Assembly: GCF_003334355.1 (NCBI RefSeq) | Contig: NZ_QOWP01000005.1 | From: Escherichia coli | Lineage (GTDB): Bacteria; Pseudomonadota; Gammaproteobacteria; Enterobacterales; Enterobacteriaceae | DNA: 64,000 nucleotides | Strand: one strand, 5' to 3' | Shown here: piece after piece, positions 1 to 64,000 of the stretch | How the letters are laid out: each line of letters starts with the position of its first letter | How positions within the stretch are numbered: the first letter of the stretch is position 1 | The notes under the pieces: generated by a model | The model's input: only the letters and a program-made list of their open reading frames with translations | What the model was told of the DNA's origin: nothing | The model's database searches: none | Program-made: the position numbers and the translations under genes

Positions 1-1330
1 TGGTCAGGCGACCGTTTGCCATAATGCCCATGCTTTCCAGCCAGCGTTCAAACTCCGGTGACGGGCGCAGGTTGAGTAACTGACGCACAGTGGCGGTATC
101 GTGGAATGCGGTGGTCTGGTAGTTGAGCATGATGTCATCACCCAGCGGCATCCCCATGATGTAGTTGCAGCCTGCGGTGGCGAGCAGGATCATCAGGTTT
201 TCGTTGAGGTTCTGGTCAGCGTCAGCGTGGTTGGTATAACAGCAGTCACAGCCCATAGAGATGCCACTCAGCTTGCCCATAAAGTGATCTTCTAAGCCAG
301 CACGGATAATCTGGCGGTCGTTGTAGAGATACTCCGGCCCAATAAAGCCGACCACGGTGTTGACGATAAACGGATCGTAATGACGCGCCAGCCCGTAGTT
401 ACGTGCTTCCATCGTTACCTGGTCTGCGCCGAAGTTAGCGCCAGCGGATAGCGCAGAGCCTTGTCCGGTTTCGAAGTAGAGGCAGTTTTCCCCGGCGATA
501 CGGTTGAACTCCGCGCCCACTGCGCGCGCTTCGTCGAGCATCGCCAGCTCCACGCCAAACTCTTTCAGCCCTTTTTCGCTGCCACAGATACTCTGGAAAA
601 TCAGCCCGCCCGGTGCGCCACGACGGATCGCTTCGATCTGGGTGGTGACGTGCGCCAGTACACAGCCCTGAGTTGGGATGTTGAATTTGTCGATCACGCC
701 ATAGATGGTATCCAACACGCGGCTTAAGTTTTCCACGTCGTCAGTCACCGGGTTAACGCCGATCACCGCATCGCCCACCCCGAAGGAAAGCCCTTCGTAG
801 ATTTGCGCGGCGATACTTTGCACGTCGTCACGGGTGTCATTTGGCTGCAAACGGGCGCTAAAGGTGCCCGGAATACCGATGGTGGTATTGGCCTTTTTGA
901 TTACCGGCATTTTCTTCGCGCCGTAGATCAGGTCCGCGTTGGAGCAAATCTTCGCTACCGCCGCGACCACTTCCGAGGTCAGCCCTTTGCGGGTAAAGGC
1001 AATGTCGTCCACGCTGGTTTCATCGCTCAGCACATACTCACGCAGTTCGCTGATGCTCCAGTTTTTAATCTGGTTGTAGGCCGTTTCGTTAACATCGTCC
1101 TGAATCAGCCGCGTCACGCAGTCATCTTCATAGGCAATCACCGGATTATTGCGGATGTCCGCTACGGTCATTTCCGACAACACCTGCTTTGCCGCCACGC
1201 GCTCCTGTGAGCTTGCCGCTGCGACGCCCGCCAGCACATCCCCCGAACGCAGTTCGTTGGCTTTAGCCAGCACCTCTTTTACATCCTTAAACTGATATAC
1301 ATTGCCGAACAATGTGGTCTTTAGTTTCAT
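1..1330 (-). CDS. eutB: ethanolamine ammonia-lyase large subunit EutB (partial; C-terminal end lies beyond window start)
   Basis: Minus-strand frame beginning MKLKTTLFGNVYQFKDVKEVLAKANE at ~1330 and open to position 1; recognised EutB N-terminus; about 11 nt upstream gap to the eutA stop. Confidence 0.9.
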   Translation of the reverse strand, partial: MKLKTTLFGNVYQFKDVKEVLAKANELRSGDVLAGVAAASSQERVAAKQVLSEMTVADIRNNPVIAYEDDCVTRLIQDDVNETAYNQIKNWSISELREYVLSDETSVDDIAFTRKGLTSEVVAAVAKICSNADLIYGAKKMPVIKKANTTIGIPGTFSARLQPNDTRDDVQSIAAQIYEGLSFGVGDAVIGVNPVTDDVENLSRVLDTIYGVIDKFNIPTQGCVLAHVTTQIEAIRRGAPGGLIFQSICGSEKGLKEFGVELAMLDEARAVGAEFNRIAGENCLYFETGQGSALSAGANFGADQVTMEARNYGLARHYDPFIVNTVVGFIGPEYLYNDRQIIRAGLEDHFMGKLSGISMGCDCCYTNHADADQNLNENLMILLATAGCNYIMGMPLGDDIMLNYQTTAFHDTATVRQLLNLRPSPEFERWLESMGIMANGRLT

Positions 1331-1341
1331 AAGTCGTTCCC

Positions 1342-2745
1342 TCAGGAAGGAAATGCGAGTGATTTCACCGTCACCGGCACAACCGATCCGCCAAAAAGAG
1401 GCGTACCAATGTCGATATAGTCCCCCGCGCGGACAATCACTTCGTCAATGACTGCCAACGGGAGTTGTTGTAGCTGTGGGCGCAACAACATGCCCAGAGC
1501 TTTACCAAAGTCCTGCCCGGCCACCACCAGCAGGGGATGCGGATTCGGAAAACGCGCGACGAAATCGACCAACGCGTTGATGACCGTCAGTACCGCGGCG
1601 TAACGCACAGGCAGCGAGGCGGGAAGCGCCAGCACGTACGCGTCAGTTTTGGGATCAAGATCCAGCTGAATCAGCGCCTGTTGCCAGGCCCCCACCAGAT
1701 CCGTTTCATCAATCGGGATCGCCACCGGCAAATTGCGCAGCGGCAGTTGTACGCCCTCAAGCCAGATTGTGCTGCCAGAGAGCGAAAGGGTATGCGCGCC
1801 CGCGCCAATCACCGTGGCGCGCACGGTTTGCGCCGGAAACTGTACGTTCATCTCACGCAGGCGCGGATGGTCATGCAGCGCAGTTGCCAGCAGCGGGCCA
1901 ATATCGGCAAAACAGAACGGGTCGGCGGGCTGGTGGCGATAACATTCGCCCACGCCGCCAGAAAGCGTAATGATTTCGGGCGTAACACCTGCGGGCAGCA
2001 AACCGGTTTGCATCAATGCCTGCGCGAGCGGTGAGAGCGTTCCGTCAATCACTTCGACAATCAGTTCTGCCATCCGCCGGGTCACCTGCACCAGCTGCGC
2101 GCCGGTCAGCGAACGGGCGTCGGTGCCTGCACCGAAGCACTCATCCACAATCATCTGCCCCGGTTTATGAGCGTAAACCACGCGCCCGTGGCTGTCGGTT
2201 TCCAGCAGGCGACCACCGACGTTGAGGCAGGCAGTGCCGCTGATTTTTCCGGCATCGAACAGGGCGTAGTTCGCGGTGCCACCGCCGATGTCGATATTCA
2301 GTACCCGACACAGCCGTTGTTCAGAAAGGGTTTGTGCCCCGGCTCCGTGACCGGCGATCACGGATTCGAGGTGCGGCCCGGCGCTGGCAACGACAAAATC
2401 GCCCAGCGACTGAGAGAGCGCCATCACCGCCGGGCGAGCATTGCGGGTTTTCGCGCTTTCACCGGTGATGATGATGGCACCAGAATCAACGCTTTCCGGC
2501 TCAATACCCGCAGCATGATATTGCTCGAGTATTAAGGTTTTCAGTTCCGCTTCTTTTAAACCGCCCTGTTTATCGACAGGGGTAAAGAACACCGGACTTT
2601 GCCAGCTAATTTCGCGTTTAATGAATTCGTAGCGCGGCACCTGCGACACCGCCGCACGGTTAACCAGCTCCAGCCGGGAGAAAATCACCTGGGTGGTGGT
2701 GGTGCCGATATCGATACCGACGCTCAATAGCTGGCGAGTGTTCAC
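1342..2745 (-). CDS. eutA: ethanolamine ammonia-lyase reactivase EutA
   Basis: 467-aa ORF from track; apparent GTG start; sequence recognised as EutA. Confidence 0.93.
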   Translation of the reverse strand: MNTRQLLSVGIDIGTTTTQVIFSRLELVNRAAVSQVPRYEFIKREISWQSPVFFTPVDKQGGLKEAELKTLILEQYHAAGIEPESVDSGAIIITGESAKTRNARPAVMALSQSLGDFVVASAGPHLESVIAGHGAGAQTLSEQRLCRVLNIDIGGGTANYALFDAGKISGTACLNVGGRLLETDSHGRVVYAHKPGQMIVDECFGAGTDARSLTGAQLVQVTRRMAELIVEVIDGTLSPLAQALMQTGLLPAGVTPEIITLSGGVGECYRHQPADPFCFADIGPLLATALHDHPRLREMNVQFPAQTVRATVIGAGAHTLSLSGSTIWLEGVQLPLRNLPVAIPIDETDLVGAWQQALIQLDLDPKTDAYVLALPASLPVRYAAVLTVINALVDFVARFPNPHPLLVVAGQDFGKALGMLLRPQLQQLPLAVIDEVIVRAGDYIDIGTPLFGGSVVPVTVKSLAFPS

Positions 2746-3968
2746 GATTGTGCCTCCGCTTCGGTTTTAGTCGCGGTCGCGTCTTCTTTTGGCACCAGCA
2801 TCATCGCCACGCCAATCGCCGTTACGCCGCCGATCAACTTGCCGACAATCATCGGGAAGATCATGGCGTTCATGTTGGCAGCGGCGAAGCCTAAGTGGTC
2901 GCCCAGGGCGAAAGCAGCGGAAACGGCGAAGGCGCAGTTGATGACTTTGCCGCGGGTATCCATCTGCTTCATCATGCCGAACATCGGGATGTTGTTGGCA
3001 AGCGTTGCCACCATGCCGGCTGCCGCGATGTTGTTCATATTCAGTACTTTACCGACGCTCATCAGCGGTTTTTCAAACCAGCGAGTCAGCAGCAGCACCA
3101 TCGGATACGCCCCTAACAGAACGCAGGAGATAGAACCGATAACTTCAATGGCGCGCATCACCTCACCGGGTTTATCGCCAGGGGCCATAAAGATAGGATC
3201 CAGACCGGGGATCAGTTCCCAGCCAAGCAGGAATTTCACTACCGCAGCGGCAAGACCGAGGGTGATCAATGCAACGAGGAATTTGGCGAAGATCTGGAAG
3301 CCGTTGATCATTTTTTCCGGGATGAATTTCAGCCCCAGCGCCACCAGAATCGCAACAATGATCACCGGGATCATGTTCATCAGGATCAGGGCGAAAGTGA
3401 ATTCCACCGGCTGGCCGTTGATCTGCACACCGGAGTACATAGCAACCAGACCACCAGCGATACAACCAATCGGAATGGTCACAATGCCCGCCAGCACGCC
3501 GAGCGCCAGATAACGACGGTCAGAAGGTTCGATAATGCCGAGCGCCACCGGAATGGAAAACACAATCGTTGGCCCCATCATCGACCCGAGAATTAACCCA
3601 GAGTATAGCCACGCGGCTACGTCGCCGCCCGCCAGCTCTTTGGCGAGGAAGAAGCCGCCCATATCGCACGCCAGCAGTGTTCCGGCGAACATCGATGGGT
3701 TAGCGCCGAGCATTTCGTAAACCGGAATAATTACCGGCCCGAGAACGTGAGCCAGTACCGGTGCCAGCGCGGTCATACCGACCATCGCCAGGCCCAGTGC
3801 GCCCATTGCCATAAAGCCTTCTTCGAACTGACCGCCTGATCCTTCGATACTTTTACCGAACTTACCGAGGAAACGAGCAGAACCGCCGAACTGCGACAGG
3901 ATCCTGTCTACGGCAGCTATCAGCATAAAGAACATCATGATGTACATGATGATTTCGTTAATTCCCAT
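2742..3968 (-). CDS. eutH: ethanolamine permease/facilitator EutH
   Basis: 408-aa highly hydrophobic ORF; overlaps eutA start by 4 nt; recognised as EutH. Confidence 0.93.
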   Translation of the reverse strand: MGINEIIMYIMMFFMLIAAVDRILSQFGGSARFLGKFGKSIEGSGGQFEEGFMAMGALGLAMVGMTALAPVLAHVLGPVIIPVYEMLGANPSMFAGTLLACDMGGFFLAKELAGGDVAAWLYSGLILGSMMGPTIVFSIPVALGIIEPSDRRYLALGVLAGIVTIPIGCIAGGLVAMYSGVQINGQPVEFTFALILMNMIPVIIVAILVALGLKFIPEKMINGFQIFAKFLVALITLGLAAAVVKFLLGWELIPGLDPIFMAPGDKPGEVMRAIEVIGSISCVLLGAYPMVLLLTRWFEKPLMSVGKVLNMNNIAAAGMVATLANNIPMFGMMKQMDTRGKVINCAFAVSAAFALGDHLGFAAANMNAMIFPMIVGKLIGGVTAIGVAMMLVPKEDATATKTEAEAQS

Positions 3969-3983
3969 CGCCTTTACTCCCTG

Positions 3984-4184
<201 letters not shown>

Positions 4185-5372
4185 TTATTGCGCCGCTGCG
4201 TACAGGCCGACAATCTGCTCCAGGCTGGCGGTACGCGGGTTACTGCGCAGACAAATATCTTCCAGCGCGGCCTGCGCCCATGCGCCGTAATGCGCAGATG
4301 TCGCACCAACATCGCCCAGTCGTTTACCAATCCCAACTTCCGCAATCAGCTCACTTACCGCGTTAATAGCGTCACGATCGTCGGATTTTTTAGTTCGCAG
4401 TGCCCGACCAATCTGACTAAAGCGTTCACGACAAACCATCCGGTTAAATTCCATCACCGTTGGCAGCAACATGGCGTTCGCGAGACCGTGCGGAATATGC
4501 AGCGCCGCGCCCGGCTGATGCGCCATCGCGTGGCACAACCCAAGACCCGCACTGGAAAACGCCATTCCCGCCATACATGAAGCCAGTAACATGCTCTCGC
4601 GCGCGGCAAGGTCGTGACCGTAGCCCACCGCTTTCGGCAGCGATTTGCCAATCATCGCAATGGCACCAATCGCCAGGCTGTCGGTAAACGGTGTAGCGTT
4701 CAGGGCGCTGTATGCTTCAATGGCATGGGTTAACGCATCAATGCCGGTCATCGCCGTGACATGCGACGGCACACCTTCGGTCAATGCGGCGTCGAGGATC
4801 GCCACATCCGGCATCAGCGAGGCATGGGCTAACACCTGCTTGCGCCCGCTCACCGCGTCGATAATCACCGTTACATTGGTGGTTTCAGAGCCGGTTCCGG
4901 CGGTCGTTGGAATGGCAATCAGCGGCAAGCGCGGTTGCAGAACGCTGGTTTCTGACATCTCTGCCAGCGTGCTATCGGGGTTCGTCACCAGCAACGCCAC
5001 GGCTTTCGCCGCATCCAGCACCGAGCCGCCGCCAAATGCGATCACCCCATCACAGCCTGACTCACGCAACTGCGCCACGGCTGCACACACGTCGGTAATG
5101 CACGGTTCGCCCACCGGACATGGCCAGAGCGTCATGGCGATGCCTTTAACAGCCAGGCTGCGCGTCAGCCCGGCGGTCATCCCCGCCTGATGCAAAAAGC
5201 TGTCTGCCATCACGAACAGATGTTTCAGCCCACGCGTTTGCGCTTGCTGCCCGCAACTGCTCACCGCGCCCGGACCGCAAAGCGTCACCGGTGGAACGCT
5301 AAATGTTTTTACCCGTTGCAGATTCAGGGTATCGAACGCCTGAAAGAGCGCGGTCTGCAATTCATTTTGCAT
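4185..5372 (-). CDS. eutG: iron-containing alcohol dehydrogenase EutG
   Basis: ORF track 4185..5399; start trimmed to internal Met (MQNELQTALFQ) giving 395 aa; Fe-ADH family sequence. Confidence 0.9.
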   Translation of the reverse strand: MQNELQTALFQAFDTLNLQRVKTFSVPPVTLCGPGAVSSCGQQAQTRGLKHLFVMADSFLHQAGMTAGLTRSLAVKGIAMTLWPCPVGEPCITDVCAAVAQLRESGCDGVIAFGGGSVLDAAKAVALLVTNPDSTLAEMSETSVLQPRLPLIAIPTTAGTGSETTNVTVIIDAVSGRKQVLAHASLMPDVAILDAALTEGVPSHVTAMTGIDALTHAIEAYSALNATPFTDSLAIGAIAMIGKSLPKAVGYGHDLAARESMLLASCMAGMAFSSAGLGLCHAMAHQPGAALHIPHGLANAMLLPTVMEFNRMVCRERFSQIGRALRTKKSDDRDAINAVSELIAEVGIGKRLGDVGATSAHYGAWAQAALEDICLRSNPRTASLEQIVGLYAAAQ

Positions 5373-6198
5373 ATAGCCCCTCCGCTTTCTCTCGCCCACT
5401 ACTGGCGATCGCCAGCGGGGTCATAAACAAACTGTGCTGCGGTAAATGCACCTGTAACGCCGGGAATTGTTTGCGAAACAGTTCCGCCACGCCCGGTTGC
5501 AAACAAGAGCCGCCCGCCAGCCATAAATCAGTAATGCCCTGCCCTTCAATATGCCGGGCGACAATGTCCGCCATTTTTTCGTACACCGGTTTCACCGCAG
5601 GCCAAATCTCTTCACCGTGACCGCGCTTGTACTGCTCCGCCTCTTCCAGCGAAATACGGCGATTTCCGGCGAGAGTCAGAGAGATGTGATGTCCGCCGGT
5701 GGCTTCATCCGCCGAGTACGTCACCTTGCCCTTTTTCACGATGGCAATGCCGGTAGTGCCGCCGCCGATATCCACTACACCGGCGTTGTCCAGTTGCAGC
5801 AGATCCGCAACTGCGGTTGGCTCATCCAGCACATGGCTCACTTCCAGCCCGGCAGATTCCAGCACGTTGATGGAAATACGCGGGTCCGTACCTGGAGGAA
5901 ATGAAGTCGCCGCATGGCTAAAACGAAGACCGAATTGCTGCTCAAGAGTGTCGAGATGGCGACGAACAATGGTGACCGCACCGAAGAAATCCCAGACGAT
6001 GCCGTCGCGGACCACATCGGCCCAGTCGAGGCATACCGCCACCGGCTGACCGTCGCGGTCAACAACCATCGACACCACATCGCAGGTGCCCAGATCCACC
6101 CCCAGCCACAGCGGAGATTCCGTCGCGGCGGGCGTCTGGTTACACAGCGTTGCCGCCGTTTGCAGACGTGGGGTGAGCCATTGTTCGTCGTGCGCCAT
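5362..6198 (-). CDS. eutJ: ethanolamine utilisation chaperone-like protein EutJ (actin/Hsp70 fold)
   Basis: 278-aa ORF; overlaps eutG start; recognised as EutJ. Confidence 0.93.
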   Translation of the reverse strand: MAHDEQWLTPRLQTAATLCNQTPAATESPLWLGVDLGTCDVVSMVVDRDGQPVAVCLDWADVVRDGIVWDFFGAVTIVRRHLDTLEQQFGLRFSHAATSFPPGTDPRISINVLESAGLEVSHVLDEPTAVADLLQLDNAGVVDIGGGTTGIAIVKKGKVTYSADEATGGHHISLTLAGNRRISLEEAEQYKRGHGEEIWPAVKPVYEKMADIVARHIEGQGITDLWLAGGSCLQPGVAELFRKQFPALQVHLPQHSLFMTPLAIASSGREKAEGLYAK

Positions 6199-6208
6199 CT
6201 GTTACTCC

Positions 6209-7612
6209 TTAAACAATGCGAAACGCATCGACTAATACACAGCGACGCAGACGGACAAACGTACGCGCGCTGGTTACCCCTTCACCGGTTGGCGTGGTGA
6301 TGGTCATGGTGGTCCAGCCTTCCCCGCCCAGCCCCAGCCCGGCAATGCACGGTCCGTTCTTAACGAAAATGCTGGTATCAATAGCATTCGCCATCTGGTT
6401 CATGTTTTCGATGTTGCGCGAGTGCATTGCCGCCGTGTGGTGGCAACCGCCTTCCAGTTTCACCGCCAGCGCAATGGCATCCGCCACGTTGGCGACGCGC
6501 ACGACGGGCAGCACCGGCATCATCAGTTCGGTCACGGCAAACGGATGTTCTGCAGTGGTTTCCACAAACAGCAAACGCGTTTCTTGCGGCACGTTCAGGC
6601 CGATTGCCGCCGCGATTTTCGCCGCATCGCGACCAACCCAGTCACGGCTGACGGTGCCTTTTCCGCGCTCGTCGATATTTTTCAGCAACACCGGTTGCAG
6701 CTGCTGCGCCTGTTCTGCGGTCAGTTTCACCGCGTGCTGGCCTTCCATCAGACGCATCAGTTCATCGGCTACGCTATCAACAACAATCAGTACCTTTTCG
6801 TCGGCACAAATGATGTTGTTATCGAAAGAAGCGCCTTTGACGATGGACTGAGCGGCACGGGCGAGGTCGGCGGTTTCATCCACCACTACCGGCGGGTTGC
6901 CAGCGCCTGCGGCAATCAGACGTTTATTGGTGTGTTTACGCGCCGCTTCTACTACCGCTTCGCCGCCGGTCACCACCAGAAGGCCGATGCCCGGAAACTT
7001 GAACAAACGCTGCGCGGTTTCGATATCCGGATTTGCCACAGTAACCAGTAAGTTTTCCGGCCCGCCTGCGGCAACAATCGCCTGGTTGAGCAGCGTGATC
7101 GCCCGCTGGGAGACTTTTTTCGCCGCCGGATGCGGGGCAAAAATGACGCTGTTGCCCGCGGCAATCAGGCTGATGGCGTTATTAATTACGGTTGCCGCCG
7201 GGTTAGTGGACGGAGTTACCGAAGCCACCACGCCCCAGGGCGCGTTTTCAATTAAAGTCAGGCCGTTGTCGCCGGTCAGCACCTGCGGAGAGAGACACTC
7301 AACGCCTGGCGTGCCGCGCGCCTGAGCGACGTTTTTGGCAAATTTATCTTCAACGCGGCCCATGCCGGTTTCACTGACGGCAAGTTCCGCTAAATCTCTG
7401 GCGTGTTTTTCGCCTGCCTCACGAATGGCAGCAATGGCTAACTGGCGCATTGCCACGCTTTTTAACCCTTGCTGGGCGACTTTGGCTGCCGCAACGGCGT
7501 CATCCAGGGACGCGAAAACGCCCATCTCATGAACGGCGGCGGGCGGCATGTCACTGCTTTGCATTTTCAGCAGTACCGCTTTCACCACCTGTTCAATATC
7601 CTGTTGATTCAT
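6209..7612 (-). CDS. eutE: CoA-acylating acetaldehyde dehydrogenase EutE
   Basis: 467-aa ORF; aldehyde dehydrogenase family; recognised as EutE. Confidence 0.93.
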   Translation of the reverse strand: MNQQDIEQVVKAVLLKMQSSDMPPAAVHEMGVFASLDDAVAAAKVAQQGLKSVAMRQLAIAAIREAGEKHARDLAELAVSETGMGRVEDKFAKNVAQARGTPGVECLSPQVLTGDNGLTLIENAPWGVVASVTPSTNPAATVINNAISLIAAGNSVIFAPHPAAKKVSQRAITLLNQAIVAAGGPENLLVTVANPDIETAQRLFKFPGIGLLVVTGGEAVVEAARKHTNKRLIAAGAGNPPVVVDETADLARAAQSIVKGASFDNNIICADEKVLIVVDSVADELMRLMEGQHAVKLTAEQAQQLQPVLLKNIDERGKGTVSRDWVGRDAAKIAAAIGLNVPQETRLLFVETTAEHPFAVTELMMPVLPVVRVANVADAIALAVKLEGGCHHTAAMHSRNIENMNQMANAIDTSIFVKNGPCIAGLGLGGEGWTTMTITTPTGEGVTSARTFVRLRRCVLVDAFRIV

Positions 7613-7623
7613 GATGTTCTGCC

Positions 7624-7911
7624 TTATTTGTGGAAAATTACCTGACCGCCAGACACCACCTCATCGACAATGCCAATCACGCACAGATCGACCGGTGACG
7701 TTTCGCTTTTATGCGCCTGGCGGGCGGAACTGCCACTCACCAGTAACACCCACTCCCCGGTCCCCGCGCCAATATTGTCGATGGCGACGGCGCATTGCCC
7801 GTCAGGATTACCTTGTGAATCAATCATTTCCACCATCAGCAATTTGTCATGCGCCAGTCCGTGATGGCGTACGGTACAAACAATTTGTCCAGTGACGACT
7901 GCCAGTTTCAT
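7624..7911 (-). CDS. eutN: microcompartment vertex protein EutN (EutN/CcmL family)
   Basis: 95-aa ORF MKLAVVTGQIVCTVRHHG; recognised as EutN. Confidence 0.93.
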   Translation of the reverse strand: MKLAVVTGQIVCTVRHHGLAHDKLLMVEMIDSQGNPDGQCAVAIDNIGAGTGEWVLLVSGSSARQAHKSETSPVDLCVIGIVDEVVSGGQVIFHK

Positions 7912-8017
7912 ACCCGCCTCCGTGGCGTATTTCAGGTAAAAGCTCCCCCTACCCTCCGCAGAAGGTAAAATGAAAAAGGAGAGAGCGTGACGCCCGAATC
8001 GACGTCACACAGGGTGA

Positions 8018-8311
8018 TTACAGGTTGCTGCTATCGCCTTTCAGGCCGATCGGGAAGACTTCTTCCAGGTCGCCGTGCGGACGCGGGATAACGTGTACAG
8101 ATACCAGCTCGCCGATACGCTGTGCCGCTGCGGCACCTGCATCGATCGCGGCTTTACAGGCTGCAACATCACCACGAACCATGGCAGTACACAGGCCGCC
8201 GCCAATCTGCTTAACACCAACCAGCTTGACGCGCGCAGCTTTCACCATCGCGTCAGAAGCCTCAATCAGTGCAACCAGGCCCCGGGTTTCGATCATTCCT
8301 AATGCTTCCAT
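8018..8311 (-). CDS. eutM: microcompartment shell protein EutM (BMC-H domain)
   Basis: ORF track 8018..8353 trimmed to [18 protein letters not shown] (97 aa); canonical BMC shell protein. Confidence 0.93.
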
Positions 8312-8349
8312 TGTGCTTTCCTCTTTATCAGGGTCCAGAACGGGACCGT

Positions 8350-9366
8350 TCATTCAACCAGTGTTTGTAAACTGCTTTCGCGGTTCACTTCTGTCTGACG
8401 CGGCACAGCTGCCACCAGCGCCAGCTCGATAATTTCCTGCACGCTACAACCACGAGAGAGATCGTGCATCGGCGCGGCAAGTCCTTGTATCAGTGGCCCG
8501 ACGGCACGATATCCGCCGAGTCGTTGTGCGATTTTGTAACCAATATTTCCGGCTTCCAGCGACGGAAAAACCATCACATTGGCCTTGCCCTGTAGCGGGC
8601 TGGCAGGCGCTTTTTGCGCCGCCACTTCCGGCACGAAGGCGGCGTCAAACTGTAACTCGCCATCCACCACCAGCTTTGGTGCGCGCTCACGGACGATTTC
8701 TGTCGCCTGCTGGACGTTAGCAACACAGGGGTGACGGGCGCTACCATTGCTGGAAAACGACAGCATCGCCACGCGCGGCTCTTCTCCGGTGATGGCGCGC
8801 CAGGTTTCGGCACTGGCAAGCGCGATATCCGCCAGCTGCGCCGCCGTCGGCTGTGGCACCACGCTGCAATCGGCAAAGCCCAACGCCGGGCCGCTGTACT
8901 GTGGCAACATCAGGAAAATGGAAGAGAGCGTTTTACAGCCTGGCTGCAAGCCGATAATGCGTAATCCGGCACGCAGCACATTTGCCGTGGAAGAGAGGTT
9001 GCCCGCGATACAGACATCCGCTTTACCGGCGCTGACCATTGCTGCGGCGAACATCAGAGGGTCGGTAAGTTTTTCCAGCGCATCCGGCGGCGTTTTTTCG
9101 CCCGCGCGGGCCAGCCAGCGATGAGCAAATTCTTCCCGCATTGCGAGGTTGCCATGCGGATCAATCACCTGTAGCCCGTCCATCGCCACGCCGTGACTGA
9201 GCGCAAACTGACGAAGTTCAAACGGATTGGCGACCAGAATGGGCGTTGCCAGACCTTGTTGATGTAAATATTGCGCGGCTTTCAGCACACGTTGGTCTAA
9301 CGCATCCGGAAAAACCACTCTGGCGGGCGCTCGCAACGCCAGTTCACGACAACGTTCAATAATCAT
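8350..9366 (-). CDS. eutD: phosphotransacetylase EutD
   Basis: 338-aa ORF; Pta-like sequence; overlaps eutM region by 4 nt in the track. Confidence 0.93.
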
Positions 9367-10165
9367 TGCGTTCCCCCAGTCGTTGTTGGATCTGCTTCAC
9401 CGTTAGCGGCTGCTTCGTTACGCTCAGGATCATCATCACGTAGACCGTGCTGGAAAGGCGGTTCAGCGCCTGCAAAATGTCCGGGCGTAATACTTCAAAG
9501 CTGCGGGTGATAAAGACCTGCGCCGCTACGGTTTCGGTTTCCCGCACTTTGGTGCGTAGCAGATTGAGCAACGCAGCATCGCGCCCGTGGCTGGCTTCCG
9601 GCACCAGATGATCGTGGTCGAGATAGCGCAGCGGCTGATGAGAAAGCCGATGCAGATCTTCGTCAGAAAGCCCGACAATCGCCTGGCAGCCCAGCGGTTC
9701 CCCCAGCGCATCGGCGCGCATAATGTTGCCAAGACGCGAACGGATATCCGCCAGCCACGGCTGCCACGGTTCCGCCAGTTCAATTTGCAGCCACACTACC
9801 AGCGCAATGGTGCTGTCGAGAACCGCGCGAAAACCCAGACGCGGATCGCTTTTGGCGACCATTTTTTCCGCCGACAGGTGAGTCAGCGTATCCGGCTTTT
9901 TTGCCACCGGCTGGCGACACAGTTCGCAGCACGCCTGCGGATGTTCATCGCTACTGGTCAGCCCATGAACGGGCTGCGGCTGCTGCTGTTCATCGTCAAC
10001 AAACAGGCGGCCCTGCTCGTCAATAAACTTGATGCGCAGATGGCGGCTTTCCAGCAACTCCCGGGCAGAGGGCGTCAGGCGACTGTCCGCAGGGAGATGG
10101 ATCTCTGCGCCTTCGCTGAGCGTATGGTTCGCTCTTAGCCATGCTTCGGTGATGAAATCTTTCAT
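9356..10165 (-). CDS. eutT: EutT corrinoid adenosyltransferase
   Basis: [22 protein letters not shown] recognised as EutT; exact start not verified. Confidence 0.88.
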
Positions 10166-10863
10166 AGGGATTGCCAGTTAGCCGGCCAGGCGACATACAG
10201 GAATTTCACGCTGGATGTCGTACCAAATTCGATGCTGGAGCCTTTCGGGATAAACATCACGTCGCCTGCTTTGGCGATCATGGTTTGGCCTTCGTGGCGA
10301 ACATGCAGCTCCCCTTCCAGCACCATGTCGATTTCGTCGTAGTTCAGGGTCCACGGGAAGAATGCGTTCTCCCACTGCATAAAACCGGCGGCCATGCTGC
10401 TGCCGTCGTCTCCGGTCACAAGATCAGTCAAGCCCACGCAATGCGGCTCTGCGCCGTCGAAACGACCAAACTTGACGCTACTGCCATCAATCACTTTGAT
10501 GCCGCCTTTGCCGGTCACCGATTTGAAGCTCGGCTGCATTGCGCCCTGCTCCAGCGACTGTTTTTCCTTCATCACTTTTTCCATCAGCTGTGCGACCAGG
10601 CTTTCGGTAAACTGGCCTTCCGGCAGCTGGGCAATGATGGTTTCGCGGATGCGCTGGCTTTCGGTTTTGTCGGCTGGCACGCTGGCGGGCACGGACGCCG
10701 TTACCGGGATCGATTCATCACATTCGGTGATGGTAAAACCCAGTAGATCCGCCACTTCACGGGCTTCCGGGGTAATAATGCTGGCGCGCAGAACCACGGA
10801 CATTGCCTGTTCGCCGCGCGCGTGTGCTTCACGAATATCATTCGCTGTGATGAGTTTTTTCAC
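10162..10863 (-). CDS. eutQ: ethanolamine utilisation protein EutQ (cupin domain)
   Basis: 233-aa ORF; recognised as EutQ; 4-nt overlap with eutT. Confidence 0.92.
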   Translation of the reverse strand: MKKLITANDIREAHARGEQAMSVVLRASIITPEAREVADLLGFTITECDESIPVTASVPASVPADKTESQRIRETIIAQLPEGQFTESLVAQLMEKVMKEKQSLEQGAMQPSFKSVTGKGGIKVIDGSSVKFGRFDGAEPHCVGLTDLVTGDDGSSMAAGFMQWENAFFPWTLNYDEIDMVLEGELHVRHEGQTMIAKAGDVMFIPKGSSIEFGTTSSVKFLYVAWPANWQSL

Positions 10864-11317
10864 CTGCTTCCTCCTGTTTGGTGAGAGATGCCAGATAATC
10901 CACCAGTTGCTGCACGCTTTGCGGGTCGTGGCTGTTTAGCACGAAAATCGGCTCTTCGAAACCCGTCTCAAGCAATAACTTTCGCGTTGCGGCGACGTCA
11001 GCATCTGGCATGTCCGTTTTACTGATGACGGCGATTTGCCGTTTGCTGACGCCAATATCCAGCAACCCGGCAGGCAACCGACTTTCCGGGTCATTTGCGC
11101 CATGGACATAGATCAGCATGTCTACATCCTGTAGCGTGGTAATTAAGGCGTGATACCAGCGGGGATGGTTAAAATATTCACCCGGCGTATCAATATCGCC
11201 CTTATCATTAAATTCCACGGCCTGTGTTTTTCTGGCGAGGGTATAATTCCCCTGCAACGCATTAAATAACGTTGTTTTTCCTGCCCCGACGCTACCCACA
11301 AACGCAATTCGTTTCAT
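10838..11317 (-). CDS. eutP: ethanolamine utilisation GTPase/acetate-kinase-like protein EutP
   Basis: 159-aa ORF with Walker A GSVGAGKTT; 26-nt overlap with eutQ. Confidence 0.92.
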   Translation of the reverse strand: MKRIAFVGSVGAGKTTLFNALQGNYTLARKTQAVEFNDKGDIDTPGEYFNHPRWYHALITTLQDVDMLIYVHGANDPESRLPAGLLDIGVSKRQIAVISKTDMPDADVAATRKLLLETGFEEPIFVLNSHDPQSVQQLVDYLASLTKQEEAGEKTHHSE

Positions 11318-11329
11318 GAATGCCTCGTA

Positions 11330-11665
11330 TTAACTTTTGGTCATTTCACAAAGCGTATAATTTAATAAGCGACCTAAACCGCTGACGGTTTGTGATAACG
11401 CTTCTTCTACTGCGCCCACCGAGCCATAAATCACCAATGCACCGCTGAATCGGTCGAGAAAACCGATATGCACATCAGCGGCTTTCAGCGCTAAATCACC
11501 GGCGATCATCGCCGTTTCGCCGGGAGTTAGCGTCATAATGCCAATTGCGCCCGCATCCGGAACGCCGATTTTCTTCGCCAGTTCCTCACCGGGATGCGCG
11601 ATGAGATGCGCCAGTGTGACCTGTTTGCCGGGCACAAATTCCTGAATGATGCGTTCTTTATCCAT
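11330..11665 (-). CDS. eutS: microcompartment shell protein EutS (permuted BMC domain)
   Basis: ORF track 11330..11737 trimmed to [15 protein letters not shown] (111 aa); first gene of the eut operon. Confidence 0.9.
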
Positions 11666-11957
11666 GAGTCGCCGCCTGTGAAAAACTTTCGTGTATCGTG
11701 ACAATTTTTCGTCAGAGTAAATAACAAAATTCGGCAAGCGCGTTTAAAAGGTGAGGTAGATCACTAAGAATGGAGAGATATTCGCTGTGGTGCATAAACT
11801 TTCATATGCAACGCATGAATATAAATAAAATAATATCGAGATATTATATAGACTGCTTTTTTTTATTATTCGCAAACTCAGTAATAAGCTTTACTAATAT
11901 ATTGCAGCTAAACTGCTTACCCTGAATATTCAGGGTAAGCGTGAGAGTTAAAAAAAA
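11666..11957 (-). promoter_or_regulatory. eut operon upstream regulatory region (main eut promoter expected here), very AT-rich
   Basis: 292-bp non-coding AT-rich tract immediately upstream of eutS on the minus strand; promoter position inferred, not mapped. Confidence 0.5.
11916..11939. other. perfect 24-bp palindrome CTTACCCTGAATATTCAGGGTAAG just downstream of the maeB stop (possible terminator-like stem-loop)
   Basis: Read directly; sequence is its own reverse complement; T-run lies between stop codon and stem on the maeB strand, so not a classical intrinsic terminator. Confidence 0.5.
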
Positions 11958-14237
11958 TTACAGCGGTTGGGTTTGCGCTTCTACCACGGCCAGCGCCACC
12001 ATGTTGACGATACGACGCACCGATGCGATCGGCGTTAACACGTGAACCGGTTTCGCCACACCCATCAGCACCGGGCCGACAGTCACACCTTCCGAGCTGG
12101 AAACACGCAGTAAGTTGTAACTAATGCGGGCAGCTTCCATGTTCGGCATCACCAGAATATTGGCGGAACCTTTCAAAGAGCTGTCCGGCATACGGTCGTT
12201 GCGAATCGCTTCCACCAGCGCTGCATCGCCGTGCATTTCACCATCAATCATCAGTTCTGGTGCACGTTCCCTGACCAGTTCCAGCGCCTGACGCATTTTG
12301 CTCGACGACGGGCAGTCAGAAGAACCAAAGTTGGAGTGCGACAACAAAGCAACGCGCGGCTCAATACCAAAACGACGGACAGTTTCTGCCGCCATCAAGG
12401 TGATCTCCGCCAGCTCTTCTGCATCCGGTTCATCATTAACATATGTATCGGCAATAAAGGTGTTACCACTCGGCAGCAGCAGCGCGTTCATGGCACCTGC
12501 GGTGTGAACGCCATCGCGATAACCAAAGACATTTTTCACCACGCTAAAATGTTCATGATAATCACCCACCGTACCGCAAATCATTGCATCGGCTTCCCCA
12601 CGCTGAACCATGATCGCGCCGATCACTGTCGGGTTACTGATCAGCGCCCGCTGCGCCTGTTCCTGAGTGACGCCGCGACGCTTCATGATCTGGAAGTATT
12701 CGGTCCAGTACTCTTTAAAGCGCGGATCGGATTCGTTATTGACGATCTCAAAATCAACGCCCGCTTTGATCTGCAAGCCCAGTTTCTGAATGCGCATTTC
12801 GATCACGTTCGGACGACCGATAAGGATCGGTTTCGCCAGTCCCAGCGTTACCAGTTCCTGAGTGGCATGCAGAACGCGCGCCTCTTCCCCTTCCGGCAGA
12901 ACAACGCGCTTCGGCGCTTTGCGAGCCTGGGAGAAAATCGGCTTCATAAACAGGTTGGTTTTGTAAACGAACTCAGTCAGCTTGTCGATGTAGACGTCGA
13001 AATCAGCAATCGGACGAGTCGCCACGCCCGACTCCATCGCGGCTTTAGCGACCGCAGGAGCGATCTTAACGATCAAGCGCGGATCAAAAGGTTTTGGAAT
13101 GATGTATTCCGGACCAAAGCTCAGATCCTGATCGCCATACGCTGAAGCCACCACTTCGCTCTGTTCCGCATGGGCGAGTTCTGCAATCGCACGTACCGCC
13201 GCCAGTTTCATCTCTTCGTTGATGGCGGTTGCGCCAACGTCCAGCGCGCCACGGAAGATGAACGGGAAGCACAGGACGTTGTTCACCTGGTTCGGATAGT
13301 CAGAACGACCGGTGCAAATGATGGCATCCGGACGCACTTCTTTCGCCAGCGGCGGCAGAATTTCCGGTTCCGGGTTCGCCAGCGCCAGGATCATTGGCGC
13401 ACGAGCCATTTTCTTCACCATTTCCTGGGTCAGCACTTTCGGGCCGGAACAGCCCAGGAAAATATCCGCGCCTTCAATCACATCATCGAGGGTACGTTTG
13501 CCGTCATCCACCACCGCATATGCGGCTTTGGTTTCCGCCATGTTTGGCTCACGGCCCTGATAGATAACGCCTTTTGAATCGCAAACCACGATGTTATGTT
13601 TTTGCAGACCCAGCGCTACCAGCAGGTTCATACAGGCGATTGCTGCGGCACCCGCGCCGGAAACCACCATCCGCACGTCGGAGATGTTTTTCTCCACCAC
13701 GCGCAAGCCGTTGAGGATGGCGGCAGTGCTGATAATTGCCGTGCCGTGCTGATCGTCGTGGAATACCGGAATATTCATCCGCTCGCGCAGTTTCTGTTCA
13801 ATATAGAAACATTCTGGCGCTTTAATGTCTTCGAGGTTGATGCCGCCGAAGGTTGGTTCGAGCGCGGCGACAACTTCAATAAATTTGTCCGGGTCGAGTT
13901 CGTCAACTTCAATGTCAAATACATCAATCCCGGCGAATTTCTTAAACAGAACGCCCTTGCCTTCCATCACCGGTTTGCCTGCCAGCGCGCCAATGTTGCC
14001 TAACCCCAGCACCGCCGTACCGTTAGAGATCACCGCCACCAGGTTACCGCGGGCGGTATATTTGTAGGCTTTTAACGGGTCTTTTTCGATTTCAAGACAA
14101 GGTGCGGCAACGCCTGGTGAGTAGGCCAGCGCCAGATCGCGCTGTGTTGCCAGAGGCTTGGTTGGAGAAACCTGGATTTTCCCTGGAACTGGAAATTCAT
14201 GGAAATCAAGTGCACTTTGTTTTAACTGGTCATCCAT
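11958..14237 (-). CDS. maeB: NADP-dependent malic enzyme MaeB (malic enzyme + Pta-like C-terminal domain)
   Basis: 759-aa ORF; recognised sequence. Confidence 0.95.
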
Positions 14238-14525
14238 TTGGTTGTTCCTTTCACGTAACGTTCACAAATAAAGTGTGTGGGCAACAGCCCCTGCCCACAA
14301 CGTGGCGCACATTATTACCCTGCCGGAGTCTACAGACTTTGAGCAAGTCCAAACTCTCACCATTAATATAATGTTTTGGTAATAATCCTATAACACTGAT
14401 GTTACCTGCTTAATCCAGCAATACCATGCCTGTCTGCTATGCTTTTTTGATGCGTTTAGCGAAATTTCTCAGAAGTGTGAATTAACGCACTCATCTAACA
14501 CTTTACTTTTCAAGGAGTATTTCCT

Positions 14526-15476
14526 ATGAACGAGTTAGACGGCATCAAACAGTTCACCACTGTCGTGGCAGACAGCGGCGATATTGAGTCCATTCGCCAT
14601 TATCATCCCCAGGATGCCACCACCAATCCTTCGCTGTTACTCAAAGCTGCCGGATTATCACAATATGAGCATTTAATAGACGATGCTATCGCCTGGGGTA
14701 AAAAAAATGGCAAGACCCAGGAACAACAGGTGGTCGCAGCGTGTGACAAACTGGCGGTCAATTTCGGTGCTGAAATCCTCAAAATCGTACCCGGTCGCGT
14801 GTCAACAGAAGTTGATGCACGCCTCTCTTTTGATAAAGAAAAGAGTATTGAGAAGGCGCGCCATCTGGTGGACTTGTATCAGCAACAAGGCGTTGAGAAA
14901 TCACGCATTCTGATCAAGCTGGCTTCGACCTGGGAAGGAATTCGCGCGGCAGAAGAGCTGGAAAAAGAAGGTATTAACTGCAACCTGACGCTGCTGTTTT
15001 CTTTTGCACAGGCACGGGCCTGTGCGGAAGCAGGCGTTTTTCTGATTTCGCCGTTTGTCGGGCGTATTTATGACTGGTATCAGGCACGCAAGCCGATGGA
15101 CCCGTATGTGGTGGAAGAAGATCCGGGCGTTAAATCGGTGCGCAATATCTACGACTACTATAAGCAACACCACTATGAAACCATTGTGATGGGCGCGAGC
15201 TTCCGTCGCACCGAACAAATCCTCGCCTTAACCGGCTGCGATCGACTGACTATCGCACCGAATTTACTGAAGGAGCTGCAGGAAAAAGTTTCGCCAGTGG
15301 TACGTAAATTAATCCCACCTTCTCAGACGTTCCCACGCCCAGCTCCCATGAGCGAAGCGGAGTTCCGTTGGGAGCACAATCAGGATGCGATGGCGGTAGA
15401 AAAACTGTCTGAAGGCATTCGTCTGTTCGCCGTTGATCAACGCAAACTGGAAGATCTTCTTGCCGCCAAACTATAA
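14526..15476 (+). CDS. talA: transaldolase A
   Basis: 316-aa ORF; RBS AGGAG upstream; recognised transaldolase. Confidence 0.95.
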
Positions 15477-15495
15477 ACCAGCCACGGAGTGTTAT

Positions 15496-17499
15496 ATGTC
15501 CCGAAAAGACCTTGCCAATGCGATTCGCGCACTCAGTATGGATGCGGTACAAAAAGCCAACTCTGGTCATCCCGGCGCGCCGATGGGCATGGCTGATATT
15601 GCCGAAGTGCTGTGGAACGATTTTCTTAAACATAACCCTACCGACCCAACCTGGTATGATCGCGACCGCTTTATTCTTTCCAACGGTCACGCGTCGATGC
15701 TGCTCTACAGTTTGCTACATCTGACCGGTTACGACCTGCCGCTGGAAGAACTGAAGAACTTCCGTCAGTTGCATTCGAAAACCCCAGGCCACCCGGAGAT
15801 TGGCTATACGCCAGGCGTTGAAACCACCACCGGCCCGCTTGGACAAGGTTTGGCGAACGCCGTCGGGCTGGCGATAGCAGAGCGTACACTGGCGGCGCAG
15901 TTTAACCAGCCAGACCATGAGATCGTCGATCACTTCACCTATGTGTTTATGGGCGACGGCTGCCTGATGGAAGGTATTTCCCACGAAGTCTGTTCGCTGG
16001 CAGGCACGCTGGGACTGGGCAAGCTGATTGGTTTTTACGATCACAACGGTATTTCCATCGACGGTGAAACAGAAGGCTGGTTTACCGACGATACGGCAAA
16101 ACGTTTTGAAGCCTATCACTGGCATGTGATCCATGAAATCGACGGTCACGATCCGCAGGCGGTGAAGGAAGCGATCCTTGAAGCGCAAAGCGTGAAAGAT
16201 AAGCCGTCGCTGATTATCTGCCGTACGGTGATTGGCTTTGGTTCGCCGAATAAAGCAGGTAAGGAAGAGGCGCACGGCGCACCACTGGGGGAAGAAGAAG
16301 TGGCGCTGGCACGGCAAAAACTGGGCTGGCACCATCCGCCATTTGAGATCCCTAAAGAGATTTATCACGCCTGGGATGCCCGTGAAAAAGGCGAAAAAGC
16401 GCAGCAGAGCTGGAATGAGAAGTTTGCCGCCTATAAAAAGGCTCATCCGCAACTGGCAGAAGAGTTTACCCGACGGATGAGCGGTGGTTTACCGAAGGAC
16501 TGGGAGAAAACGACTCAGAAATATATCAATGAGTTACAGGCAAATCCGGCGAAAATCGCTACCCGTAAGGCTTCGCAAAATACGCTTAACGCTTACGGGC
16601 CGATGCTGCCTGAGTTGCTCGGCGGTTCGGCGGATCTGGCTCCCAGCAACCTGACCATCTGGAAAGGTTCTGTTTCGCTGAAGGAAGATCCAGCGGGCAA
16701 CTACATTCACTACGGGGTGCGTGAATTTGGCATGACCGCTATCGCCAACGGCATCGCGCACCACGGCGGCTTTGTGCCGTATACCGCGACGTTCCTGATG
16801 TTTGTTGAATACGCCCGTAACGCCGCGCGGATGGCGGCACTGATGAAAGCGCGGCAGATTATGGTTTATACCCACGACTCAATTGGCCTGGGCGAAGATG
16901 GTCCGACGCACCAGGCTGTTGAGCAACTGGCCAGCCTGCGCTTAACGCCAAATTTCAGCACCTGGCGACCGTGCGATCAGGTGGAAGCGGCGGTGGGCTG
17001 GAAGCTGGCGGTTGAGCGCCACAACGGACCGACGGCACTGATCCTCTCAAGGCAGAATCTGGCCCAGGTGGAACGTACGCCGGATCAGGTTAAAGAGATT
17101 GCTCGTGGCGGTTATGTGCTGAAAGACAGCGGCGGTAAGCCAGATATTATTCTGATTGCCACCGGTTCAGAGATGGAAATTACCCTGCAAGCGGCAGAAA
17201 AATTAGCAGGAGAAGGTCGCAATGTACGCGTAGTTTCCCTGCCCTCGACCGATATTTTCGACGCCCAGGATGAGGAATATCGGGAGTCGGTGTTGCCTTC
17301 TAACGTTGCGGCTCGCGTGGCGGTGGAAGCAGGTATTGCCGATTACTGGTACAAGTATGTTGGTCTGAAAGGGGCAATTGTCGGGATGACGGGTTACGGG
17401 GAATCTGCTCCGGCGGATAAGCTGTTCCCGTTCTTTGGCTTTACCGCCGAGAATATTGTGGCAAAAGCGCATAAGGTGCTGGGAGTGAAAGGTGCCTGA
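15496..17499 (+). CDS. tktB: transketolase 2
   Basis: ORF track 15433..17499 trimmed to [13 protein letters not shown] (667 aa); transketolase family. Confidence 0.93.
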
Positions 17500-17505
17500 T
17501 GGTGA

Positions 17506-17582
17506 TTGCCGGATGCTGATTGCCGGATGCGACGCTGACGCGTCTTATCCGGCCTACAGCGTCTTATCCGGCCTACATGTCC
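17506..17582. repeat. REP elements (GCCGGATGCGACGCTGACGCGTCTTATCCGGCCTACA type) between tktB and ypfG
   Basis: REP consensus read directly; internal direct repetition of CGTCTTATCCGGCCTACA. Confidence 0.85.
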
Positions 17583-17593
17583 CGCCATTTTGT

Positions 17594-18637
17594 TTAACGG
17601 GTGATCCACAACGTGGGCCAGGCGTCTGGCCCATGCCAGTTATCGCAGGTGGGTTCTGCGGCGTAACGCACCAGGCGAAAACGCTGACCGTCAAAGCGCC
17701 AGCGCGCCTGAATGCCACAATCGCTTAATCCGCGCCCTTTCGCTAAGGTCACCAGTTCACGCGATTTCTCATCAAATGTTGCGTTCATCAGTTCCAGTTC
17801 ATTCGTCTCCTGACCGTTGTTGAACGGCAAACGCAACCGAACCGGGCGCGAAGCTAGTGGCTTTTTACGCGACACAATCCATGCCAAATCAATGGTGTTA
17901 TAGGCCCCTGCCTCACAGCTAATCATCATCAGCGCTTTATCATCAGTCAGCGCAGTGACATTCACCTCACGACGCAATGGATCAAGCGAGCAGCGCAGAC
18001 CATTCATCCGCCAGTTTCCATAATCCAGCAAATCGTTGCGTTCTTCGAGTGAGAGTGGCGTCGGCGTTGGGTTAACCACCGCGCCCCCTTTCAGCGCAGG
18101 CGCGGGCGGTACGCTGAGCGGCGGTTCGTCCCCTTTCTTGATCCACGCGGTTTCACTGCCAACGCGCTTTTGCTGAGCATCAATAAACAACAACGCTGCT
18201 TTTAAGCCACTCAGAGAAATGGTCTGATCGCCATCGCGTAAGGTGATTGCCTTCCCTTCCTGAATCATCTGCAAAAACGCGGTGATGGTTGCCGTATCAT
18301 CGGTTACTAATAACCATGGTGAAATCCGCCACTTGTCACCACTTAACGCCAACGGCTCGCCATCTAACAGCAGCCGTGGCGCTATCTCCCCTTCTGACGC
18401 CTCCGGCGACTTCAATCCGCCGCGCTCAATACGTAAAACGGCATCGGTATGCGCCCCGGCGCTGCGGCTCAGGGTCATCACCAGTCCATTATGATCGCCC
18501 GTATTACGCGCCACGCAGAAATTTTGGTTATTACAGGTGACCTGCCAGTCGGAAAACGCCCGTTGCGCTGGTGCCGCCCACACCAAAGACGTCGGCAACA
18601 AAGCGAAAAAAAAGAGAAGGAAAATGCGATAGCGCAT
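17594..18637 (-). CDS. ypfG: DUF1176 family periplasmic protein YpfG (function unknown)
   Basis: 347-aa ORF with N-terminal signal-peptide-like segment MRYRIFLLFFFALLPTSLVWAAP. Confidence 0.85.
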   Translation of the reverse strand: MRYRIFLLFFFALLPTSLVWAAPAQRAFSDWQVTCNNQNFCVARNTGDHNGLVMTLSRSAGAHTDAVLRIERGGLKSPEASEGEIAPRLLLDGEPLALSGDKWRISPWLLVTDDTATITAFLQMIQEGKAITLRDGDQTISLSGLKAALLFIDAQQKRVGSETAWIKKGDEPPLSVPPAPALKGGAVVNPTPTPLSLEERNDLLDYGNWRMNGLRCSLDPLRREVNVTALTDDKALMMISCEAGAYNTIDLAWIVSRKKPLASRPVRLRLPFNNGQETNELELMNATFDEKSRELVTLAKGRGLSDCGIQARWRFDGQRFRLVRYAAEPTCDNWHGPDAWPTLWITR

Positions 18638-18762
18638 GGACGGTACGACCCCAGAAGTTCAAACAAACAGCACAAGTCGTATCTTCGTTGCGCAGGTAGC
18701 GCGGCTCAATCGGATTTGTCGGATTGAGCCAATAATAAACAACGAAATATTATTGTTATTTT

Positions 18763-19338
18763 TCAGTCCATTAAATGTGACGTTTGCAAATAGTTAAGCA
18801 ATAACACCGTCTTACCGTCACGTATCTCGCCGGTTTTGATCATCTCCAGCGCCTGGCTGAACGGCAGCTCGAGCACTTCAATATCTTCATCTTCGACACC
18901 GCCACCGGCGTTAGCGCGCTGATTGTCACTGTATTCGGCGATAAAAAAGTGGATTAGCTCAGTCACACCGCCTGGCGACATATACAGTTCAAATAATTTG
19001 CGCACTTCACCCACTTCATAGCCCGTCTCTTCAATCGCTTCTTTGCGAATACACACTTCCGGTTCGTCGTTATCCAGCAGCCCGGCGCAGCTTTCAATCA
19101 GCTGCCCGCTTTTATTGCCATTAACCCAGGTAGCGACACGGAACTGACGAATCAGAACCACGGTCTTTTTCTTCGTGTTGTACAGGAGGATCGTCGCACC
19201 ATTGCCGCGATCGTACACTTCACGTTTATGGCGGATAACTTCGCCGTCTTTGCGCGTGAGATCGTAAGTAATGTTGTGCAGGGTGAAATAGTTATCGGAG
19301 AGAATTTTGTCTTTAATGAGGGTGATTTGTTGCGTCAT
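18763..19338 (-). CDS. nudK: GDP-mannose pyrophosphatase NudK (Nudix hydrolase)
   Basis: ORF track trimmed to [13 protein letters not shown] (191 aa); Nudix box region present. Confidence 0.9.
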
Positions 19339-19405
19339 ACCGACTCCACAGCGCGAAATGAACAATTATCTTACGCTGTGAAGTCGGGTTTGTCTGCGCA
19401 GGCTA

Positions 19406-21385
19406 TCAGTGAGATTTGACTGATTTTACCCCCAGCCAGTCAATAATCCCCTGTGCCGCATGACGTCCTTCTGCCATTGCGGTAACCACCAGATCCGCAC
19501 CACGCACGGCGTCACCACCAGCGAAGATTTTCGGATTGGTGGTCTGGTAACGGTACTGGCTTTCCACATCCGCGATGATGCGGCCCCATTTGTCTACCGT
19601 TACACCGTGCGACTCCAGCCACGGCATCCCGTGCGGATTGAAGCCAAACGCCATAATCACCGCGTCGGCTGGCATGACAAATTCACTGCCTTCCACCGGC
19701 ACTGGACGCCGACGCCCCTGGGCATCCGGCTCGCCAAGACGCGTGCGCAGGAAACGAATCCCGCAGACGTGACCTTGTTCATTCAGCTCAAGCGCCACCG
19801 GCTGGACGTTAAATTCGAAGTTGGCCCCCTCTTCGCGGGCGTTCTTCACTTCTTTCTTCGAGCCTGGCATGTTAGCTTCATCACGACGATAAGCGCAGGT
19901 GACGTTACTCGCGCCGTGGCGCAGTGCGGTACGCACACAGTCCATCGCGGTGTCGCCGCCGCCCAGTACCACGACGTTAAGTCCGGCGGTATTGATAAAC
20001 GGCTCTTCCGGTAGCTCTTCGAGCCCCATCACCTGTTTAGTGTTGGCAATGAGGAACGGCAGCGCGTCATAAACGCCCGGCGCATCTTCATTGGGTAAAC
20101 CCGCTTTCATGGAACGGTAAGTGCCTACGCCAACGAAGACCGCGTCGTATTGTTCCAAAAGCGAATCCAAAGAGACATCTTTACCCACTTCACAATTGAG
20201 TTCGAAGTGAATCCCCATCGCGCTGAAGATTTCCCGACGGCGTGCCAGCAGGGATTTATCCAGTTTGAAAGAAGGAATGCCGAAAGTGAGCAAGCCACCG
20301 ATTTCTGGATGGCGATCGTACACCGTCACCCCCACGCCATTGCGGGTCAGAACATCCGCACAGGCCAGCCCTGCCGGACCTGCACCGATAATCGCCACCC
20401 GCTTGTCCACTTTGGTGACATGGCTTAAGTCAGGACGCCAACCTTTCGCCAACGCCTGATCTGAAATGTAGCGTTCAATGTTGCCGATAGTTACCGCGCC
20501 GTGCTCATCGCGAATAGTACAGGCACCTTCACACAAACGGTCTTGCGGACAAACGCGTCCGGTAATTTCCGGCAGGGTGTTGGTCTGGTGAGAAAGCTCG
20601 ACGGCGGCGTCGATGTTTCCGGCTTTCACCAGTTCAATCCACTGCGGTATATGGTTATGCAGCGGGCAGGTCCATTCACAAACGCTGTGCTCGCCGCACT
20701 TAAGGCAGCGCGAGGCTTCCCGTTGTGCCTGGTCGGCGCGAAATGGCAGATAAATTTCATCAAAACCGGTTTTGCGCGCTTCAATCGCCAGTTTATCCGG
20801 CTCGCCACGCGCGGGCGTTGCCTGCATTTGTTCGACTTTACTCATTACCGGCATTTCTTGCGCCGCGGTACTGGCATGCCACGGTTGATGTTCCTGACGC
20901 GCGGTGCGCAAGCGGCGGGATTTCGCTATGCCGGAGAGTGCGACGTCAGTGACCAGTTGCAGCGCGTCCGCCGGGCAATTCTCAACACAGGCAGGACCGT
21001 TTTCGCGCCCCGCACAAAGGTCGCATTTATGCGCCGTGGCTTTTACTTTTCCTGCCGCGACGGGTGTCAGGACGATTTGCATCGTACCAAAAGGACAGGC
21101 CACCACGCAGGATTTACAGCCAATACACTTTTGCTGATTGACCTGAATGCTGTCATCAACGTGGCTGATTGCGCCATTAGGGCAGCTACGGGCGCAGGGC
21201 GCATCTTCACAATGGTGACAGGTCACTGCACTACGTTGCTGTTGATGTTTGATAACCGTAATTCGGGGATGAAAATGGTGTTGGCTCAGGACATGTTGCT
21301 CATCATTGTGAGCCATGACACAGGCGATTTCACAAGCATGACAACCCAGACATTGCTGACTGTTGGCCATAATAAAACGATTCAT
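19406..21385 (-). CDS. aegA: AegA, Fe-S cluster-containing oxidoreductase (ferredoxin-like N-terminus fused to GltD-like NAD(P)H/FAD domain)
   Basis: 659-aa ORF; multiple CxxCxxCxxxCP motifs (CLGCHACEIAC, CIGCKSCVVACP) followed by GAGPAG dinucleotide-binding motif. Confidence 0.9.
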   Translation of the reverse strand: MNRFIMANSQQCLGCHACEIACVMAHNDEQHVLSQHHFHPRITVIKHQQQRSAVTCHHCEDAPCARSCPNGAISHVDDSIQVNQQKCIGCKSCVVACPFGTMQIVLTPVAAGKVKATAHKCDLCAGRENGPACVENCPADALQLVTDVALSGIAKSRRLRTARQEHQPWHASTAAQEMPVMSKVEQMQATPARGEPDKLAIEARKTGFDEIYLPFRADQAQREASRCLKCGEHSVCEWTCPLHNHIPQWIELVKAGNIDAAVELSHQTNTLPEITGRVCPQDRLCEGACTIRDEHGAVTIGNIERYISDQALAKGWRPDLSHVTKVDKRVAIIGAGPAGLACADVLTRNGVGVTVYDRHPEIGGLLTFGIPSFKLDKSLLARRREIFSAMGIHFELNCEVGKDVSLDSLLEQYDAVFVGVGTYRSMKAGLPNEDAPGVYDALPFLIANTKQVMGLEELPEEPFINTAGLNVVVLGGGDTAMDCVRTALRHGASNVTCAYRRDEANMPGSKKEVKNAREEGANFEFNVQPVALELNEQGHVCGIRFLRTRLGEPDAQGRRRPVPVEGSEFVMPADAVIMAFGFNPHGMPWLESHGVTVDKWGRIIADVESQYRYQTTNPKIFAGGDAVRGADLVVTAMAEGRHAAQGIIDWLGVKSVKSH

Positions 21386-21590
21386 AACGACCTTCTTTTT
21401 TGGTTGTAAAAACCTTATTCTTTATATGAGTGTTGTTATTACCCGACTTACAGGGGAATCGGCAATGTTCATGTGCCCAGAATAAGTAACTATTTCGCTA
21501 TAAACTGTGGCAGATCAAATAATCCCATCACTGACTAAATTGCGTTTCAGCGAACTGGAACATTAATGATTTTTTGTGGAGAAGACGCGT

Positions 21591-23291
21591 GTGATTGTTA
21601 AACGACCCGTCTCGGCCAGTCTGGCCCGGGCCTTTTTTTACATTGTGCTGCTGTCGATTCTTTCCACGGGTATCGCTCTGCTAACTCTGGCGAGCAGTTT
21701 GCGCGACGCTGAGGCTATCAATATTGCCGGATCGCTGCGTATGCAGAGTTACCGCCTGGGCTACGACTTGCAAAGTGGCAGTCCACAACTCAATGCACAT
21801 CGCCAGTTATTTCAGCAGGCACTGCATTCACCGGTATTAACCAACCTCAACGTCTGGTATGTGCCAGAAGCAGTAAAAACTCGCTATGCGCATCTGAATG
21901 CCAACTGGCTGGAGATGAATAATCGGCTCAGCAAGGGCGATTTGCCGTGGTATCAGGCCAATATTAATAATTATGTTAATCAGATAGACCTGTTCGTACT
22001 GGCTTTACAGCACTACGCTGAACGCAAAATGCTGCTGGTGGTGGCGATTTCCCTGGCTGGCGGCATCGGTATTTTCACGCTGGTCTTTTTTACTTTGCGC
22101 CGCATACGCCATCAGGTGGTTGCCCCGCTGAATCAGCTGGTTACCGCCAGTCAGCGTATTGAACACGGGCAGTTCGACTCGCCGCCGCTGGATACCAACC
22201 TGCCGAATGAGCTTGGTCTGCTTGCAAAAACCTTTAACCAGATGTCGAGCGAGCTGCATAAATTGTACCGTTCGCTGGAAGCGTCAGTAGAAGAAAAGAC
22301 CCGCGATCTCCACGAGGCCAAGCGTCGTCTGGAGGTGTTGTATCAGTGTTCGCAGGCGCTGAACACTAGCCAGATTGATGTGCATTGTTTCCGCCATATT
22401 TTGCAGATTGTTCGCGACAATGAAGCGGCTGAATATCTGGAGTTAAATGTCGGTGAAAACTGGCGGATTAGCGAAGGGCAACCAAACCCGGAATTGCCGA
22501 TGCAGATTTTACCGGTGACAATGCAAGAGACGGTTTACGGCGAACTGCACTGGCAAAATAGTCACGTTTCATCATCAGAACCGCTACTTAACAGCGTTTC
22601 GTCGATGCTGGGACGCGGTTTGTACTTTAATCAGGCGCAGAAGCATTTTCAGCAATTATTGTTGATGGAAGAACGTGCGACCATCGCCCGCGAATTGCAC
22701 GACTCGCTGGCTCAGGTACTTTCTTACTTACGTATCCAGTTGACGTTACTGAAGCGTTCGATACCGGAAGATAACGCCACCGCACAAAGTATCATGGCCG
22801 ATTTTTCCCAGGCGTTGAATGATGCTTATCGGCAGTTACGCGAGCTGTTGACTACTTTCCGCCTGACGCTGCAGCAGGCGGATCTCCCCTCCGCATTGAG
22901 GGAAATGCTGGATACGTTACAAAATCAAACCAGCGCCAAACTGACCCTCGACTGCCGTCTGCCAACCCTGGCACTGGATGCGCAAATGCAGGTGCATTTG
23001 TTGCAAATTATTCGCGAAGCGGTGCTGAATGCGATGAAGCACGCCAACGCCAGCGAAATCGCCGTCAGTTGCGTCACCGCGCCGGACGGCAATCACACGG
23101 TTTATATCCGTGATAACGGGATTGGTATCGGTGAACCGAAAGAACCCGAAGGTCATTATGGTCTGAATATCATGCGCGAACGCGCGGAACGGCTAGGTGG
23201 GACGCTGACTTTTTCACAACCTTCCGGCGGCGGCACGTTAGTGAGTATTAGCTTTCGCTCTGCGGAGGGTGAGGAAAGTCAGTTAATGTAA
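21591..23291 (+). CDS. narQ: nitrate/nitrite sensor histidine kinase NarQ
   Basis: ORF track 21576..23291; start placed at GTG giving MIVKRPVSASLARAFFYIV (566 aa); H-box HDSLAQ present. Confidence 0.92.
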   Translation: MIVKRPVSASLARAFFYIVLLSILSTGIALLTLASSLRDAEAINIAGSLRMQSYRLGYDLQSGSPQLNAHRQLFQQALHSPVLTNLNVWYVPEAVKTRYAHLNANWLEMNNRLSKGDLPWYQANINNYVNQIDLFVLALQHYAERKMLLVVAISLAGGIGIFTLVFFTLRRIRHQVVAPLNQLVTASQRIEHGQFDSPPLDTNLPNELGLLAKTFNQMSSELHKLYRSLEASVEEKTRDLHEAKRRLEVLYQCSQALNTSQIDVHCFRHILQIVRDNEAAEYLELNVGENWRISEGQPNPELPMQILPVTMQETVYGELHWQNSHVSSSEPLLNSVSSMLGRGLYFNQAQKHFQQLLLMEERATIARELHDSLAQVLSYLRIQLTLLKRSIPEDNATAQSIMADFSQALNDAYRQLRELLTTFRLTLQQADLPSALREMLDTLQNQTSAKLTLDCRLPTLALDAQMQVHLLQIIREAVLNAMKHANASEIAVSCVTAPDGNHTVYIRDNGIGIGEPKEPEGHYGLNIMRERAERLGGTLTFSQPSGGGTLVSISFRSAEGEESQLM

Positions 23292-23366
23292 TGCCTCCTA
23301 CTGACCAAAGAATACTTGCACTTAAGGTTCAGTATAAAAGGGCATGATAATTTACATTAACTCCTT

Positions 23367-23384
23367 TTTTTCTCCACGATTGGC
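23367..23384 (+). promoter_or_regulatory. BaeR-box-like site TTTTTCTCCACGATTGGC upstream of acrD
   Basis: Matches the BaeR binding consensus (TTTTTCTCCATDATTGGC) as I recall it, with one mismatch; ~70 nt upstream of the acrD start. Confidence 0.6.
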
Positions 23385-23454
23385 TCGTACCTTGCCGCTA
23401 CAGTGAAGCAAGTCAAGCCTACAACGATACGCAGAAACACGAGGTCCTCTTTTA

Positions 23455-26400
23455 ATGGCGAATTTCTTTATTGATCGCCCCATTTTTGCCTGGGTGCTGG
23501 CAATCCTGTTGTGTCTGACAGGTACCCTGGCGATTTTTTCATTGCCCGTTGAACAATACCCCGATCTCGCGCCACCGAATGTGCGAGTGACCGCTAACTA
23601 TCCCGGCGCATCGGCCCAGACGCTGGAAAACACCGTGACCCAGGTTATCGAGCAAAATATGACCGGCCTCGATAATCTCATGTATATGTCATCTCAGAGC
23701 AGTGGCACCGGTCAGGCATCTGTCACTTTAAGTTTTAAAGCAGGCACCGATCCGGACGAAGCCGTGCAGCAAGTACAAAACCAGCTGCAATCAGCCATGC
23801 GAAAGTTACCGCAGGCGGTGCAAAATCAGGGCGTGACGGTGCGTAAAACCGGCGATACCAACATTCTGACCATTGCCTTCGTCTCTACCGATGGTTCGAT
23901 GGATAAACAGGATATTGCTGATTATGTTGCCAGTAATATTCAGGACCCGTTAAGCCGCGTAAATGGCGTCGGGGATATTGATGCCTATGGTTCGCAATAT
24001 TCCATGCGTATCTGGCTGGACCCGGCGAAACTCAACAGTTTCCAGATGACAGCTAAAGATGTCACTGATGCCATTGAGTCACAGAACGCGCAGATTGCGG
24101 TTGGGCAACTTGGTGGTACACCTTCCGTCGATAAGCAGGCGCTCAACGCCACCATTAACGCCCAGTCACTGCTGCAAACACCAGAACAGTTCCGCGATAT
24201 CACCTTGAGGGTGAATCAAGACGGCTCAGAGGTAAGGCTGGGCGATGTCGCCACCGTCGAAATGGGGGCGGAGAAATACGATTATCTTAGCCGCTTCAAT
24301 GGTAAGCCAGCCTCCGGGCTGGGGATAAAACTGGCCTCCGGCGCAAACGAAATGGCGACAGCGGAGCTGGTGCTCAATCGTCTCGACGAGCTGGCGCAGT
24401 ACTTCCCGCACGGACTGGAATACAAGGTGGCGTATGAAACCACCTCGTTTGTTAAAGCCTCCATTGAAGACGTGGTGAAAACGCTGCTGGAAGCTATCGC
24501 TCTGGTTTTCCTCGTTATGTATCTGTTCCTGCAAAACTTCCGCGCCACGCTGATACCCACTATCGCCGTGCCGGTGGTGTTGATGGGAACCTTCTCCGTA
24601 CTTTACGCCTTCGGTTACAGCGTCAACACCTTAACCATGTTCGCGATGGTGCTGGCGATCGGTCTGCTGGTGGATGACGCCATCGTGGTGGTGGAAAACG
24701 TCGAACGTATTATGAGTGAGGAAGGACTCACTCCTCGCGAAGCCACACGTAAATCGATGGGGCAGATCCAGGGGGCACTGGTCGGGATTGCGATGGTTCT
24801 TTCAGCGGTATTTGTACCAATGGCCTTCTTCGGCGGCACCACCGGTGCCATCTATCGCCAGTTCTCTATTACCATTGTTGCGGCGATGGTGCTGTCAGTA
24901 CTGGTAGCGATGATCCTCACTCCGGCTCTGTGTGCCACACTACTTAAGCCACTGAAAAAAGGTGAGCATCATGGGCAAAAAGGCTTTTTTGCCTGGTTTA
25001 ACCAGATGTTTAACCGCAACGCCGAACGCTACGAAAAAGGGGTGGCGAAAATTCTCCACCGTAGCCTGCGCTGGATTGTGATTTATGTCCTGCTGCTTGG
25101 CGGCATGGTGTTCCTGTTCCTGCGTTTGCCGACGTCGTTCTTACCGCTGGAAGACCGTGGCATGTTTACTACCTCGGTACAGTTGCCCAGCGGTTCAACG
25201 CAACAACAGACCCTGAAAGTCGTTGAGCAAATCGAGAAATACTACTTCACCCATGAAAAAGACAACATCATGTCGGTGTTTGCCACCGTTGGTTCTGGCC
25301 CTGGGGGTAACGGGCAAAACGTGGCGCGAATGTTTATCCGCCTGAAAGACTGGAGCGAACGCGACAGTAAGACCGGCACCTCGTTTGCCATTATCGAGCG
25401 TGCAACGAAGGCGTTTAACCAAATTAAAGAAGCTCGCGTTATCGCCAGCAGCCCGCCAGCAATTAGCGGTCTTGGTAGTTCTGCAGGTTTTGATATGGAG
25501 TTGCAGGACCACGCTGGAGCGGGTCACGATGCGCTGATGGCAGCACGTAATCAGTTGCTGGCGCTGGCGGCGGAAAACCCGGAGCTAACCCGTGTGCGCC
25601 ATAACGGCCTCGACGACAGTCCGCAGTTGCAGATTGATATCGACCAGCGTAAAGCTCAGGCGCTGGGCGTTGCTATCGACGATATTAACGACACACTGCA
25701 AACCGCCTGGGGTTCGAGCTATGTGAATGACTTTATGGATCGCGGTCGCGTGAAGAAAGTCTATGTGCAGGCAGCTGCGCCGTATCGCATGCTGCCAGAT
25801 GACATCAATCTCTGGTATGTCCGAAATAAAAATGGCGGCATGGTGCCCTTCTCTGCTTTCGCGACCTCACGCTGGGAAACAGGCTCGCCGCGTCTGGAAC
25901 GCTATAACGGTTATTCTGCGGTTGAGATTGTTGGGGAAGCCGCACCGGGGGTCAGTACCGGTACGGCGATGGATATTATGGAATCGTTAGTGAAGCAGCT
26001 GCCAAACGGCTTTGGTCTGGAGTGGACGGCGATGTCGTATCAGGAGCGGCTTTCCGGCGCGCAGGCTCCGGCGCTGTACGCCATTTCCTTGCTGGTGGTA
26101 TTCCTGTGTCTGGCTGCGTTGTATGAAAGCTGGTCGGTGCCGTTCTCGGTAATGCTGGTCGTGCCGCTGGGGGTAATCGGCGCGCTGCTGGCAACCTGGA
26201 TACGCGGGCTGGAAAACGACGTTTACTTCCAGGTGGGCCTGTTAACGGTCATTGGTTTATCGGCGAAAAACGCCATCCTGATCGTCGAGTTTGCTAACGA
26301 GATGAACCAAAAAGGCCACGACCTGTTTGAAGCGACGCTCCACGCCTGCCGTCAGCGTTTACGCCCGATTCTGATGACCTCGCTGGCATTTATCTTCGGC

Positions 26401-26568
26401 GTATTGCCAATGGCAACCAGCACGGGTGCCGGTTCCGGTGGTCAGCATGCGGTGGGTACTGGCGTAATGGGCGGGATGATTTCGGCCACTATTCTGGCTA
26501 TTTACTTCGTGCCGCTGTTCTTTGTACTGGTGCGCCGCCGCTTCCCGCTGAAGCCGCGCCCGGAATAA
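23455..26568 (+). CDS. acrD: RND-family aminoglycoside/multidrug efflux pump AcrD
   Basis: 1037-aa ORF; RND transporter sequence recognised. Confidence 0.95.
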
Positions 26569-26576
26569 GCAATAAA

Positions 26577-26607
26577 AAAGGCGACATGCTAATGTGTCGC
26601 CTTTTTC
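26577..26607. terminator. bidirectional rho-independent terminator (A-run, GGCGACA stem, T-run) shared by acrD and ypfM
   Basis: AAAAAGGCGACATGCTAATGTGTCGCCTTTTT read directly. Confidence 0.8.
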
Positions 26608-26666
26608 AACTTTCCGATTAAGAACCTGCTCAGCGGGTTCTTGCTGTTTGTACTTTGTCTCAGGAA

Positions 26667-26726
26667 TTACTTACGAAGCATAACTTCAATAAAGTCTTTC
26701 CAGTTCCCCAGTTCACGTTCAATCAT
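26667..26726 (-). CDS. ypfM: small protein YpfM (19 aa: MIERELGNWKDFIEVMLRK)
   Basis: Short minus-strand ORF translated by hand; matches the known small protein; coordinates +/-1. Confidence 0.75.
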   Translation of the reverse strand: MIERELGNWKDFIEVMLRK

Positions 26727-27088
26727 AACAACCTCTCTTATAATTATGGGTATTCTACGGAAACAATATACCGTGGTGAAGCTAATTTACTCGATTGCTG
26801 CGATGACTACCTCCGGGGGACAAACCTTATGTAAATACTATGGTCCTGCGGTGATAATTTGTATGTGATACACAGCAACATTTCGAGATATTCATACGGC
26901 ATCTAATACTGATTTAATTCTGGTTAAAATACAGACAGATAACAAGATGAATATTCTTAATGTTTACGTTAAAAATGTTTAACATTATTTAATAGTTGTT
27001 AATTTGAATACTTCGATAATGTTATATTTCCTGATAATCATTTGCAGGCAAAATGTTTTCACCCTTAAATGAGTATTTATTCTCATAG

Positions 27089-27463
<375 letters not shown>

Positions 27464-27466
27464 TCT

Positions 27467-28594
27467 ATGTCGTGCCCGGTTATTGAGCTGACACAACAGC
27501 TTATTCGCCGCCCTTCCCTGAGTCCTGATGACGCAGGATGCCAGGCTTTGTTGATTGAACGTTTGCAGGCGATCGGTTTTACCGTTGAACGCATGGATTT
27601 TGCCGATACGCAGAATTTTTGGGCATGGCGTGGGCAAGGTGAAACGTTAGCCTTTGCCGGGCATACCGACGTGGTGCCGCCTGGCGACGCCGATCGTTGG
27701 ATCAATCCGCCGTTTGAACCGACCATTCGTGACGGCATGTTATTCGGGCGCGGCGCGGCAGATATGAAAGGCTCGCTGGCGGCGATGGTGGTAGCAGCAG
27801 AGCGTTTTGTCGCACAACATCCCAACCATACGGGGCGACTGGCATTTCTGATCACCTCTGATGAAGAAGCCAGTGCCCACAACGGTACGGTAAAAGTCGT
27901 CGAGGCGTTAATGGCACGTAATGAGCGTCTCGATTACTGCCTGGTCGGCGAACCGTCGAGTATCGAAGTGGTAGGTGATGTGGTGAAAAATGGTCGTCGC
28001 GGATCATTAACCTGCAACCTCACCATTCATGGCGTTCAGGGGCATGTTGCCTACCCGCATCTGGCTGACAATCCGGTACATCGCGCAGCACCTTTCCTTA
28101 ATGAATTAGTGGCTATTGAGTGGGATCAGGGCAATGAATTTTTCCCGGCGACCAGTATGCAGATTGCTAATATTCAGGCGGGAACGGGCAGTAACAACGT
28201 TATTCCGGGTGAACTGTTTGTGCAGTTTAACTTCCGCTTCAGCACCGAACTGACTGATGAGATGATCAAAGCACAGGTGCTTGCCCTGCTTGAAAAACAT
28301 CAACTGCGTTATACGGTGGACTGGTGGCTTTCCGGGCAGCCATTTTTGACCGCGCGCGGTAAACTGGTGGATGCGGTCGTTAACGCGGTTGAGCACTATA
28401 ATGAAATTAAACCGCAGCTACTGACCACAGGCGGAACGTCCGACGGGCGCTTTATTGCTCGCATGGGGGCGCAGGTGGTGGAACTCGGGCCGGTCAATGC
28501 CACTATTCATAAAATTAATGAATGTGTGAACGCTGCCGACCTGCAGCTACTTGCCCGTATGTATCAACGTATCATGGAACAGCTCGTCGCCTGA
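27467..28594 (+). CDS. dapE: succinyl-diaminopimelate desuccinylase DapE
   Basis: 375-aa ORF; M20 peptidase family sequence recognised. Confidence 0.95.
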
Positions 28595-28621
28595 TGAGTG
28601 GTTCTGCAAGAGGAAATAAGC

Positions 28622-28822
28622 ATGGACTGGCTGGCTAAATATTGGTGGATTCTGGTGATTGTCTTTTTGGTAGGCGTCCTGCTGAACGTGATTAAAGATC
28701 TCAAGCGCGTCGACCATAAGAAATTTCTCGCCAACAAGCCGGAGCTTCCCCCGCATCGTGATTTCAACGATAAGTGGGACGATGACGACGACTGGCCGAA
28801 AAAGGATCAACCGAAGAAGTAA
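28622..28822 (+). CDS. ypfN: small membrane protein YpfN (UPF0370)
   Basis: ORF track trimmed to [18 protein letters not shown] (66 aa); acidic C-terminal tail. Confidence 0.85.
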
Positions 28823-28837
28823 GCTGAGTGCTCAACC

Positions 28838-28918
28838 GTAGGCCGGATAAGGCGTTAACGCCGCATCCGGCAATGGTGAACGATGCCTGATGCGACGCTC
28901 ACGCGTCTTATCAGGCCA
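28838..28918. repeat. REP pair between ypfN and ypfH
   Basis: GCCGGATAAGGCGTTAACGCCGCATCCGGCA and GCCTGATGCGACGCTCACGCGTCTTATCAGGCC read directly. Confidence 0.85.
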
Positions 28919-28931
28919 GGTAATCTGTCTT

Positions 28932-29630
28932 TTACATCATTTCAATCACATCATCATCGCCAGGCTTACCGCCACTTAGCGCTTCGTCGAAATAATGTTT
29001 CGGAATGGTATAACGCAAGTGATCCAGGGCAAATTGCATACTGCGATTGTCGATCGCATGGCCTAAATCCTCCACGATATCCAGCGTCACGTCACCACCG
29101 GCACTGATTAACGCTTCCTGCGCCGCAACCGCATGCGCCAGATCGATAACCGGATCTTCACCACCATGAATCAAGTGAATTGTTGTGGCTGTAGACGCGG
29201 TTTCCGGCAGGCTCGCATAGCGTCCGTTAAAGGCAATGACGCGCGAAGCAAGGCCCGGTTCGGCTTTAATGCTCTCCAGCGCCATAATCGCGCCTTGTGA
29301 GAAACCAATTAGCGCCGTGGCATTAGCCCCTACTCCGCTCTGTTTCTGCCAGTAGCGTACCGTCTCAATAAACGTCGGCATGATGGCATCCACACGCGCC
29401 TGGCGATTATCTTCCGTAATACCCTGCACCGAAAACCACTGACGCCCCGCCGGATTACCGCTCGGCTCCGCGCCACCGACACTCACCACCAGCGCATCAG
29501 GAAACAGCGGTGCAAACCAGCTACCTATTTCCCCCATTGCCACCGGGTTATCCCCGACACCGTGGAAAAGCAGTAACAACTGTTGCGCAGGTTTATCCGG
29601 GCTTTGAACAACAAAATGGTCATGTTTCAT
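28932..29630 (-). CDS. ypfH: esterase YpfH (alpha/beta hydrolase)
   Basis: ORF track trimmed to MKHDHFVVQSP (232 aa); GFSQG nucleophile-elbow motif. Confidence 0.9.
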   Translation of the reverse strand: MKHDHFVVQSPDKPAQQLLLLFHGVGDNPVAMGEIGSWFAPLFPDALVVSVGGAEPSGNPAGRQWFSVQGITEDNRQARVDAIMPTFIETVRYWQKQSGVGANATALIGFSQGAIMALESIKAEPGLASRVIAFNGRYASLPETASTATTIHLIHGGEDPVIDLAHAVAAQEALISAGGDVTLDIVEDLGHAIDNRSMQFALDHLRYTIPKHYFDEALSGGKPGDDDVIEMM

Positions 29631-29703
29631 GGCGAACTCCTTAACTGATGTCATTAATTTTACGCCGCTGACTCACAATGACCATGGGAGAAAATTGAAG
29701 GAG

Positions 29704-31719
29704 TCAGTGAAAAAATTGCCATTGCGTTATGCGATCGCGCAGACGCTCAGTGCGAACCTCATTAAGTGCGAACAGCGCCTGCGCGGCCTCTTCCCGCTGG
29801 CGAACCAGTAACATCTTGCGGCCTGAAAGTTTAAGTGTGGTACATAACTGCGCGTCGCTGACGTTTTTCTGTAAACGCCCACGCAGCGCCGGTAATGCCA
29901 GTTCACTGGTTTGTAGCATACGCAATAAGCAACCTAACGATGTTAATAGCGGACGATGAGCGAAAGCAAAACCGGCCAGTTCAAGCCAGTCGTCGTCAGA
30001 AAGGACGGCATCGTTTAGTGGATCAACAGGAAGCGTTTCGCCATTCCACTTTGCGAGAGCTTGCGCATCGCGACGTAAACGGTAATGCTCACGTTCAGCC
30101 AGTTGTTTACCCGCATTACTCATCGGTAACAGCGCCATCGCCGTATAGCAACCGCTGCTGGCTTCACGATGATTACCCATCCGCACCAGCACAAAACCGC
30201 AGCGGTGCCAGAAACGCCATAACTCCCCGGTGTAACCAAAACTCACCGAAAGATAGTCGAGGTCACGCGTATATTGCAAAGCACCAGCAATAAGTTGCTG
30301 CCCTGTGCCTTCCCGCTGACGCGCCGGATGAACTGCTATCCGGCTGACCCGCCGTCCACGCAATGTCGCTGCCAGTGGATTGCTACCGTGCGCCGCCAGC
30401 GACTGGGCCACCAGATTACCCCGCGGGCGACGAAAACCTGCCCATACCGCCTGACTGAGTTGTTGAGATAATCCCCCCTCATCCACCAGCCACAGCGCTC
30501 CGGCAATCTCGTTTTCGCCAGCCGCCTGTAAAAAATATTGCCCTGGTGCATCCATCATCCGGCGTAAATCCAGCGGCGAAGTCCGGTAGTGCGCACCAGA
30601 CAATAACTGATAAACCTTTAACGGCGTTTCTGGCTCGCTTCGCCATAACGTTTGTTCAAATGCGGAAATGACGATATTGCCTTGTGGTGTATGGGTGAAG
30701 TTTTCATCGTCAAAAACCAGTGCCTCACTAACCATTTTTTCCAGCGGGCATCCCTGTGCCCAGCGGATCGGCTGTTGCAGTTCAAAACGGTGTAAATGCG
30801 GAAAGCGAGCGCAAAATTTCAGCAAAAAACCACGTCCGGTGCCTTCGTAGCCCTGCACCGTAGTGGTTAACAACGTTCGAGGAAAACGCGATACCAGTTG
30901 ATGCAACAACGGCGCAGGTATGGCTGCGGCTTCGTCGACCACCAGCCAGTCGGCTTGCTCATCGCTGGCTAACAAGGCATCCGGCGCAATAAAGCGAAAC
31001 TTCTCGCCCGCAAATTGTGCCAGTACATCCGTTGCCGCTTTTGCGGGCGCGGTGACAATCGCACTGCCCGCAATACGAGAAATGAGTTGCCCTGCCAGCG
31101 CCGACTTACCGCGCCCACGCGCAGCCGTTACCGCTGCCACGCCCGGCGGCATGGTCAGTAGCTGCTGTAAGAGTTGCTGTTGTTCTGGTTGTGGTGCGCC
31201 GGTCGCGGGGTGCCAGTCAGTACGGGGAGTAAAATGCGCCAACGAGAACGGCTGGTTTTGCCGCCAGAGGATAGCGTCGTTATCCGCCGTAAGTACGCGT
31301 TTGAGATGCTGGACAAAATGCGGCGTCGCAATAGGGTCAGGGCAATCACTCCAGCGCAGCGAGTCGGCATCAGGTTGGTTTTCCCACTCTTCCCATACAG
31401 GGAGTAACAAAACCAGCCAGCTTCCCGCTTTCAACGTTCCGCTAAGTGCTGCAAAGGCAGCGGCATCAAAGCCGTGGCGGGCGTCGAATACCGCATGCCG
31501 GAACTCGCGCCCAAGTAAAGTTTGTAGTGCCGAGGGAGAACAGTGGTTTTCAGCATCTGGCTGCGGCGAAATCCACAGCCAGTCGCCAGGTAAGGCATCA
31601 CGTAACTTAAGCGCATGATCAAAACACCAACCCTCTTCCCCGCTCAACACCAGCAAGCGGCGGATCCCTTCACGTTTCATTTGCGCTGTTAATGTGTGAA
31701 GCGCAGTCAGTTCAGCCAT
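29704..31719 (-). CDS. tmcA: tRNA(Met) cytidine acetyltransferase TmcA
   Basis: 671-aa ORF; Walker A GRGKSA plus GNAT-like C-terminal region. Confidence 0.92.
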   Translation of the reverse strand: MAELTALHTLTAQMKREGIRRLLVLSGEEGWCFDHALKLRDALPGDWLWISPQPDAENHCSPSALQTLLGREFRHAVFDARHGFDAAAFAALSGTLKAGSWLVLLLPVWEEWENQPDADSLRWSDCPDPIATPHFVQHLKRVLTADNDAILWRQNQPFSLAHFTPRTDWHPATGAPQPEQQQLLQQLLTMPPGVAAVTAARGRGKSALAGQLISRIAGSAIVTAPAKAATDVLAQFAGEKFRFIAPDALLASDEQADWLVVDEAAAIPAPLLHQLVSRFPRTLLTTTVQGYEGTGRGFLLKFCARFPHLHRFELQQPIRWAQGCPLEKMVSEALVFDDENFTHTPQGNIVISAFEQTLWRSEPETPLKVYQLLSGAHYRTSPLDLRRMMDAPGQYFLQAAGENEIAGALWLVDEGGLSQQLSQAVWAGFRRPRGNLVAQSLAAHGSNPLAATLRGRRVSRIAVHPARQREGTGQQLIAGALQYTRDLDYLSVSFGYTGELWRFWHRCGFVLVRMGNHREASSGCYTAMALLPMSNAGKQLAEREHYRLRRDAQALAKWNGETLPVDPLNDAVLSDDDWLELAGFAFAHRPLLTSLGCLLRMLQTSELALPALRGRLQKNVSDAQLCTTLKLSGRKMLLVRQREEAAQALFALNEVRTERLRDRITQWQFFH

Positions 31720-31733
31720 CCCTGCCCCGGAAG

Positions 31734-32597
31734 TTAAATGCTTTTACCAAAAGTATTGCATTGTGCCGGATCGCCGCTGTCGAAACCACGTTTAAACCAG
31801 CTGTAGCGTTGCTGAGAAGTGCCATGAGTGAAACTGTCTGGTACTACTCGCCCCTGACTTTGCTGTTGTAAACGGTCATCGCCGATGGCCTGCGCCGCGT
31901 TCAGCGCCTCTTCCAGATCGCCGGTTTCCAGAACGCCTTGCTGCTGCATACTATGCCCCCAGACACCGGCAAAACAGTCGGCCTGGAGTTCCATACGCAC
32001 AGATAAGCGGTTCACTTCCGCCTGCGTCGCGTTTTGTTGCAGTTGACGAACTTTCGGCTCGATGCCTAACAGTTTCTGCACATGATGACCGACTTCATGG
32101 GCGATAACGTACCCCTGGGCAAAATCGCCATCCGCGCCAAGTTTGTCTTTCATGTCATCATAGAAGGAGAGATCGATATAAACCGTGCCATCCGCCGGGC
32201 AATAGAATGGCCCCATTATGGACTGGCCCGCCCCGCAGCCGGTACGCGTCATTCCACGGTACATGACCAGCTTCGGTTGCTGATAGGTTTTACCCATCTT
32301 CTCGAACTGCTGTCCCCAGGTGTCTTCCGTAGTTGCCAGAATCACCGAGGTGAATTTTGCGGCTTCGTCTTCATTTGGGCTAATTGACCGCGTTGATTGC
32401 TGTTGGGAAACCGGCTGTCCGGTCATCAACCCGGTTAAATCAACGCCATAGTAGCCTGCAACCAGCACGACTATCAGTAAAATCAGCCCGCCTTTACCGC
32501 TCGGCAGGCGAAAACCGGGACCGCCCATAGACGGACCACCAGAGCTGTTGCGCCTGTCTTCAACATTGTCACTTTCACGTCGCCCTTGCCAACGCAT
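31734..32597 (-). CDS. ypfJ: putative zinc metalloprotease YpfJ
   Basis: 287-aa ORF with N-terminal TM segment and HEVGH zinc-binding motif. Confidence 0.88.
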
Positions 32598-32764
32598 AGA
32601 TACCTCAACAATATATTCATTATAGAAATGATCGTAGGTGGTTCACAGGAAGATTACCACAGGAAAGCGGGATGAAATGGCGGAGGAATGAGCGTTCAAT
32701 GCACATCTTCCGAGAGCGGTTGTCTTGCCGTGCCAGCTGCACGGCAAGATGATGAACAGAAAAA

Positions 32765-33478
32765 TCAGTCCAGCTGTACACCCAGGCGGCGGGCGACGGC
32801 TTCATAGGCCTCGATCAGGCCACCGAGGCTCTGGCGGAAACGGTCTTTGTCCATTTTCTCCAGCGTTTCTTTGTCCCACAGGCGGCTGCCGTCCGGAGAG
32901 AACTCATCGCCCAGTACGACTTCACCTTTGTACAGGCCAAACTCCAGCTTGAAGTCGACCAGAATCAGACCAGCATCATCGAACAGTTTTTTCAGCACGT
33001 CGTTCGCTTTGTAGGTCAGCTCTTTCATACGCGCCAGGTTCTCTTTGCTTACCCAGCCAAAGGTTTCGCAGTAAGATTCGTTGACCATCGGATCGTGCAT
33101 GGCGTCGTTTTTCAAGAACAGATCGAACAGCGGCGGGTTCAGCTCAATACCTTCTTCGATTCCAAGACGTTTCACCAGAGAGCCCGCAGCACGGTTACGC
33201 ACGACACACTCAACCGGTACCATATCCAGCTTTTTCACCAGACATTCGGTATCGGAGAGCAGACGCTCCATTTGAGTCGGGATACCCGCTTCAGCCAGTT
33301 TGCTCATAATGAAGTAGTTGAACTTGTTGTTCACCATACCTTTGCGATCAAACTGCTCAATGCGCGCGCCATCCCCTGCTGACGTATCATTGCGGAATTC
33401 GAGCACCAACAGGTCCGGGTTTTCCGTGCTGTATACGGTTTTCGCTTTACCACGATACAACTCAGCTTGCTTTTGCAT
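32765..33478 (-). CDS. purC: SAICAR synthetase PurC
   Basis: ORF track trimmed to [16 protein letters not shown] (237 aa). Confidence 0.95.
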
Positions 33479-33526
33479 CTTTATCACTCCTGGGTGTGAA
33501 TTAACGTTTTAAAATCTTTTGCTGTC

Positions 33527-33590
<64 letters not shown>

Positions 33591-33631
33591 AATTTCGTGC
33601 GAATTACCGCTAAAATCGCGTTTTCCTGCCG

Positions 33632-33647
33632 ACGCACACGTTTGCGT
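33632..33647. promoter_or_regulatory. PurR box (ACGCACACGTTTGCGT) upstream of purC
   Basis: 16-bp near-palindrome matching the PurR operator consensus ACGCAAACGTTTGCGT; coordinates +/-1. Confidence 0.75.
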
Positions 33648-33659
33648 ATCATATCAGAA

Positions 33660-33690
33660 AAAAGGGCCGGATGATTCCAGCCCTGTATTT
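33660..33690 (-). terminator. rho-independent terminator after bamC
   Basis: On the minus strand a GC-rich hairpin (AGGGCTGG...CCGGCCCT) followed by TTTTTTCTG, directly after the bamC stop. Confidence 0.7.
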
Positions 33691-34725
33691 TTACTTGCTA
33701 AACGCAGCCTGGAAGACAGCTACCAGCGCGTCGTTCTGACTCTGAGTCAGAGTATGACCTTTCGGATCGATGAACTGTAGGCTGCTGCGGTTATCTAAAT
33801 CGCCAACCTGCAGTTTATAGTCACCGGATGCCAGGCCTGGATCGCTCGCGCCCAGTTCCTGCCAGTCGCTGTCAGACAGCGGCTTATAAGTTACGGCCAT
33901 GTTGCCCTGCGAACGGGTGCTGTCGGTCACTTTCATGCCCACTTTTTCCAGCGCCGCTGGCAGACGTTGCCAAACCACATTGAACGGCCCGCGTACGACC
34001 AGCATTGGTAAACCGGTGTCATCAGCTGCACTTTGTACGTCCATAGTGGTGGAGGCACGATTTTGCGCAGCGTTCGCGGCGTCAGTGGCAGATTTATCCA
34101 GACCGGCGGAAATAACGTTCATCATCTCCGTGCTGTAACGCTGCATGGAAGCCGCGTCTGCAACCGGTTTGCCCGCCTGTTCCAGGTTCAGCAGTTTAAC
34201 CGTAACCGCCTGCTGATAACCCTGCGGCTTAACAGAGATTTGATAACGACCACGATACTGCTCGTCTTCGTCCAGACGGTTCCATTGTACCCAATCGGTG
34301 GTCAGTGTCTGACCAGCATCATCACGTTGGGTGATGGTGTAGTTTTTCGCCTGCAGCACGCTAACCACCTGCGGCCACAGAGTATTGCCACGACCATTTT
34401 CCACCAGCAATGAAGCGGTATCGCCCGTGAACTGGGTACGCGCGCCAGAAACCAGTGCCAGCGGCTGGGCTGGTGGACGAATGTCCAGCGCCTTACCGAC
34501 AGCACCACTACCGTTGGTCACCGGGATTGCATAATCACCGGAGGTCACCGGCAAAATCATTCCAGCCGGGGCATGAAGCTCCGCAAGCGGTGCCGCTTCC
34601 AGGTAGGCTTCATCACCACTGACCTGACGCTTATAGCGTGAGTCAGAACTACAGGCAGCGAGTAATAAAACAAGCGAAACACCCGCAACCTTTGCCAGGC
34701 GCGACTTTTGAACAGAGTAAGCCAT
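33691..34725 (-). CDS. bamC: outer membrane protein assembly factor BamC (NlpB) lipoprotein
   Basis: ORF trimmed to [27 protein letters not shown] (lipobox LAAC), 344 aa. Confidence 0.93.
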
Positions 34726-34741
34726 CAAATCTCCCTAAACT

Positions 34742-35620
34742 TTACAGCAAACCGGCATGCTTAAGCGCCGCTCTGACCGTCTCACGACCACTGTCGGTGA
34801 TTGGTGTCATTGGCAGGCGCAGCGTATCGGTCGCCACAAGACCCAGTTCCTTACATGCCCATTTCACCGGGATTGGATTGGGTTCGACAAATAGTTTGTT
34901 GTGTAATGGCATCAGACGCTGATTAATAACGCGTGCCTCGGCAAAATGCCCTTCTGCTGCCAGTTTGCACATCTGGGCCATATCACGCGCTGCGACGTTA
35001 GCCGTAACGGAAATAACCCCATGACCGCCTAATTGCATGAAGTCCAGCGCGCTCGCATCATCGCCGCTCAGCAGAACAAAATCATCTGAAACCAGCTCTT
35101 TGATCTGGTTTACACGCGTTAAGTTCCCTGTTGCCTCTTTGATTCCGATAATATTTTTTACTTTCGCCAGACGGCCCACCGTTTCCGGGAGCAGATCGCA
35201 GCCAGTACGGGACGGCACATTATACAGAATTTGCGGCAGGTCAGTATGCTCAGCGATGGCTTTGAAATGCTGATACAAACCTTCTTGCGACGGACGATTG
35301 TAGTAAGGGGTTACCGTCAGGCAGCCGACGATACCACTGTCATTGAAGCGCTGCGTCAGGCTAATGGCTTCCGCAGTAGCGTTAGCGCCGGTCCCGGCAA
35401 TTACCGGAATGCGCCCATCAGCCAGATCCAGCGTCATCATCACCACATCAGCATGTTCGTCATGATTTAAGGTAGCGGACTCGCCAGTGGTGCCAACAGA
35501 AACGATCGCCGAAGTACCGCTGGCGACATGATAATCAATCAGTTTTTTCAAGCTAGCCCGACAGACATTACCTTTTTCATCCATCGGAGTAACAATCGCG
35601 ACAATACTTCCCGTGAACAT
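34742..35620 (-). CDS. dapA: 4-hydroxy-tetrahydrodipicolinate synthase DapA
   Basis: ORF track trimmed to [17 protein letters not shown] (292 aa). Confidence 0.95.
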
Positions 35621-35765
35621 GGGCCATCCTCTGTGCAAACAAGTGTCTCAATGGTACGTTTGGTATGGCATTAAAAGCAAGCAGACAGAACCGTTCTGAT
35701 TGTTGTATGCATGTTTTTTTTATGCTTTCCTTAAGAACAACTCACCCCTTAAAGGAATAACCAGT

Positions 35766-36338
35766 TTGACACTGTCATCGCAACATTATCTGGTGATCAC
35801 TGCGTTGGGTGCCGATCGCCCTGGAATTGTGAACACCATCACCCGTCATGTCAGTAGTTGCGGCTGTAATATTGAAGACAGTCGCCTGGCGATGCTGGGA
35901 GAAGAGTTCACGTTTATCATGCTGCTTTCCGGTTCATGGAATGCCATTACTCTGATTGAATCAACGTTACCGTTGAAAGGTGCAGAACTGGATCTTTTAA
36001 TCGTGATGAAGCGCACGACGGCGCGTCCGCGTCCGCCAATGCCAGCATCTGTCTGGGTTCAGGTCGATGTGGCAGACTCCCCGCATTTAATTGAACGCTT
36101 CACAGCACTTTTCGACGCGCATCATATGAACATTGCGGAGCTGGTGTCGCGCACGCAACCTGCTGAAAATGAACGGGCTGCGCAGTTGCATATTCAGATA
36201 ACCGCCCACAGCCCCGCATCTGCGGACGCAGCAAATATTGAGCAAGCGTTCAAAGCCCTATGTACAGAACTCAATGCACAAGGCAGTATTAACGTCGTCA
36301 ATTATTCCCAACATGATGAACAGGATGGAGTTAAGTAA
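35766..36338 (+). CDS. gcvR: glycine cleavage system transcriptional repressor GcvR
   Basis: ORF track 35700..36338; start placed at in-frame TTG giving MTLSSQHYLVITALGADRPG (190 aa); ACT-domain protein. Confidence 0.85.
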   Translation: MTLSSQHYLVITALGADRPGIVNTITRHVSSCGCNIEDSRLAMLGEEFTFIMLLSGSWNAITLIESTLPLKGAELDLLIVMKRTTARPRPPMPASVWVQVDVADSPHLIERFTALFDAHHMNIAELVSRTQPAENERAAQLHIQITAHSPASADAANIEQAFKALCTELNAQGSINVVNYSQHDEQDGVK

Positions 36339-36808
36339 TGAATCCACTGAAAGCCGGTGATATCGCACCGAAATTTAGCTTGCCGGATCAAGACGGAGAA
36401 CAAGTTAATTTGACCGACTTCCAGGGACAGCGTGTTCTGGTTTATTTCTACCCGAAAGCCATGACCCCCGGCTGTACCGTACAGGCCTGCGGCTTACGCG
36501 ATAACATGGATGAGTTGAAAAAAGCGGGCGTTGATGTGCTGGGTATCAGCACCGATAAACCCGAAAAACTCTCCCGTTTTGCGGAAAAAGAGCTGCTTAA
36601 CTTTACGCTCCTGTCTGATGAGGACCACCAGGTGTGCGAACAATTCGGCGTCTGGGGTGAAAAGTCCTTCATGGGCAAAACCTACGATGGTATTCATCGC
36701 ATCAGCTTCCTGATTGACGCTGATGGCAAAATCGAACATGTCTTTGACGATTTCAAAACCAGCAATCACCACGACGTTGTGCTGAACTGGCTGAAAGAAC
36801 ACGCCTGA
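36338..36808 (+). CDS. bcp: thiol peroxidase / bacterioferritin comigratory protein Bcp (peroxiredoxin)
   Basis: 156-aa ORF; start overlaps gcvR stop (TAATG); peroxiredoxin active-site PGCT. Confidence 0.95.
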   Translation: MNPLKAGDIAPKFSLPDQDGEQVNLTDFQGQRVLVYFYPKAMTPGCTVQACGLRDNMDELKKAGVDVLGISTDKPEKLSRFAEKELLNFTLLSDEDHQVCEQFGVWGEKSFMGKTYDGIHRISFLIDADGKIEHVFDDFKTSNHHDVVLNWLKEHA

Positions 36809-37003
36809 TTACTCTGCTCCATTCCGTGCTGGCTGCGCTTGCGGCCAGCATACCTCACTTCTCGTGATCAAGATCACATTCTCGCTTTCCCCTGCGACAC
36901 GGGTGTCGAATCCATTTTTTGCTGAACGTTAATGACCATCATTTTTGTACCGTTCAGAATCCAGTCAATACATAACTTATTGAATATATTGAGTTAATCA
37001 GAA

Positions 37004-37019
37004 TGGCATCCTTTATGCA
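37004..37019 (+). promoter_or_regulatory. sigma-54 promoter element (TGGCATCCTTTATGCA; GG-N10-GC) upstream of hyfA
   Basis: -24 GG and -12 GC with 10-nt spacing read directly, ~45 nt upstream of hyfA ATG; consistent with hyfR encoding a sigma-54 activator. Confidence 0.65.
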
Positions 37020-37060
37020 ATATGAAATGCAATGTTTCATATCATTTTCAAGGAGCCGAC

Positions 37061-37678
37061 ATGAACCGCTTTGTGGTGGCCGAACCACTGTGGTGTACAG
37101 GATGTAATACCTGTCTCGCTGCCTGTTCGGACGTGCATAAAACGCAAGGTTTACAGCAACACCCGCGCCTGGCCCTGGCGAAGACGTCAACAATCACTGC
37201 CCCTGTCGTGTGTCATCACTGTGAGGAAGCCCCTTGCCTGCAGGTCTGCCCGGTCAATGCCATCTCTCAGAGGGATGATGCGATCCAACTCAACGAAAGC
37301 CTCTGTATTGGCTGCAAGCTTTGCGCCGTGGTCTGCCCATTTGGCGCAATCAGCGCTTCAGGAAGCCGTCCGGTGAATGCCCATGCGCAATATGTTTTTC
37401 AGGCTGAAGGCTCACTCAAAAACGGCGAAGAAAACGTGCTGCCCCAACATGCGTTGCTGCGCTGGGAACCGGGTGTCCAGACCGTCGCGGTGAAATGCGA
37501 CCTGTGTGATTTCTTGCCAGAAGGTCCGGCCTGCGTTCGCGCTTGCCCGAATCAGGCGTTACGGCTGATCACCGACGATAGCCTGCAACGTCAGATGAAA
37601 GAAAAACAGCGCCTTGCCGCAAGCTGGTTTGCCAATGGCGGGGAGGATCCCCTTTCCCTCACTCAGGAGCAACGCTAA
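37061..37678 (+). CDS. hyfA: hydrogenase-4 ferredoxin-type subunit HyfA
   Basis: ORF track trimmed to MNRFVVAEPLWCTGCNTC (205 aa); multiple 4Fe-4S Cys motifs. Confidence 0.92.
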   Translation: MNRFVVAEPLWCTGCNTCLAACSDVHKTQGLQQHPRLALAKTSTITAPVVCHHCEEAPCLQVCPVNAISQRDDAIQLNESLCIGCKLCAVVCPFGAISASGSRPVNAHAQYVFQAEGSLKNGEENVLPQHALLRWEPGVQTVAVKCDLCDFLPEGPACVRACPNQALRLITDDSLQRQMKEKQRLAASWFANGGEDPLSLTQEQR

Positions 37679-39696
37679 TGGATGCCCTGCAATTATTAAC
37701 CTGGTCGCTGATCCTCTATCTGTTTGCCAGTCTGGCTTCGCTGTTTTTACTCGGTCTGGACAGACTGGCTATTAAGCTTTCCGGCATCACATCGCTGGTG
37801 GGCGGCGTGATTGGCATCATCAGCGGAATTACGCAATTACATGCTGGTGTAACTTTAGTCGCCCATTTTGCCACCCCTTTTGACTTTGCCGATTTAACCC
37901 TGCGAATGGATAGCCTCTCGGCATTTATGGTGCTGGTTATCTCCTTGCTGGTGGTGGTTTGTTCGCTCTATTCATTGACTTATATGCGCGAATACGAGGG
38001 CAAAGGCGCGGCGGCGATGGGCTTCTTTATGAATCTTTTCATCGCATCGATGGTTGCCCTGCTGGTGATGGACAACGCTTTTTGGTTCATCGTGCTGTTT
38101 GAAATGATGTCGCTGTCTTCCTGGTTTCTGGTCATTGCCAGGCAGGATAAAACGTCGATCAACGCTGGCATGCTCTACTTTTTTATCGCCCACGCCGGAT
38201 CGGTGCTGATAATGATCGCCTTCTTGCTGATGGGGCGCGAAAGCGGCAGCCTCGATTTTGCCAGTTTCCGCACGCTTTCACTTTCTCCGGGGCTGGCGTC
38301 GGCGGTGTTCCTGCTGGCCTTTTTCGGTTTTGGCGCGAAAGCCGGGATGATGCCGTTGCACAGCTGGTTGCCGCGCGCTCACCCTGCCGCACCATCGCAC
38401 GCTTCAGCGTTGATGTCTGGCGTAATGGTCAAAATCGGTATTTTCGGCATCCTGAAAGTGGCGATGGATCTGCTGGCGCAAACGGGTTTGCCGCTGTGGT
38501 GGGGCATTCTGGTGATGGCGATCGGCGCAATCTCCGCGCTCCTGGGCGTGCTGTATGCGCTGGCGGAACAGGATATCAAACGGCTACTGGCCTGGAGTAC
38601 CGTCGAAAACGTCGGCATTATTTTGCTGGCGGTCGGTGTGGCGATGGTCGGTCTGTCACTGCACGACCCGCTGCTCACCGTGGTTGGACTGCTCGGCGCA
38701 CTGTTTCATCTGCTCAACCATGCGCTGTTCAAAGGGCTGCTATTTCTCGGCGCGGGCGCGATTATTTCGCGTTTGCATACCCACGACATGGAAAAAATGG
38801 GGGCACTGGCGAAACGGATGCCGTGGACAGCCGCAGCATGCCTGATTGGTTGCCTGGCGATATCAGCCCTTCCTCCGCTGAATGGTTTTATCAGCGAATG
38901 GTACACCTGGCAGTCGCTGTTCTCACTAAGTCGTGTGGAAGCCGTAGCGCTACAACTTGCGGGTCCTATTGCTATGGTAATGCTGGCAGTCACTGGTGGG
39001 CTGGCAGTAATGTGCTTCGTAAAAATGTACGGTATTACTTTCTGTGGTGCGCCGCGCAGTACACACGCTGAAGAGGCACAGGAAGTGCCAAATACGATGA
39101 TCGTCGCCATGCTACTGCTCGCGGCACTCTGCGTATTAATTGCGCTTAGTGCCAGTTGGCTGGCACCGAAGATAATGCATATTGCCCATGCGTTTACCGA
39201 TACCCCTCCCGTCACTGTCGCCAGCGGAATAGCACTTGTACCCGGCACGTTTCATACACGGGTCACTCCTTCATTACTGTTGCTGTTACTACTGGCGATG
39301 CCTTTGCTGCCTGGCCTTTACTGGCTGTGGTGTCGTTCGCGCCGCGCAGCGTTTCGTCGCACAGGAGATGCCTGGGCATGCGGCTACAGCTGGGAAAATG
39401 CGATGGCCCCGTCAGGCAATGGCGTGATGCAGCCGCTGCGTGTGGTCTTTTCTGCGCTATTTCGTCTACGACAACAGCTCGACCCTACGCTGAGGCTAAA
39501 TAAAGGTCTTGCGCACGTCACCGCCAGGGCTCAGAGCACAGAACCCTTCTGGGATGAGCGGGTGATCCGCCCCATCGTGAGCGCCACCCAACGGCTGGCC
39601 AAAGAAATACAGCATCTGCAAAGCGGCGACTTTCGTCTCTATTGCCTGTATGTGGTCGCCGCACTGGTTGTGCTGCTAATCGCTATTGCCGTCTAA
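37678..39696 (+). CDS. hyfB: hydrogenase-4 membrane subunit HyfB (NuoL/Mrp antiporter-like)
   Basis: 672-aa polytopic ORF. Confidence 0.93.
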   Translation: MDALQLLTWSLILYLFASLASLFLLGLDRLAIKLSGITSLVGGVIGIISGITQLHAGVTLVAHFATPFDFADLTLRMDSLSAFMVLVISLLVVVCSLYSLTYMREYEGKGAAAMGFFMNLFIASMVALLVMDNAFWFIVLFEMMSLSSWFLVIARQDKTSINAGMLYFFIAHAGSVLIMIAFLLMGRESGSLDFASFRTLSLSPGLASAVFLLAFFGFGAKAGMMPLHSWLPRAHPAAPSHASALMSGVMVKIGIFGILKVAMDLLAQTGLPLWWGILVMAIGAISALLGVLYALAEQDIKRLLAWSTVENVGIILLAVGVAMVGLSLHDPLLTVVGLLGALFHLLNHALFKGLLFLGAGAIISRLHTHDMEKMGALAKRMPWTAAACLIGCLAISALPPLNGFISEWYTWQSLFSLSRVEAVALQLAGPIAMVMLAVTGGLAVMCFVKMYGITFCGAPRSTHAEEAQEVPNTMIVAMLLLAALCVLIALSASWLAPKIMHIAHAFTDTPPVTVASGIALVPGTFHTRVTPSLLLLLLLAMPLLPGLYWLWCRSRRAAFRRTGDAWACGYSWENAMAPSGNGVMQPLRVVFSALFRLRQQLDPTLRLNKGLAHVTARAQSTEPFWDERVIRPIVSATQRLAKEIQHLQSGDFRLYCLYVVAALVVLLIAIAV

Positions 39697-39706
39697 GGAA
39701 ATCACC

Positions 39707-40653
39707 ATGAGACAAACTCTTTGCGACGGATATCTGGTCATTTTTGCGTTAGCACAGGCCGTGATTCTGCTGATGCTAACCCCACTTTTTACGGGTATTT
39801 CCCGGCAGATACGCGCGCGTATGCACTCCCGCCGCGGGCCGGAGATCTGGCAGGATTATCGCGATATCCACAAACTGTTTAAACGCCAGGAAGTTGCGCC
39901 TATATCTTCAGGTCTGATGTTCCGCCTGATGCCGTGGGTATTAATCAGCAGCATGCTGGTGCTGGCGATGGCCCTACCACTATTTATTACCGTTTCCCTT
40001 TTGCGGGCGGCGGCGATCTGATCACCCTTATCTATCTTCTTGCCCTGTTTCGTTTTTTCTTTGCTCTTTCAGGGCTGGATACCGGAAGCCCGTTTGCGGG
40101 AGTCGGTGCCAGTCGCGAGTTGACGCTCGGCATTCTGGTCGAACCCATGCTCATTCTCTCACTGCTGGTATTGGCGCTGATAGCGGATTCCACGCATATC
40201 GAGATGATCAGCAATACGCTGGCGATGGGCTGGAACTCGCCGCTAACCACCGTACTGGCGTTACTGGCCTGTGGTTTTGCCTGCTTCATAGAGATGGGAA
40301 AAATTCCCTTTGATGTTGCTGAAGCAGAACAGGAATTACAGGAAGGCCCGCTGACCGAATATTCCGGTGCCGGGCTGGCGTTGGCGAAATGGGGACTGGG
40401 GCTGAAACAGGTCGTGATGGCAGCACTGTTTGTGGCCCTGTTTCTGCCCTTTGGGCGCGCGCAAGAACTTTCTCTCACCTGCCTGCTGACTTCACTTGTC
40501 GTTACGCTGCTCAAGGTTTTGCTGATTTTTGTACTGGCTTCAATCGCAGAAAACACGCTGGCACGCGGGCGTTTTTTACTCATTCACCATGTGACCTGGC
40601 TTGGCTTCAGCCTTGCTGCGCTTGCATGGGTCTTCTGGTTAACCGGTCTGTAA
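39707..40653 (+). pseudogene. hyfC: hydrogenase-4 membrane subunit HyfC (NuoH/HycD-like), disrupted by a -1 frameshift at ~39996-40002
   Basis: Two consecutive ORFs in different frames (39686..40021 and 39934..40653) together cover a HyfC-like protein; span is 947 nt, one short of the 948 expected for 315 aa; shift lies in a CCCTTTT tract. Confidence 0.8.
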
Positions 40654-40669
40654 GGAGCACTGACGGAAT

Positions 40670-42108
40670 ATGGAAAATCTTGCTCTGACGACGTTAATGC
40701 TGCCTTTTATCGGCGCACTGGTCGTTTCGTTTTCGCCACAACGTCGGGCCGCCGAATGGGGGTTTTGTTCGCCGCACTGACCACGCTGTGCATGTTGTCG
40801 CTGATCTCCGCGTTTTATCAGGCCGATAAAGTTGCCGTCACGTTGACGTTGGTCAACGTGGGGGATGTGGCATTGTTTGGCCTGGTCATTGATCGCGTGA
40901 GTACGCTGATTCTGTTTGTGGTGGTGTTTCTCGGTTTGCTGGTCACGATCTACTCCACGGGTTATCTGACGGATAAAAATCGCGAACACCCGCATAACGG
41001 CACGAATCGTTATTACGCATTTTTGCTGGTGTTTATCGGCGCGATGGCGGGACTGGTACTCTCCTCGACGCTGCTCGGTCAGTTGTTGTTTTTTGAAATT
41101 ACGGGCGGCTGCTCCTGGGCGTTGATCAGTTATTACCAGAGCGATAAAGCGCAGCGTTCAGCACTAAAAGCGTTACTTATCACTCATATCGGCTCGTTGG
41201 GGTTGTATCTTGCCGCCGCCACGCTGTTTTTGCAGACCGGAACGTTTGCGCTTAGCGCGATGAGCGAGTTACACGGCGACGCACGTTATCTGGTTTATGG
41301 CGGCATCCTGTTTGCCGCGTGGGGGAAATCGGCCCAGCTACCGATGCAAGCGTGGCTACCGGACGCAATGGAAGCGCCAACACCGATCAGCGCCTATCTC
41401 CACGCCGCATCGATGGTGAAAGTGGGCGTTTACATTTTTGCCCGCGCCATTATCGACGGCGGCAATATCCCGCATGTGATTGGCGGCGTTGGCATGGTCA
41501 TGGCCCTGGTCACCATTCTTTATGGATTTCTGATGTATTTACCACAGCAGGATATGAAGCGGTTGCTGGCCTGGTCGACCATCACTCAACTTGGCTGGAT
41601 GTTCTTCGGCTTGTCGCTCTCCATCTTCGGCTCGCGGCTGGCGCTGGAGGGTAGCATCGCCTACATCGTCAACCACGCGTTCGCTAAAAGCCTGTTTTTC
41701 CTTGTAGCAGGTGCGCTGAGTTACAGCTGCGGCACGCGCTTGTTGCCGCGTCTGCGTGGCGTATTGCACACCCTGCCGTTGCCTGGCGTGGGTTTCTGCG
41801 TGGCAGCGCTGGCAATTACCGGCGTGCCGCCGTTCAACGGCTTCTTCAGTAAATTCCCGCTGTTTGCTGCCGGTTTTGCGTTGTCAGTGGAGTACTGGAT
41901 CCTGCTGCCCGCCATGATTCTGCTGATGATTGAATCGGTCGCCAGTTTCGCCTGGTTTATTCGCTGGTTTGGTCGCGTCGTGCCTGGCAAACCGAGCGAG
42001 GCCGTCGCCGATGCCGCACCGCTGCCAGGGTCAATGCGCCTGGTGTTGATTGTACTGATTGTGATGTCGCTGATTTCCAGCGTAATCGCCGCGACCTGGT
42101 TGCAGTAA
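40670..42108 (+). pseudogene. hyfD: hydrogenase-4 membrane subunit HyfD (NuoL/M-like), disrupted by a -1 frameshift at ~40758-40762
   Basis: ATG at 40670 with RBS reads MENLALTTLMLPFIGALVVSFSPQRRAAEW then hits a stop; the remainder continues in another frame (track ORF 40756..42108); span is 1439 nt, one short of 1440 for 479 aa; shift lies in a G5 run. Confidence 0.8.
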
Positions 42109-42119
42109 GGAGATGATGA

Positions 42120-42770
42120 ATGACCGGTTCTATGATCGTAAATAATCTGGCGGGACTGATGATGCTGACATCACTGTTTGTGATTAGCGTCAAAAGCTAT
42201 CGCCTGTCATGCGGATTTTACGCCTGCCAGTCACTGGTGCTGGTGTCTATTTTCGCCACCCTCTCGTGCCTGTTCGCCGCAGAGCAACTGCTGATCTGGT
42301 CCGCCAGCGCCTTTATCACCAAAGTGCTGCTGGTACCGTTAATCATGACTTACGCTGCACGAAATATTCCCCAGAACATCCCGGAAAAAGCGTTATTCGG
42401 TCCGGCAATGATGGCACTGCTCGCGGCGTTAATTGTCCTGCTTTGCGCATTTGTCGTTCAGCCCGTGAAGCTACCGATGGCTACCGGGCTGAAACCGGCG
42501 CTGGCGGTAGCGTTAGGTCATTTTCTGCTTGGCCTGCTGTGCATTGTCAGCCAGCGCAATATCCTGCGGCAAATTTTTGGTTACTGCCTGATGGAAAACG
42601 GCTCCCATCTGGTGCTGGCGCTTCTTGCCTGGCGAGCACCGGAACTGGTGGAAATAGGTATCGCTACCGACGCCATCTTCGCCGTCATTGTGATGGTGTT
42701 ACTGGCAAGAAAAATATGGCGTACCCACGGCACGCTGGACGTGAACAACTTGACCGCGCTGAAGGGATAA
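42120..42770 (+). CDS. hyfE: hydrogenase-4 membrane subunit HyfE
   Basis: 216-aa hydrophobic ORF. Confidence 0.92.
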
Positions 42771-42774
42771 TGAG

Positions 42775-44355
42775 ATGAGTTATTCTGTGATGTTCGCTTT
42801 ACTCCTGCTCACGCCGCTGCTTTTTTCGCTGCTCTGTTTTGCCTGCCGGAAACGGAGACTTTCTGCGACTCGCACGGTGACCGTATTACATAGCTTAGGG
42901 ATCACACTGCTGCTGATTCTGGCACTCTGGGTGGTCCAAACTGCCGCTGATGCAGGAGAAATATTCGCTGCGGGACTGTGGCTTCATATTGATGGTCTGG
43001 GCGGTTTGTTCCTCGCCATTCTTGGTGTGATTGGCTTTCTCACCGGTATTTACTCGATTGGCTACATGCGTCATGAAGTGGCACACGGCGAGCTTTCACC
43101 CGTTACGCTGTGCGATTACTACGGTTTCTTCCATCTGTTTTTGTTCACCATGCTGCTGGTTGTTACCAGCAATAACCTGATTGTGATGTGGGCGGCGATC
43201 GAAGCCACCACCTTAAGCTCGGCGTTTCTGGTAGGCATTTACGGTCAGCGTTCATCGCTGGAAGCTGCATGGAAGTACATCATTATTTGTACTGTTGGTG
43301 TCGCTTTTGGTCTGTTCGGTACCGTGCTGGTATACGCCAACGCCGCCAGCGTTATGCCGCAGGCAGAAATGGCGATATTCTGGAGCGAGGTTCTTAAGCA
43401 ATCGTCCTTGCTTGACCCAACATTAATGCTGTTGGCCTTTGTGTTTTTGCTAATTGGCTTTGGTACCAAAACCGGGCTATTTCCCATGCACGCCTGGCTG
43501 CCGGATGCTCACAGTGAAGCGCCGAGTCCGGTCAGCGCCCTGCTCTCCGCCGTATTGCTGAACTGCGCGCTGTTGGTGCTGATTCGCTATTACATCATTA
43601 TTTGCCAAGCCATCGGCAGCGATTTCCCCAACCGGTTGTTGCTCATCTTCGGCATGTTGTCGGTTGCCGTGGCGGCATTTTTCATTCTGGTACAGCGGGA
43701 CATTAAGCGTCTGCTGGCGTACTCCAGCGTGGAGAACATGGGGCTGGTCGCGGTGGCGCTAGGCATTGGCGGGCCGCTGGGAATTTTTGCCGCGCTGCTG
43801 CACATCTTAAACCACAGTCTGGCAAAAACGCTGCTGTTCTGCGGTTCCGGCAATGTACTGCTCAAGTACGGCACGCGCGATCTCAACGTCGTCTGTGGGA
43901 TGCTCAAAATCATGCCATTTACCGCCGTGCTGTTTGGCGGCGGTGCGCTGGCGCTGGCAGGGATGCCGCCCTTCAACATTTTTCTTAGCGAATTTATGAC
44001 CATTACCGCCGGACTGGCACGTAATCACCTGCTGATTATCGTCCTGCTGTTATTGCTGTTAACGCTGGTGCTGGCGGGCCTGGTACGGATGGCAGCGCGG
44101 GTGTTAATGGCGAAACCGCCGCAGGCCGTTAACCGGGGTGATCTCGGCTGGTTGACCACCTCGCCAATGGTGATTCTGCTGGTCATGATGCTGGCGATGG
44201 GAACGCATATTCCACAACCTGTCATCAGGATCCTGGCGGGCGCTTCCACTATAGTCCTCTCAGGGACGCACGACCTGCCTGCACAACGTAGCACCTGGCA
44301 TGATTTTTTGCCTTCAGGCACCGCATCTGTTTCGGAGAAACACAGTGAACGTTAA
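42775..44355 (+). CDS. hyfF: hydrogenase-4 membrane subunit HyfF (NuoN/M-like)
   Basis: 526-aa polytopic ORF. Confidence 0.92.
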
Positions 44356-46060
44356 TTCATCGTCAAATCGTGGCGAAGCGATTCTCGCCGCCCTGAAAAC
44401 GCAGTTCCCCGGCGCGGTGCTGGATGAAGAGCGACAAACGCCTGAACAGGTCACCATTACGGTGAAAATCAATCTGCTGCCTGACGTTGTACATTATCTT
44501 TATTATCAACATGATGGCTGGCTTCCGGTCCTGTTTGGCAACGACGAGCGGACACTTAACGGTCATTACGCGGTTTATTATGCCCTTTCTATGGAAGGGG
44601 CCGAAAAATGCTGGATCGTAGTGAAGGCACTGGTCGATGCCGACAGTCGGGAGTTTCCGTCAGTCACACCGCGCGTCCCTGCCGCGGTCTGGGGCGAGCG
44701 AGAAATTCGCGATATGTACGGGCTGATTCCGGTTGGCCTGCCGGATCAGCGTCGCCTGGTGTTGCCCGATGACTGGCCGGAAGATATGCATCCGCTGCGC
44801 AAAGATGCGATGGATTATCGACTGCGCCCTGAACCGACGACTGATTCCGAAACGTATCCGTTTATCAATGAGGGCAACAGCGATGCGCAGGTGATCCCTG
44901 TCGGCCCGCTGCATATCACCTCCGATGAACCGGGTCACTTCCGCTTGTTTGTGGATGGCGAGCAAATTGTCGATGCTGATTACCGCCTGTTTTATGTCCA
45001 TCGCGGCATGGAGAAACTGGCAGAAACGCGGATGGGCTACAACGAAGTGACCTTCTTATCAGACCGCGTGTGTGGGATTTGCGGTTTTGCCCACAGTGTG
45101 GCCTATACCAACTCGGTTGAAAATGCACTGGGGATTGAGGTGCCGCAACGAGCGCATACCATTCGCTCGATTCTGCTGGAAGTCGAACGGCTACACAGTC
45201 ATTTGCTCAACCTTGGCCTCTCCTGCCATTTTGTTGGTTTTGATACCGGCTTTATGCAATTTTTCCGCGTGCGGGAAAAGTCGATGACGATGGCGGAATT
45301 GCTGACCGGGTCGCGTAAAACCTACGGTCTGAATCTGATTGGTGGTGTTCGCCGCGATATTCTCAAAGAGCAACGTCTGCAAACGCTGAAACTGGTGCGC
45401 GAGATGCGCGCCGACGTGTCGGAGCTGGTAGAGATGCTGCTTGCTACGCCGAATATGGAACAACGCACTCAGGGCATTGGCATTCTCGACCGACAAATCG
45501 CCCGTGATTATAGCCCTGTAGGGCCGCTGATCCGCGGCAGTGGTTTTGCCCGTGATTTGCGCTTTGATCACCCCTACGCCGACTACGGCAATATTCCAAA
45601 AACACTGTTTACCTTCACCGGCGGCGATGTTTTCTCCCGCGTGATGGTCCGTGTCAAAGAGACGTTTGATTCGCTGGCAATGCTGGAATTTGCCCTCGAC
45701 AACATGCCGGATACCCCGCTGCTGACCGAAGGCTTTAGCTATAAACCTCACGCATTCGCGCTGGGCTTTGTTGAAGCGCCACGCGGTGAAGACGTGCACT
45801 GGAGCATGCTCGGTGATAACCAAAAATTGTTCCGCTGGCGCTGTCGTGCCGCCACCTACGCCAACTGGCCAGTGCTGCGTTACATGCTACGCGGCAATAC
45901 CGTTTCTGACGCACCGCTGATTATCGGTAGCCTTGATCCCTGCTACTCCTGTACCGACCGTGTGACGCTGGTAGATGTGCGCAAGCGCCAGTCAAAAACC
46001 GTGCCGTATAAAGAGATCGAACGCTACGGCATTGATCGTAACCGTTCGCCGCTGAAGTAA
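44345..46060 (+). CDS. hyfG: hydrogenase-4 large (catalytic [NiFe]) subunit HyfG
   Basis: Track ORF 44300..46060; start placed at GTG preceded by GGAG ([11 protein letters not shown]); exact start uncertain; C-terminal DPCYSCTDR NiFe-ligand motif. Confidence 0.85.
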
Positions 46061-46069
46061 GGACAGAAG

Positions 46070-46615
46070 ATGCTGAAGTTACTGAAAACTATTATGCGCG
46101 CCGGAACCGCGACGGTGAAATATCCCTTCGCGCCACTGGAGGTCAGCCCAGGCTTTCGCGGGAAACCGGACCTGATGCCCAGCCAATGTATTGCCTGCGG
46201 TGCCTGCGCCTGTGCTTGTCCGGCAAATGCGCTGACTATCCAGACCGACGACCAGCAAAATTCGCGCACCTGGCAGCTCTATCTGGGGCGTTGTATTTAC
46301 TGCGGACGTTGTGAAGAAGTGTGCCCGACCAGAGCCATCCAGCTTACCAATAACTTTGAACTGACCGTCACCAATAAAGCCGATCTCTATACCCGCGCGA
46401 CGTTCCATCTACAACGTTGCAGCCGTTGCGAACGCCCGTTTGCCCCGCAAAAAACCGTCGCACTGGCTGCTGAATTGTTGGCACAGCAACAAAATGCGCC
46501 ACAAAACCGCGAAATGTTGCGGGCGCAAGCGAGCGTCTGCCCGGAGTGCAAACAACGCGCGACGCTGATCAACGACGATACAGATGTACCGCTGGTGGCT
46601 AAGGAGCAGCTATGA
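46070..46615 (+). CDS. hyfH: hydrogenase-4 Fe-S subunit HyfH
   Basis: 181-aa ORF with two CxxCxxCxxxCP motifs. Confidence 0.92.
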
Positions 46616-47370
46616 GTCCAGTGCTTACACAACATGTCAGCCAGCCCATCACGCTGGATGAGCAAACGCAAAAGATGAAGCGGCATTTGCTACAGGATAT
46701 CCGTCGCTCGGCTTACGTTTATCGCGTCGATTGCGGCGGCTGCAACGCCTGTGAAATCGAAATTTTTGCCGCCATCACACCCGTATTCGACGCAGAACGT
46801 TTTGGCATTAAGGTTGTTTCATCACCGCGTCACGCCGATATTTTGTTATTTACTGGCGCAGTCACCCGGGCGATGCGTATGCCTGCACTTCGGGCGTATG
46901 AGTCTGCCCCCGATCATAAAATTTGTGTTTCCTACGGCGCGTGCGGTGTCGGCGGCGGTATTTTCCACGATCTCTACAGCGTCTGGGGCGGTAGCGACAC
47001 CATTGTCCCCATTGATGTTTGGATCCCCGGCAGCCCGCCAACACCGGCCGCCACCATTCACGGTTTCGCCGTGGCGCTCGGTTTGCTGCAACGGAAGATT
47101 CACGCGGTGGATTATCGCGATCCCACCGGGGTGACTATGCAACCGTTGTGGCCGCAGATCCCGCCATCACAGCGTATCGCCATTGAGCGAGAAGCGCGGC
47201 GGCTGGCGGGCTATCGTCAGGGGCGAGAAATTTGCGATCGGCTCCTGCGCCATTTAAGCGACGATCCTACAGGAAATCGGGTTAACACCTGGTTGCGCGA
47301 TGCCGACGATCCACGTCTCAATAGTATCGTTCAGCAACTCTTTCGCGTACTCCGGGGGTTACATGACTGA
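46612..47370 (+). CDS. hyfI: hydrogenase-4 small subunit HyfI (NuoB-like)
   Basis: 252-aa ORF; CGGCNAC motif. Confidence 0.92.
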
Positions 47371-47776
47371 AGAGTGCGGGGAAATTGTTTTCTGGACGCT
47401 GCGAAAAAAGTTTGTCGCCAGTAGCGACGAGATGCCGGAACACAGCTCTCAGGTAATGTATTACTCGCTGGCTATCGGTCATCACGTTGGCGTGATTGAT
47501 TGTCTGAATGTCGCCTTCCCCTGCCCACTGACGGAATACGAAGATTGGCTTGCACTGGTCGAAGAGGAGCAAGCCCGACGTAAGATGCTGGGGGTGATGA
47601 CTTTTGGTGAGATTGTTATTGACGCCAGCCACACCGCCTTGTTGACCCGGGCATTCGCGCCACTGGCGGATGACGCGACGTCTGTGTGGCAGGCGCGTAG
47701 CATTCAATTCATTCATCTGTTGGATGAAATTGTGCAGGAACCGGCCATCTATCTGATGGCCAGAAAAATTACGTGA
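47363..47776 (+). CDS. hyfJ: hydrogenase-4 component HyfJ (HycH-like maturation/processing protein)
   Basis: ORF track trimmed to [11 protein letters not shown] (137 aa); overlaps hyfI stop. Confidence 0.88.
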
Positions 47777-47805
47777 GAAGGATTTCTCATTAATAAGGAC
47801 TGTTG

Positions 47806-49818
47806 ATGGCTATGTCAGACGAGGCGATGTTTGCCCCGCCGCAAGGAATAACAATTGAAGCGGTAAACGGAATGCTCGCGGAGCGGTTAGCGCAGAAACA
47901 CGGTAAGGCGTCTTTATTACGCGCCTTCATCCCGCTGCCGCCGCCGTTCAGCCCGGTACAACTTATTGAACTGCATGTTCTCAAAAGCAACTTCTATTAC
48001 CGCTACCATGATGATGGCAGCGATGTGACGGCAACAACAGAGTATCAGGGCGAGATGGTCGATTATTCGCGTCACGCCGTCCTTCTCGGCAGTAGTGGAA
48101 TGGCGGAGCTACGCTTTATTCGCACCCACGGCAGTCGTTTTACTCCCCAGGATTGCACACTGTTTAACTGGCTGGCGCGGATAATCACCCCGGTTCTGCA
48201 ATCATGGCTCAATGATGAAGAACAGCAGGTGGCGCTGCGTTTGCTGGAGAAAGATCGCGATCATCATCGGGTACTGGTTGATATTACTAATGCAGTGCTG
48301 TCACATCTTGATCTCGACGATCTGATCGCTGACGTCGCTCGTGAGATCCATCATTTTTTCGGTCTGGCTTCAGTCAGTATGGTACTGGGCGATCATCGAA
48401 AGAACGAGAAGTTTAGCCTGTGGTGCAGCGATCTTTCTGCCTCACATTGTGCGTGTCTGCCACGCAATATGCCTGGCGACAGTGTATTGCTGACACAAAC
48501 GCTACAAACCCGACAACCGACCTTGACGCACCGTGCAGACGATCTGTTTCTCTGGCAACGCGACCCGTTATTACTCTTACTTGCATCTAACGGCTGCGAA
48601 TCTGCGCTCCTTATACCGCTTACCTTTGGCAACCATACACCGGGTGCATTGTTGCTGGCGCATACCTCTTCCACTCTCTTTAGTGAGGAAAACTGCCAGC
48701 TACTACAACACATAGCCGATCGCATCGCTATTGCCGTTGGCAATGCCGATGCCTGGCGTAGCATGACCGATTTGCAGGAAAGTTTGCAGCAAGAAAACCA
48801 CCAGCTTAGCGAGCAGCTCCTTTCGAATCTGGGCGTCGGTGACATTATCTATCAAAGCCAGGCAATGGAAGACCTGCTCCAGCAGGTAGATATTGTGGCG
48901 AAGAGCGACAGTACAGTGTTGATTTGTGGTGAAACCGGAACCGGCAAAGAGGTGATCGCCAGAGCGATCCATCAACTTAGCCCGCGACACGACAAGCCGC
49001 TGGTCAAAATCAACTGCGCTGCCATCCCCGCCAGTCTTCTGGAAAGTGAGTTATTCGGTCATGACAAAGGGGCGTTTACTGGTGCGATTAATACCCATCG
49101 TGGTCGTTTTGAAATTGCCGATGGCGGCACGTTGTTTCTCGATGAAATTGGCGATCTGCCGTTAGAACTTCAGCCTAAACTGCTGCGCGTATTGCAGGAA
49201 CGGGAGATTGAGCGTCTCGGCGGGAGTAGAACGATCCCGGTGAATGTCAGAGTCATTGCCGCCACCAACCGTGATTTGTGGCAAATGGTTGAAGATCGCC
49301 AGTTTCGCAGCGATCTCTTTTATCGCCTGAATGTCTTCCCACTGGAATTGCCGCCGCTACGCGACCGTCCGGAAGATATCCCTCTTTTAGCAAAGCATTT
49401 CACGCAAAAAATGGCGCGCCATATGAATCGTTCAATTGACGCCATCCCGACCGAGGCGCTACGCCAGTTGATGTCGTGGGACTGGCCGGGCAACGTGCGC
49501 GAGCTGGAAAACGTGATTGAGCGAGCGGTACTGCTGACTCGCGGTAACAGTCTGAATTTACATCTTAATGTCCGACAAAGCCGTTTACTGCCGACGCTAA
49601 ATGAAGATTCAGCGCTTCGCAGTTCAATGGCGCAGTTGCTGCACCCGACGACGCCAGAGAATGACGAAGAAGAACGTCAGCGCATTGTTCAGGTATTGCG
49701 AGAAACCAATGGCATTGTTGCCGGGCCCCGTGGCGCGGCGACACGATTAGGGATGAAGCGCACCACGCTGCTGTCACGAATGCAGCGTCTGGGGATCTCG
49801 GTTCGCGAGGTGTTGTAA
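47806..49818 (+). CDS. hyfR: sigma-54-dependent transcriptional activator HyfR (FhlA-like)
   Basis: ORF with GAF-like N-terminus, AAA+ domain ([14 protein letters not shown]) and C-terminal HTH. Confidence 0.92.
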
Positions 49819-49839
49819 TCTGCTTTTGCAGGAGTATGC

Positions 49840-50688
49840 ATGAGCAACAAACTCTCTTTCGACTTGCAGTTGAGCGCCAGAAAAGCGGCAATCGCTGAAC
49901 GGATTGCCGCCCATAAAATTGCCCGCAGTAAAGTGTCGGTCTTTTTAATGGCGATGTCCGCTGGCGTGTTTATGGCGATCGGATTTACTTTTTACCTTTC
50001 CGTTATCGCCGATGCCCCGTCTTCACAGGCATTAACCCATCTGGTGGGCGGCCTTTGCTTTACACTCGGCTTTATTTTGCTGGCGGTTTGCGGCACCAGC
50101 CTGTTCACCTCGTCGGTAATGACGGTGATGGCAAAAAGTCGGGGCGTTATTAGTTGGCGAACTTGGCTGATTAACGCACTTCTGGTGGCCTGCGGTAATC
50201 TGGCAGGTATTGCCTGTTTCAGTTTGTTAATCTGGTTTTCCGGGCTGGTGATGAGTGAAAACGCGATGTGGGGAGTCGCGGTTTTACACTGCGCCGAGGG
50301 CAAAATGCATCATACATTTACTGAATCTGTCAGCCTCGGCATTATGTGCAATCTGATGGTTTGCCTGGCGCTTTGGATGAGTTATTGCGGGCGTTCGTTA
50401 TGCGACAAAATCGTCGCCATGATTTTGCCCATCACCCTGTTTGTCGCCAGTGGCTTTGAGCACTGTATCGCCAATTTGTTTGTGATTCCGTTCGCCATTG
50501 CCATTCGCCATTTCGCCCCTCCCCCCTTCTGGCAACTGGCGCACAGTAGCGCAGACAATTTTCCGGCACTGACGGTAAGCCATTTTATTACCGCCAATCT
50601 GCTCCCGGTGATGCTGGGTAATATTATCGGCGGTGCAGTGCTGGTGAGTATGTGTTATCGGGCTATTTATTTACGTCAGGAATCCTGA
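49840..50688 (+). CDS. focB: formate channel FocB (FNT family)
   Basis: 282-aa polytopic ORF. Confidence 0.92.
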   Translation: MSNKLSFDLQLSARKAAIAERIAAHKIARSKVSVFLMAMSAGVFMAIGFTFYLSVIADAPSSQALTHLVGGLCFTLGFILLAVCGTSLFTSSVMTVMAKSRGVISWRTWLINALLVACGNLAGIACFSLLIWFSGLVMSENAMWGVAVLHCAEGKMHHTFTESVSLGIMCNLMVCLALWMSYCGRSLCDKIVAMILPITLFVASGFEHCIANLFVIPFAIAIRHFAPPPFWQLAHSSADNFPALTVSHFITANLLPVMLGNIIGGAVLVSMCYRAIYLRQES

Positions 50689-50694
50689 AAAATC

Positions 50695-50720
50695 AGCCCG
50701 GCGAAACAGTTCGTCGGGCT
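50695..50720. terminator. bidirectional terminator hairpin between convergent focB and perM
   Basis: AGCCCGGCGAAACAGTTCGTCGGGCT stem-loop read directly between the two stop codons. Confidence 0.7.
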
Positions 50721-50725
50721 GAAGA

Positions 50726-51787
50726 TTATTCTTGCGCTATTTGCCCATCGGGCCAGGCGTGGATCACGGCTTTGATCAGGGTCGCCAATGGAATGGCGAA
50801 GAATACGCCCCAGAATCCCCACAAACCACCGAAGATCACCACCGATAAAATAATCACCAGCGGATGCAGGTTAACCGCTTCGGAGAACAACACCGGTACT
50901 AACAGGTTGCCGTCCAGCGCCTGAATAATCAGATACACTGCGAAGCAGCTCCAGAATTCCGTGCCTGCACCAAACTGGAATAGCGCCACGCCAACCACCG
51001 GAATGGTCACCACAAATGCGCCAATGTACGGAATAAGTACCGAGAAGCCGACCAGCACCGCCAGCAGCAGCGAATAGTTCAGCCCAAAGAGCAAGAACCC
51101 CAGCCAGGTGGCGATCCCCACCACGATCATCTCCAGCACTTTGCCGCGGATATAGTTGGTGATTTGTTGATTCATCTCCTTCCACACCTGTCCTGCCAGT
51201 CCACGGTTGCGCGGCAGCACCCGACGAACGGCGTTCAGCATCTGCTCTTTGTCTTTCAGCAGGAAGAAGACCATCAATGGCACCAGCACCAGATAGACGG
51301 CTATGGTCAGCAAACCGACCAGCGAGGCGAGGGAAATTTTCACCACCGAATCGCCCATGGTCAGCATCCGACTGCGCATATTTTCGGCCATTGCATCAAT
51401 AATGCCCGCATCCATTAACGCCGGATAGCGGCGCGGCAACGTGGCGGCAAAGTCAGAAAGCTTATTGAGCATCCCCGGCATATCGCGGATTAAGTAGATG
51501 CCCTGTTGCCAGGCGATAGGCAGTACCACGAACGCCATCAGTAGCAATATACCGACGAAAACCACCAATACAATCGACGTCGCCCAGCGGCGGGAGCAGC
51601 CAATAGATTGCAGGCGCACGGTTGGCCATTCCAGCAAATAGGCCAGCACAATAGCCACCAGCAACGGAGCAAGCAGGCCACTAAAGAAAAAGATAATGCC
51701 AAATCCGGCAACTAAAATAACCAGCAAGGCAATCGCTTCCGGGTCGCTAAAACGGCGGCGATACCATTGCATCAACATTTCGAGCAT
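50726..51787 (-). CDS. perM: AI-2E family membrane transporter PerM (YfgO)
   Basis: 353-aa polytopic ORF. Confidence 0.9.
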   Translation of the reverse strand: MLEMLMQWYRRRFSDPEAIALLVILVAGFGIIFFFSGLLAPLLVAIVLAYLLEWPTVRLQSIGCSRRWATSIVLVVFVGILLLMAFVVLPIAWQQGIYLIRDMPGMLNKLSDFAATLPRRYPALMDAGIIDAMAENMRSRMLTMGDSVVKISLASLVGLLTIAVYLVLVPLMVFFLLKDKEQMLNAVRRVLPRNRGLAGQVWKEMNQQITNYIRGKVLEMIVVGIATWLGFLLFGLNYSLLLAVLVGFSVLIPYIGAFVVTIPVVGVALFQFGAGTEFWSCFAVYLIIQALDGNLLVPVLFSEAVNLHPLVIILSVVIFGGLWGFWGVFFAIPLATLIKAVIHAWPDGQIAQE

Positions 51788-51999
51788 AAAGACCTTCCCT
51801 GAACCTCAAGAGCGGGATTGCGATCAGCAATTGTATCGAAATGTCACAAAAAAGACTTCGCTTTTTATGACGGATTCAGGAAACTGAAAAGTCATTTGAG
51901 TGGGCTAATCTTCGCCGTTACACTCAAAGGCGGCGCGGTGGGAACGATATTTCACAGTATCGGTCAAATGACTATCTTCAGAAATACAGGATAGAGGTT

Positions 52000-53463
52000 A
52001 TGTTCAGGCAGTTGAAAAAAAACCTGGTTGCAACCCTCATTGCTGCTATGACCATTGGTCAGGTAGCCCCGGCGTTTGCCGACAGCGCAGACACCTTGCC
52101 GGATATGGGAACCTCCGCAGGAAGCACGCTTTCCATTGGTCAGGAAATGCAGATGGGCGACTATTATGTCCGCCAGCTACGCGGCAGCGCGCCGTTAATT
52201 AATGACCCGCTGTTAACGCAATATATTAATTCGCTGGGGATGCGTCTGGTTTCGCATGCCAATTCGGTTAAGACACCGTTTCATTTTTTTCTGATCAACA
52301 ACGACGAAATTAACGCCTTTGCTTTCTTTGGCGGCAACGTGGTGCTGCACTCTGCCCTGTTCCGTTATTCCGATAACGAAAGTCAACTGGCTTCAGTTAT
52401 GGCGCACGAAATCTCCCACGTCACCCAACGTCACCTGGCGCGAGCGATGGAAGATCAGCAGCGCAGCGCGCCGCTGACCTGGGTCGGCGCGTTAGGTTCT
52501 ATTTTACTGGCGATGGCCAGTCCGCAGGCGGGGATGGCGGCACTGACCGGTACACTGGCGGGAACGCGCCAGGGAATGATCAGCTTCACCCAGCAAAATG
52601 AACAGGAAGCGGACCGCATTGGTATTCAGGTGCTGCAACGCTCGGGATTCGATCCGCAGGCGATGCCAACCTTCCTCGAAAAATTACTCGATCAGGCGCG
52701 TTACTCCTCGCGCCCGCCGGAAATTTTATTGACTCACCCGTTGCCGGAAAGTCGTCTGGCAGATGCCCGCAACCGTGCTAATCAGATGCGCCCGATGGTG
52801 GTGCAGTCGTCGGAAGATTTCTATCTGGCGAAAGCGCGCACACTGGGGATGTATAATTCCGGACGTAACCAGCTCACCAGTGATTTGCTGGATGAATGGG
52901 CGAAAGGAAACGTTCGTCAGCAACGAGCAGCACAATATGGTCGTGCTTTACAGGCGATGGAAGCCAATAAATACGACGAGGCGCGTAAAACGCTGCAACC
53001 GTTACTGGCGGCAGAACCTGGCAACGCATGGTATCTCGATCTGGCTACTGATATCGATCTTGGGCAAAACAAAGCCAATGAGGCGATCAATCGTCTGAAA
53101 AATGCCCGCGATTTACGCACCAATCCGGTGTTGCAGCTCAACCTGGCGAACGCTTATCTGCAAGGCGGTCAACCACAAGAAGCGGCCAATATTCTGAATC
53201 GCTACACCTTTAATAATAAAGATGACAGCAACGGCTGGGATTTGCTGGCACAGGCGGAAGCCGCGCTAAATAACCGCGATCAGGAACTGGCTGCGCGAGC
53301 AGAAGGTTATGCGCTCGCCGGGCGACTCGATCAGGCCATTTCGCTGTTGAGTAGCGCCAGTTCGCAGGTGAAATTAGGCAGCCTGCAACAAGCGCGTTAC
53401 GATGCGCGCATCGACCAGTTGCGCCAGCTGCAGGAACGCTTTAAGCCTTATACCAAGATGTAA
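52000..53463 (+). CDS. bepA: periplasmic beta-barrel assembly-enhancing protease BepA (YfgC), M48 metallopeptidase with TPR region
   Basis: 487-aa ORF with signal peptide and HEISH zinc motif. Confidence 0.93.
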
Positions 53464-53483
53464 TTCGCATTAAAGGAAGAACA

Positions 53484-53843
53484 ATGACCAAACAGGTAAA
53501 AATCTACCATAACCCACGCTGTTCAAAGAGCCGGGAAACGCTGAACCTGCTGAAAGAAAACGGCGTGGAGCCAGAAGTGGTGCTCTACCTTGAGACACCC
53601 GCCGATGCGGCAACGCTGCGCGATTTGCTGAAAATGCTGGGGATGAATAGCGCCCGTGAATTGATGCGCCAGAAAGAGGATCTTTATAAAGAACTGAACC
53701 TGGCTGACAGTTCGCTTAGCGAAGAGGCGCTGATTCAGGCAATGGTGGATAATCCGAAGCTAATGGAGCGCCCGATTGTGGTCGCGAATGGCAAAGCGCG
53801 GATTGGTCGTCCACCGGAGCAGGTACTGGAAATCGTGGGTTAA
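53484..53843 (+). CDS. yfgD: ArsC-family arsenate-reductase-like protein YfgD
   Basis: 119-aa ORF MTKQVKIYHNPRCSKSRETL. Confidence 0.9.
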   Translation: MTKQVKIYHNPRCSKSRETLNLLKENGVEPEVVLYLETPADAATLRDLLKMLGMNSARELMRQKEDLYKELNLADSSLSEEALIQAMVDNPKLMERPIVVANGKARIGRPPEQVLEIVG

Positions 53844-53865
53844 GATGTGCTCCATCGCTAGTTGA

Positions 53866-53972
53866 AGCACATTGCCGGATGCGACGCTTGCCACGTCTTA
53901 TCCGGCCTACGAATACTATGGATTAACTTCGCGTAGTTCGGATAAGGCGTTCGCGCCGCATCCGACAATAAA
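53866..53972. repeat. REP pair (BIME) between yfgD and hda
   Basis: GCCGGATGCGACGCTTGCCACGTCTTATCCGGCCTAC and an inverted copy GTTCGGATAAGGCGTTCGCGCCGCATCCGAC. Confidence 0.85.
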
Positions 53973-53980
53973 CACCTTAT

Positions 53981-54682
53981 CTACAACTTCAGAATTTCTT
54001 TCACAAACGGAATGGTCAGCTTACGTTGCGCGGTAATCGACGCACGATCCAACTGATCCAACGTCATAAATAGCGTGCGCATTTCTCTGTCGAGCCGCTT
54101 CAGCAAGAAACGCCCCACATCTTCCGGCAGTTCAAAACCACGCAAACGCGCGCGTAACTGTAGCGCCTGCAACTTATCTTCATCAGAAAGTGGCTGCAAT
54201 TTGTAGATCTGCCCCCAGTCGAGTCGCGAAGCGAGATCCGGTAATCCCAGATTCAACTGCCGCGGTGGACGATCGCCGGTGATCAACAATCGTGTTTTGC
54301 CCGATTCCAGAATTCGATTGTAGAGATCGAAAATCGCCATCTCCCACAACTCATCGCCTGCAATACACTCAATATTGTCGATACAGACCAGCGACAAATG
54401 CTCCATACCGTCGAGCACTTCCGGAACAAACCAGGTGCGTTTATCCAGCGGGACATAGCCCACCGCATCGCCACGCTGCGACAATTCCGCGCAAGCCGCG
54501 TGCAGCAGATGGCTGCGCCCCGCGCCTTCGCGTGCCCAGAGATAGATGTAACCGCTATGTTCCTGACGCAGCACGTTTTGCAGCGCAGCCAGTAAAGAGG
54601 AGTTATCCCCCGGCCAGAAACTTGCAAAGGTTTCGTCGTCAGGAAGATAAAGTGGCAAAGAGAGCTGTGCCGGTGTGTTCAG
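53981..54682 (-). CDS. hda: DnaA-inactivating AAA+ protein Hda
   Basis: Track ORF 53981..54727 (248 aa); functional start taken as the CTG that gives [16 protein letters not shown] (233 aa), from my recollection of the published start revision. Confidence 0.85.
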
Positions 54683-54776
54683 AGATACCTCAACCAGGAT
54701 TTCACAAAATCGCGAGAAGTTTACCACAGAATCCCATGATGTTTGAACCGGGCAGCAACACTGCCCGGTCGGTACA

Positions 54777-56066
54777 TTATTTGTCTGTTATATCCGCGTC
54801 TTCTGCGTCCAGCACCACTTCTTCAGGGCGCAGCACACTAATCAGTTTGAAGATCAAACTTAAGCCGATACCGACGATGGTCGCCAGCGCCATACCTTTT
54901 AACTCCGCCGCGCCGATGTTTACCTTCGCGCCACTGACGCCGATGATCAAAATCACGGAAGTCAGGATCAGGTTCTGTGCTTTGTTGTAATCCACTTTCG
55001 ATTCGATCAAAACACGAATACCGGAAGCACCGATGACACCATAAAGCAGCAGCGAAACGCCGCCCATCACCGGCAATGGGATCATCTGGATAGCGGCAGC
55101 CAGTTTACCGACGCAGGAAAGCAGGATAGCGAAAATCGCCGCCCCGCCGATAACCCAGGTACTGTAAACACGGGTGATCGCCATCACGCCAATGTTTTCT
55201 CCGTAAGTGGTATTTGGCGTAGAGCCAAAGAAGCCGGAAATCACGGTCGACAAGCCATTAGCAAACATCGAACGGTGCAGACCTGGATCGCGCAGCAGAT
55301 CTTTTTTGACGATATTAGCCGTTACTACCAGGTGCCCTACGTGTTCGGCAATAACCACTAACGCCGCTGGCAGAATAGTCAGAATGGCAAACCACTCGAA
55401 GCGCGGCGTATAGAGGGTTGGCAGCGCAAACCAGTGAGCATTAATAATCGGCGTGGTATCGACAATTCCCATTGCGAAAGAGAGCGCGTAGCCCACCAGC
55501 ACGCCAATTAAAATCGGGATAATTGCCAGGAAACCACGAAACAGCACGGAACCTAAAACCGTGACCGCCAGGGTGGTAATAGAGATGATGATGGTTTTGG
55601 AGTCTGGCGTTTGCCCTTCAGCCGGGAGTAAACCCGCCATACCGGCAGCTACGCCCGCCAGCTCCAGACCGATGACGGCAACGATTGCGCCCATTGCCGC
55701 AGGTGGAAACAGCACGTCCAGCCAGCCGGTCCCCGCTTTCTTCACGATAAAAGAAACCAGGCAGAACAGCACGCCGCACATAATAAAGCCGCCCAGCGCG
55801 ACTTCATACCCTAACGGCAACAGTAACAATACCGGTGAAATAAAGGCAAAGCTGGAACCAAGATAAGCCGGAATTTTCCCTTTACAGATGAAGAGATACA
55901 GCAGCGTTCCAATACCGTTAAATAACAGTACAGTCGCCGGGTTAATATGAAATAAGACGGGCACCAGGACGGTTGCACCAAACATGGCGAACAAATGTTG
56001 CAAACTAAGCGGGATTGTCTGTAAAAGTGGCGGTCTTTCACTCACCCCGATAGCACGGCGCGTCAT
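54777..56066 (-). CDS. uraA: uracil:H+ symporter UraA
   Basis: ORF track trimmed to [16 protein letters not shown] (429 aa). Confidence 0.93.
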
Positions 56067-56109
56067 AGTATTATCCTCTGTATTATGTGTTATAGGCGCT
56101 TTACTCAAA

Positions 56110-56145
56110 AAAAAGCCGACTCTTAAAGTCGGCTTTAATTATTTT
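56110..56145 (-). terminator. upp-uraA intergenic hairpin with T-run (terminator/attenuator after upp)
   Basis: Minus strand AAGCCGACTTTAAGAGTCGGCTTTTTTTT read directly. Confidence 0.7.
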
Positions 56146-56151
56146 TATTCT

Positions 56152-56778
56152 TTATTTCGTACCAAAGATTTTGTCACCGGCATCGCCGAGGCCCGGAATA
56201 ATGTATCCGTGCTCGTTCAGTCCCTGATCAATCGATGCGGTATACAGTTCGACGTCCGGGTGCGCTTTTTCCAGCGCAGCGATACCTTCTGGCGCAGCGA
56301 CCAGCACCAGAACTTTGATGCTGCTGCAGCCCGCTTTTTTCAGCAGGTCGATGGTCGCGATAACGGAACCACCGGTTGCCAGCATTGGGTCAACGATCAG
56401 CGCCATACGCTCATCGATGTTAGAAACCAGTTTCTGGAAGTACGGTACCGGCTCCAGCGTTTCTTCATTACGGTACATACCGACAACGCTGATGCGCGCG
56501 CTCGGAACGTTTTCCAGCACACCGTCCATCATACCAAGACCCGCACGCAGAATTGGCACAACGGTAATTTTCTTACCTTTGATCTGGTCGATTTCTACCG
56601 GGCCGTTCCAGCCTTCGATAGTTACTTTTTCCGTTTCGAGGTCGGCGGTCGCTTCGTAAGTCAGCAGGCTACCCACTTCGGAAGCGAGTTCGCGAAAGCG
56701 CTTGGTGCTGATATCTTGCTCACGCATCAGTCCCAGCTTGTGTTTGACGAGTGGGTGTTTGACTTCCACGATCTTCAT
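56152..56778 (-). CDS. upp: uracil phosphoribosyltransferase Upp
   Basis: ORF track trimmed to [15 protein letters not shown] (208 aa). Confidence 0.95.
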
Positions 56779-56799
56779 ACTCTTTCTCCTTTGAGGGGC

Positions 56800-56826
56800 A
56801 GCCACAAAAAAAATCGACGGATTATA
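56800..56826 (-). promoter_or_regulatory. upp promoter -10 (TATAAT) and initially transcribed GATTTTTTTTG tract (UTP-sensitive start-site selection/reiterative transcription)
   Basis: Minus strand reads TATAATCCGTCGATTTTTTTTGTGGCTGCCCC, matching the described upp leader. Confidence 0.75.
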
Positions 56827-57023
56827 CCTCCTTTCTTCAAGGCGGCAATATTCTTTTCGTTGACTTTAGTCAAAATGATAACGGTTTGAGATAAAGTTAT
56901 TTTATATTCAAATGGTTACGAAAGAAGATTATTCCATCCGAAAACTAACCTTTACCCTGGTACAAGTCTTCTTTCGCCGCGCGCCTGGGCAAAAGACGTG
57001 CAAAAAGGTTGTGTAAAGCAGTC

Positions 57024-57039
57024 TCGCAAACGTTTGCTT
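57024..57039. promoter_or_regulatory. PurR box (TCGCAAACGTTTGCTT) upstream of purMN
   Basis: 16-bp match to PurR operator consensus ~65 nt upstream of purM start. Confidence 0.75.
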
Positions 57040-57084
57040 TCCCTGTTAGAATTGCGCCGAATTTTATTTTTCTACCGCAAGTAA

Positions 57085-58139
<1,055 letters not shown>

Positions 58140-58140
<1 letters not shown>

Positions 58141-58778
58141 TGAATATTGTGGTGCTTATTTCCGGCAACGGAAGTAATTTACAGGCAATTATTGACGCCT
58201 GTAAAACTAACAAAATTAAAGGCACCGTACGGGCAGTTTTCAGCAATAAGGCCGACGCGTTCGGCCTTGAACGCGCCCGCCAGGCGGGTATTGCAACGCA
58301 TACGCTCATCGCCAGCGCGTTTGACAGTCGTGAAGCCTATGACCGGGAGTTGATTCATGAAATCGACATGTACGCACCCGATGTGGTCGTGCTGGCTGGT
58401 TTTATGCGCATTCTCAGCCCGGCGTTTGTCTCCCACTATGCCGGGCGTTTGCTGAACATTCACCCTTCTCTGCTGCCGAAATATCCCGGATTACACACCC
58501 ATCGTCAGGCGCTGGAAAATGGTGATGAAGAGCACGGTACATCGGTGCATTTCGTCACCGATGAACTGGACGGTGGCCCGGTTATTTTACAGGCGAAAGT
58601 CCCGGTATTTGCTGGTGATACGGAAGATGACATCACCGCCCGCGTGCAAACCCAGGAATACGCTATTTATCCACTGGTGATTAGCTGGTTTGCCGATGGT
58701 CGTCTGAAAATGCACGAAAACGCCGCGTGGCTGGATGGTCAACGTCTGCCGCCGCAGGGCTACGCTGCCGACGAGTAA
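58140..58778 (+). CDS. purN: GAR transformylase PurN
   Basis: 212-aa ORF; start overlaps purM stop. Confidence 0.95.
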
Positions 58779-58793
58779 TGCCCCGTAGTTAAA

Positions 58794-58819
58794 GCGCCAG
58801 CTCTGCCGCTGGCGTTTTT
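58794..58819 (+). terminator. rho-independent terminator after purN
   Basis: GCGCCAGCTCTGCCGCTGGCG hairpin followed by TTTTT. Confidence 0.8.
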
Positions 58820-58948
58820 CAATTCACCTGTAAATCGCAAGCTCCAGCAGTTTTTTTCCCCCTTTTCTGGCATAGTTGGACATCTGCCAATATTGCTCGC
58901 CATAATATCCAGGCAGTGTCCCGTGAATAAAACGGAGTAAAAGTGGTA

Positions 58949-62561
<3,613 letters not shown>

Positions 62562-62567
62562 TGCTTT

Positions 62568-62594
62568 GCGGGCCGACGAGAAATGTCGGCCCGC
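62568..62594. terminator. bidirectional terminator hairpin between convergent ppx and pdeF
   Basis: GCGGGCCGAC-GAGAAAT-GTCGGCCCGC perfect 10-bp stem read directly. Confidence 0.8.
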
Positions 62595-62599
62595 ATTAT

Positions 62600-64000
62600 T
62601 CAGGCACTTTCGCGAATGGGTTCGATTTCATTCAACGTATCAATTAACGGCTGCGGCTTACCAATAAGATAACCCTGCATATAATCGATCCCCAAAGAGA
62701 GCACCGCCTCGCGGATCTCTTCGTTTTCAACGTACTCTGCCACTACCCGCATTTTCTTCATTCGCGCCAGGTGGCAAATCGATGCCACTATCTGATAATC
62801 CAGACTATTTGACACAATATTGCGGATAAAACTGCCGTCAATTTTAAGCAGATCGGCATTCACATTTTTAAGCCGCGCATAGCTGGCGTAGCCGGTGCCG
62901 AAATCATCAATCGCAATCTGGCAGCCTAATTCCTGAAGATGCTGCAAGGTGATTTGCGCCTGCTTAACATTGGTCAGAGCATTACTTTCGGTGACTTCAA
63001 AAATAAGTTGCCACGCTTCAATCTGATATTTAGCCAGCAACTGACTGACTTCAACAGGAAAACGAGCCTGACATACCGAGGTTGGAGACAGATTAATAGC
63101 AAAACGGTGAGCGGGCATCTTCGCTCTGTTTTCAGCCATAAATTGCAGCGTATGCTCAATGACCCACATGTCGATACTCGACGATAAACCAAATTCGTGC
63201 GCGACCGGCAAGAAGCTATCGGGGCTGATCAGTTCATCATTCTCACCTTTCATGCGCAGAAGAATTTCATGGTAAACATCACCACGCATACCGGTAATCG
63301 GCTGGGCCATCAGGAAAAAATGGTTGTGTTCCAGCGCCTGCTGTAGTCGATTCATCATCGCGACTTTATCTTTCAATTCGCGTTGCAAATACATTGCCCC
63401 GCGACGCTGCATATTTTCCGGGGCGTTGGTCACGATGGAAAGTTCGGCGACCGTATTTAGCTCTCCCAGCAGCAGGTAGATATGATTCACTGGCGAGCGC
63501 ACATAGCAGTAACTGACGCCAATCTGCGGTTGCATCGGCATGCCATCCCAAAAGAAACGAAATTGCTTGAGATGGCTATCCAGTGCGGTAATGCGCTCCT
63601 GGTGCGATTCTGTATTCAGTCGCAGCGCGAGATCGTTACCCGAAAGCTGATAAACATCTTCACCCGGTTCCAGCAAGGGTGACAGCCAGTGAGAAAGTTT
63701 TTGCTTGTATTGAATCCGCAGCATGATGCCATAGTTCTTAACCAGCATTTCCATGCCAGGGATGCGTAAATAACAAAGCGCAGACCAGGGGGCATCACGC
63801 AACGCGCGATTCAGGGCGCGAACATTTGGCAGATGAACCACCGGGTCCACATACGCAAGCCGCTGAATGCGTCTGACTACCGCTCTCTGACGGGTTGCCA
63901 GTACAGCCATATAATTGACAATAAAAGAGAATACCAGATAACTGGAGGAGGTTATGGCCAGCTGCGTGGTATAGCCAGGATAAATGGGAATGTAATTTTG
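62600..64000 (-). CDS. pdeF: c-di-GMP phosphodiesterase PdeF (YfgF), C-terminal part; the N-terminal membrane domain lies beyond the window end
   Basis: Minus-strand frame stays open from 63910 to the window edge (hand translation ...QNYIPIYPGYTTQLAITSSSYLVFSFIVNYMAVLATRQ); EAL-domain motifs EVTES and DDFGTGYAS. Confidence 0.88.
   Translation of the reverse strand, partial: QNYIPIYPGYTTQLAITSSSYLVFSFIVNYMAVLATRQRAVVRRIQRLAYVDPVVHLPNVRALNRALRDAPWSALCYLRIPGMEMLVKNYGIMLRIQYKQKLSHWLSPLLEPGEDVYQLSGNDLALRLNTESHQERITALDSHLKQFRFFWDGMPMQPQIGVSYCYVRSPVNHIYLLLGELNTVAELSIVTNAPENMQRRGAMYLQRELKDKVAMMNRLQQALEHNHFFLMAQPITGMRGDVYHEILLRMKGENDELISPDSFLPVAHEFGLSSSIDMWVIEHTLQFMAENRAKMPAHRFAINLSPTSVCQARFPVEVSQLLAKYQIEAWQLIFEVTESNALTNVKQAQITLQHLQELGCQIAIDDFGTGYASYARLKNVNADLLKIDGSFIRNIVSNSLDYQIVASICHLARMKKMRVVAEYVENEEIREAVLSLGIDYMQGYLIGKPQPLIDTLNEIEPIRESA

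Follow-up and report, generated by a model that had tools for sequence, protein, structure and literature searches.

The stretch of Escherichia coli DNA analysed here (64,000 bases, referred to as the window) begins within the eut operon for ethanolamine catabolism. The gene for the large subunit of ethanolamine ammonia-lyase, eutB (1-1330, minus strand), is truncated by the window edge: residues 1-443 of MG1655 EutB align at 1330-2 with 100% identity in tblastn, corresponding to codons 1-443 of 453, the final ten falling outside the window. Next to it are eutA, encoding the ethanolamine ammonia-lyase reactivase (1342-2745, minus strand, 467 aa), and eutH, encoding the ethanolamine permease (2742-3968, minus strand, 408 aa), both intact and 100% identical in product to MG1655. 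The upstream rest of the operon, comprising eutG, eutJ, eutE, eutN, eutM, eutD, eutT, eutQ, eutP and eutS (4185-11665, minus strand), was found to be full length with the use of MG1655 proteins as tblastn queries, with 98.7-100% identity and colinear gene order from eutG to eutS. All genes from eutS to eutA are intact in the window, and eutC, eutL, eutK and eutR are located beyond it. Within this block the eutT open reading frame (9356-10165, minus strand) encodes a product of 269 aa, a C-terminal variant two residues longer. Compared with MG1655 and the isolate MLI023K1, an A-run at 9371 has lost one base; this 1-nt deletion converts the C-terminus ...LGETQ-stop (267 aa) into ...LGERNDY-stop (269 aa) and makes eutT and eutD overlap by 11 nt instead of 4. 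Among the genomes compared the deletion is specific to the window; it may be genuine or may reflect a homopolymer error.

The eutB/eutA junction was read directly, and positions 1325-1350 consist of TTTCAT followed by AAGTCGTTCCC and TCAGGAAGG. The start codon of eutB is CAT at 1328-1330 (minus strand, the reverse complement of ATG) and the stop codon of eutA is TCA at 1342-1344 (minus strand). The spacer between them (1331-1341, no strand assigned) is exactly 11 nt long, where the preliminary description had put the two genes about 11 nt apart. On the coding strand the spacer reads GGGAACGACTT and is part of the eutB ribosome-binding region GAGGGAA. Adjacent to it lies an 8-bp core, TCAGGAAG (1342-1349, no strand assigned), delimited by comparison with attL and attR of MG1655 and PSS-12, which covers the stop codon of eutA together with the 1.7 codons before it. 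The core occurs once, between the eutB flank and the eutA flank. Only the 11-nt spacer separates eutB from eutA, with neither an integrase nor any other prophage gene; the window, colinear with MG1655 apart from the prophage, contains no CPZ-55 sequence anywhere in its 64 kb; and no foreign sequence or scar (FRT, loxP, cassette remnant, rearrangement or an endpoint offset from the core) is present at the junction. Over 100-310 nt the junction is identical to that of natural isolates and of W3110, and an engineered deletion scar was rejected on these grounds.

In MG1655 the same site is occupied. The genome sequence NC_000913.3 places eutB (b2441) at 2557318-2558679 and eutA (b2451) at 2565481-2566884, and the element annotated as "cryptic prophage CPZ-55" (2558691-2565480, 6,790 bp), with intZ and yffL-yffS (b2442-b2450) on the opposite strand, lies between them, as the preliminary description states. 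CPZ-55 begins 11 nt from the eutB start and ends at the eutA stop, and the 11 nt that stand ahead of it are the same as in the window. The element is bounded by an 8-bp direct repeat of the core: its eutB-side end reads ...CATAAGTCGTTCCC TCAGGAAG AATCGATG... and its eutA-side end ...ACCGCAT TCAGGAAG GAAATGCGAG.... The window and MG1655 share the chromosomal site, and the window holds the target core that is duplicated on integration; the difference is the 6,790-bp element, which is missing from the window.

A 310-nt junction probe was used to survey complete E. coli genomes, the junction being called contiguous when at least 80% of the probe was found in one place. By this definition it is contiguous in 4,962 of the 5,423 genomes matching the probe (~91%), and among the 100% matches are numerous natural isolates of human, animal and water origin. 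Full-length CPZ-55 was detected in 213 complete genomes (212 at no less than 99% identity), and its carriers among the matches listed are K-12 laboratory strains such as MG1655, MC4100, J53 and similar. About 204 further genomes contain only an intZ-like segment of 80-90% identity. The uninterrupted eut operon has been described before (PMC6652756, PMC7617246); in a set of uropathogenic (UPEC) strains the operon was kept in 47 of 47, and a different prophage occupied this site in one of the 47 (PMC6652756). The empty junction is the ordinary majority state in E. coli and is already documented. The earlier statement that the eut operon is uninterrupted at this point is correct, no insertion being present, and describes a common condition rather than an unusual one.

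Elements other than CPZ-55 were examined in three of the genomes with intZ-like sequences (PSS-12, PEC408 and 13P460A), and in all three intZ adjoins eutB. PSS-12 (NZ_AP027697.1, about 4291511-4303193; L005 5512-17194) carries an 11.7-kb IntZ-family island with the same core and the same flanks, the core being duplicated at both island ends as in MG1655. The cargo of this island (IS1, IS1203, gadC, a murI-like gene and a truncated pyridoxal-dependent decarboxylase gene) is unlike that of CPZ-55; eutH of PSS-12 is 81 bp shorter. In PEC408 (NZ_CM168008.1; L010 12001-22960) eutB adjoins an IntZ island similar to that of PSS-12, after which come three IS1 copies abutting maeB; eutA through eutS are gone and eutL is frameshifted, which suggests that an occupied site can go on to lose most of the eut operon through IS activity. 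The IntZ/YffL island of 13P460A (NZ_CP019271.1; L011 16582-18288) lies on the eutB side and contains an AIPR-family (abortive-infection-related) protein gene together with large hypothetical genes, so that its cargo is possibly phage defence. These three islands, and the prophage of the UPEC strain U71 (PMC6652756), have in common an integrase gene adjoining eutB and the core and flanks; they differ from the window in that their sites are occupied, with variable cargo, whereas the window is unoccupied and its operon intact. Because of the counts of occupied and empty genomes, the islands examined and the UPEC data (PMC6652756), the eutA/eutB site is regarded as a known integration hotspot that is empty by norm.

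The empty junction is also encountered among K-12 strains. In the W3110 RefSeq record only the same 11-nt spacer parts eutB (2562764-2564125) from eutA (2564137-2565540), and no base differs from the window in the 100 nt surrounding the junction. The junctions of EMG2, C600, DH1 and DH5alpha likewise agree fully with that of the window. Contiguous 100% matches to window positions 1-3000 were obtained for C600, DH5alpha, NEB 5-alpha, HST04, ER1821R, RR1 and a DH1 derivative. CPZ-55 is known to have been lost in EMG2 and W3110 (PMC9997739), and in ER2796 it is gone by precise excision (PMC4444293). The presence of CPZ-55 is therefore not a valid marker of K-12, as W3110, EMG2, C600, DH1, DH5alpha and RR1 are without it, and its absence rules out MG1655-type strains only, not W3110 or K-12 generally. 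The preliminary description had concluded from the missing prophage that the DNA came from neither MG1655 nor W3110; this conclusion holds for MG1655 and fails for W3110, whose junction is the same. The empty junctions of W3110, EMG2, DH1, C600 and most natural E. coli resemble that of the window in the 11-nt spacer and the single core; the K-12 strains among them differ in their flanks, the 64 kb of the window being of non-K-12 type (mosaic, 99.2-99.3% identity). A separate peculiarity was noted in AG100 (NZ_LN832404.1) and two K-12 records of identical length, which have no CPZ-55 and contain a 90-bp perfect tandem duplication covering the spacer and the eutA 3' end (L002 1831-2010), giving rise to a spurious 75-nt "EutA" CDS. 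This duplication is probably an artefact of reference-guided assembly and not a biological scar.

The background of the window was assessed by its alignment over 62.7 kb with MG1655 minus CPZ-55. The two are colinear, with 307 + 156 = 463 mismatches and several 1-nt indels, and the only structural exception to colinearity over the 64 kb is a 48-nt difference in hyfG. The mismatches fall into blocks, some stretches having 0-2 differences per kb and others 15-28; the densest divergence, up to 28 per kb, was observed at 4000-8000 and 27000-33000 (e.g. eutG-eutN, and tmcA, whose product differs in 22 aa). Such a block mosaic is the recombination pattern expected between natural E. coli lineages, and we know of no K-12 derivatives that differ from one another on this scale. 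The near-identity to MG1655 with only isolated SNPs that is expected of a K-12 lineage was not observed, and identity to W3110 over the first 25 kb is 99.7%. A K-12 origin had been considered in view of the first 3 kb, which are 100% identical to many K-12 strains, and was ruled out by the whole-window alignment with MG1655. Judged by sequence comparison, the window represents a natural gut isolate lineage and not K-12 in any form.

In megablast searches spanning the window, no complete RefSeq genome was identical over the full length; the nearest records were MLI023K1/K2, PRO_A-1412-6M-A_ESBL and PSS-12, with 99.9-100% identity per segment. MLI023K1, from human stool (Mali), is colinear over all 64,000 bases with 99.92% identity, differing by 51 mismatches and one gap (52 differences across an alignment of 64,001 columns); its eutB/eutA junction is empty in the same way. 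PSS-12, from human stool (Ecuador), shows 10 differences in 25 kb. Relative to MG1655, hyfC and hyfD (39707-42108) each have a 1-nt deletion, at about 39996 and 40758, respectively, and are frameshifted. The frameshifts are common to the window, MLI023K1 and PSS-12, and RefSeq annotates the genes as pseudogenes in both isolates. Because the two isolates have the same frameshifts, we take the lesions to be real and lineage-specific and not sequencing errors, and hydrogenase 4 looks to be inactivated in this natural lineage. The hyfG difference (about 45509-45548) is likewise common to the three sequences, in which HyfG is predicted to have 571 aa; the MG1655 gene is 48 nt (16 codons) shorter and encodes 555 aa. 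A tandem duplication as the source of these 48 nt was rejected, since Tandem Repeats Finder detected nothing at 45300-45750. With colinearity, identity of at least 99.9% and common lineage lesions all found, we place the source strain in the lineage represented by MLI023K1 and PSS-12.

Since there is one copy of the repeat and neither a scar nor foreign sequence, the junction is interpreted as an unoccupied attachment site. We assign a probability of about 0.95 to the reading that the native attB of CPZ-55 and other IntZ-family elements lies unoccupied at positions 1331-1349, and that the eut operon around it is uninterrupted and belongs to a natural E. coli outside K-12. Three kinds of observation contrary to it (foreign sequence at the junction, flanks almost without divergence from MG1655 and an insertion in most natural E. 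coli) were looked for and none was found. The same arrangement could be produced in a K-12 derivative from which CPZ-55 had been removed, either by a scarless deletion as in the MDS series or by precise excision as in W3110, EMG2, DH1, C600 and ER2796. Precise excision is known in K-12 lineages and would yield exactly this junction (PMC4444293, PMC9997739), and over the first 3 kb, junction included, the window cannot be told from K-12 strains without CPZ-55. Beyond about 4 kb the resemblance breaks down, with the blocks of divergence from MG1655 described above, the hyfC/hyfD frameshifts, the 48-nt hyfG difference and the W3110 identity of 99.7% all opposing this origin, and natural isolates, above all MLI023K1 over the full 64 kb, match far better; a K-12 derivative is accordingly very improbable. 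The reduced-genome K-12 derivative proposed in the preliminary description is excluded because the 463 mismatches lie in mosaic blocks; the prophage-free natural isolate that it proposed alongside agrees with the identity to MLI023K1 and with the mosaic divergence from MG1655. Of the two outcomes that its suggested check was to tell apart, a deletion scar was not found, and the junction is a native one shared with non-K-12 strains. An assembly artefact, in which a collapsed or mis-joined contig skipped a real insertion, might be suspected from odd public records at this junction, namely the 90-bp duplication of AG100 and a 36-bp excess in EA2. The junction of the window is nevertheless identical base for base to that of thousands of independently assembled complete genomes, and the reading frames to either side of its one core copy are intact, which leaves such an artefact a negligible probability.

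The history of the site within the lineage is a different matter. The lineage may once have harboured an IntZ-family island, recently removed by precise site-specific excision. PSS-12, which is about as close to the window as MLI023K1, carries its 11.7-kb island at the core, indicating that occupancy changes within the lineage, and precise excision of CPZ-55 is on record (PMC4444293). A site that was never occupied and one vacated by precise excision would, however, have the same sequence, and MLI023K1 is likewise empty at the site. With the empty state being the majority in E. coli, parsimony favours a loss in the window no more than a gain in PSS-12. As two equally close relatives differ in occupancy, the lineage may plausibly have either gained or lost an island, and we consider a recent loss in the ancestry of the window rather unlikely.

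Under the reading as a native unoccupied attB, the putative recombinase would be the P4-like tyrosine integrase IntZ, recombining the element into the core TCAGGAAG. Action of IntZ on the core is proposed because two different elements with an intZ gene are each bounded by a duplicated core and because precise excision has been reported (PMC4444293). Integration duplicates the core and keeps both coding sequences as well as the eutB Shine-Dalgarno sequence GAGGGAA, and the inserted element parts eutA from eutB by several kb of oppositely oriented DNA (6.8 kb for CPZ-55). With nothing inserted, eutS-eutA and eutB would be co-transcribed from the upstream eut promoter, provided that the operon is functional here, with translation of eutB predicted to start 11 nt past the eutA stop.

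The empty site itself was already known in the literature, and the natural origin of this DNA is shown by the divergence of the flanks and not by the absence of CPZ-55. In MG1655-type K-12 the insertion of CPZ-55 is reported to stop functional eut expression, as in BW25113 (PMC7617246). The source strain has the ancestral uninterrupted eut operon, and ethanolamine ammonia-lyase is probably expressible from the operon promoter, unlike in MG1655 and BW25113 (PMC7617246). A further-reaching idea, which we consider doubtful, is that the core acts as a fast-turnover landing pad within one clonal lineage and that eut catabolism is switched by integration and excision of IntZ islands, the window representing the "on" state. 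If this were true, ethanolamine catabolism would be turned off and on in natural gut populations.

Follow-up and report, generated by a model that had tools for sequence, protein, structure and literature searches.

A conserved RNA hairpin on the sense strand of the eutM–eutN spacer in the Escherichia coli eut operon

The closely packed eut operon of Escherichia coli raises the question of what a 106-nt gap is doing between eutM, which encodes the major hexameric shell protein, and eutN, which encodes the pentameric vertex protein. An earlier note on this DNA drew attention to the gap and suggested that a hairpin within it could act as a partial terminator or mRNA-stability element that sets the EutM:EutN ratio. 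Here we analyse the spacer in its 64,000-nt stretch of E. coli DNA (the window), compare it with the same junction in other proteobacteria and set it against public RNA and protein levels.

A structured spacer between eutM and eutN

The region 7600–8360 of the window has a match in 5409 of 5426 complete E. coli genomes (best hit, 99.7% identity), and the RefSeq annotation of the matching DNA gives the order pta(eutD)–eutM–eutN–eutE, with the operon on the minus strand. According to this annotation and the list of open reading frames, eutM occupies 8018–8311 and ends in a UAA stop codon (8020–8018), and eutN occupies 7624–7911, both on the minus strand; eutE begins on the same transcript after a further 11 nt. 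The spacer between the two cistrons fills exactly 7912–8017, as had been claimed, and the observation that most eut genes abut or overlap is also correct: the gaps in this 17-gene operon are overlaps or at most 38 nt, except for eutM–eutN and eutG–eutH (216 nt). The eutM–eutN spacer occurs at a single place per genome in 5408 of the 5426 complete genomes (blastn, 11-nt words, E up to 10) and carries no annotated feature. A sigma-70 promoter scan found none in the spacer, the sole promoter-like match being inside eutN.

As sense-strand RNA, the whole spacer folds with −43 kcal/mol (z = −3.2); the 38-nt eutD–eutM spacer (8312–8349), used as a negative control, has no significant structure (z = 0.0). 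The order of elements along the mRNA is hairpin 1, a pyrimidine tract with hairpin 2, an AU-rich linker, a small hairpin at the Shine–Dalgarno sequence and the eutN AUG. The spacer is thus predicted to be a structured RNA module of the eut mRNA, in which a very stable hairpin 1 is backed by a second hairpin.

Hairpin 1 (GUGUGACGUC, loop GAUUCG, GGCGUCACGC) lies at 7985–8010 on the minus strand (read 8010–7985), and its first pair is 8 nt past the eutM stop codon. The stem has 10 pairs, including six G–C and two G–U pairs, and closes a loop of 6 nt (ΔG = −17.4 kcal/mol, z = −4.68; 0 of 200 shuffles equally stable). On the opposite strand it is much weaker (−8.4 kcal/mol, z = −2.0), because the two G–U pairs, present in the sense orientation only, become A–C mismatches. 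The inverted repeat GTGACG-N10-CGTCAC that was first noticed here is real, although it lies at 7987–8008, one base away from the approximate 7986–8007 originally given, and on the mRNA strand its 6 bp are part of the longer stem of 10 bp. Across the 64 kb, the pattern GTGACGYC-N3-30-GRCGTCAC has a single occurrence, compared with 0.01 expected.

A purine-rich stretch reported alongside the repeat is likewise present on the plus strand; on the mRNA it is the pyrimidine tract CUCUCUCCUUUUUCAUUUUACCUUCU, which forms the 5′ arm of hairpin 2. In the minimum-energy fold, the tract and the bipartite hairpin 2 together span 7943–7983 on the minus strand, with an outer stem (CUCUCCU/AGGGGGAG), a 9-nt U-rich internal loop and an apical stem (UACCUUC-UGCG-GAGGGUA). 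The linker that follows, CUUUUACCUGAAAUAC (7927–7942, minus strand), is AU-rich and unpaired in the fold, and contains a box that stands out by its sequence conservation, UACCUGAA (7938–7931). Next to the eutN start, a 4-bp hairpin (CGCC-ACGGA-GGCG; 7915–7927, minus strand), found in the folds and in the RNAalifold consensus, holds part of the eutN Shine–Dalgarno sequence GGAGG (7921–7917) in its loop. A long-range ACCC/GGGU helix that encloses the spacer in the E. coli minimum-energy fold was rejected; it is missing from the RNAalifold consensus and is not consistently formed in Citrobacter spacers.

Several other identities for the element were considered and set aside. An element of the antisense strand was rejected on the weak fold of that strand and the lack of a T-run after the hairpin there. 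Inspection disposed of a small open reading frame of 19 codons (GUG at 8008), because loop-length changes of 4–20 nt shift the frame between species. Reading of the sequence gave no slippery site for stop-codon read-through or frameshifting, and the resulting extension would not be conserved. A DNA palindrome for a dimeric regulator was also rejected: a dimeric DNA-binding protein across both arms is excluded because the spacing of the arms varies from 4 to 20 nt. A cmscan search of 7400–8600 against Rfam (E up to 10) returned nothing relevant, its one match being a chance microRNA hit inside eutM.

Conservation across proteobacteria

Searching for EutN in one genome per species yielded 48 loci, 42 of which have eutM directly upstream and, together with the window, provide 43 junctions. 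All 43 proteobacterial junctions examined have a spacer, of 52–211 nt. Hairpin 1 is found in 25 of them, including the window, and in six genera (Escherichia, the C. freundii group and relatives, K. spallanzanii, Buttiauxella, Entomohabitans and Yokenella). REP/BIME elements are found in 14 (Salmonella, K. pneumoniae, the K. oxytoca group, C. koseri/amalonaticus/sedlakii, Pseudocitrobacter and Pluralibacter), and other GC-rich hairpins in four (Intestinirhabdus, Pseudomonas and two Rhodocyclales). Whole-spacer z-scores are negative for 39 of 40 distinct spacers, with individually weak values in many Citrobacter (−0.65 to −1.7). This one junction carries three or more unrelated structured solutions, which indicates that structure at this position is selected. 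We regard the presence of unrelated structured elements at one junction across enterobacteria, in effect a natural experiment, as the most useful result of this work.

In its carriers, hairpin 1 starts 5–9 nt past the stop codon and has 9–11 bp, a stability of −12 to −18 kcal/mol and a loop of 4–20 nt. One internal pair is C–G in 9 sequences, U–G in 7 and U–A in 5, the basal pairs covary (U–G, G–C and C–G) and the core of the Yokenella hairpin carries a compensatory G–C to A–U swap. In the alignment, 90% of the cells are paired, compared with 43–58% when the partners are slid, and 11 pairs have changed on both sides, compared with 2 in the slid controls; the covariation score was reached by 0 of 500 shuffles. 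RNAalifold independently recovers hairpin 1, the apical part of hairpin 2 and the small Shine–Dalgarno hairpin. The apical stem of hairpin 2 also covaries (ACCUUC/GAGGGU, GUUCUC/GAGAGC and GCCCUC/GAGGGC); the Shine–Dalgarno hairpin, which pairs consensus columns 122–125 with 131–134, has changed on one side only.

The sequence of hairpin 1 is conserved as well as its shape. The 16 core stem bases are 81–100% identical to those of E. coli (13–16 of 16), compared with 38–70% at four-fold degenerate sites of eutM and eutN, and all 21 aligned sequences, from five genera, share an unchanged GUGACG/CGUCAC core; Yokenella alone is altered, by its compensatory swap. Hairpin 2 and the remaining spacer are beyond alignment in Buttiauxella, Entomohabitans and Yokenella. 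All hairpin-type spacers except that of Yokenella retain the UACCUGAA box: it precedes the eutN AUG by a fixed 18–19 nt in Escherichia, Citrobacter, K. spallanzanii, Buttiauxella (as AUCUGAA in one) and Entomohabitans, and is missing from REP-type spacers. Conservation in six genera, compensatory changes, G–U pairs that form only in the sense RNA and arms conserved above silent sites together support the conclusion that hairpin 1 is a selected feature of the sense-strand RNA.

Contigs of 269–466 bp in assemblies assigned to Gemelliphila palaticanis, Prolixibacteraceae JC049 and Caballeronia mineralivorans encode EutN proteins 87–100% identical to that of E. coli. These contigs are very likely to be enterobacterial contamination of the three assemblies.

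Variation within E. coli

In 4398 E. coli genomes, the spacer shows 99% identity or more. In four sampled variants, the changes fall in loops, in hairpin 2 or in the first bases of the spacer, and never in hairpin 1. The spacer of strain 90-1 (NZ_CP050047.1) contains an IS911 immediately after hairpin 2, at the 5′ edge of the UACCUGAA box (locus positions 1501–2858, equivalent to about 7940 in the window), with a 3-bp CTT duplication. This insertion probably has a polar effect on eutN and the eut genes beyond it.

RNA and protein levels

Two public RNA-seq tables, both of gene-level counts with column meanings that had to be deduced and some values based on very few reads, give eutM as the most abundant mRNA segment of the operon. 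For EDL933, normalised counts per nucleotide are 1.09 for eutQ, 0.98 for eutT, 1.17 for eutD, 3.70 for eutM, 2.58 for eutN, 0.65 for eutE, 0.41 for eutJ and 0.28 for eutG. For LF82, counts per kb with bile salts (induced) are 103 for eutT, 351 for eutD, 528 for eutM, 216 for eutN and 106 for eutE; those without bile salts (uninduced) are 16, 106, 164, 17 and 10, respectively. A UPEC supplement gives fold changes only and was not used for RNA levels.

At the gene level, the step in RNA abundance at the eutM–eutN junction is modest under induction: 1.4-fold in EDL933 and 2.4-fold in induced LF82. It reaches about 10-fold in uninduced LF82, where the counts are very low. In EDL933, the larger drop falls after eutN and not at the hairpin.

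Protein levels show a far steeper contrast. E. coli proteomics gives values of 100 for EutQ, 96 for EutM, 39 for EutL, 37 for EutB, 27 for EutE, 24 for EutC, 11 for EutS, 10 for EutD and 1 for EutN (PMC11334477). EutE is thus 27 times as abundant as EutN on the same RNA, and therefore no RNA-level element upstream of eutN singles out EutN; a gene-specific translational effect on eutN must exist. The low level of EutN is probably translational, reflecting weak translation of eutN, and the EutM:EutN ratio of about 100:1 must arise mainly in this way. The spacer element contributes at most a few-fold to the level of EutM relative to the downstream proteins, and cannot alone explain an approximately 100-fold excess of EutM over EutN.

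The tempting idea that the hairpin sets the shell-to-vertex ratio is thereby corrected: the ratio is probably set by eutN translation. What survives of the idea is a selected sense-strand structure directly after the gene with the most abundant RNA; what speaks against it, besides the EutE and EutN levels and the modest RNA step, is the pdu operon of Salmonella, which has no such spacer. There, pduA and pduB overlap, and the pduJ–pduK and pduM–pduN gaps are 3 nt each. A general rule by which a hairpin follows the major shell gene is rejected by this operon, and since pduA, pduJ and pduN have no spacer around them, a structured spacer is not a general feature of microcompartment operons. PduN is presumably scarce too.

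A 473-kb replicon of Salmonella serovar India labelled 'plasmid unnamed1' (NZ_CP022016.1) carries the chromosomal cbi–pocR–pduF–pdu region, in which all pdu genes are tightly packed and no gap exceeds 20 nt. The record probably represents a piece of the chromosome or a mis-assigned replicon.

A proposed barrier to exonucleases

The reading that best accommodates these observations, to which we assign a probability of roughly 0.45, is that the spacer hairpins act as a 3′ exonuclease barrier and stabilise the eutS–eutM mRNA. Both this mechanism and the source of the 3′ ends are our inference. The distal eut transcript would be cut by RNase E, or would stop short within eutN, which is poorly translated, or past it; 3′-to-5′ trimming by PNPase and RNase II would then halt at the spacer hairpins, leaving a long-lived eutS…eutM mRNA. 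As trimming would be halted there, the eutM message is proposed to outlive the other parts of the operon. In Salmonella, most Klebsiella and several Citrobacter, REP/BIME elements would do an equivalent job at the same site, and weak termination may add to the barrier.

The spacer has features of a stabilising hairpin, namely a stable sense-strand stem-loop 3′ of the more highly expressed cistron and conservation of its structure. REP-containing transcripts are stabilised (PMC10100675). Counting against a barrier are the position of the main RNA drop in EDL933, after eutN, the weak z-scores in Citrobacter and the shell stoichiometry that the pdu operon attains with no such spacer. If the barrier model is right, the spacer element is one determinant of the output of major shell protein from the 17-gene operon. 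A determinant of this kind would matter for the colonisation of the gut by E. coli and for those who re-use eut genes to make synthetic compartments.

Alternative explanations

The main rival to an exonuclease barrier is a leaky intrinsic (Rho-independent) terminator, in which hairpin 1 and the pyrimidine- or U-rich tail after it would stop some polymerases and so lower transcription of eutN and the genes downstream. The nascent RNA does contain a G+C-rich stem-loop, and a lenient terminator scan matches hairpin 1 (10 pairs, 6 G–C, loop of 6) with the tail TCTCTCCTTT. The U-tracts differ between species. Buttiauxella has a good one directly after the stem (UUUCUUUAA or CUUCUUUUA), whereas the E. 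coli tail, UCUCUCCUUUUU, opens with UCUCUCC and has 4 U in its first 8 nt; no U-tract follows the structure in Yokenella or in the REP-type and Pseudomonas spacers inspected. With no U-tract in common, structure and not intrinsic termination is the common denominator of the junctions. The fall in RNA of about 10-fold in uninduced LF82 would suit a terminator; the step under induction does not, and neither does the abundance of EutE, EutB and EutC, all encoded downstream, relative to EutM. The gene for the operon activator, eutR, is transcribed mainly from the eutS promoter (PMC10433801), and strong termination within the operon would therefore be self-defeating. Leaky termination as the principal function is accordingly an unlikely account, although it and a barrier role are not mutually exclusive. 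The original proposal of a partial terminator or stability element keeps its footing in the lenient scan match, the replacement by REP/BIME elements and the abundance of eutM RNA, and loses ground on the poor U-tract of E. coli.

More doubtful is the view that the spacer serves to control eutN translation, by insulating eutN from the ribosome traffic on eutM while the Shine–Dalgarno hairpin and eutN codons 12–19 keep initiation low. The levels of EutN and EutE on one mRNA demand some such control. In support, among the 12 eut start regions tested, that of eutN has the lowest predicted accessibility (mean unpaired probability from −14 to +3 of 0.10, compared with 0.23–0.53 for the other eut genes; opening energy, 14.7 kcal/mol), and the small Shine–Dalgarno hairpin is part of the RNAalifold consensus. 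However, the predicted partners of the start region are codons 12–19 (start region and codons together, 7855–7927) and this small hairpin, so that sequestration would draw on eutN's own codons and the final 20 nt of the spacer and not on hairpins 1 and 2. The predicted pairing also depends on the folding window, no compensatory changes for the pairing of the start with codons 12–19 were found in 32 enterobacterial sequences, and pduN, with its presumably scarce product, follows pduM after 3 nt with no spacer. Sequestration of the eutN start by codons 12–19 may occur, as the folding model suggests. In a speculative variant, CsrA would bind at two CGGAGG motifs. The protein binds the eutS leader in Salmonella, a known CsrA site of the eut operon (PMC10433801); at the eutM–eutN spacer, the ACGGA in the loop of the Shine–Dalgarno hairpin and the GCGGA at the apex of hairpin 2 resemble CsrA sites at the level of the motif.

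We think it quite improbable that the structure is instead a brake on eutM itself. By this account, a stable structure no more than about 15 nt from the stop codon would stall the terminating ribosome, leading to mRNA cleavage and tmRNA tagging, and would limit the synthesis of a protein that aggregates on overproduction. Liang, Rudd and Deutscher (2015) reportedly described such stalling, cleavage and tagging at stop-proximal REP elements. The geometry is as required in the hairpin-type spacers, where structure begins 5–9 nt past the stop, and in most REP-type spacers, where it begins within about 13 nt or less, but K. pneumoniae and C. koseri have their first strong structure about 26–27 nt past the stop. 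Moreover, EutM and EutQ are the top two Eut proteins by abundance, and eutM RNA is the most abundant of the operon, the reverse of down-regulation.

Still less credence attaches to a sequence-specific site, in which a dedicated protein or a small RNA would recognise the GUGACG/CGUCAC stem and perhaps the UACCUGAA box. The core stays invariant while hairpin 2 and the remaining spacer diverge in Buttiauxella, Entomohabitans and Yokenella, and the box keeps its distance from the eutN AUG; going by sequence, the invariant core and the placed box show more conservation than a generic barrier needs, a hint of specific recognition. On the other side, no candidate factor is known, Salmonella and Klebsiella carry unrelated REPs instead with the same eut genes, the G–C to A–U swap in Yokenella fits a constraint on structure rather than on sequence, and loop variability excludes a dimeric DNA-binding protein over both arms. 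An extension of this idea, for which we would offer longer odds again, makes the hairpin 1 core and the box, instead of a generic nuclease barrier, a dedicated recognition element for a trans-acting factor that would link the assembly of microcompartments to how strongly eutN and the distal genes are expressed; the factor could be a small RNA or a nucleic-acid-binding Eut shell protein, for example EutK through its helix-turn-helix tail.

Least credible of all is that the spacer has no function and is a tolerated gap, such as a relic of operon fusion, that folds by chance and passively collects REPs and insertion sequences: REPs and IS911 have landed in it and whole-spacer z-scores are unremarkable in several species, but hairpin 1 is conserved far above silent sites, shows compensatory changes and is invariant in the sampled E. 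coli variants, and the spacer is retained at 43 of 43 junctions.

Relation to known systems

No description of the eutM–eutN spacer element was found in the searchable literature. In mechanism, its kind is well known: a stem-loop between cistrons that stabilises or attenuates. In the gal operon of E. coli, an 8-bp hairpin at the 3′ end of galE blocks exonucleolytic trimming and sets polarity; the trimmed 3′ ends come from Rho termination or RNase E cleavage, and the next gene is poorly initiated (PMC11925234). The eut case is alike in having a short hairpin (10 bp) in a polycistronic mRNA, a poorly expressed next gene and RNA levels in the order eutM > eutN > eutE. The gal hairpin lies inside the next coding sequence, unlike the eut hairpin, which lies in a dedicated spacer 8 nt past the stop codon.

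Leaky terminators or stabilising hairpins also follow the major-subunit genes papA (pap pili) and pufBA, upstream of pufLMX (Rhodobacter). These operons share with eut the arrangement of a major-subunit gene, a stem-loop and genes for minor subunits, with stoichiometry achieved by differential RNA abundance. In eut, by contrast, eutE, eutB and eutC beyond the minor subunit are again highly expressed, and therefore the hairpin element cannot be the main stoichiometry device; the U-tract of E. coli is also poor.

RNA hairpins within eut operons are familiar from Firmicutes, in which terminators are controlled by the ANTAR protein EutV (PMC3369931). The eutM–eutN element was rejected as an ANTAR target, given its loop length of 4 to 20 nt and the Rfam search (E up to 10) that gave no match. 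The hairpins of such targets come in pairs, have hexaloops in which certain bases are conserved, and overlap with a terminator. Enterobacterial eut operons are not known to have the EutVW regulators.

The closest parallel is with REP/BIME elements. Between cistrons these reportedly stabilise mRNA (Newbury, Higgins and colleagues, 1987–88, for malE–malF and hisJ–hisQ), and REP elements are said to protect the mRNA upstream of them (Newbury et al., 1987). Like them, hairpin 1 is a sense-strand stem-loop directly after a cistron that is needed in the larger amount, and its site is the one taken by REP/BIME elements in the eut operons of Salmonella, Klebsiella and C. koseri/amalonaticus. The E. 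coli spacer is itself not a REP or other dispersed repeat, a possibility that we rejected: it is single-copy in 5408 genomes, and none of the 13 matches to the REP core consensus (GCCGGATGCGRCG-like) in the window falls within 7912–8017.

The real REPs of the E. coli operon lie between eutG and eutH, which has 4 of these matches. This spacer (3969–4184, between minus-strand genes) holds a BIME-like array that begins 2 nt past the eutG stop codon and consists of two tandem 88-nt units (100-nt period, 97% identical) with two REP motifs each, at 4000, 4070, 4100 and 4170. In the LF82 table, eutH has the higher count per kb of the two flanking genes (419, compared with 142 for eutG).

Follow-up and report, generated by a model that had tools for sequence, protein, structure and literature searches.

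The genes eutP and eutQ overlap by 26 nt in the 64,000-nt stretch of DNA analysed here (the window). The overlap is a genuine one, out of frame and between two real genes. Taken as a whole, the best explanation is very probably that it is a by-product of a frame change at the end of eutP. The sequence-only reading had placed an overlap of this length at 10838-10863, and this was borne out by the stop and start coordinates and by the RefSeq annotation. The overlap was already known from the RefSeq and UniProt gene models, and it was mentioned and worked around in a study of Salmonella LT2 (Yang et al. 2025, PMC12487888). The comparative reconstruction adds detail and no new kind of feature.

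The sequence of the window is chromosomal DNA of E. coli. Over 1.3 kb around the overlap, 5404 of the 5426 complete E. coli genomes compared were 96-99.9% identical to it, and the 50-nt junction was identical in 5361 records from these genomes. In a genome of 99.8% identity the NCBI annotation also calls the 26-nt overlap. The minus strand carries the eut operon, with the gene order eutS-P-Q-T-D-M-N-E-J-G-H-A, and eutB extends beyond the window start. EutP and EutQ are both named by RefSeq, and each ORF has homology to known proteins as far as the overlap. Their tblastn matches were adjacent in 79 loci. The EutQ cupin was identified as a PF06249 match (residues 85-232), and solved EutQ structures are of the C-terminal cupin domain only. 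A PF10662 match was found on the EutP part of the EutP-EutQ fusion entries described below. EutP codon 125 (10941-10943, minus strand) reads Val here (EEPIFVLNSH) and Glu in E. coli entries P0005 and P0013 (EEPIFELNSH), a difference near the C-terminal part of the GTPase-like domain. The features of the junction are as follows.

10838-11317, minus strand: eutP coding sequence, 159 aa, P-loop EutP/PduV family
10162-10863, minus strand: eutQ coding sequence, 233 aa, N-terminal shell/cargo-binding region and C-terminal cupin
10838-10863, minus strand: stretch shared by eutP and eutQ, 26 nt, same call in the RefSeq annotation
10840-10838, minus strand: eutP stop codon TGA, inside eutQ codons Asn8/Asp9 (AAT GAT)
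10863-10861, minus strand: eutQ start codon GTG, the first ATG/GTG/TTG in its open frame
10870-10875, minus strand: eutQ Shine-Dalgarno AGGAGG, spacer of 6 nt, within eutP codons Q-E-E
10855-10860, minus strand: run of six A (A6) directly after the eutQ GTG; loss of one A would fuse EutP to EutQ

The shared stretch comprises eutQ codons 1-8 and 2 nt. On the eutP side it comprises the last eight sense codons (GEKTHHSE, minus the first G of GGT) and the stop. The eutQ frame is +1 relative to eutP, and the last 7-8 residues of EutP are translated out of frame over the N-terminal codons of eutQ. Folding of the RNA at the junction was no stronger than that of shuffled controls (z = 0.12).

The survey of the junction covered 75 species in which eutQ directly follows eutP. 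Across them the eutQ start was fixed while the eutP stop moved, giving the following geometries (negative values are overlaps in nt).

-4 (NTGA): 21 species, among them Buttiauxella, Pseudomonas and Iodobacter
Gap of 11-55 nt: 20 species, among them Morganella and Marinobacter
-17: 3 species of the Thauera group
-23: 24 species of Citrobacter, Salmonella, Klebsiella and Pseudocitrobacter
-26: 7 species, in Escherichia, C. sedlakii, Yokenella and Entomohabitans

The number of bases between the Glu codons encoded by the Shine-Dalgarno and the eutQ start separates these groups. It is 2 mod 3 in the -4 species, where eutP reads NNA TGA. In the enteric clade, with GCAG in E. coli and AGGGCAG in Citrobacter, it is 1 mod 3. 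This takes the TGA of GTGA out of the eutP frame, which then extends to its next stop. This stop is a TAA at -23 where eutQ Ala7 is GCT (Citrobacter, Salmonella and Klebsiella). It is the TGA inside AAT GAT, 3 nt later at -26, where Ala7 is GCG or GCC (GCG in E. coli). The Salmonella LT2 junction has the same genes, GTG start, Shine-Dalgarno and frame relationship as that of E. coli (PMC12487888). It differs in that E. coli has one extra EutP codon, the TAA stop having been lost with GCG in place of GCT, and the two geometries are thus one change apart, synonymous for eutQ. As the eutQ start is fixed while the eutP stop moves, the long overlap is a clade-specific run-on of eutP.

The proposed course of events would begin from the arrangement that appears usual in other bacteria, which is either a short gap or an NTGA in which the eutP stop and the eutQ start have bases in common. 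In the lineage of Escherichia, Salmonella, Citrobacter and Klebsiella the length of the spacer would shift the eutP frame and the NTGA stop would no longer be read. Ribosomes would be recruited to the eutQ GUG by the strong AGGAGG (10875-10870) within the last eutP codons, and eutP reading would continue over eutQ codons 1-8 to the TGA at 10840-10838. Selection would act on the N-terminus of EutQ, part of the shell-binding H1/H2 region, leaving the EutP tail free to vary. EutQ would be made mainly by de novo initiation at its own Shine-Dalgarno and GUG and not by ribosomes that have just finished eutP. Ribosomes terminating eutP 23 nt past the eutQ start might occasionally reinitiate and would not be the main source of EutQ. 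That most EutQ comes from such independent initiation is suggested by protein ratios and published distance rules, and the overlap itself appears to have no dedicated function. The -23/-26 geometry has been kept across a whole clade of genera, which could reflect weak selection rather than inertia. The junction serves as a worked example of how a single-base frame change turns a short NTGA overlap into a longer one, after which the overprinted tail of the upstream protein evolves freely and the downstream N-terminus stays conserved.

The best-surviving alternative is that of tight coupling, in which ribosomes stop at the end of eutP, back up about 23 nt, are captured by AGGAGG/GUG and reinitiate, so that EutQ is made in proportion to eutP translation. 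This was judged unlikely. The two genes are adjacent, overlap and share one transcript, the overlap is retained across the core Enterobacteriaceae, and the strong eutQ Shine-Dalgarno could capture post-termination ribosomes. There is also good documentation of coupling in E. coli for gene pairs that overlap or lie only a very short distance apart (PMC10666635; PMC12548453). However, reinitiation in native E. coli pairs drops steeply with distance, with -4, -1 and -8 as the enriched classes (PMC10666635; review PMC12548453). It is documented as efficient for stop-start distances of -8 to about +10 nt (PMC10666635), and eutP/eutQ at -26 lies well outside this range. Fixed proportions would also be expected of the products of a coupled pair and were not seen for EutP and EutQ. 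In E. coli W3110 grown on ethanolamine and B12, EutQ was the most abundant Eut protein by iBAQ (set to 100) and EutP stood at 7 (PMC11334477). This is a roughly 14-fold excess of EutQ, although steady-state protein ratios are no direct measure of initiation and EutP could be unstable. The two proteins form no known complex and localise differently, EutP being cytosolic and EutQ encapsulated, and in Salmonella a eutP deletion grows like wild type while a eutQ deletion does not (PMC12487888). The geometry itself ranges from gaps to -26 among species in which the proteins are conserved. No RNA structure sequestering the eutQ ribosome-binding site was found at the junction, leaving a mechanism based on unfolding by eutP ribosomes without support. 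Some reinitiation by ribosomes terminating 23 nt past the GUG may nevertheless occur, given the strong Shine-Dalgarno nearby.

A second and slightly less probable possibility, also regarded as unlikely, is that the -23/-26 geometry is a selected device for setting a ratio, with Shine-Dalgarno loading at eutQ and ribosomes finishing eutP interfering mutually. If this were true, one mRNA would give little cytosolic EutP and much of the scaffold/kinase EutQ (about 1:14), and a medium-length overlap would have a functional use distinct from classical -4/-1 coupling.

Four further overlaps of 4-11 nt had been listed for the operon from the sequence, and all of them are present.

10162-10165, minus strand: eutQ/eutT ATGA overlap, 4 nt
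9356-9366, minus strand: eutT/eutD overlap, 11 nt, arising from the loss of 1 nt in the A-run at 9371-9372
5362-5372, minus strand: eutJ/eutG overlap, 11 nt, from the eutG ATG at 5372 that RefSeq also uses
2742-2745, minus strand: eutH/eutA GTGA overlap, 4 nt

The eutG ATG at 5372 has a Shine-Dalgarno duplex of -10.0 kcal/mol, and the upstream GTG at 5399 has no Shine-Dalgarno. Short NTGA overlaps are the classic geometry of termination-reinitiation coupling. The hyfH/hyfI pair in the same window is one of these and is a model pair of Huber et al. 2023 (PMC10666635). NTGA pairs resemble eutP and eutQ in being adjacent and co-directional on one mRNA and in having the Shine-Dalgarno of the second gene within the first. 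In eutP/eutQ, unlike in these pairs, stop and start are 23 nt apart, with the stop downstream, and the products are far from equimolar. The eutQ/eutT and eutH/eutA overlaps have exactly the NTGA geometry and their distance (-4) falls within the range of about -8 to +10 nt. The eutT/eutD and eutJ/eutG overlaps (-11) lie just outside this range.

The same reading had taken the overlaps to imply tight coupling for microcompartment assembly. This is not supported, in view of the EutQ to EutP ratio of about 100:7, the split localisation and the labile geometry described above, and of the distribution of overlaps in the window. Five of the 11 eut junctions overlap, and the probability of five or more is 0.10-0.47 for baseline rates of 0.24-0.40. 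In the hyf operon, which is not a microcompartment operon, overlaps are as frequent (4 of 9 junctions), and purM/purN and gcvR/bcp overlap too. The eut count is not above what an operon gives. The overlapping eut pairs encode enzymes and accessory proteins, whereas the shell genes eutS, eutM and eutN mostly lack overlaps and lie 11-106 nt from their neighbours.

The eutT/eutD junction was polymorphic within E. coli. In the window GGGGGAAACG is changed to GGGGGAACG, with 1 nt lost just before the eutD start. The C-terminus of EutT changes from ...LGETQ to ...LGERNDY and the protein lengthens from 267 to 269 aa. The 11-nt overlap is a minority allele, found in 258 of the 5426 complete genomes, ATCC 8739 and strain C included, while 5102 have a 4-nt ATGA overlap. 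A single-base indel upstream of the ATGA put the stop out of frame and moved it from -4 to -11, the kind of event also inferred for eutP/eutQ. The difference is that this is a recent within-species allele, not one fixed across genera. Across species the eutQ/eutT junction was at -4 in only 19 of about 75, with a positive gap elsewhere. The eutT/eutD junction was the only one that overlapped almost everywhere (68 of 73 species) and is therefore the best candidate for real coupling.

A third alternative, which had been raised from the sequence, is that the eutQ start is mis-called. EutQ would then begin downstream, at the ATG of codon 21 (10803-10801) or at GTG codons 23 or 37, and there would be no overlap. 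Long annotated overlaps are often start-call errors. An in-frame ATG does exist 20 codons downstream of the eutQ GTG, and GTG is rarer than ATG as a start codon. This alternative was considered very improbable, being contradicted by the strength of the Shine-Dalgarno, the conservation of the N-terminus and the pattern of synonymous substitution. Comparative and indirect experimental evidence indicates that the GTG at 10863-10861 is almost certainly the correct start. No in-frame ATG, GTG or TTG was found upstream of it within its open frame, and alternative starts could therefore only lie downstream. The GTG has a predicted anti-Shine-Dalgarno duplex of -10.3 kcal/mol, stronger than that of every other eut gene in the window, and the AGGAGG is conserved across enteric loci. 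The downstream candidates at codons 21, 23 and 37 lack a Shine-Dalgarno, their predicted duplexes reaching only -2.6 to -3.5 kcal/mol. Met21 is not conserved and is replaced by V, I or another residue in Citrobacter, Klebsiella and distant homologues.

Homologues of EutQ were searched for among 1.84 billion representative proteins. Many full-length homologues of 29-52% identity were found, with alignments beginning at residue 1-3 of both query and match. In 46 aligned homologues (27-87% identity) the N-terminal consensus was MKKLITAxDI and nearly all sequences began at the same column. Codons 2-20 are thus conserved down to about 27% identity. Genomes were scanned for eutQ loci with a seed alignment of 10 EutQ sequences, the alignment of 46 being too diverse. 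Of 79 loci from different species, 45 had ATG and 32 had GTG at the site matching the E. coli GTG, and residues K2, L4 and A7 of EutQ were invariant.

Within the overlap, variation was almost only synonymous for eutQ. Six of the seven variable columns in eutQ codons 1-8 were eutQ third positions in the 29 enterobacterial species with the long overlap, and EutQ residues 1-8 were VKKLITAN in 28 of them. The same bases gave 11 forms of the EutP tail in these species, for example GEKTHHSE, GEKTYHS and GEETHYR. From this mostly eutQ-synonymous variation and the variable EutP tail it follows that selection sees the eutQ frame. The overlapped eutQ codons showed the purifying selection that marks a genuine two-frame overlap. 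An annotation artefact would be marked by an unconserved N-terminal extension and by a downstream codon better suited as a start and preceded by a ribosome-binding site of its own, and eutQ showed neither.

Experiments in Salmonella LT2 bear on the start indirectly. There eutQ codons 1-9 overlap eutP and were left in place in scarless chromosomal deletions (PMC12487888). Alleles without codons 9-41 or 9-99 still gave localised EutQ-mCherry, deletion of helix H1 (residues 9-21) broke the association of shell and cargo, and EutQ 1-99 was enough to target GFP to the compartment (PMC12487888). Deletion of codons 9-21 or 9-41 thus alters EutQ behaviour while localised protein is still made, which argues against a start downstream. 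No initiation-site profiling or N-terminal peptide data for EutQ were found in the literature searched. A search for the N-terminal peptide LITANDIR gave nothing relevant in the literature or in the supplements of PMC11334477. Tryptic peptides reporting eutQ codons 4-14 are LITANDIREAHAR and LITANDIRAAHAR, and the relevant PRIDE sets are PXD048973 (E. coli W3110, ethanolamine and B12) and PXD059040 (Salmonella).

The result is of little importance in itself and confirms the database start of EutQ. This start matters for engineering the N-terminal shell-binding region of EutQ or for deleting eutP, since eutP contains the ribosome-binding site of eutQ and its first 8-9 codons. In some Citrobacter and Klebsiella entries the EutQ start is placed 9-14 codons ahead of the conserved GTG (242-247 aa; loci L014, L017, L023, L024, L027 and L051; proteins P0099, P0106, P0107, P0114 and P0117). 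Such starts would make the overlap 50-65 nt. The extensions are unconserved, and in these entries the start appears to have been called too far upstream.

The least probable alternative, recoding, in which a +1 slip on the A6 run (GAA AAA ACT in the eutP frame) makes an EutP-EutQ fusion that the overlap serves, would account for the 384-aa fusions and the 243-aa entry ...EEAGEKLITAND in sequence databases and for the perfect re-pairing that the sequence predicts for tRNA-Lys after a +1 shift on AAA AAA, but these fusions are DNA-level frameshifts in draft and metagenomic assemblies and the chance that recoding occurs was put as close to negligible. A fusion made by frameshifting was rejected because of the absence of the five-A (A5) variant from complete genomes and the unconserved A-run. 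The A5 variant was found in none of the 5426 complete E. coli genomes and the A6 junction in 5408. A programmed frameshift would be expected to keep its slippery sequence among relatives that keep the overlap, and in 6 of the 29 enteric species (Klebsiella and others) AAG AAA replaces AAA AAA. The slip site is followed by neither a slow codon nor a stop, and the Shine-Dalgarno lies 11 nt upstream of the slip codon. In prfB a Shine-Dalgarno roughly 3 nt from the slip site stimulates +1 shifting.

The fusions of 384-396 aa and the 243-aa entry occur in draft, metagenome and Logan-derived sets (P0002, P0004, P0005, P0013 and P0109). They arise from frameshifts in the 3' part of eutP or from one A lost from the A6 run. 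The A5 junction variant underlies the 243-aa entry, and the complete-genome check covered this variant alone. Fusions of this kind arise easily because the 24 codons ahead of the GTG are also open in the eutQ frame.

The N-terminus of EutQ resembles that of EutT, the product of the next gene. Residues 1-43 of EutQ aligned to the EutT N-terminus without gaps, residue 1 to residue 1 (pairwise E 6e-5, 33% identity), and profile-profile comparison (hhalign) gave a probability of 84.6%. The putative module is of about 45 aa with the pattern MKxxIT..lR....G.......(I/L)TPxAR(E)l, and Pfam covers it in neither protein.

10713-10863, minus strand: EutQ residues 1-50, containing the putative N-terminal module
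10016-10165, minus strand: EutT residues 1-50, containing the putative N-terminal module

An HMM of the EutQ N-terminus matched no EutT or other ORF in 81 loci at E <= 0.01. Support for homology of the two N-termini, which these alignments suggest and do not prove, was graded as moderate because only pairwise and profile-profile comparison show the resemblance. The H1/H2 region of EutQ binds the shell (PMC12487888), and EutT might be recruited to the shell in the same way. No statement that EutT is recruited by an EutQ-like module was found in the literature searched.

Elsewhere in the window, hyfC (39707-40653) and hyfD (40670-42108) on the plus strand had interrupted frames, with longest ORFs of 239 and 450 aa. 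In E. coli ATCC 8739 the corresponding pseudogene calls read 'frameshifted', in agreement with these interruptions, and from the sequence hydrogenase 4 is probably non-functional in this strain. Compared to NZ_CP022959.1, a silver-adapted derivative of ATCC 8739, the window has 48 nt more in hyfG (in frame, at about 45500) and 6 nt more in hyfH (at about 46200). Matches to Rfam naRNA4 (RF02564, a family derived from REP elements) were found at 4049-4130 (minus strand) and 28841-28917. One of them lies inside the 216-nt intergenic gap between eutG and eutH, which is the largest gap of the operon.

Follow-up and report, generated by a model that had tools for sequence, protein, structure and literature searches.

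The stretch of DNA analysed here (the window, 64 kb from Escherichia coli) carries maeB, which encodes the NADP-dependent malic enzyme, and eutS on the same strand, separated by a spacer that is identical to that of E. coli K-12 MG1655. We verified that MG1655 coordinates are obtained by adding 2564140 to the window position. As a whole, the window belongs to a close relative of MG1655 and is not MG1655 itself. Two SNPs relative to MG1655 lie in maeB (13089 and 14049), and the register with MG1655 is lost around 7860-9370, suggesting an indel or a divergent segment in the eut genes. The features of the locus are collected in Table 1.

Table 1. Features of the eutS-maeB spacer and the adjoining genes, in window coordinates
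Feature	Position	Strand	Basis
eutS	11330-11665	-	ORF, matching the MG1655 annotation
Conserved eut promoter and leader block	11666-11775	-	Cross-genus alignment upstream of eutS, including loci without an adjacent maeB
Two 15-nt direct repeats, 20 bp apart	11678-11692, 11698-11712	-	Just upstream of the eutS ribosome-binding site
Strongly conserved TTGCCGAATTTTGTTATTTAC	11717-11737	-	Almost invariant upstream of eutS
Highest Rho score, class 'orphan'	11720 (MG1655 2575860)	-	Bicyclomycin experiment, Adams et al. 2021
C-rich, G-poor read-through RNA, candidate rut	11721-11810	-	C/G 2.0-2.5, 9-11 YC dimers per 60 nt
CRP-like AGTGATCTACCTCAC	11751-11765	-	Motif, precedes TTGCCGAATTTTGTTATTTAC
Escherichia-specific AT-rich segment between hairpin and eut promoter block	11776-11904	.	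73% AT over 11776-11914
Degenerate tail AGUUUAGCUG at the usual U-tract place	11905-11914	-	3 U in first 8 nt, tail score 0.94
Cluster of mapped primary maeB 3′ termini	11906-11915	-	Published 3′-end maps; dominant 11908 and 11906
maeB 3′ UTR, stop codon to mapped 3′ terminus, about 52-53 nt	11906-11957	-	TRS Supplementary Data 4: length 53, terminus 2576046
26-bp palindrome, probable terminal RNA stem-loop of maeB mRNA	11915-11940	-	Inverted-repeat and folding analysis; same fold in TRS tables
maeB CDS	11958-14237	-	759-aa ORF; b2463, MG1655 2576098-2578377

The spacer is 65.8% AT overall, with a non-uniform composition, and resolves into the maeB 3′ UTR, an Escherichia-specific AT-rich filler where Rho would act, and the conserved eut promoter. 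A sequence-only reading of this DNA had described it as an AT-rich promoter region, which holds in part: a promoter is present, in a conserved eutS-proximal block of ~110 bp that is 58% AT, whereas the 73% AT stretch is a separate, Escherichia-specific segment. Conservation across genera is confined to the block. The AT-rich stretch (139 nt over 11776-11914) is indel-rich, is partly deleted in one genome labelled E. coli (L005) and is absent from Citrobacter, K. oxytoca-group Klebsiella, Pseudocitrobacter and Yokenella, in which the entire maeB-eutS spacer is only ~160 nt long.

Within the promoter block, TTGCCGAATTTTGTTATTTAC hardly varies ahead of eutS in genera ranging from Escherichia to Morganella, Buttiauxella and Pluralibacter. 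Judging from sequence, EutR and CRP probably control the main eut promoter through TTGCCGAATTTTGTTATTTAC and the CRP-like AGTGATCTACCTCAC. The literature that we consulted, including a paper on the Salmonella eutS promoter, provided no transcription start or EutR/CRP site coordinates usable here, and a consensus promoter scan of the spacer returned no promoters. A sigma-S holoenzyme SELEX peak has been reported within the spacer, at low resolution. On the eutS strand, the direct repeats near the ribosome-binding site of this gene read ACGAAAGTTTTTCAC and ACGAAAAATTGTCAC. Of the two copies, the upstream one is shared across genera, and the downstream one is conserved mainly in Escherichia. An Rfam scan of 11300-12300 at a permissive threshold gave chance-level matches only, with E values of at least 2.3 and scores far under the gathering scores. 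We judged a 51-aa plus-strand ORF (11770-11925), which lies within the indel-rich AT segment and ends inside the palindrome, to be spurious.

The palindrome and the mapped maeB 3′ ends

The sequence-only reading had drawn attention to a perfect 24-bp palindrome beside the maeB stop codon. Pattern search of the window located this sequence, CTTACCCTGAATATTCAGGGTAAG, at 11916-11939, exactly as described, and revealed that the dyad is even longer. One extra pair on each side of the core extends it to a perfect 26-bp palindrome, GCTTACCCTGAATATTCAGGGTAAGC, with 13-nt arms that are 100% complementary and not separated by a spacer, 17 nt downstream of the maeB stop on the strand of maeB and eutS. 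This is the longest perfect inverted repeat in the window, in which the longest zero-loop palindrome arm did not exceed 11 nt in 30 mononucleotide shuffles, versus the 13 observed. The palindrome is single-copy: even with 3 mismatches allowed, the pattern has 1 site in the window and 0 matches in any shuffle of it. The second-strongest inverted repeat of the window, AAAAAGGCGACATGCTAATGTGTCGCCTTTTT at 26575-26606, has a 12-bp stem between A5 and T5 and looks like a bidirectional intrinsic terminator.

As RNA, the palindrome folds into an 11-12 bp stem with a 4-nt loop at about -18 to -20 kcal/mol, equally for both strands in this strain, and with a folding z of about -4.2 to -4.9 against shuffles. 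Exactly this hairpin is printed for the maeB terminus in Supplementary Data 3 of the TRS study, with -19.5 kcal/mol and 3 U in its tail (PMC10687069). On the maeB strand, the T-run (T8, 11949-11956) precedes the stem, as had been noted, and the stem is followed on its 3′ side by AGTTTAGCTGC. The tail, AGUUUAGCU, contains no U-tract: its first 8 nt (AGUUUAGC) hold 3 U and open, next to the stem, with A and G. A consensus terminator scan, which required at least 5 T in 8, returned 0 sites in the spacer. We therefore agree with the earlier description of the element as something other than a textbook intrinsic terminator. It does have a stable, G+C-containing stem-loop shortly past the stop codon, as such terminators do; the U-rich tract of ~7-8 nt that should stand directly 3′ of the stem is missing.

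Other roles for these letters were considered and rejected. Long-range pairing of the post-stop T8 with the A8 at 11857-11865 is not credible as a functional interaction, since the mapped 3′ end is reached before the A8, and since the T8 is particular to K-12-like sequence, with other strains carrying TTCTTTTTT or TTCATTCTT. Similarly, we discarded a role on the plus strand, where the tail reads CGUGAGAGUUAAAAAAAA; the sole terminus at these coordinates in the tables consulted is on the minus strand.

Published maps place a 'Primary' maeB 3′ terminus at MG1655 2576046-2576054/55 on the minus strand, with 2576048 or 2576046 as the dominant position (Bar et al. 2023, TRS, PMC10687069). Converted to the window, the interval 2576046-2576055 covers +1 to +9 from the last paired base of the stem, and the dominant ends fall at +7 (G) and +9 (U). 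The terminus appears in 3 datasets, namely the Dar & Sorek 2018 Term-seq sheet, the Barsheshet RNAtag-seq sheet and the authors' own RNAtag-seq in LB (PMC10687069). Its detection is not universal across datasets: no 3′ end at 25757xx-25761xx is included in the Term-seq list curated by Adams et al. 2021 for three conditions (PMC7815308), and the TERMITe supplements have no maeB entry. Coverage of maeB is modest.

Mapping of maeB 3′ ends had been proposed as one check on the palindrome, and the published Term-seq and RNAtag-seq ends lie 1-9 nt past the stem and not elsewhere. The idea of a processing or stability element was thus essentially right, in that the hairpin behaves as a 3′-end or stability element of maeB. 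We note that ends ~7-9 nt after a stem are also what an intrinsic terminator gives, so that their position does not discriminate. Exonuclease stalling is expected to leave ends similar to those of intrinsic termination.

Hairpin and tail among Escherichia and related genera

A 38-nt query comprising the hairpin and 6-nt flanks was found in 5410 of 5426 complete E. coli genomes, in 5395 of them with at most 1 mismatch, usually the flanking A/G of position 11914. Each genome has one such locus; since the query is mostly palindromic, the median of 2 places per genome is most simply explained by a single site being scored on each strand. In an alignment of 8 diverse E. coli strains, none of the 27 hairpin columns varies, while 5 of 21 vary in the 5′ flank and 6 of 21 in the tail (11/42 for the immediate flanks together). 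The corresponding counts are 16/120 for the AT-rich segment and 1/110 for the promoter block. The combination of an invariant hairpin with a variable tail indicates constraint on the stem-loop but not on the tail, and suits a barrier or structural role better than a classical terminator.

Tail sequences within E. coli are GGTTTAG in most sampled strains, AGTTTAG in K-12-like strains, and GGTCCAG and GGTTAAG in one strain each. Most E. coli carry a slightly better version of the element than the window, a 12-bp stem with the tail GUUUAGCU, and some have GUUUUC. In strain GDSC2239PM (L065, NZ_CP136018.1, 748-1555), an IS1A is inserted 13 nt past the hairpin, equivalent to window ~11902; beyond it comes a truncated gene for an aldehyde dehydrogenase, which its annotation suggests is eutE. 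Here eutS and the following eut genes appear deleted, and the maeB hairpin and a short tail are retained.

To place the hairpin in a wider context, we scanned for EutS in one genome per species. The scan yielded 63 loci, of which ~30 have maeB upstream of eutS on the same strand, most of them immediately adjacent. In most syntenic loci of Citrobacter, Klebsiella, Pseudocitrobacter and Yokenella, a canonical terminator stands 14-20 nt past the maeB stop, typically as a GC-rich GGCGCGGG-loop-CCCGCGCC followed by TTTTTATTT, with 7/8 U; in Salmonella diarizonae, a canonical terminator lies slightly further out from the stop. Tail scores of the Citrobacter and K. oxytoca-group terminators are 4.6-5.3, versus 0.94 here, while the stems of the canonical orthologous terminators, at -15.5 to -20.8 kcal/mol, are as stable as the one in the window (-18 to -20).

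Escherichia carries a different hairpin, GCTTACCC...GGGTAAGC, at the same offset (+17). Its tail is GATTTTTAT in E. whittamii and a related Escherichia sp., GGTTTTAT in another Escherichia clade (L004) and GGTTTTGC in a divergent strain labelled E. coli (L073), and the sister Escherichia lineages have tails with 4-5 U. The simplest reading of these lineage tails, as sequences, is that a maeB terminator has had its U-tract decay in E. coli.

The non-coli lineages lack perfect symmetry in the DNA and keep the stem through U·G or G·U pairing on the maeB-sense strand only. The loop measures 3, 5 or 6 nt in these other lineages, versus 4 in E. coli. The predicted stabilities differ between strands, with -16.3 (sense) and -7.5 kcal/mol (antisense) in L004, -19.6 and -15.6 in L002/L003, and -18.6 and -14.1 in L073. 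All one-sided stem changes in an 8-sequence alignment (5/5) give G·U on the maeB-sense strand. None of the 12 pairs in this alignment shows a double compensatory substitution, so that covariation is weak and directional only, and the structural argument rests on the direction of the wobbles, the energies and the mapped ends. Sense-strand wobbles, variable loop length and 4-5 U tails together argue for an RNA hairpin rather than a protein operator. A single G-to-A change, converting U·G into U-A, accounts for the perfect dyad of E. coli.

Rho and the formation of the maeB 3′ end

In the bicyclomycin experiment of Adams et al. 2021, the Rho score at MG1655 2575860 is 5.5 (p 1.5e-13), computed over 800-nt windows and hence of coarse resolution (PMC7815308). 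This peak lies about 190 nt beyond the hairpin. Reads upstream and downstream number 161 and 21 without bicyclomycin (ratio 0.13), and 195 and 140 with it (ratio 0.72), all counted in 800-nt windows (PMC7815308 Supplementary file 2). Downstream read-through thus increases when Rho is inhibited, and termination is not independent of Rho as far as these coarse data go. A ratio of 0.72 with bicyclomycin leaves little room for efficient Rho-independent release at the hairpin. The 800-nt windows are coarse, and bicyclomycin could also unmask new initiation, either at the eut promoter or in the AT-rich spacer, so that the data stop short of a base-by-base proof of read-through past the hairpin.

The composition of the read-through RNA changes along its length. 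Over the first ~100 nt past the hairpin, which are AT-rich with G at or above C, C/G is only 0.5-0.9; the AT-rich segment is the path of polymerases that have passed the hairpin before the Rho-score peak. A C-rich, G-poor stretch from 11810 to 11721, delimited by sliding-window composition, directly precedes the peak, and its base content makes it a candidate region for the loading of Rho (rut). Adams et al. 2021 reported that the C:G ratio is raised near Rho-associated ends (PMC7815308).

Similar arrangements have been described genome-wide. Rho-dependent E. coli transcripts end just past stable stem-loops without U-tracts, and such ends arise through trimming by PNPase and RNase II after diffuse termination further downstream (Dar & Sorek 2018, PMC6061677). 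The maeB terminus shares the stable stem-loop lacking a U-rich tail, the precise steady-state 3′ end immediately behind it and the bicyclomycin-sensitive read-through further on (0.13 to 0.72). The excess of C over G in the downstream RNA is a partial resemblance, in that the C-rich stretch lies ~100-190 nt past the hairpin, beyond the AT-rich segment and not immediately after the stem. The terminus differs in its residual UUU tail, with which some direct termination is possible.

We therefore consider it probable that the palindrome is the 3′-terminal stem-loop of the maeB mRNA, a former intrinsic terminator whose U-tail has decayed and which now caps a Rho-dependent transcript. RNA polymerase on the minus strand would make the hairpin 17 nt past the maeB stop and, because the tail is only AGUUUAGCU, few polymerases would be released there by the hairpin itself. 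The majority would continue into the AT-rich spacer. Rho may then load on the C-rich, G-poor stretch and, as the coarse bicyclomycin data suggest, halt transcription at about 11720 or beyond it, ahead of eut or within its start. From the class of ends described by Dar & Sorek, 3′-to-5′ exonucleases are predicted to trim the tail back to the hairpin, which would leave the sharp steady-state ends mapped at +1 to +9. On the evolutionary side, the U-tract would have decayed in E. coli while the stem was kept and tightened (U·G to U-A).

With this division of labour, the hairpin would fix the maeB 3′ end and protect the message, and Rho would insulate the eut operon from maeB transcription. The sequence-only reading had raised the possibility that the palindrome insulates maeB from the eut promoter region. 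Insulation of eut from maeB transcription is real, but the bicyclomycin-sensitive read-through, with its peak at 11720, points to Rho and not to the hairpin alone. In proteomics, MaeB is not co-induced with the eut operon, which is consistent with effective insulation.

The maeB terminus and its fold already stand in published genome-wide tables, and the element is an ordinary feature of a described class, not a novel one. The maeB transcription unit gains a defined 3′ end, which matters little beyond annotation, and the palindrome is most unlikely to be a eut regulatory site. Beyond the locus itself, Dar & Sorek 2018 proposed that terminator class could switch by a change in U content and that mixed cases may be transition states (PMC6061677). 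The maeB terminus would be a clean natural example of the change from an intrinsic terminator to a Rho-dependent 3′ end, with the U lost and the stem kept, and intermediate states of this loss are visible among living Escherichia lineages.

The main split is between Rho plus trimming, which we favour, and residual intrinsic termination. Under the latter, the hairpin and its short UUU would be a weak but working terminator that produces the +7 to +9 ends by direct release, with Rho mopping up the escapees. In fact, the ends lie at the canonical 7-9 nt from the stem, equally as direct termination would give, and the stem is no less stable than those of the canonical orthologues; the tails of most E. 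coli and of the sister lineages are somewhat better than that of the window, and mixed or transitional cases are discussed by Dar & Sorek (PMC6061677). However, 3/8 U with A and G nearest to the stem is a tail that the consensus scan rejects, downstream coverage still reaches 72% of upstream with bicyclomycin, and the hairpin is intact in the strain with the GGUCCAG tail, so that the hairpin is conserved where the tail is not. Compared with the canonical terminators of Citrobacter, the K. oxytoca group, Pseudocitrobacter and Yokenella, the maeB element has a similar offset (14-20 nt there), a similar stem stability and mapped ends 7-9 nt after the stem; it differs in its unrelated stem (GCTTACCC... 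versus GGCGCGGG...), in 3/8 versus 7/8 U and in its Rho sensitivity. We regard a working intrinsic terminator at this site as rather unlikely.

Other readings of the palindrome

A more speculative extension of the favoured Rho-dependent reading treats the hairpin and the Rho zone as a conditional insulator, in which weakened Rho activity, or altered folding or occupancy of the hairpin, would let maeB transcription read through into eutS and beyond. A 3′-end-binding protein such as ProQ, or a dimeric DNA-binding protein using the dyad, could be the occupant. If this were true, expression of malic enzyme and of ethanolamine utilisation would be coupled independently of EutR, and the loss of the U-tract in E. 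coli would make that coupling tunable. We consider this a long shot.

Comparison with relatives does not support the suggestion that a dimeric DNA-binding protein, EutR or some other regulator, uses the palindrome as an operator to act on eut or maeB. It would account for the perfect dyad symmetry, which includes the loop positions and which palindromic transcription-factor operators share, for the near invariance in E. coli and for a site upstream of the eut operon. In orthologous loci, however, neither half-sites nor spacing are conserved at the DNA level: the G·U wobbles of the sister lineages are A·C mismatches on the opposite strand, so that symmetry is kept only as RNA pairing, and a centre of 3 to 6 nt alters the distance between the half-sites. 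The sequence is lacking in other genera that share the eut promoter block and whose eutS product is ~90-95% identical; an unrelated GC-rich terminator takes its place there. A distance of 150-250 bp separates the palindrome from the conserved promoter block, versus 17 nt for the maeB stop. The palindrome is present once per genome and occurs in no paper in a full-text literature search (0 papers). EutR is an AraC-type regulator, and AraC-type regulators usually bind direct repeats. An operator here would need to be E. coli-specific, single-copy, located at a gene 3′ end and coincident with mapped RNA ends, and we hold it to be extremely unlikely.

Least credible, to the point of being negligible, is a chance or neutral palindrome, or one left behind, without function, by a mobile or repeated palindromic element (REP, for example). 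Insertions or deletions in this spacer are indeed suggested by the ~160-nt spacers of other genera, and IS1 and long palindromic insertions adjoin equivalent hairpins in other strains and genera, but only ~0.001 such palindromes are expected per window (~64000/4^13 for 13-nt arms, a simple expectation), this one belongs to no repeat family, it stays invariant in E. coli between variable flanks, its position coincides with mapped RNA ends, and a hairpin at the same offset from the maeB stop is kept across genera. With REP/BIME elements the palindrome shares an intergenic hairpin at an mRNA 3′ end, able in their case, and by analogy perhaps at maeB, to block exonucleases; it differs from these many-copy elements in being single-copy, since neither the window nor E. 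coli genomes contain further members of such a family. REP-type sequence is GC-rich, and the maeB palindrome contains none of it.

Several relatives depart from the usual arrangement between maeB and eutS. In Citrobacter amalonaticus (L015) and Citrobacter sp. MGH106 (L025), an insertion of ~125-210 nt lies inside the U-tract of an otherwise canonical maeB terminator and splits the stem from most of the T-run. The insertion holds a long imperfect palindrome and looks ERIC/IRU-like. In Klebsiella pneumoniae ATCC 13883 (L028), within the first ~100 nt past the maeB stop, a first GC-rich hairpin, CGCGCGGATCCGTTTCCGCGCG, has the tail CAATATCA and no U-tract, and is followed by a second inverted repeat, CAGGCAGGC...GCCTGCCTTTTTAATT, with a T-run; by eye, this looks like another loss of a U-tract, with a tandem back-up terminator. 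Salmonella diarizonae (L007) and Intestinirhabdus alba (L030) have 2.1-2.5 kb of extra DNA between maeB and eutS, and the 3 kb upstream in S. arizonae (L006) yielded no maeB. These last arrangements indicate that the adjacency of maeB and eutS is not universal, although the eut promoter block is.

Follow-up and report, generated by a model that had tools for sequence, protein, structure and literature searches.

The product of ypfG is read here, at odds a little better than even (a probability of roughly 0.55), as a Sec-exported protein of the Rcs envelope-stress regulon that acts in the periplasm as a non-catalytic binder and is built of two domains and three disulfides. The gene is among the most strongly induced of the Rcs envelope-stress genes, belongs to the E. 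coli core and is found in many Proteobacteria, Brucella, Acinetobacter, Burkholderia and Stenotrophomonas among them. Catalogs already list both the gene and its family, and published tables already contain its stress induction; what is added here is a conserved operator and promoter, a disulfide pattern, a domain model and a fold-level link to IalB, together with the removal of two hypotheses, one concerning Fur and one concerning NudK. Overall, ypfG is an ordinary, incompletely understood stress gene, for which an improved annotation is offered and no new kind of system is claimed.

The ypfG gene and the DUF1176 family

The window analyzed is the whole 64-kb stretch of DNA (64,000 nucleotides), in which ypfG and its flanks are arranged as follows:

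15496–17499, plus strand: tktB (tkt, transketolase), convergent with ypfG
17507–17577, no strand assigned: REP/BIME element, between the stop codons of the convergent genes tktB and ypfG
17594–18637, minus strand: ypfG coding sequence, DUF1176 protein, 347 codons plus stop (ORF list, Pfam PF06674 and RefSeq annotation)
18763–19338, minus strand: nudK (GDP-mannose pyrophosphatase), upstream of ypfG on the same strand, across a 125-nt gap

A first-pass annotation, made from the sequence, had named the gene ypfG, described its 347-residue ORF as a DUF1176 protein and placed it between tktB and nudK; the ORF list and RefSeq bear out name, length and position, and Pfam bears out the family (E = 3.7e-105). 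No strand had been given; the ORF lies on the minus strand, starts with ATG and agrees with the RefSeq ypfG CDS. The gene ypfG is a core gene: every complete E. coli genome in RefSeq (5426 of 5426) carries its annotation, and the 1.5 kb around it is 90–100% identical to all of them. The annotated order in these genomes is tkt, ypfG, nudK, with ypfG entered as "DUF1176 domain-containing protein", the product name that RefSeq/PGAP still uses.

DUF1176 is the sole Pfam match of YpfG, spanning residues 25–347 and covering model positions 1–322 of 322, that is, end to end. Searches of NCBIfam (which holds no model for YpfG), PDB chain sequences and PADLOC returned no match, including no anti-phage defense match in PADLOC, and no functional study of ypfG, DUF1176, b2466 or STM2476 was found in the full-text literature. 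These results agree with the earlier description of a protein without a recognizable catalytic motif, and the curated databases assign it no function.

Relatives were collected by a HMMER search of 1.84 billion cluster representatives, which yielded 1488 clusters at E values of 0.001 or below, and 99 full-length members with 25–80% identity to YpfG were aligned. Four residues (C35, C41, G308 and F320) are invariant across the 99 sequences; C216, C241, C307 and C331 are conserved at 96% or more, and R302, G303, D306, C307 and G308 at 94% or more. The conserved motifs are D-W-x-V-x-C-(D/N)-N-x3-C-x-A, S-L-x-G-x2-A-x2-L-x2-D-x2-Q-x-R, G-A-Y and K-G-R-G-x-x-D-C-G. YpfG belongs to the family by its HMM match, its cysteine pairs and the last of these motifs; it shares the six cysteines, the motifs and the N-terminal export signal of PF06674 proteins and, as a typical member, differs from them in nothing.

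A scan of one genome per species, comprising 70 DUF1176 loci, located the family in Xanthomonadales (Pseudoxanthomonas, Luteimonas, Lysobacter and Stenotrophomonas), Burkholderiales (Burkholderia, Duganella and Pigmentiphaga), Alphaproteobacteria (Sphingomonas, Erythrobacter, Caulobacter, Faunimonas and Acetobacteraceae), Acinetobacter and many Enterobacterales, with partial matches to the C-terminal domain in two cyanobacteria and one Solidesulfovibrio. A small number of copies lie on plasmids. Because the family extends far beyond Rcs-bearing bacteria (into Xanthomonadales, Burkholderiales, Sphingomonadales, Caulobacter, Acinetobacter and Brucella), control by Rcs would be a lineage-specific overlay with little bearing on the ancestral biochemical role. 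Domain fusions were considered as a functional clue and set aside as too rare to generalize: there is a single C-terminal fusion of DUF1176 to LprI/DUF1311 (P0241; E = 8.6e-5), and one homologue carries an N-terminal DUF2127 membrane domain.

Expression and promoter of ypfG

Published transcriptomes contain ypfG among genes that respond to envelope damage. Treatment of cells with a LolCDE inhibitor raised its transcript 37.7- and 44.2-fold, placing it in the table of induced genes between ypeC and yaiY and among ycfJ, bdm, the wca/wza colanic-acid genes and spy, and above mliC (24- to 37-fold) and ivy (23- to 37-fold) (PMC5105897). Both ertapenem and meropenem raised the level of a DUF1176 transcript, as well as of ivy and a ymgD-family gene (bioRxiv 10.1101/2019.12.16.878389), and in complement-active serum ypfG was one of few induced genes, along with ycfJ and ygaC (PMC4145685). 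Likewise, ypfG and ypeC belong to a 13-gene response to RP4 conjugation that is common to E. coli and Klebsiella recipients. In an rcsB-disrupted O157:H7 isolate, ypfG expression was 4.6-fold lower in one strain comparison, in which ycfJ and ypeC fell 25- and 24-fold, respectively (PMC5343319). The inducing conditions all damage the envelope, and the co-induced genes form a well-known Rcs set; the dependence on rcsB comes from the one O157 comparison, while the other transcriptomes are correlative. On these literature values (4.6-fold lower without rcsB, 38- to 44-fold higher with the LolCDE inhibitor), ypfG has the expression pattern of an Rcs-regulon gene and appears to be turned on when Rcs signals envelope damage.

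The 125-nt gap between nudK and ypfG was compared across related genomes, and the following elements were delineated:

18710–18723, minus strand: putative RcsB-box-like operator TCCGACAAATCCGA, unchanged in 14 enterobacterial loci, with one mismatch to the consensus
18704–18709, minus strand: -35-like hexamer TTGAGC, directly abutting the box, with TTGAG unchanged in 14 of 14 aligned promoters
18681–18686, minus strand: weak -10-like hexamer GAAGAT, after a 17-nt spacer

The 14 loci represent E. coli, Salmonella, two Enterobacter, two Citrobacter, Mangrovibacter, Erwinia, Phytobacter, Kosakonia, Pseudescherichia, Escherichia sp. ESNIH1, an uncultured Enterobacteriaceae genome and a distant orthologue with only 34% identity at the protein level. 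Across this range of about a dozen genera, the 19-nt sequence TCCGA-N4-TC(C/T)(G/T)A-TTGAG is unchanged, even at loci where the protein is only 34–46% identical, and its flanks diverge. In 13 of these promoters, nAnGAT follows after an identical 17-nt spacer; the fourteenth, that of UBA5654, has AGAGTT. The motif is absent from the divergent Pectobacterium and Rouxiella loci and from the upstream regions of DUF1176 genes at more than 40 loci outside Enterobacterales.

The structural consensus reported for the RcsB homodimer box is TN(G/A)GAN4TC(T/C)NA (PMC7913699), from which TCCGACAAATCCGA departs by a single mismatch, a C at position 3 where G or A is expected, the consensus being of low information content. 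The bare consensus has no exact match in the 64-kb window (1.8 expected by chance), and the 19-mer of box and TTGAG occurs there once (0.01 expected). Because the consensus carries so little information, the case for an RcsB site is made not by the match itself but by the phylogenetic footprint, the placement upstream of a weak -35 element and the expression data. Taken together, these three lines suggest that ypfG is very probably a direct, activator-dependent target of RcsB. Transcription is predicted to start near position 18674, from a weak sigma70-type promoter of the gene's own (TTGAGC, 17 nt, GAAGAT), and phosphorylated RcsB would bind at about -49 to -36 and recruit RNA polymerase to this poor promoter. 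Since a weak promoter has a putative RcsB-type operator directly upstream of its -35 element, ypfG would be near-silent until phosphorylated RcsB accumulates after envelope damage. The triggers would be those reported above, namely lipoprotein mis-sorting, beta-lactam treatment, complement and conjugative contact, and induction by tens of fold would be shared with ivy, mliC, ymgD, ypeC, ycfJ and the colanic-acid genes.

Regulation by Fur, which would make ypfG an iron-related gene, was weighed against control by RcsB. A Fur box upstream of ypfG has been predicted with a weight matrix (PMC4145685), a 2026 Klebsiella preprint (10.64898/2026.04.25.720692) assigns YpfG to an SbmA network and counts it with proteins tied to siderophore biosynthesis and regulation, and in A. 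baumannii sbmA is the second gene along from the DUF1176 gene, after a DUF4850 gene. However, the best Fur match upstream of ypfG, at 11 of 19 positions, is the ordinary best of any 160-nt stretch in the window, and the candidate site is kept neither in position nor in sequence in other genera. Moreover, in the serum study (PMC4145685) it was complement that induced ypfG, and iron-poor inactivated serum did not; ycfJ and ygaC, which complement induced with it, are among the strongest responders in the Rcs-activating LolCDE-inhibitor data (PMC5105897). The predicted box, being at background level and not conserved, was rejected, and membership of ypfG in a Fur regulon is judged highly improbable.

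Export signal, probable disulfides and domain model

Three regions of the protein were delineated from the sequence, the family alignment and the structure model:

18575–18637, minus strand: Sec-type signal peptide, residues 1–21 (MRYRIFLLFFFALLPTSLVWA), without a lipobox (sequence and hydropathy scan)
18122–18574, minus strand: N-terminal domain, approximately residues 22–172, with an IalB-like fold; conserved D30-W31, C35-x-N37, C41 and S141-L-x-G144...D153..Q156-x-R158
17597–18052, minus strand: C-terminal domain, approximately residues 196–347, a long helix followed by a beta-meander; conserved C216/C241, G244-A-Y246, K300-G-R-G-x-x-D306-C307-G308 and C331

The obvious signal peptide seen in the first-pass annotation is supported by the sequence and by a Kyte-Doolittle scan. 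The N-terminus, MRYRIFLLFFFALLPTSLVWA followed by APAQ, has a short basic n-region, a core whose 12-residue hydropathy means reach 2.5, and V-W-A ahead of the likely cleavage site. An equivalent hydrophobic N-terminus is present in 91 of the 99 homologues, and in 13 of the 99 (about one-eighth) a lipobox-like motif takes the place of a plain signal peptide. YpfG would thus be exported by Sec and, once processed, be a soluble protein of about 326 residues in the periplasm.

All six conserved cysteines are present in 94 of the 99 homologues, and 92 of the mature sequences contain exactly six. Losses occur only pairwise: C216 is missing together with C241 in four sequences and C307 together with C331 in one, and C35 and C41 are never lost. 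Because the six are so conserved and disappear only in pairs, the alignment points to three disulfides (C35–C41, C216–C241 and C307–C331), a pattern that fits a protein of the oxidizing periplasm.

Structure prediction and a fold search, which had been suggested earlier as a check, gave a two-domain model. The AlphaFold2 model, built from the 99-sequence alignment, has a mean pLDDT of 93.3 and a pTM of 0.89, and consists of an N-terminal domain of beta strands with two helices, a short proline-rich linker, a helix at residues 197–211 and a beta-meander at residues 225–346. In the cell, the two domains would be tightly packed and held by the three disulfides. Two other readings of the architecture were discarded: an internal duplication, since hhalign gave a probability of 0.7% for the N-terminal against the C-terminal domain, and a beta-barrel, listed for YpfG as "possible beta-barrel" in a published table note (PMC5105897) and unsupported by the model, which is that of a soluble two-domain alpha/beta protein.

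A Foldseek search of the model against the PDB returned nothing significant, and phmmer with YpfG and profile searches with the alignments of the two domains found nothing meaningful among PDB sequences. In the predicted structure, the N-terminal domain shares its three-dimensional fold with IalB of Bartonella henselae (PDB 3DTD), with which identity is only 17%. Pfam did not match PF06776 (IalB) to YpfG or to 36 isolated N-terminal domains at E values of 0.1 or below, the N-terminal profile did not retrieve 3dtd from PDB sequences at E values of 10 or below, and tblastn of the domain against plasmids recovered only DUF1176 genes and no IalB. In contrast to IalB, a single-domain secreted protein of about 20 kDa, YpfG has 347 residues and an additional, unrelated C-terminal domain of about 150 residues. 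The link indicated by the model is therefore one of fold only, YpfG lying outside the IalB family in both sequence and architecture. Weaker structural echoes were seen of Tni2 (6B12), X-Tfi XAC2610 (4QTQ) and PliI-Ah (3OD9), small immunity or inhibitor proteins of the periplasm whose beta fold is a partial propeller.

Since the work on IalB concerns its part in erythrocyte invasion by an alphaproteobacterial pathogen (PMC6299047), the predicted fold of the N-terminal domain could suggest that YpfG is itself a surface-exposed or released factor for adhesion or invasion. The Brucella DUF1176 protein, detected in brucellin extracts and proposed as an antigen, and the induction of ypfG by complement (PMC4145685) would be in agreement with such a role in host interaction. 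However, all E. coli genomes carry ypfG, those of commensals as well as those of pathogens, the family occurs in bacteria of soil and plants (among them Pseudoxanthomonas, Luteimonas, Sphingomonas and Duganella), and the protein sequence bears no hint of translocation across the outer membrane, so that a host-interaction factor is a very unlikely description of YpfG.

Candidate functions and genomic neighborhood

A non-catalytic binding role for YpfG is favored because no match other than DUF1176 was found in Pfam, NCBIfam, PADLOC or PDB sequences. In that role YpfG would bind its target stoichiometrically in the periplasm, so as to shield or sequester either a component of the envelope or an enzyme that attacks it. 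In the main alternative, which is regarded as unlikely, YpfG would act enzymatically on one of the envelope polymers (peptidoglycan, LPS, colanic acid or a lipoprotein) through an active site missed by current profiles; several invariant polar residues (D153, Q156, R158, Y246, R302 and D306) could equally form such a site.

For the preferred reading of YpfG as a binder, the most attractive specific guess is a protective one, because ypfG keeps company with ivy and mliC, the model weakly recalls periplasmic immunity and inhibitor proteins, and one homologue is fused to an LprI domain. DUF1176 proteins might then be a hitherto unrecognized family of stoichiometric periplasmic inhibitors of, or shields against, peptidoglycan-cleaving enzymes, including host lysozymes, the cell's own lytic transglycosylases and competitors' effectors, deployed in enterobacteria by Rcs together with Ivy and MliC; such a specific assignment is at present speculative, and its chances are rather poor. 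Ivy and MliC are Rcs-induced periplasmic inhibitors of lysozyme and lytic transglycosylases, signal-peptide proteins without enzymatic activity of their own, and are co-induced with ypfG by LolCDE inhibition and carbapenems, with fold changes that are similar or lower. Their likeness to YpfG is a functional analogy only: YpfG has two domains and three times their size, and it does not belong to the Ivy, MliC/PliC, PliG or PliI families by sequence or fold. If YpfG is a protective binder or inhibitor, bacteria would have one more known tool against attack on the cell wall, and IalB-type proteins a first mechanistic handle; the IalB "invasion" proteins of Bartonella and Brucella would then be envelope-protection factors of the same superfamily. 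With its conserved operator and promoter, a confident two-domain, three-disulfide model and the link to the IalB fold, YpfG is an easy target for a focused experiment.

The neighborhood of ypfG raised the further possibility that YpfG partners NudK in the manner of the Bartonella ialA–ialB locus, for example by tying GDP-mannose or colanic-acid metabolism to the periplasm. The gene nudK lies directly upstream on the same strand, an adjacency found in 19 loci, with a spacing of 15 nt in one of them (L004); ialB likewise adjoins a NUDIX gene, ialA (PMC6299047), and at one Acinetobacter bouvetii locus an unrelated NUDIX gene precedes DUF1176. However, the adjacency is confined to Enterobacteriaceae-type loci, where shared ancestry can account for it, and ypfG has a conserved promoter of its own within the 125-nt gap. 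NudK, moreover, belongs to a different NUDIX subfamily from IalA/RppH. Apart from A. bouvetii, no NUDIX neighbor was found at about 45 other loci, and none in A. baumannii; one chance NUDIX neighbor is expected among approximately 100 flanking genes. The pairing is thus lineage-restricted, and the A. bouvetii case is not kept in A. baumannii, suggesting synteny in the one instance and coincidence in the other; functional coupling to NudK was set aside as having very little probability.

Clustering of all flanking ORFs at the 70 DUF1176 loci revealed no neighbor common across orders. At Enterobacteriaceae-type loci, and only there, ypfG is accompanied by nudK, tktB, talA, maeB and aegA, and the tight same-strand neighbors of DUF1176 genes elsewhere are mutually unrelated (a transporter, an M48-like protease, a GGDEF protein, PhaZ, an oligoribonuclease and an esterase).

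The gene ypfG was said to be flanked by a REP element, and the 94-nt gap on its downstream side, between tktB (ending at 17499) and ypfG (17594), contains such a structure. Two tandem copies of GCGTCTTATCCGGCCTACA with inverted-repeat arms occupy the gap, forming an imperfect palindrome with a GCCGGATG...CTTATCCGGCCTAC core; CTTATCCGGCCTAC occurs twice in the gap and, in dispersed copies, eight times in the 64-kb window as a whole, against 0.01 expected, and Rfam gives a partial, sub-threshold match to the REP-derived naRNA4 at 17512–17553.

Sequence elements at the start of ypfG

The ypfG transcript leader ends in a short segment that is conserved across genera, and a second element of interest lies inside the coding sequence:

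18638-18655, minus strand: about 18 nt of 5′ UTR preceding the ypfG start codon (CTGGGGTCGTACCGTCC-ATG)
18530-18547, minus strand: sigma54-like site TGGCAGGTCACCTGTAAT within the ypfG coding sequence

In the promoter alignment, the leader segment takes the cross-genus form GGGG-YTG-YRCCGTYC, in which the Shine-Dalgarno-like GGGG is separated from the ATG by an unusually long 12-13 nt. This conserved end may represent a translational control element or the target of an sRNA. Farther upstream, a comparison of upstream regions revealed a second RcsB-box-like sequence (TCAGATAAATCTAT / AGATAAATCTA) in several genera, as seen in L002 (near 3900-3915), L029 (Phytobacter) and L036 (Pseudescherichia), directly upstream of the conserved RcsB-box-like sequence that precedes the ypfG -35-like hexamer, thus forming a tandem pair; in the same comparison, this second sequence was absent upstream of the conserved box in E. 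coli and Salmonella.

The Salmonella counterpart of the intragenic site, TGGCAGGTCACCTGCAAT, has been reported as a sigma54-binding site (PMC3844500). Compared to that sequence, the E. coli site carries T in place of C in the -12 'GC' element, a substitution that may leave it inactive.

The ypfG-tktB gap and REP elements

In Salmonella, ypfG is separated from tktB by STM2475, a 76-aa gene (L001, 5173-5403), one transcription start of which falls within ypfG in strain D23580 (PMC6333337). By comparison, the corresponding gap in E. coli (17500-17593) contains only a REP element. Elsewhere in the window, further REP-like sequences were observed:

4020-4159: four REP-like cores (CTTATCCGCCCTAC / CTTATCCAGCCTAC)

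These are arranged as two inverted pairs, 100 nt apart, and look like a separate BIME cluster.

Neighbors and mobility of DUF1176 genes

In Acinetobacter bouvetii, a small MutT/RppH-like NUDIX gene (L063, 3358-3762) lies immediately upstream of the DUF1176 gene, a pairing that echoes both nudK-ypfG and the ialA-ialB pair of Bartonella. In A. baumannii (L081), the neighbors are instead sbmA and a DUF4850 gene. A Klebsiella preprint (10.64898/2026.04.25.720692) cites a database association of YpfG with SbmA, which may stem from this proximity of sbmA. A PF00144 (beta-lactamase / PBP4B-like) gene is found near ypfG in two enterobacterial contexts, namely, convergent with ypfG and overlapping it by 4 nt (L006, 7095-8234), and just past nudK in Salmonella (L001, 1793-3091), an association that could reflect synteny only. 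The family is also occasionally mobile, since a DUF1176 gene on the conjugative plasmid pB13-200B of Pseudomonas syringae pv. tomato (L082, 3453-4478) adjoins an IS66 accessory gene.

Domain fusions

Fusions of DUF1176 to other domains are rare. The homologue P0241 (L005, 6001-7698) combines DUF1176 with LprI/DUF1311 (PF07007; E 8.6e-5) and an unassigned C-terminal beta region, and its gene adjoins a divergent cluster encoding an ECF sigma factor and a Metal_resist (Spy/ZraP-like) protein. In P0214, DUF1176 is joined to an N-terminal DUF2127 membrane domain.

Follow-up and report, generated by a model that had tools for sequence, protein, structure and literature searches.

The closest described system is the aegA (b2468)-narQ (b2469) pair of Escherichia coli K-12, in which the two genes diverge from a 205-bp spacer (Chiang et al. 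1992; Cavicchioli et al. 1996). The title of the second of these papers (J Bacteriol 178:6968) already names anaerobiosis and nitrate as controlling aegA. AegA has a paralogue in E. coli, YgfT (UacF), with the same fusion of a ferredoxin module and a GltD-like module. The ygfT gene sits in a purine-catabolism cluster and diverges from uacT, whereas aegA diverges from narQ. Among regulated promoters, those of dmsA and frdA, which are activated by FNR and repressed by NarL, carry an FNR box close to the consensus at about –41.5, and NarL heptamers have been mapped around their start sites. The aegA gene is likewise induced anaerobically, nitrate repression has been reported for it, and an FNR-type box is located upstream. 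However, the aegA box has three mismatches, its occupancy by FNR is weak, and a NarL site is not identifiable. An aegA-lacZ fusion is reported to be induced 11-fold anaerobically and repressed 5-fold by nitrate, with dependence on fnr, narX, narQ and narL.

The window analyzed here is a stretch of 64,000 nucleotides of an E. coli genome (assembly GCF_003334355.1, contig NZ_QOWP01000005.1). In a comparison with complete genomes, a 2.4-kb stretch of the locus shares 100% identity with several E. coli chromosomes. It is matched in all 5,426 of these genomes, with at least 80% query coverage in 5425. The locus is the long-known chromosomal aegA-narQ locus in its ordinary arrangement. No difference from K-12 was found, and this is at most another strain of E. 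coli. The two genes and their divergence, the fusion in AegA, and the response of aegA to anaerobiosis and nitrate have been on record since the 1990s and are already known; the anaerobic control of aegA, published by Cavicchioli et al. in 1996, is no discovery. FNR ChIP-chip peaks at the spacer were published in 2007 and 2013 (Grainger 2007, PMC1802558; Myers 2013). We place a probability of about 0.85 on the overall reading that this is the aegA-narQ locus, that the spacer contains both promoters and gains polymerase in the absence of oxygen, and that an FNR box is the likeliest direct oxygen input.

Organization of the locus and gene products

The aegA coding sequence occupies 19406-21385 on the minus strand and narQ begins at 21591 on the plus strand, which agrees to the base with the divergent arrangement described in the initial annotation. 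The intergenic region (21386-21590) has the claimed length of 205 bp and a G+C content of 37.6%.

AegA has 659 residues, with a HydN-like multi-[4Fe-4S] ferredoxin module followed by a GltD-type Fe-S/FAD/NAD(P) module. Its whole length (residues 1-659) is matched by the NCBIfam equivalog NF009408 (formate-dependent uric acid utilization protein AegA) with 1395.7 bits, above the cutoff of 1003 bits, and the RefSeq product name agrees with this role. The proposed fusion is borne out by the domain matches in both NCBIfam and Pfam. Residues 1-163 correspond to the HydN-like ferredoxin and residues 187-653 to gltD_gamma_fam (TIGR01318, 878 bits), and the Pfam domains are a Fer4 dicluster (11-145), Fer4_20 (205-315) and Pyr_redox_2 (329-640). 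The YgfT model also matches residues 1-650, with 874 bits; AegA is under the YgfT equivalog cutoff of 1154. Papers that cite Iwadate and Kato 2019 implicate AegA in formate-dependent anaerobic urate degradation, and YgfT is implicated in the process together with AegA. The aegA product would then be a cytoplasmic iron-sulfur flavoprotein, with a HydN-like ferredoxin and a GltD-like NAD(P)H/FAD module, that takes part in formate-dependent anaerobic urate breakdown.

The narQ coding sequence (21591-23291, plus strand, 566 residues) encodes the nitrate/nitrite sensor kinase. It matches the equivalog NF008184 with 930.3 bits (cutoff 553), and the score with the NarX model, 296.9 bits, is below the NarX cutoff of 578. 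The start is placed at the GTG codon at 21591 by the RefSeq annotation of an identical genome. Another in-frame GTG is located upstream at 21576; counted from that codon, the NarQ profile match begins at residue 7 of the reading frame, which aligns with profile position 2. A Shine-Dalgarno sequence, GGAG, is found at 21578-21581.

Oxygen response of the intergenic region

The initial annotation had named the spacer as a likely site of anaerobic regulation. This is upheld by published data, with FNR ChIP-chip peaks in two studies, a gain of σ70 and a rise of both mRNAs under anaerobic conditions. The σ70 ChIP-seq signal in the spacer is 294 aerobically and 912 anaerobically, a roughly threefold difference (Myers 2013 Table S2). 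The anaerobic peak is centered at 2583605, which is position 21443 of the window, and it is the only σ70 peak listed within the spacer. Comparison of aerobic with anaerobic mRNA gives a ratio of 0.40 for aegA and of 0.36 for narQ (Myers 2013 Table S12), so that both transcripts are about 2.5-2.8-fold higher anaerobically. The direction of the ratio was verified on two markers in the same table, yfiD (0.11) and acnB (6.6). In the mechanism that we propose, the 205-bp spacer would hold the promoters of both genes, and the higher polymerase occupancy in the absence of oxygen would raise both transcripts about 2.5-3-fold.

The FNR box

The candidate FNR box, TTGATCTGCCACAG, is located at 21505-21518 on the minus strand, has three mismatches to TTGAT-N4-ATCAA, and its center precedes the aegA ATG by 126.5 bp. 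The motif scan suggested for the E. coli spacer was uninformative, with no FNR or NarL pattern above chance. Two FNR matches with three mismatches are observed in the 205-bp AT-rich spacer, compared to 3.2 in shuffled sequences. The scan of E. coli alone can neither support nor refute the idea of anaerobic control; cross-genus footprinting can.

In most of 78 orthologous loci, including loci that do not have narQ, the TTGATC box precedes the aegA ATG by about 115-126 bp. An alignment of 23 sequences at the genus level shows no variation in TTGATC or in the C of the right half-site and keeps the next A in at least 90%, and the spacer flanking the box is saturated with changes. In the dimer sites of FNR/CRP-type regulators, the key contacts are made at the G and C that are conserved here. 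It is only this conservation across genera, and not the E. coli spacer alone, that makes the degenerate box a credible candidate.

The FNR ChIP-chip peak of Grainger 2007 at aegA/narQ has exactly TTGATCTGCCACAG as its predicted site, with the position relative to a start site listed as 'Unknown'. The peak in Myers 2013 (Table S5) has a low signal, 0.30. In the FNR ChIP-seq data of the same study, none of three peak callers detects FNR at aegA/narQ and no PWM score is assigned, and both genes are absent from the table of expression in wild type versus Δfnr (Table S8). Weak binding of FNR to this evolutionarily fixed box would be the most likely direct oxygen input, and we infer that FNR acts directly through it.

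The position of the box bears on how FNR might act. FNR promoters have the box centered at –41.5 (class II) or at –61.5 and further upstream (class I). No good –10 hexamer was found at the class II distance from the box. If aegA transcription starts near 21410, the box is at about –101, an unusual position for activation.

The box is overlapped by a reported AtoC ChIP target (21513-21532).

Nitrate input

The only exact NarL heptamer in the spacer, TACTTAT (21482-21488, minus strand), is not kept even in E. albertii, and one such match is not above chance (p of about 0.16 by shuffling). No 7-2-7 inverted repeat with three or fewer mismatches was found in the E. coli spacer, and no positionally conserved TACYYMT heptamer or 7-2-7 site among the 78 orthologous regions. 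Nitrate input through NarL/NarP would operate without a recognizable site in the spacer.

Candidate –10 hexamers and the narQ start site

A conserved block, CATATAAAGAATAAGGTTT in the aegA sense, is located at 21410-21428 (A135 and T139 conserved) and contains –10-like hexamers on both strands. On the plus strand, TATTCT (21416-21421) is 7 nt upstream of the published narQ transcription start at 21428. On the minus strand, AAGAAT (21422-21417) or TATAAA (21426-21421) could serve aegA, for which a start near 21410-21414 is predicted. The aegA Shine-Dalgarno sequence, GAAGG (21391-21395, minus strand), is 5 nt before the ATG in the sequence and in the alignment.

Symmetric bidirectional promoters typically have a spacing of 18 bp between the two start sites; for aegA/narQ this spacing is a prediction. 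As in the promoters of this class described earlier (Warman et al. 2021; PMC12825309, PMC10268837), –10-like hexamers on opposite strands overlap here, at 21416-21422. TATTCT and AAGAAT are in the expected register, with A–11 of one paired with T–7 of the other. A start in the narQ direction has been published here; in contrast to those promoters, the start in the aegA direction is a predicted one. We infer that aegA and narQ have a symmetric –10 element in common.

The narQ start at 21428 (NC_000913.2 position 2583590; 43 reads) gives a leader of 163 nt (Kim 2012); it comes from an aerobic data set and was given to narQ by proximity only. It is only 43 bp from the aegA ATG, and therefore the two transcription units overlap and the narQ leader covers the whole aegA control region in antisense. 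This overlap would couple the two units physically, possibly together with a common symmetric –10 element.

The conserved elements persist in 26 loci where acrD, and not narQ, is the divergent neighbor. Because they are kept in these genera, the control elements belong to aegA. They are either older than the presence of narQ here or have outlived it.

Alternative explanations

Sharing of the spacer could be more apparent than functional. All conserved elements would then serve aegA, narQ would have a weak, roughly constitutive promoter near the aegA start, and its apparent anaerobic induction would be a passive by-product of polymerase recruitment to the symmetric –10 element. The retention of the conserved blocks where narQ is missing fits this explanation. 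Moreover, the FNR box and the narQ start are separated by anything from about 27 to more than 130 bp, depending on the genus, with no conserved promoter proximal to narQ, and the published start at 21428 adjoins the aegA start in a region with –10-like hexamers on both strands and a single listed σ70 peak. However, the nearly equal induction of narQ and aegA suits truly shared control as well, and NarL is said to regulate narQ, in a statement of Ravcheev 2007 that cites Darwin and Stewart 1995. The assignment of 21428 to narQ by proximity, from 43 aerobic reads, also weakens the argument. We regard this explanation as possible but doubtful.

The direct role of FNR can be questioned as well. 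The sequence TTGATC could be the –35 element of a σ70 promoter for aegA, with an 18-bp spacer, AATAGT (21494-21489) as the –10 element and a start near 21481. The FNR occupancy would then be incidental and the anaerobic induction indirect, and the conserved block at 21461-21480, just past the aegA start, would act as an operator or a leader element. TTGATC agrees with TTGACA at four of six positions, and AAATAG(T), 18 bp further downstream, shows moderate conservation. The ChIP-seq and expression data of Myers 2013, with FNR undetected and no FNR-dependent change, point the same way. However, a –35 hexamer does not need the right half-site, where the C is invariant and the A at least 90% conserved (xxCAx), and FNR has been reported at the spacer by two independent ChIP-chip studies. 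In addition, Klebsiella, Raoultella and Buttiauxella show poor conservation of the candidate –10, and the center of the anaerobic σ70 peak (21443) is about 40-45 bp to the aegA side of this hexamer. This makes the –35 assignment unlikely. Anaerobic control by ArcA or another global regulator in place of FNR is far less probable still. It would agree with the unchanged expression in the Δfnr comparison of Myers 2013, and TGTTA-like words are present at 21434-21438 and 21466-21470, but their spacing is not the 11 bp of ArcA repeats. The study of ArcA binding by ChIP and of expression (Park 2013) lists neither gene in any of its supplementary tables, and for other global regulators, the spacer has no IHF peak, as aegA/narQ are absent from Table S4 of Myers 2013. 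Direct FNR control through the conserved box is the preferred reading.

Other conserved blocks in the spacer

The most conserved block of the spacer, CTGGGCACATGAACATTGCC (21461-21480, minus strand), holds the dyad GGCA-N9-TGCC. Columns G80, C81, A82, G86, C89, T91, T92 and G93 are invariant in the 23-sequence alignment. RNAalifold finds only a 4-bp dyad, without compensatory changes, and there is therefore no evidence for an RNA helix; an Rfam search of the putative aegA leader gave no match at E ≤ 1. On these results we rejected a riboswitch or other conserved RNA structure within a long leader of aegA. A σ54 promoter was rejected as well, since the spacing in CTGGGCA...TTGCC is 14 bp and not 12 (TGGCAC-N5-TTGC); the sole published σ54 ChIP site nearby falls inside narQ. 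A leader peptide from the conserved ATG/TTG at 21472-21470 was also discarded. The length of this reading frame varies from 4 to 29 residues with only M-x-I-A kept, and the conservation is therefore at the DNA level.

The second dyad, with family consensus TGAAACGnAATTTCA, is located at 21535-21549 on the minus strand. Its E. coli version is TGAAACGCAATTTAG, in which the right arm has decayed, and the dyad is kept also where narQ is absent. In E. coli, GCTGAAACGCAATT (21536-21549) fits the Cra consensus, RSTGAAWCSNTHHW, at 13 of 14 positions. A Cra (FruR) operator was rejected here, as other genera keep a TGAAA-N5-TTTCA dyad and not the Cra arrangement, and aegA and narQ go unmentioned in the main text of the Cra ChIP-exo paper. 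PurR, ArcA, CRP, NsrR, TorR, IHF, Fis and ArgR, compared with the two dyads by their consensus sequences, gave no convincing fit, and aegA/narQ have no ChIP support for ArcA in the supplementary tables of Park 2013 or for IHF in Table S4 of Myers 2013. A comparison of the aegA and ygfT upstream regions, with the latter inspected by eye only, gave no convincing common motif.

Tentatively, the dyads in CTGGGCAnnTGnACATTGCC (21461-21480) and TGAAACGnAATTTCA (21535-21549) could bind an unrecognized regulator, for example one responsive to urate, purine or formate, that controls aegA across Enterobacteriaceae. This suggestion would be combined with co-induction of aegA and narQ from one symmetric bidirectional –10 element and a narQ leader running antisense through all of the aegA control region, and we hold the combination to be a speculative one. 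The two unassigned dyads could help explain the regulation of the AegA branch of anaerobic urate metabolism, which is poorly understood.

A further conserved block, CGGGTAATAACA, is located at 21434-21445 on the minus strand. Its family consensus is GGTAAaTAcA, with G113 and A120 invariant.

Organization of the aegA-narQ locus

The aegA ORF (659 residues) occupies 19406-21385 on the minus strand, and the narQ ORF lies on the plus strand and ends at 23291. In profile searches, the aegA product matches the NCBIfam AegA equivalog ('formate-dependent uric acid utilization protein') over its full length with 1395.7 bits (cutoff 1003), and the narQ product matches the profile of NarQ (930 bits, cutoff 553) and not that of NarX. 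For narQ, ORF calling gives a start at GTG 21576, whereas the start is GTG 21591, with GGAG 9 nt upstream, both in the alignment to the profile and in RefSeq for E. coli ATCC 8739, an identical genome. With the start taken as 21591, the spacer between the two genes covers 21386-21590, exactly 205 bp. The ORFs, profile matches and RefSeq start show that the coordinates, gene names and spacer length of the initial annotation are all correct, as is its divergent arrangement of the two genes. Several E. coli chromosomes carry the 2.4-kb aegA-narQ stretch with 100% identity, and a match to it is present in 5426 of 5426 complete E. coli genomes. The neighbouring genes are tktB, ypfG and nudK to one side and acrD to the other.

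The gene past aegA, nudK, is apparently transcribed from a separate promoter within the 67 bp between them (19339-19405), judging by a transcription start site (TSS) at 2581523 (window 19361; 161 reads, 23-nt leader; Kim et al. 2012) and a sigma70 peak with anaerobic preference at 2581511 (window 19349; Myers et al. 2013). The start of nudK is TTG 19365 by ORF calling and ATG 19338 in RefSeq.

The NCBIfam and Pfam matches confirm the described fusion in AegA of a ferredoxin-like module to a GltD-type flavoprotein module. A HydN-like electron-transport protein module (residues 1-163, profile search), with Pfam 4Fe-4S dicluster domains at residues 11-145, is followed by a match to gltD_gamma_fam (residues 187-653, 878 bits), with Fer4_20 at residues 205-315 and Pyr_redox_2 at residues 329-640. 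The reaction of this GltD-like Fe-S flavoprotein is still unclear (PMC8097209). Its two-hybrid partners are HycB, HydN and YsaA, and FDH-H and hydrogen production do not require it (PMC6004506). According to papers citing Iwadate and Kato 2019, AegA and YgfT are implicated in anaerobic formate-dependent urate degradation.

Anaerobic control of the spacer

The proposal that the spacer is a site of anaerobic regulation is supported by published FNR ChIP-chip, sigma70 ChIP-seq and expression data. An FNR ChIP-chip peak was observed at aegA/narQ by Grainger et al. 2007 (PMC1802558), with a predicted site, ATAAACTGTGGCAGATCAAATAAT (window 21500-21523), whose position relative to the start is given as 'Unknown'. 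Myers et al. 2013 recovered this peak by ChIP-chip with a low average signal (0.30); it was missed by all three of their ChIP-seq peak callers and has no PWM score. By sigma70 ChIP-seq, the same study places a peak in the spacer whose value rises from 294 aerobically to 912 anaerobically. Its centre, 2583605, corresponds to window 21443, with the offset set from the narQ coordinates. In the table comparing aerobic with anaerobic expression, the ratios are 0.40 (aegA) and 0.36 (narQ). Its sheet is named 'Anaero_over_Aero', yet the marker genes (yfiD 0.11, acnB 6.6, hmp 2.7, iscR 3.0) show that the ratio is aerobic over anaerobic, so that aegA and narQ are about 2.5-2.8-fold up anaerobically, which fits the sigma70 data. 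Both genes are missing from the WT-versus-delta-fnr table of Myers et al. 2013, and Park et al. 2013 has no ArcA entry for either. NarL is given as a regulator of narQ in a secondary source, Ravcheev 2007, which cites Darwin and Stewart 1995.

The initial observation is confirmed and its interpretation supported, and the finding is already known at textbook level, the locus having been characterised in 1992-1996 and then revisited by genome-scale FNR studies. In the primary paper on the aegA locus, by Cavicchioli et al., an aegA-lacZ fusion is said to be induced 11-fold anaerobically and repressed 5-fold by nitrate, control reportedly being mediated by fnr, narX, narQ and narL. The remaining points (the exact aegA start, activation from a weak and distant FNR box, a NarL site and the binders of the two conserved dyads) are modest specialist questions.

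The FNR-like box and other conserved blocks

A scan of 21386-21590 finds a single FNR-like site at up to three mismatches, TTGATCTGCCACAG (21505-21518), and one exact NarL heptamer, TACTTAT (21482-21488, minus strand); 7-2-7 sites at up to three mismatches are absent. Compared with 1000 shuffles of the spacer that preserve dinucleotides, no pattern is above chance: the FNR pattern was observed 2 times (shuffle mean 3.2) and the exact heptamer once (mean 0.17, reached in 16% of shuffles), and 7-2-7 sites were likewise not above chance. By itself, the scan of the E. coli spacer neither supports nor refutes the anaerobic-site idea.

The comparison across genera is more informative for the FNR-like box. 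Most loci, with or without narQ, carry it about 115-126 bp before the aegA ATG. It is further upstream in exceptions including several Buttiauxella, Mangrovibacter and Intestinirhabdus loci; Entomohabitans and two other Enterobacteriaceae loci lack it. In an alignment of 23 genus-level aegA upstream sequences (A1), every sequence has TTGATC and the right half-site C, and the next A is at least 90% conserved, while much of the remaining spacer is saturated by substitutions and indels (mean column identity 64%). FNR/CRP-type dimers contact the G and C positions conserved in the box. Such conservation argues for a genuine protein site rather than a chance match and, less strongly, against a bare -10/-35 promoter element. 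Across 78 upstream regions, neither NarL heptamers nor 7-2-7 sites recur at a conserved position, and the E. coli heptamer is not kept even in E. albertii in A1. An in vivo ChIP target of AtoC has been reported at GTGATGGGATTATTTGATCT (21513-21532, minus strand; PMC3118216), overlapping the left half of the box.

Several other blocks are conserved in the aegA sense. TGAAACGnAATTTCA (21535-21549), a strongly conserved TGAAA-N5-TTTCA dyad, is followed by TGAAAT in most genera; the right arm and this third repeat are partly lost specifically in E. coli and E. albertii. The most conserved block is CTGGGCAnnTGnACATTGCC (21461-21480), which holds a GGCA-N9-TGCC dyad. AAATAGTT (21488-21495), GGTAAaTAcA (21434-21445), CATATAAAGAATAAGGTTT (21410-21428) and the Shine-Dalgarno GAAGG complete the set. 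No E. coli regulator could be matched to either dyad; Cra and the other consensus sequences compared with them were rejected, as was a sigma54 promoter in 21461-21480, where the spacing is wrong. An Rfam search ruled out an Rfam family in the upstream region. A conserved RNA helix was also ruled out, and a comparison by eye showed no convincing motif shared with the ygfT upstream region.

A small ORF at 21422-21472 (minus strand; MNIADSPVSRVITTLI in E. coli) has as its start codon a conserved ATG/TTG within the most conserved block. Its length of 4-29 residues among orthologues rules out a conserved leader peptide and, with M-x-I-A alone kept, indicates that it probably encodes no functional peptide.

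Promoter architecture

The narQ TSS of Kim et al. 2012 (NC_000913.2 2583590, 43 reads, 163-nt leader) corresponds to window 21428, 43 bp from the aegA ATG. From the sequence, the narQ -10 element would be TATTCT (21416-21421). The opposite strand of this block reads AAGAAT (21422-21417), whose A-11 and T-7 fall on A1 columns A135 and T139, which are invariant or nearly so, and TATAAA (21426-21421) is located in the same block. Start sites in symmetric bidirectional promoters are reportedly spaced by 18 bp, as Warman et al. are said to have described in 2021. In these promoters, as described by Grainger's group, A-11 pairs with the opposite-strand T-7, and the 21416-21422 block has the same register. 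This register predicts an aegA start near 21410, which would put the FNR-like box around -101 and the most strongly conserved dyad around -60. A second possibility is that aegA has a class II FNR promoter with a start near 21470, but A1 has no conserved -10 at the right distance. The centre of the anaerobic sigma70 peak (21443) falls between the two candidate starts and favours neither. Whether aegA starts near 21410 or near 21470, the narQ leader spans all of the aegA control region in antisense orientation, and the two units are therefore physically coupled.

The only sigma70 consensus match in a promoter scan of 21200-21800 is TTGATA-16-GAAAAT (21249-21276, plus strand), a match to the consensus only, on the narQ strand within the 5' end of the aegA coding sequence.

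Gene order across genera

One scan of representative bacterial genomes gave 80 aegA loci, from Enterobacteriaceae and one outgroup. The divergent upstream neighbour is narQ in 51 of them, with spacers of 151-717 bp, in genera including Escherichia, Citrobacter, Salmonella, Enterobacter, Leclercia, Phytobacter, Buttiauxella, Atlantibacter, Mangrovibacter and some Kosakonia. A further 26 loci lack narQ and have acrD as the divergent neighbour, in genera including Klebsiella, Raoultella, Kluyvera, Pseudocitrobacter, Superficieibacter and some Kosakonia. The same picture emerges from the orthologue table for E. coli and K. pneumoniae in Kim et al. 2012, in which the orthologues of b2468 and b2470 are adjacent and b2469 has none. 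The aegA upstream footprints are kept in the acrD-neighbour loci despite the absence of narQ. narQ was therefore gained or lost exactly at the aegA-acrD junction.

Two sites were observed within narQ. The sequence at 22255-22271 (minus strand) reproduces the sigma54 binding motif ACGGTACAATTTATGCA exactly and is the intragenic site IA19 of Bonocora et al. 2015, antisense within narQ and directed towards aegA, which they list as the downstream gene (859 bp). A weak TSS of Kim et al. 2012 at 2584993 (3 reads; window 22831, plus strand) is assigned to acrD with a 624-nt leader.

Follow-up and report, generated by a model that had tools for sequence, protein, structure and literature searches.

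A conserved tandem-repeat module upstream of Escherichia coli acrD is a probable operator for direct activation by BaeR

The element at positions 23367–23384 of the 64,000-nucleotide stretch of Escherichia coli DNA analyzed here (the window) is very probably the operator used by phosphorylated BaeR for direct activation of the acrD promoter under envelope stress. The 18-mer found there is an already published BaeR box, and its recognition in the window is a correct rediscovery of a known site. What we add to that earlier work is modest: the module, when its limits are redrawn, is wider than the published box, and its spacing to a conserved −10 element is fixed.

The source of the window is the E. 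coli chromosome. A 1.1-kb query spanning the site matches 5425 of the 5426 complete E. coli genomes, and each of these 5425 has narQ and acrD annotated as the flanking genes. In the RefSeq E. coli annotation, positions 23292–23454 are the entire narQ–acrD intergenic region, the narQ stop codon lying at 23289–23291 and the acrD ATG at 23455. The 251 bases from 23250 to 23500 are 100% identical to K-12 MG1655, and window coordinates are converted to NC_000913.3 coordinates by adding 2,564,140. The features of the region are collected in Table 1.

Table 1. Features of the narQ–acrD region in window coordinates; frequencies are mean top-base frequencies among acrD orthologues
Feature	Coordinates	Strand	Remarks
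narQ CDS, upstream neighbor	21591–23291	+	ORF list and annotation
TTTACA element	23351–23356	+	Always 20 bp 5′ of the core; TTTACA in 52/56 loci; frequency 0.98
Upstream 11-bp repeat, ACTCCTTTTTT	23360–23370	+	TCTCC/TCTTC in 53/56 other species
BaeR box, published 18-nt, TTTTTCTCCACGATTGGC	23367–23384	+	MG1655 2587507–2587524; −88 to −71 from the acrD ATG
Promoter-proximal 11-bp repeat, TCTCCACGATT (box core)	23371–23381	+	TCTCCACGWTT in orthologues; upstream of 56/58
Variable spacer of constant length, including the GGC end of the 18-mer	23382–23398	+	Frequency 0.52
−10 hexamer TACAGT, predicted	23399–23404	+	TAnAnT exactly 28 bp after the T of TCTCCA, 51/56 loci
Shine-Dalgarno GAGG	23441–23444	+	10 nt 5′ of the acrD ATG, read from the sequence
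acrD CDS, 1037 aa, regulated gene, RND pump AcrD	23455–26568	+	ORF list and annotation

A sequence-only reading of the window had noted a BaeR-box-like sequence at about 23367–23384, upstream of acrD and one mismatch away from the BaeR binding consensus. A sequence search finds the box at exactly this position, on the plus strand. The consensus, TTTTTCTCCATDATTGGC, is quoted letter for letter in PMC3915751 and PMC3799227, and the mismatch count is borne out, as TTTTTCTCCACGATTGGC agrees with it at 17 of 18 positions, the sole difference being C for T at 23377. The box is the only match to TTTTTCTCCATDATTGGC within the 64-kb window, even at three or fewer mismatches. None of 100 dinucleotide-preserving shuffles of the window gave any match with one mismatch or fewer; at three or fewer, 19 of the 100 did.

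The argument from this agreement is partly circular. Nishino, Honda and Yamaguchi reportedly described the E. coli acrD BaeR-binding motif, with the consensus TTTTTCTCCATDATTGGC, in 2005 (J Bacteriol 187:1763), and later papers attribute the consensus to Nishino and colleagues. That attribution is made in both PMC3915751 and PMC3799227. In E. coli MG1655, the proximal spy box is TTTTTCTCCATAATTGGC, an exact instance of the consensus, and the mdtA box is TTTTTCTCCCTTATTGGC. Read in the order spy, mdtA and acrD, position 10 holds A, C and A, position 11 holds T, T and C, and position 12 holds A, T and G (that is, D). The column-wise summary of these three E. coli boxes is exactly TTTTTCTCCATDATTGGC, and the acrD site appears, on this comparison, to be one of the three founding sequences of the published consensus. 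Because the consensus summarizes the spy, mdtA and acrD boxes, a one-mismatch match to it is insufficient by itself.

Two matrices avoid the circularity from opposite sides. The first, a log-odds matrix, was built only from the spy sites of E. coli, Salmonella and Citrobacter and the E. coli mdtA site. Far from scoring poorly against it, the acrD site at 23367 ranks first among the ~128,000 positions of the window, with a score of 25.0 versus 14.1 for the runner-up, and the best score in 20 shuffled windows, 18.3, falls below it. The second, reverse matrix drew only on acrD orthologue sites from outside Escherichia. In regions of 1–1.8 kb, its top hits are the known spy box (16.4) and the mdtA box (8.9), both above the 99.99th percentile of the window for this matrix (4.9), and the mdtA upstream repeat scores 7.4. 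Another BaeR box in the literature, TCTNCANAA (Yamamoto 2008, quoted in PMC3799227), falls inside the 18-mer at spy (TCTCCATAA), and the acrD sequence TCTCCACGA matches it at six of the seven specified bases. The next-best hits of the BaeR-core matrix in the window, at 43723 (minus strand), 13408 (plus strand) and 55194 (plus strand), score 12–14 versus 25–27 for the acrD site. We treat these as chance matches, given their far lower scores and the location of 43723 and 13408 inside long ORFs.

The site is also deeply conserved. With AcrD residues 1–400 as the query, a scan that covered one genome for each GTDB species identified 58 AcrD orthologue loci (75–99% identity), in genera that include Escherichia, Citrobacter, Enterobacter, Kosakonia, Pluralibacter, Cedecea, Erwinia, Pantoea, Serratia, Yersinia, Pectobacterium, Brenneria, Rahnella and Hafnia. 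The same scan provided 22 AcrB-like loci (62–65% identity) as controls. At most orthologues, the best match in the 400 bases upstream is a core of the TTTCTCCACG type on the coding strand, and in the Enterobacteriaceae the 18-mer match begins 86 to 91 bases before the acrD ATG. At the AcrB-like controls, the best matches have 5–8 mismatches and scattered positions, with the exception of one locus with three mismatches. The exceptional sequence, TTTTTCGCCATGCTTGTC, lies 250 bases upstream of the AcrB-like paralogue of Pseudescherichia vulneris (~2251 of locus L075), presumably inside the upstream membrane-fusion-protein gene. A degenerate TCTCCACG-like core pattern, for which we estimate ~0.14 chance occurrences per locus, is present at 56 of the 58 AcrD orthologue loci and at none of the 22 controls, counts that overstate the number of independent observations because orthologous sites are phylogenetically related. 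The core-bearing loci span the Enterobacteriaceae, Erwiniaceae, Yersiniaceae, Pectobacteriaceae, Hafniaceae and relatives.

Anchored on the core and aligned without gaps, these loci yield the consensus gaTaaTTTACA.TaTCTcCTt..TTTCTCCACGtTT(17 variable)TA.AGTg. The mean top-base frequency is 0.96 at 23369–23381, where eight of the columns are fixed by the search pattern; 0.91 in the TCTCCTT block (23360–23366); and 0.88 in the TAnAGT block (23399–23404). These last two blocks, like TTTACA, lie outside the search pattern. The flanks on either side of the module average only 0.45–0.49. The tandem repeat TCTCC-N6-TCTCC has an unvarying period of 11 bp in 53 of 56 species, the upstream copy in E. 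coli being ACTCC. Among the orthologues, the module stands anywhere from ~80 to ~350 bases before the ATG, and the spacing to the −10 is nonetheless constant. Conserved blocks set against a spacer that varies freely in sequence and not in length are, as read from this alignment, the signature of constrained protein-binding positions. Within E. coli, no other part of the intergenic region is as constrained as the control module: among the 5426 genomes, the 50-mer that contains it (23351–23400) is found exactly in 5339, the 50-mer of the predicted 5′ leader (23405–23454) in 4307 and that of the upstream intergenic DNA (23292–23341) in 3166.

By the orthologue alignment, the limits of the conserved unit differ from those of the published box. 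The unit reaches beyond the 18-mer in the 5′ direction, as far as 23351, taking in TTTACA and the second TCTCC, and it stops short of the 3′ GGC. Among acrD orthologues, GGC (23382–23384) is not conserved, with an information content of 0.1–0.5 bits; at spy, ATTGGC is kept in E. coli, Salmonella and Citrobacter. The published consensus may mix a true core with an E. coli-specific flank. In PMC3915751, the 3′ GGC served to align the E. amylovora acrD motif, TTCTTCACGATTACTGGC (−166 to −148), with the E. coli consensus. In other Erwinia species (AATTTCTCCACGATTA; loci L032, L036 and L040), the orthologous register makes TCTTCACGATT the counterpart of TCTCCACGATT, and for this reason the published E. 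amylovora alignment seems to be shifted by about 2 bases.

The TTTACA element may be a −35-like hexamer, a further, third contact for BaeR, or half of a CpxR site standing alone (minus-strand GTAAA). The acrD sequence at this point, TTTACA(C/T)T(T/A)TC, resembles TTTTACACTTTCATTG of the spy promoter, which is located just 3′ of the spy BaeR box (~1237–1222 of locus L003, minus strand) and does not vary among E. coli, Salmonella and Citrobacter. A TTTACA-like element common to acrD and spy is a candidate for a shared extra BaeR contact or CpxR half-site.

In the mechanism we favor, phosphorylated BaeR, an OmpR/PhoB-family response regulator, would act directly at the acrD promoter in envelope stress, and the functional unit would probably be the two tandem 11-bp direct repeats. 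The repeats stand at a fixed 28 bp from the −10-like TACAGT, with the conserved TTTACA upstream of them. A tandem direct repeat is what a dimer of an OmpR/PhoB-family winged-helix regulator would be expected to bind, and a BaeR dimer would presumably occupy the acrD repeats in this geometry. If TACAGT is the −10 element, transcription would start near 23410–23411. This would place the proximal repeat roughly from −40 to −30, over a −35 region whose hexamer, ACGATT, fits the consensus poorly. RNA polymerase would then be recruited or stabilized by BaeR, much as by PhoB at pho boxes, in what we infer to be a class II-like activation. The −10 candidate itself agrees with the −10 consensus at only four of six positions. 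A strict sigma-70 consensus scan of 23200–23520 called no promoter, which fits a promoter that depends on an activator and has a poor −35. We found no measured acrD transcription start in the supplements of Cappable-seq and SMRT-Cappable-seq studies, and no relevant primer-extension report. An Rfam scan of 23150–23600 at E values up to 1 gave no match.

The published regulation of acrD has been approached by several routes. The genes acrD, mdtA and spy have been described as forming the core BaeSR regulon, with co-regulation by CpxR, and in Salmonella the induction of acrD is BaeR-dependent (PMC3160322). Induction of acrD by indole via CpxR requires BaeSR (PMC4107485, citing Hirakawa 2005). 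For E. coli, phosphorylated BaeR has been described as a direct regulator of acrD (PMC10052836, citing Hirakawa 2005), and the BaeR targets in RegulonDB include acrD (Table 2 of PMC7657598). In an electrophoretic mobility shift assay, the DNA fragment upstream of Erwinia amylovora acrD is shifted by BaeR (PMC3915751), and at Salmonella sodA mutation of similar boxes abolished binding of BaeR-P (PMC3799227). In RNA-seq, knockout of baeR changes acrD by log2 −2.9 under ethanol (~7.5-fold down, p about 2e-39) and by log2 −0.2 in unstimulated cells, and knockout of cpxR changes it by log2 −1.9 (PMC7657598 supplement). The sequence-only reading had regarded the element as a BaeR box serving envelope-stress induction of this RND pump gene. 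BaeR dependence under ethanol accords with the stress link, and the identification of the box is supported by the non-acrD matrix, by conservation among orthologues and by the published BaeR dependence.

Genome-wide binding data provide the counter-evidence. ChIP-exo with myc-tagged BaeR in 5% ethanol detected peaks at spy and mdtA and none upstream of acrD, and the authors class acrD as an indirect BaeR target (PMC7657598). Because the operator is conserved, we judge a false-negative ChIP-exo result at acrD to be more likely than indirect regulation by BaeR, although this is not proven.

Several other explanations of the element can be weighed against direct activation by BaeR. First, another regulator, such as CpxR, EvgA or a further OmpR-family protein, could bind the box, with BaeR affecting acrD only indirectly. 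The missing ChIP-exo peak and the decrease of acrD in the cpxR knockout (PMC7657598 and its supplement) would both be accounted for in this way. Further, CpxR co-regulation extends to all three genes, spy, mdtA and acrD (PMC3160322), so that a shared motif alone cannot separate BaeR from CpxR, and a lone GTAAA half-site is present on the minus strand at 23352–23356. However, no GTAAA-N5-GTAAA at two or fewer mismatches occurs within 23292–23454. Moreover, the points that are specific to BaeR, namely the second box TCTNCANAA inside the spy 18-mer and its six-of-seven match at acrD, the loss of BaeR-P binding at mutated sodA boxes (PMC3799227) and the shift of the E. amylovora acrD fragment (PMC3915751), argue against this explanation, and we consider it unlikely. 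Across the whole window, GTAAA-N5-GTAAA at two or fewer mismatches occurs 61 times versus 40.5 ± 5.8 expected, a number that none of 100 shuffles reached; this excess is probably a codon or composition effect rather than a set of CpxR sites.

Second, the conserved blocks could be a constitutive core promoter of acrD, with TTTACA (23351–23356) as the −35 and CACGAT (23375–23380), 18 bp downstream, as a weak −10. TTTACA matches TTGACA at five of six positions, CACGWT retains the A (position 2) and the T (position 6) that are critical in a −10, and each block is conserved. This possibility seems very unlikely, since it leaves the equally conserved TAnAGT and the repeated TCTCC unaccounted for, does not explain why 13–18 nt recur at spy and mdtA in other promoter contexts, and is at odds with the stress-induced, BaeR-dependent expression of acrD (PMC7657598 supplement); nor was the TTTACA/CACGAT pair called in the promoter scan. 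Finally, a chance resemblance in AT-rich, T-rich intergenic DNA, or a T-run (seven consecutive T's precede the core) that serves as the tail of a narQ terminator, is effectively refuted by the absence of one-mismatch matches in 100 shuffles, by the deep conservation with fixed spacing and by the lack of a terminator-like hairpin in a scan of 23200–23520 or of an Rfam match, the fold of 23285–23375 being unremarkable (z = −1.0) and the T-run having no adjacent stem.

One base of the module sets E. coli apart. Position 23360, the first base of the upstream TCTCC repeat, is A in E. coli, and T is found there in 54 of the 56 other Enterobacterales species. This departure counts against the favored operator model, as does the unequal spacing from box to −10-like hexamer at acrD and mdtA. 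The 50-mer with the A allele is found exactly in 5339 of the 5387 matching E. coli records, and the one with the ancestral T allele in 0 of 5387. T is retained in E. albertii and in a cryptic-clade “E. coli” (locus L006; 91.7% nucleotide identity in acrD). The T-to-A change is fixed in, and specific to, E. coli sensu stricto. A23360 may weaken the upstream half-site and lower the occupancy of BaeR in E. coli. A fuller version of this idea, which we offer tentatively and hold to be doubtful as a whole, is that the true acrD module is tripartite, TTTACA-N4-TCTCC-N6-TCTCCACGWTT at a fixed 28 bp from the −10, rather than the published 18-mer, with A23360 weakening BaeR occupancy in E. coli. If that were true, the weakened occupancy would explain the absent ChIP-exo peak at acrD, and it would also explain the reported need for CpxR in boosting BaeR-driven induction of acrD.

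The acrD module can be compared with related control regions. Relative to the published acrD box, the locus and the 18 bases are identical and there are no sequence differences; only the boundaries are redrawn by the orthologues. The mdtABCD–baeSR promoter is similar in its general plan, with a box identical to that of acrD at 15 of 18 positions (the mdtA comparison had been suggested by the sequence-only reading), a second CTCC upstream (CCTCCA) and −10-like hexamers nearby. It differs in its repeat period, which is 10 bp (CCTCCATTTT/TCTCCCTTATT) versus 11 bp at acrD, in how far the box stands from the nearest −10-like hexamer, 18 or 23 bp versus 28 bp, and in having a BaeR ChIP-exo peak, which is absent at acrD (PMC7657598). 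At spy, the distal box in Citrobacter is TCTCCACGATT, identical to the acrD core. The two spy boxes, separated by 22 bp, seem to be located well upstream of the promoter, with intervening CpxR boxes before the start site, whereas the acrD repeats are adjacent and promoter-proximal.

The closest analogy outside the BaeR regulon may be the pho box, at which PhoB binds tandem 11-bp direct repeats about 10 bp from the −10. As proposed for acrD, the repeats overlap or replace a poor −35 and the promoter is activator-dependent, so that by analogy a similar mode of activation would be plausible here. The analogy is one of mechanism only, as the gap between repeats and −10 would be 17 bp at acrD versus about 10 bp at pho boxes, and both the sequence and the regulator differ.

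In general terms, the site ties the sensing of envelope stress (indole, copper, zinc, tungstate, ethanol and flavonoids) to induction of an efflux pump for aminoglycosides and beta-lactams. This link between stress and acrD, which was published in 2005, is relevant to adaptive antibiotic tolerance. To it, the present analysis adds non-circular support for direct regulation by BaeR, against the indirect assignment of the ChIP-exo study, as well as a redrawn conserved module and the identification of an E. coli-specific substitution in its upstream repeat.
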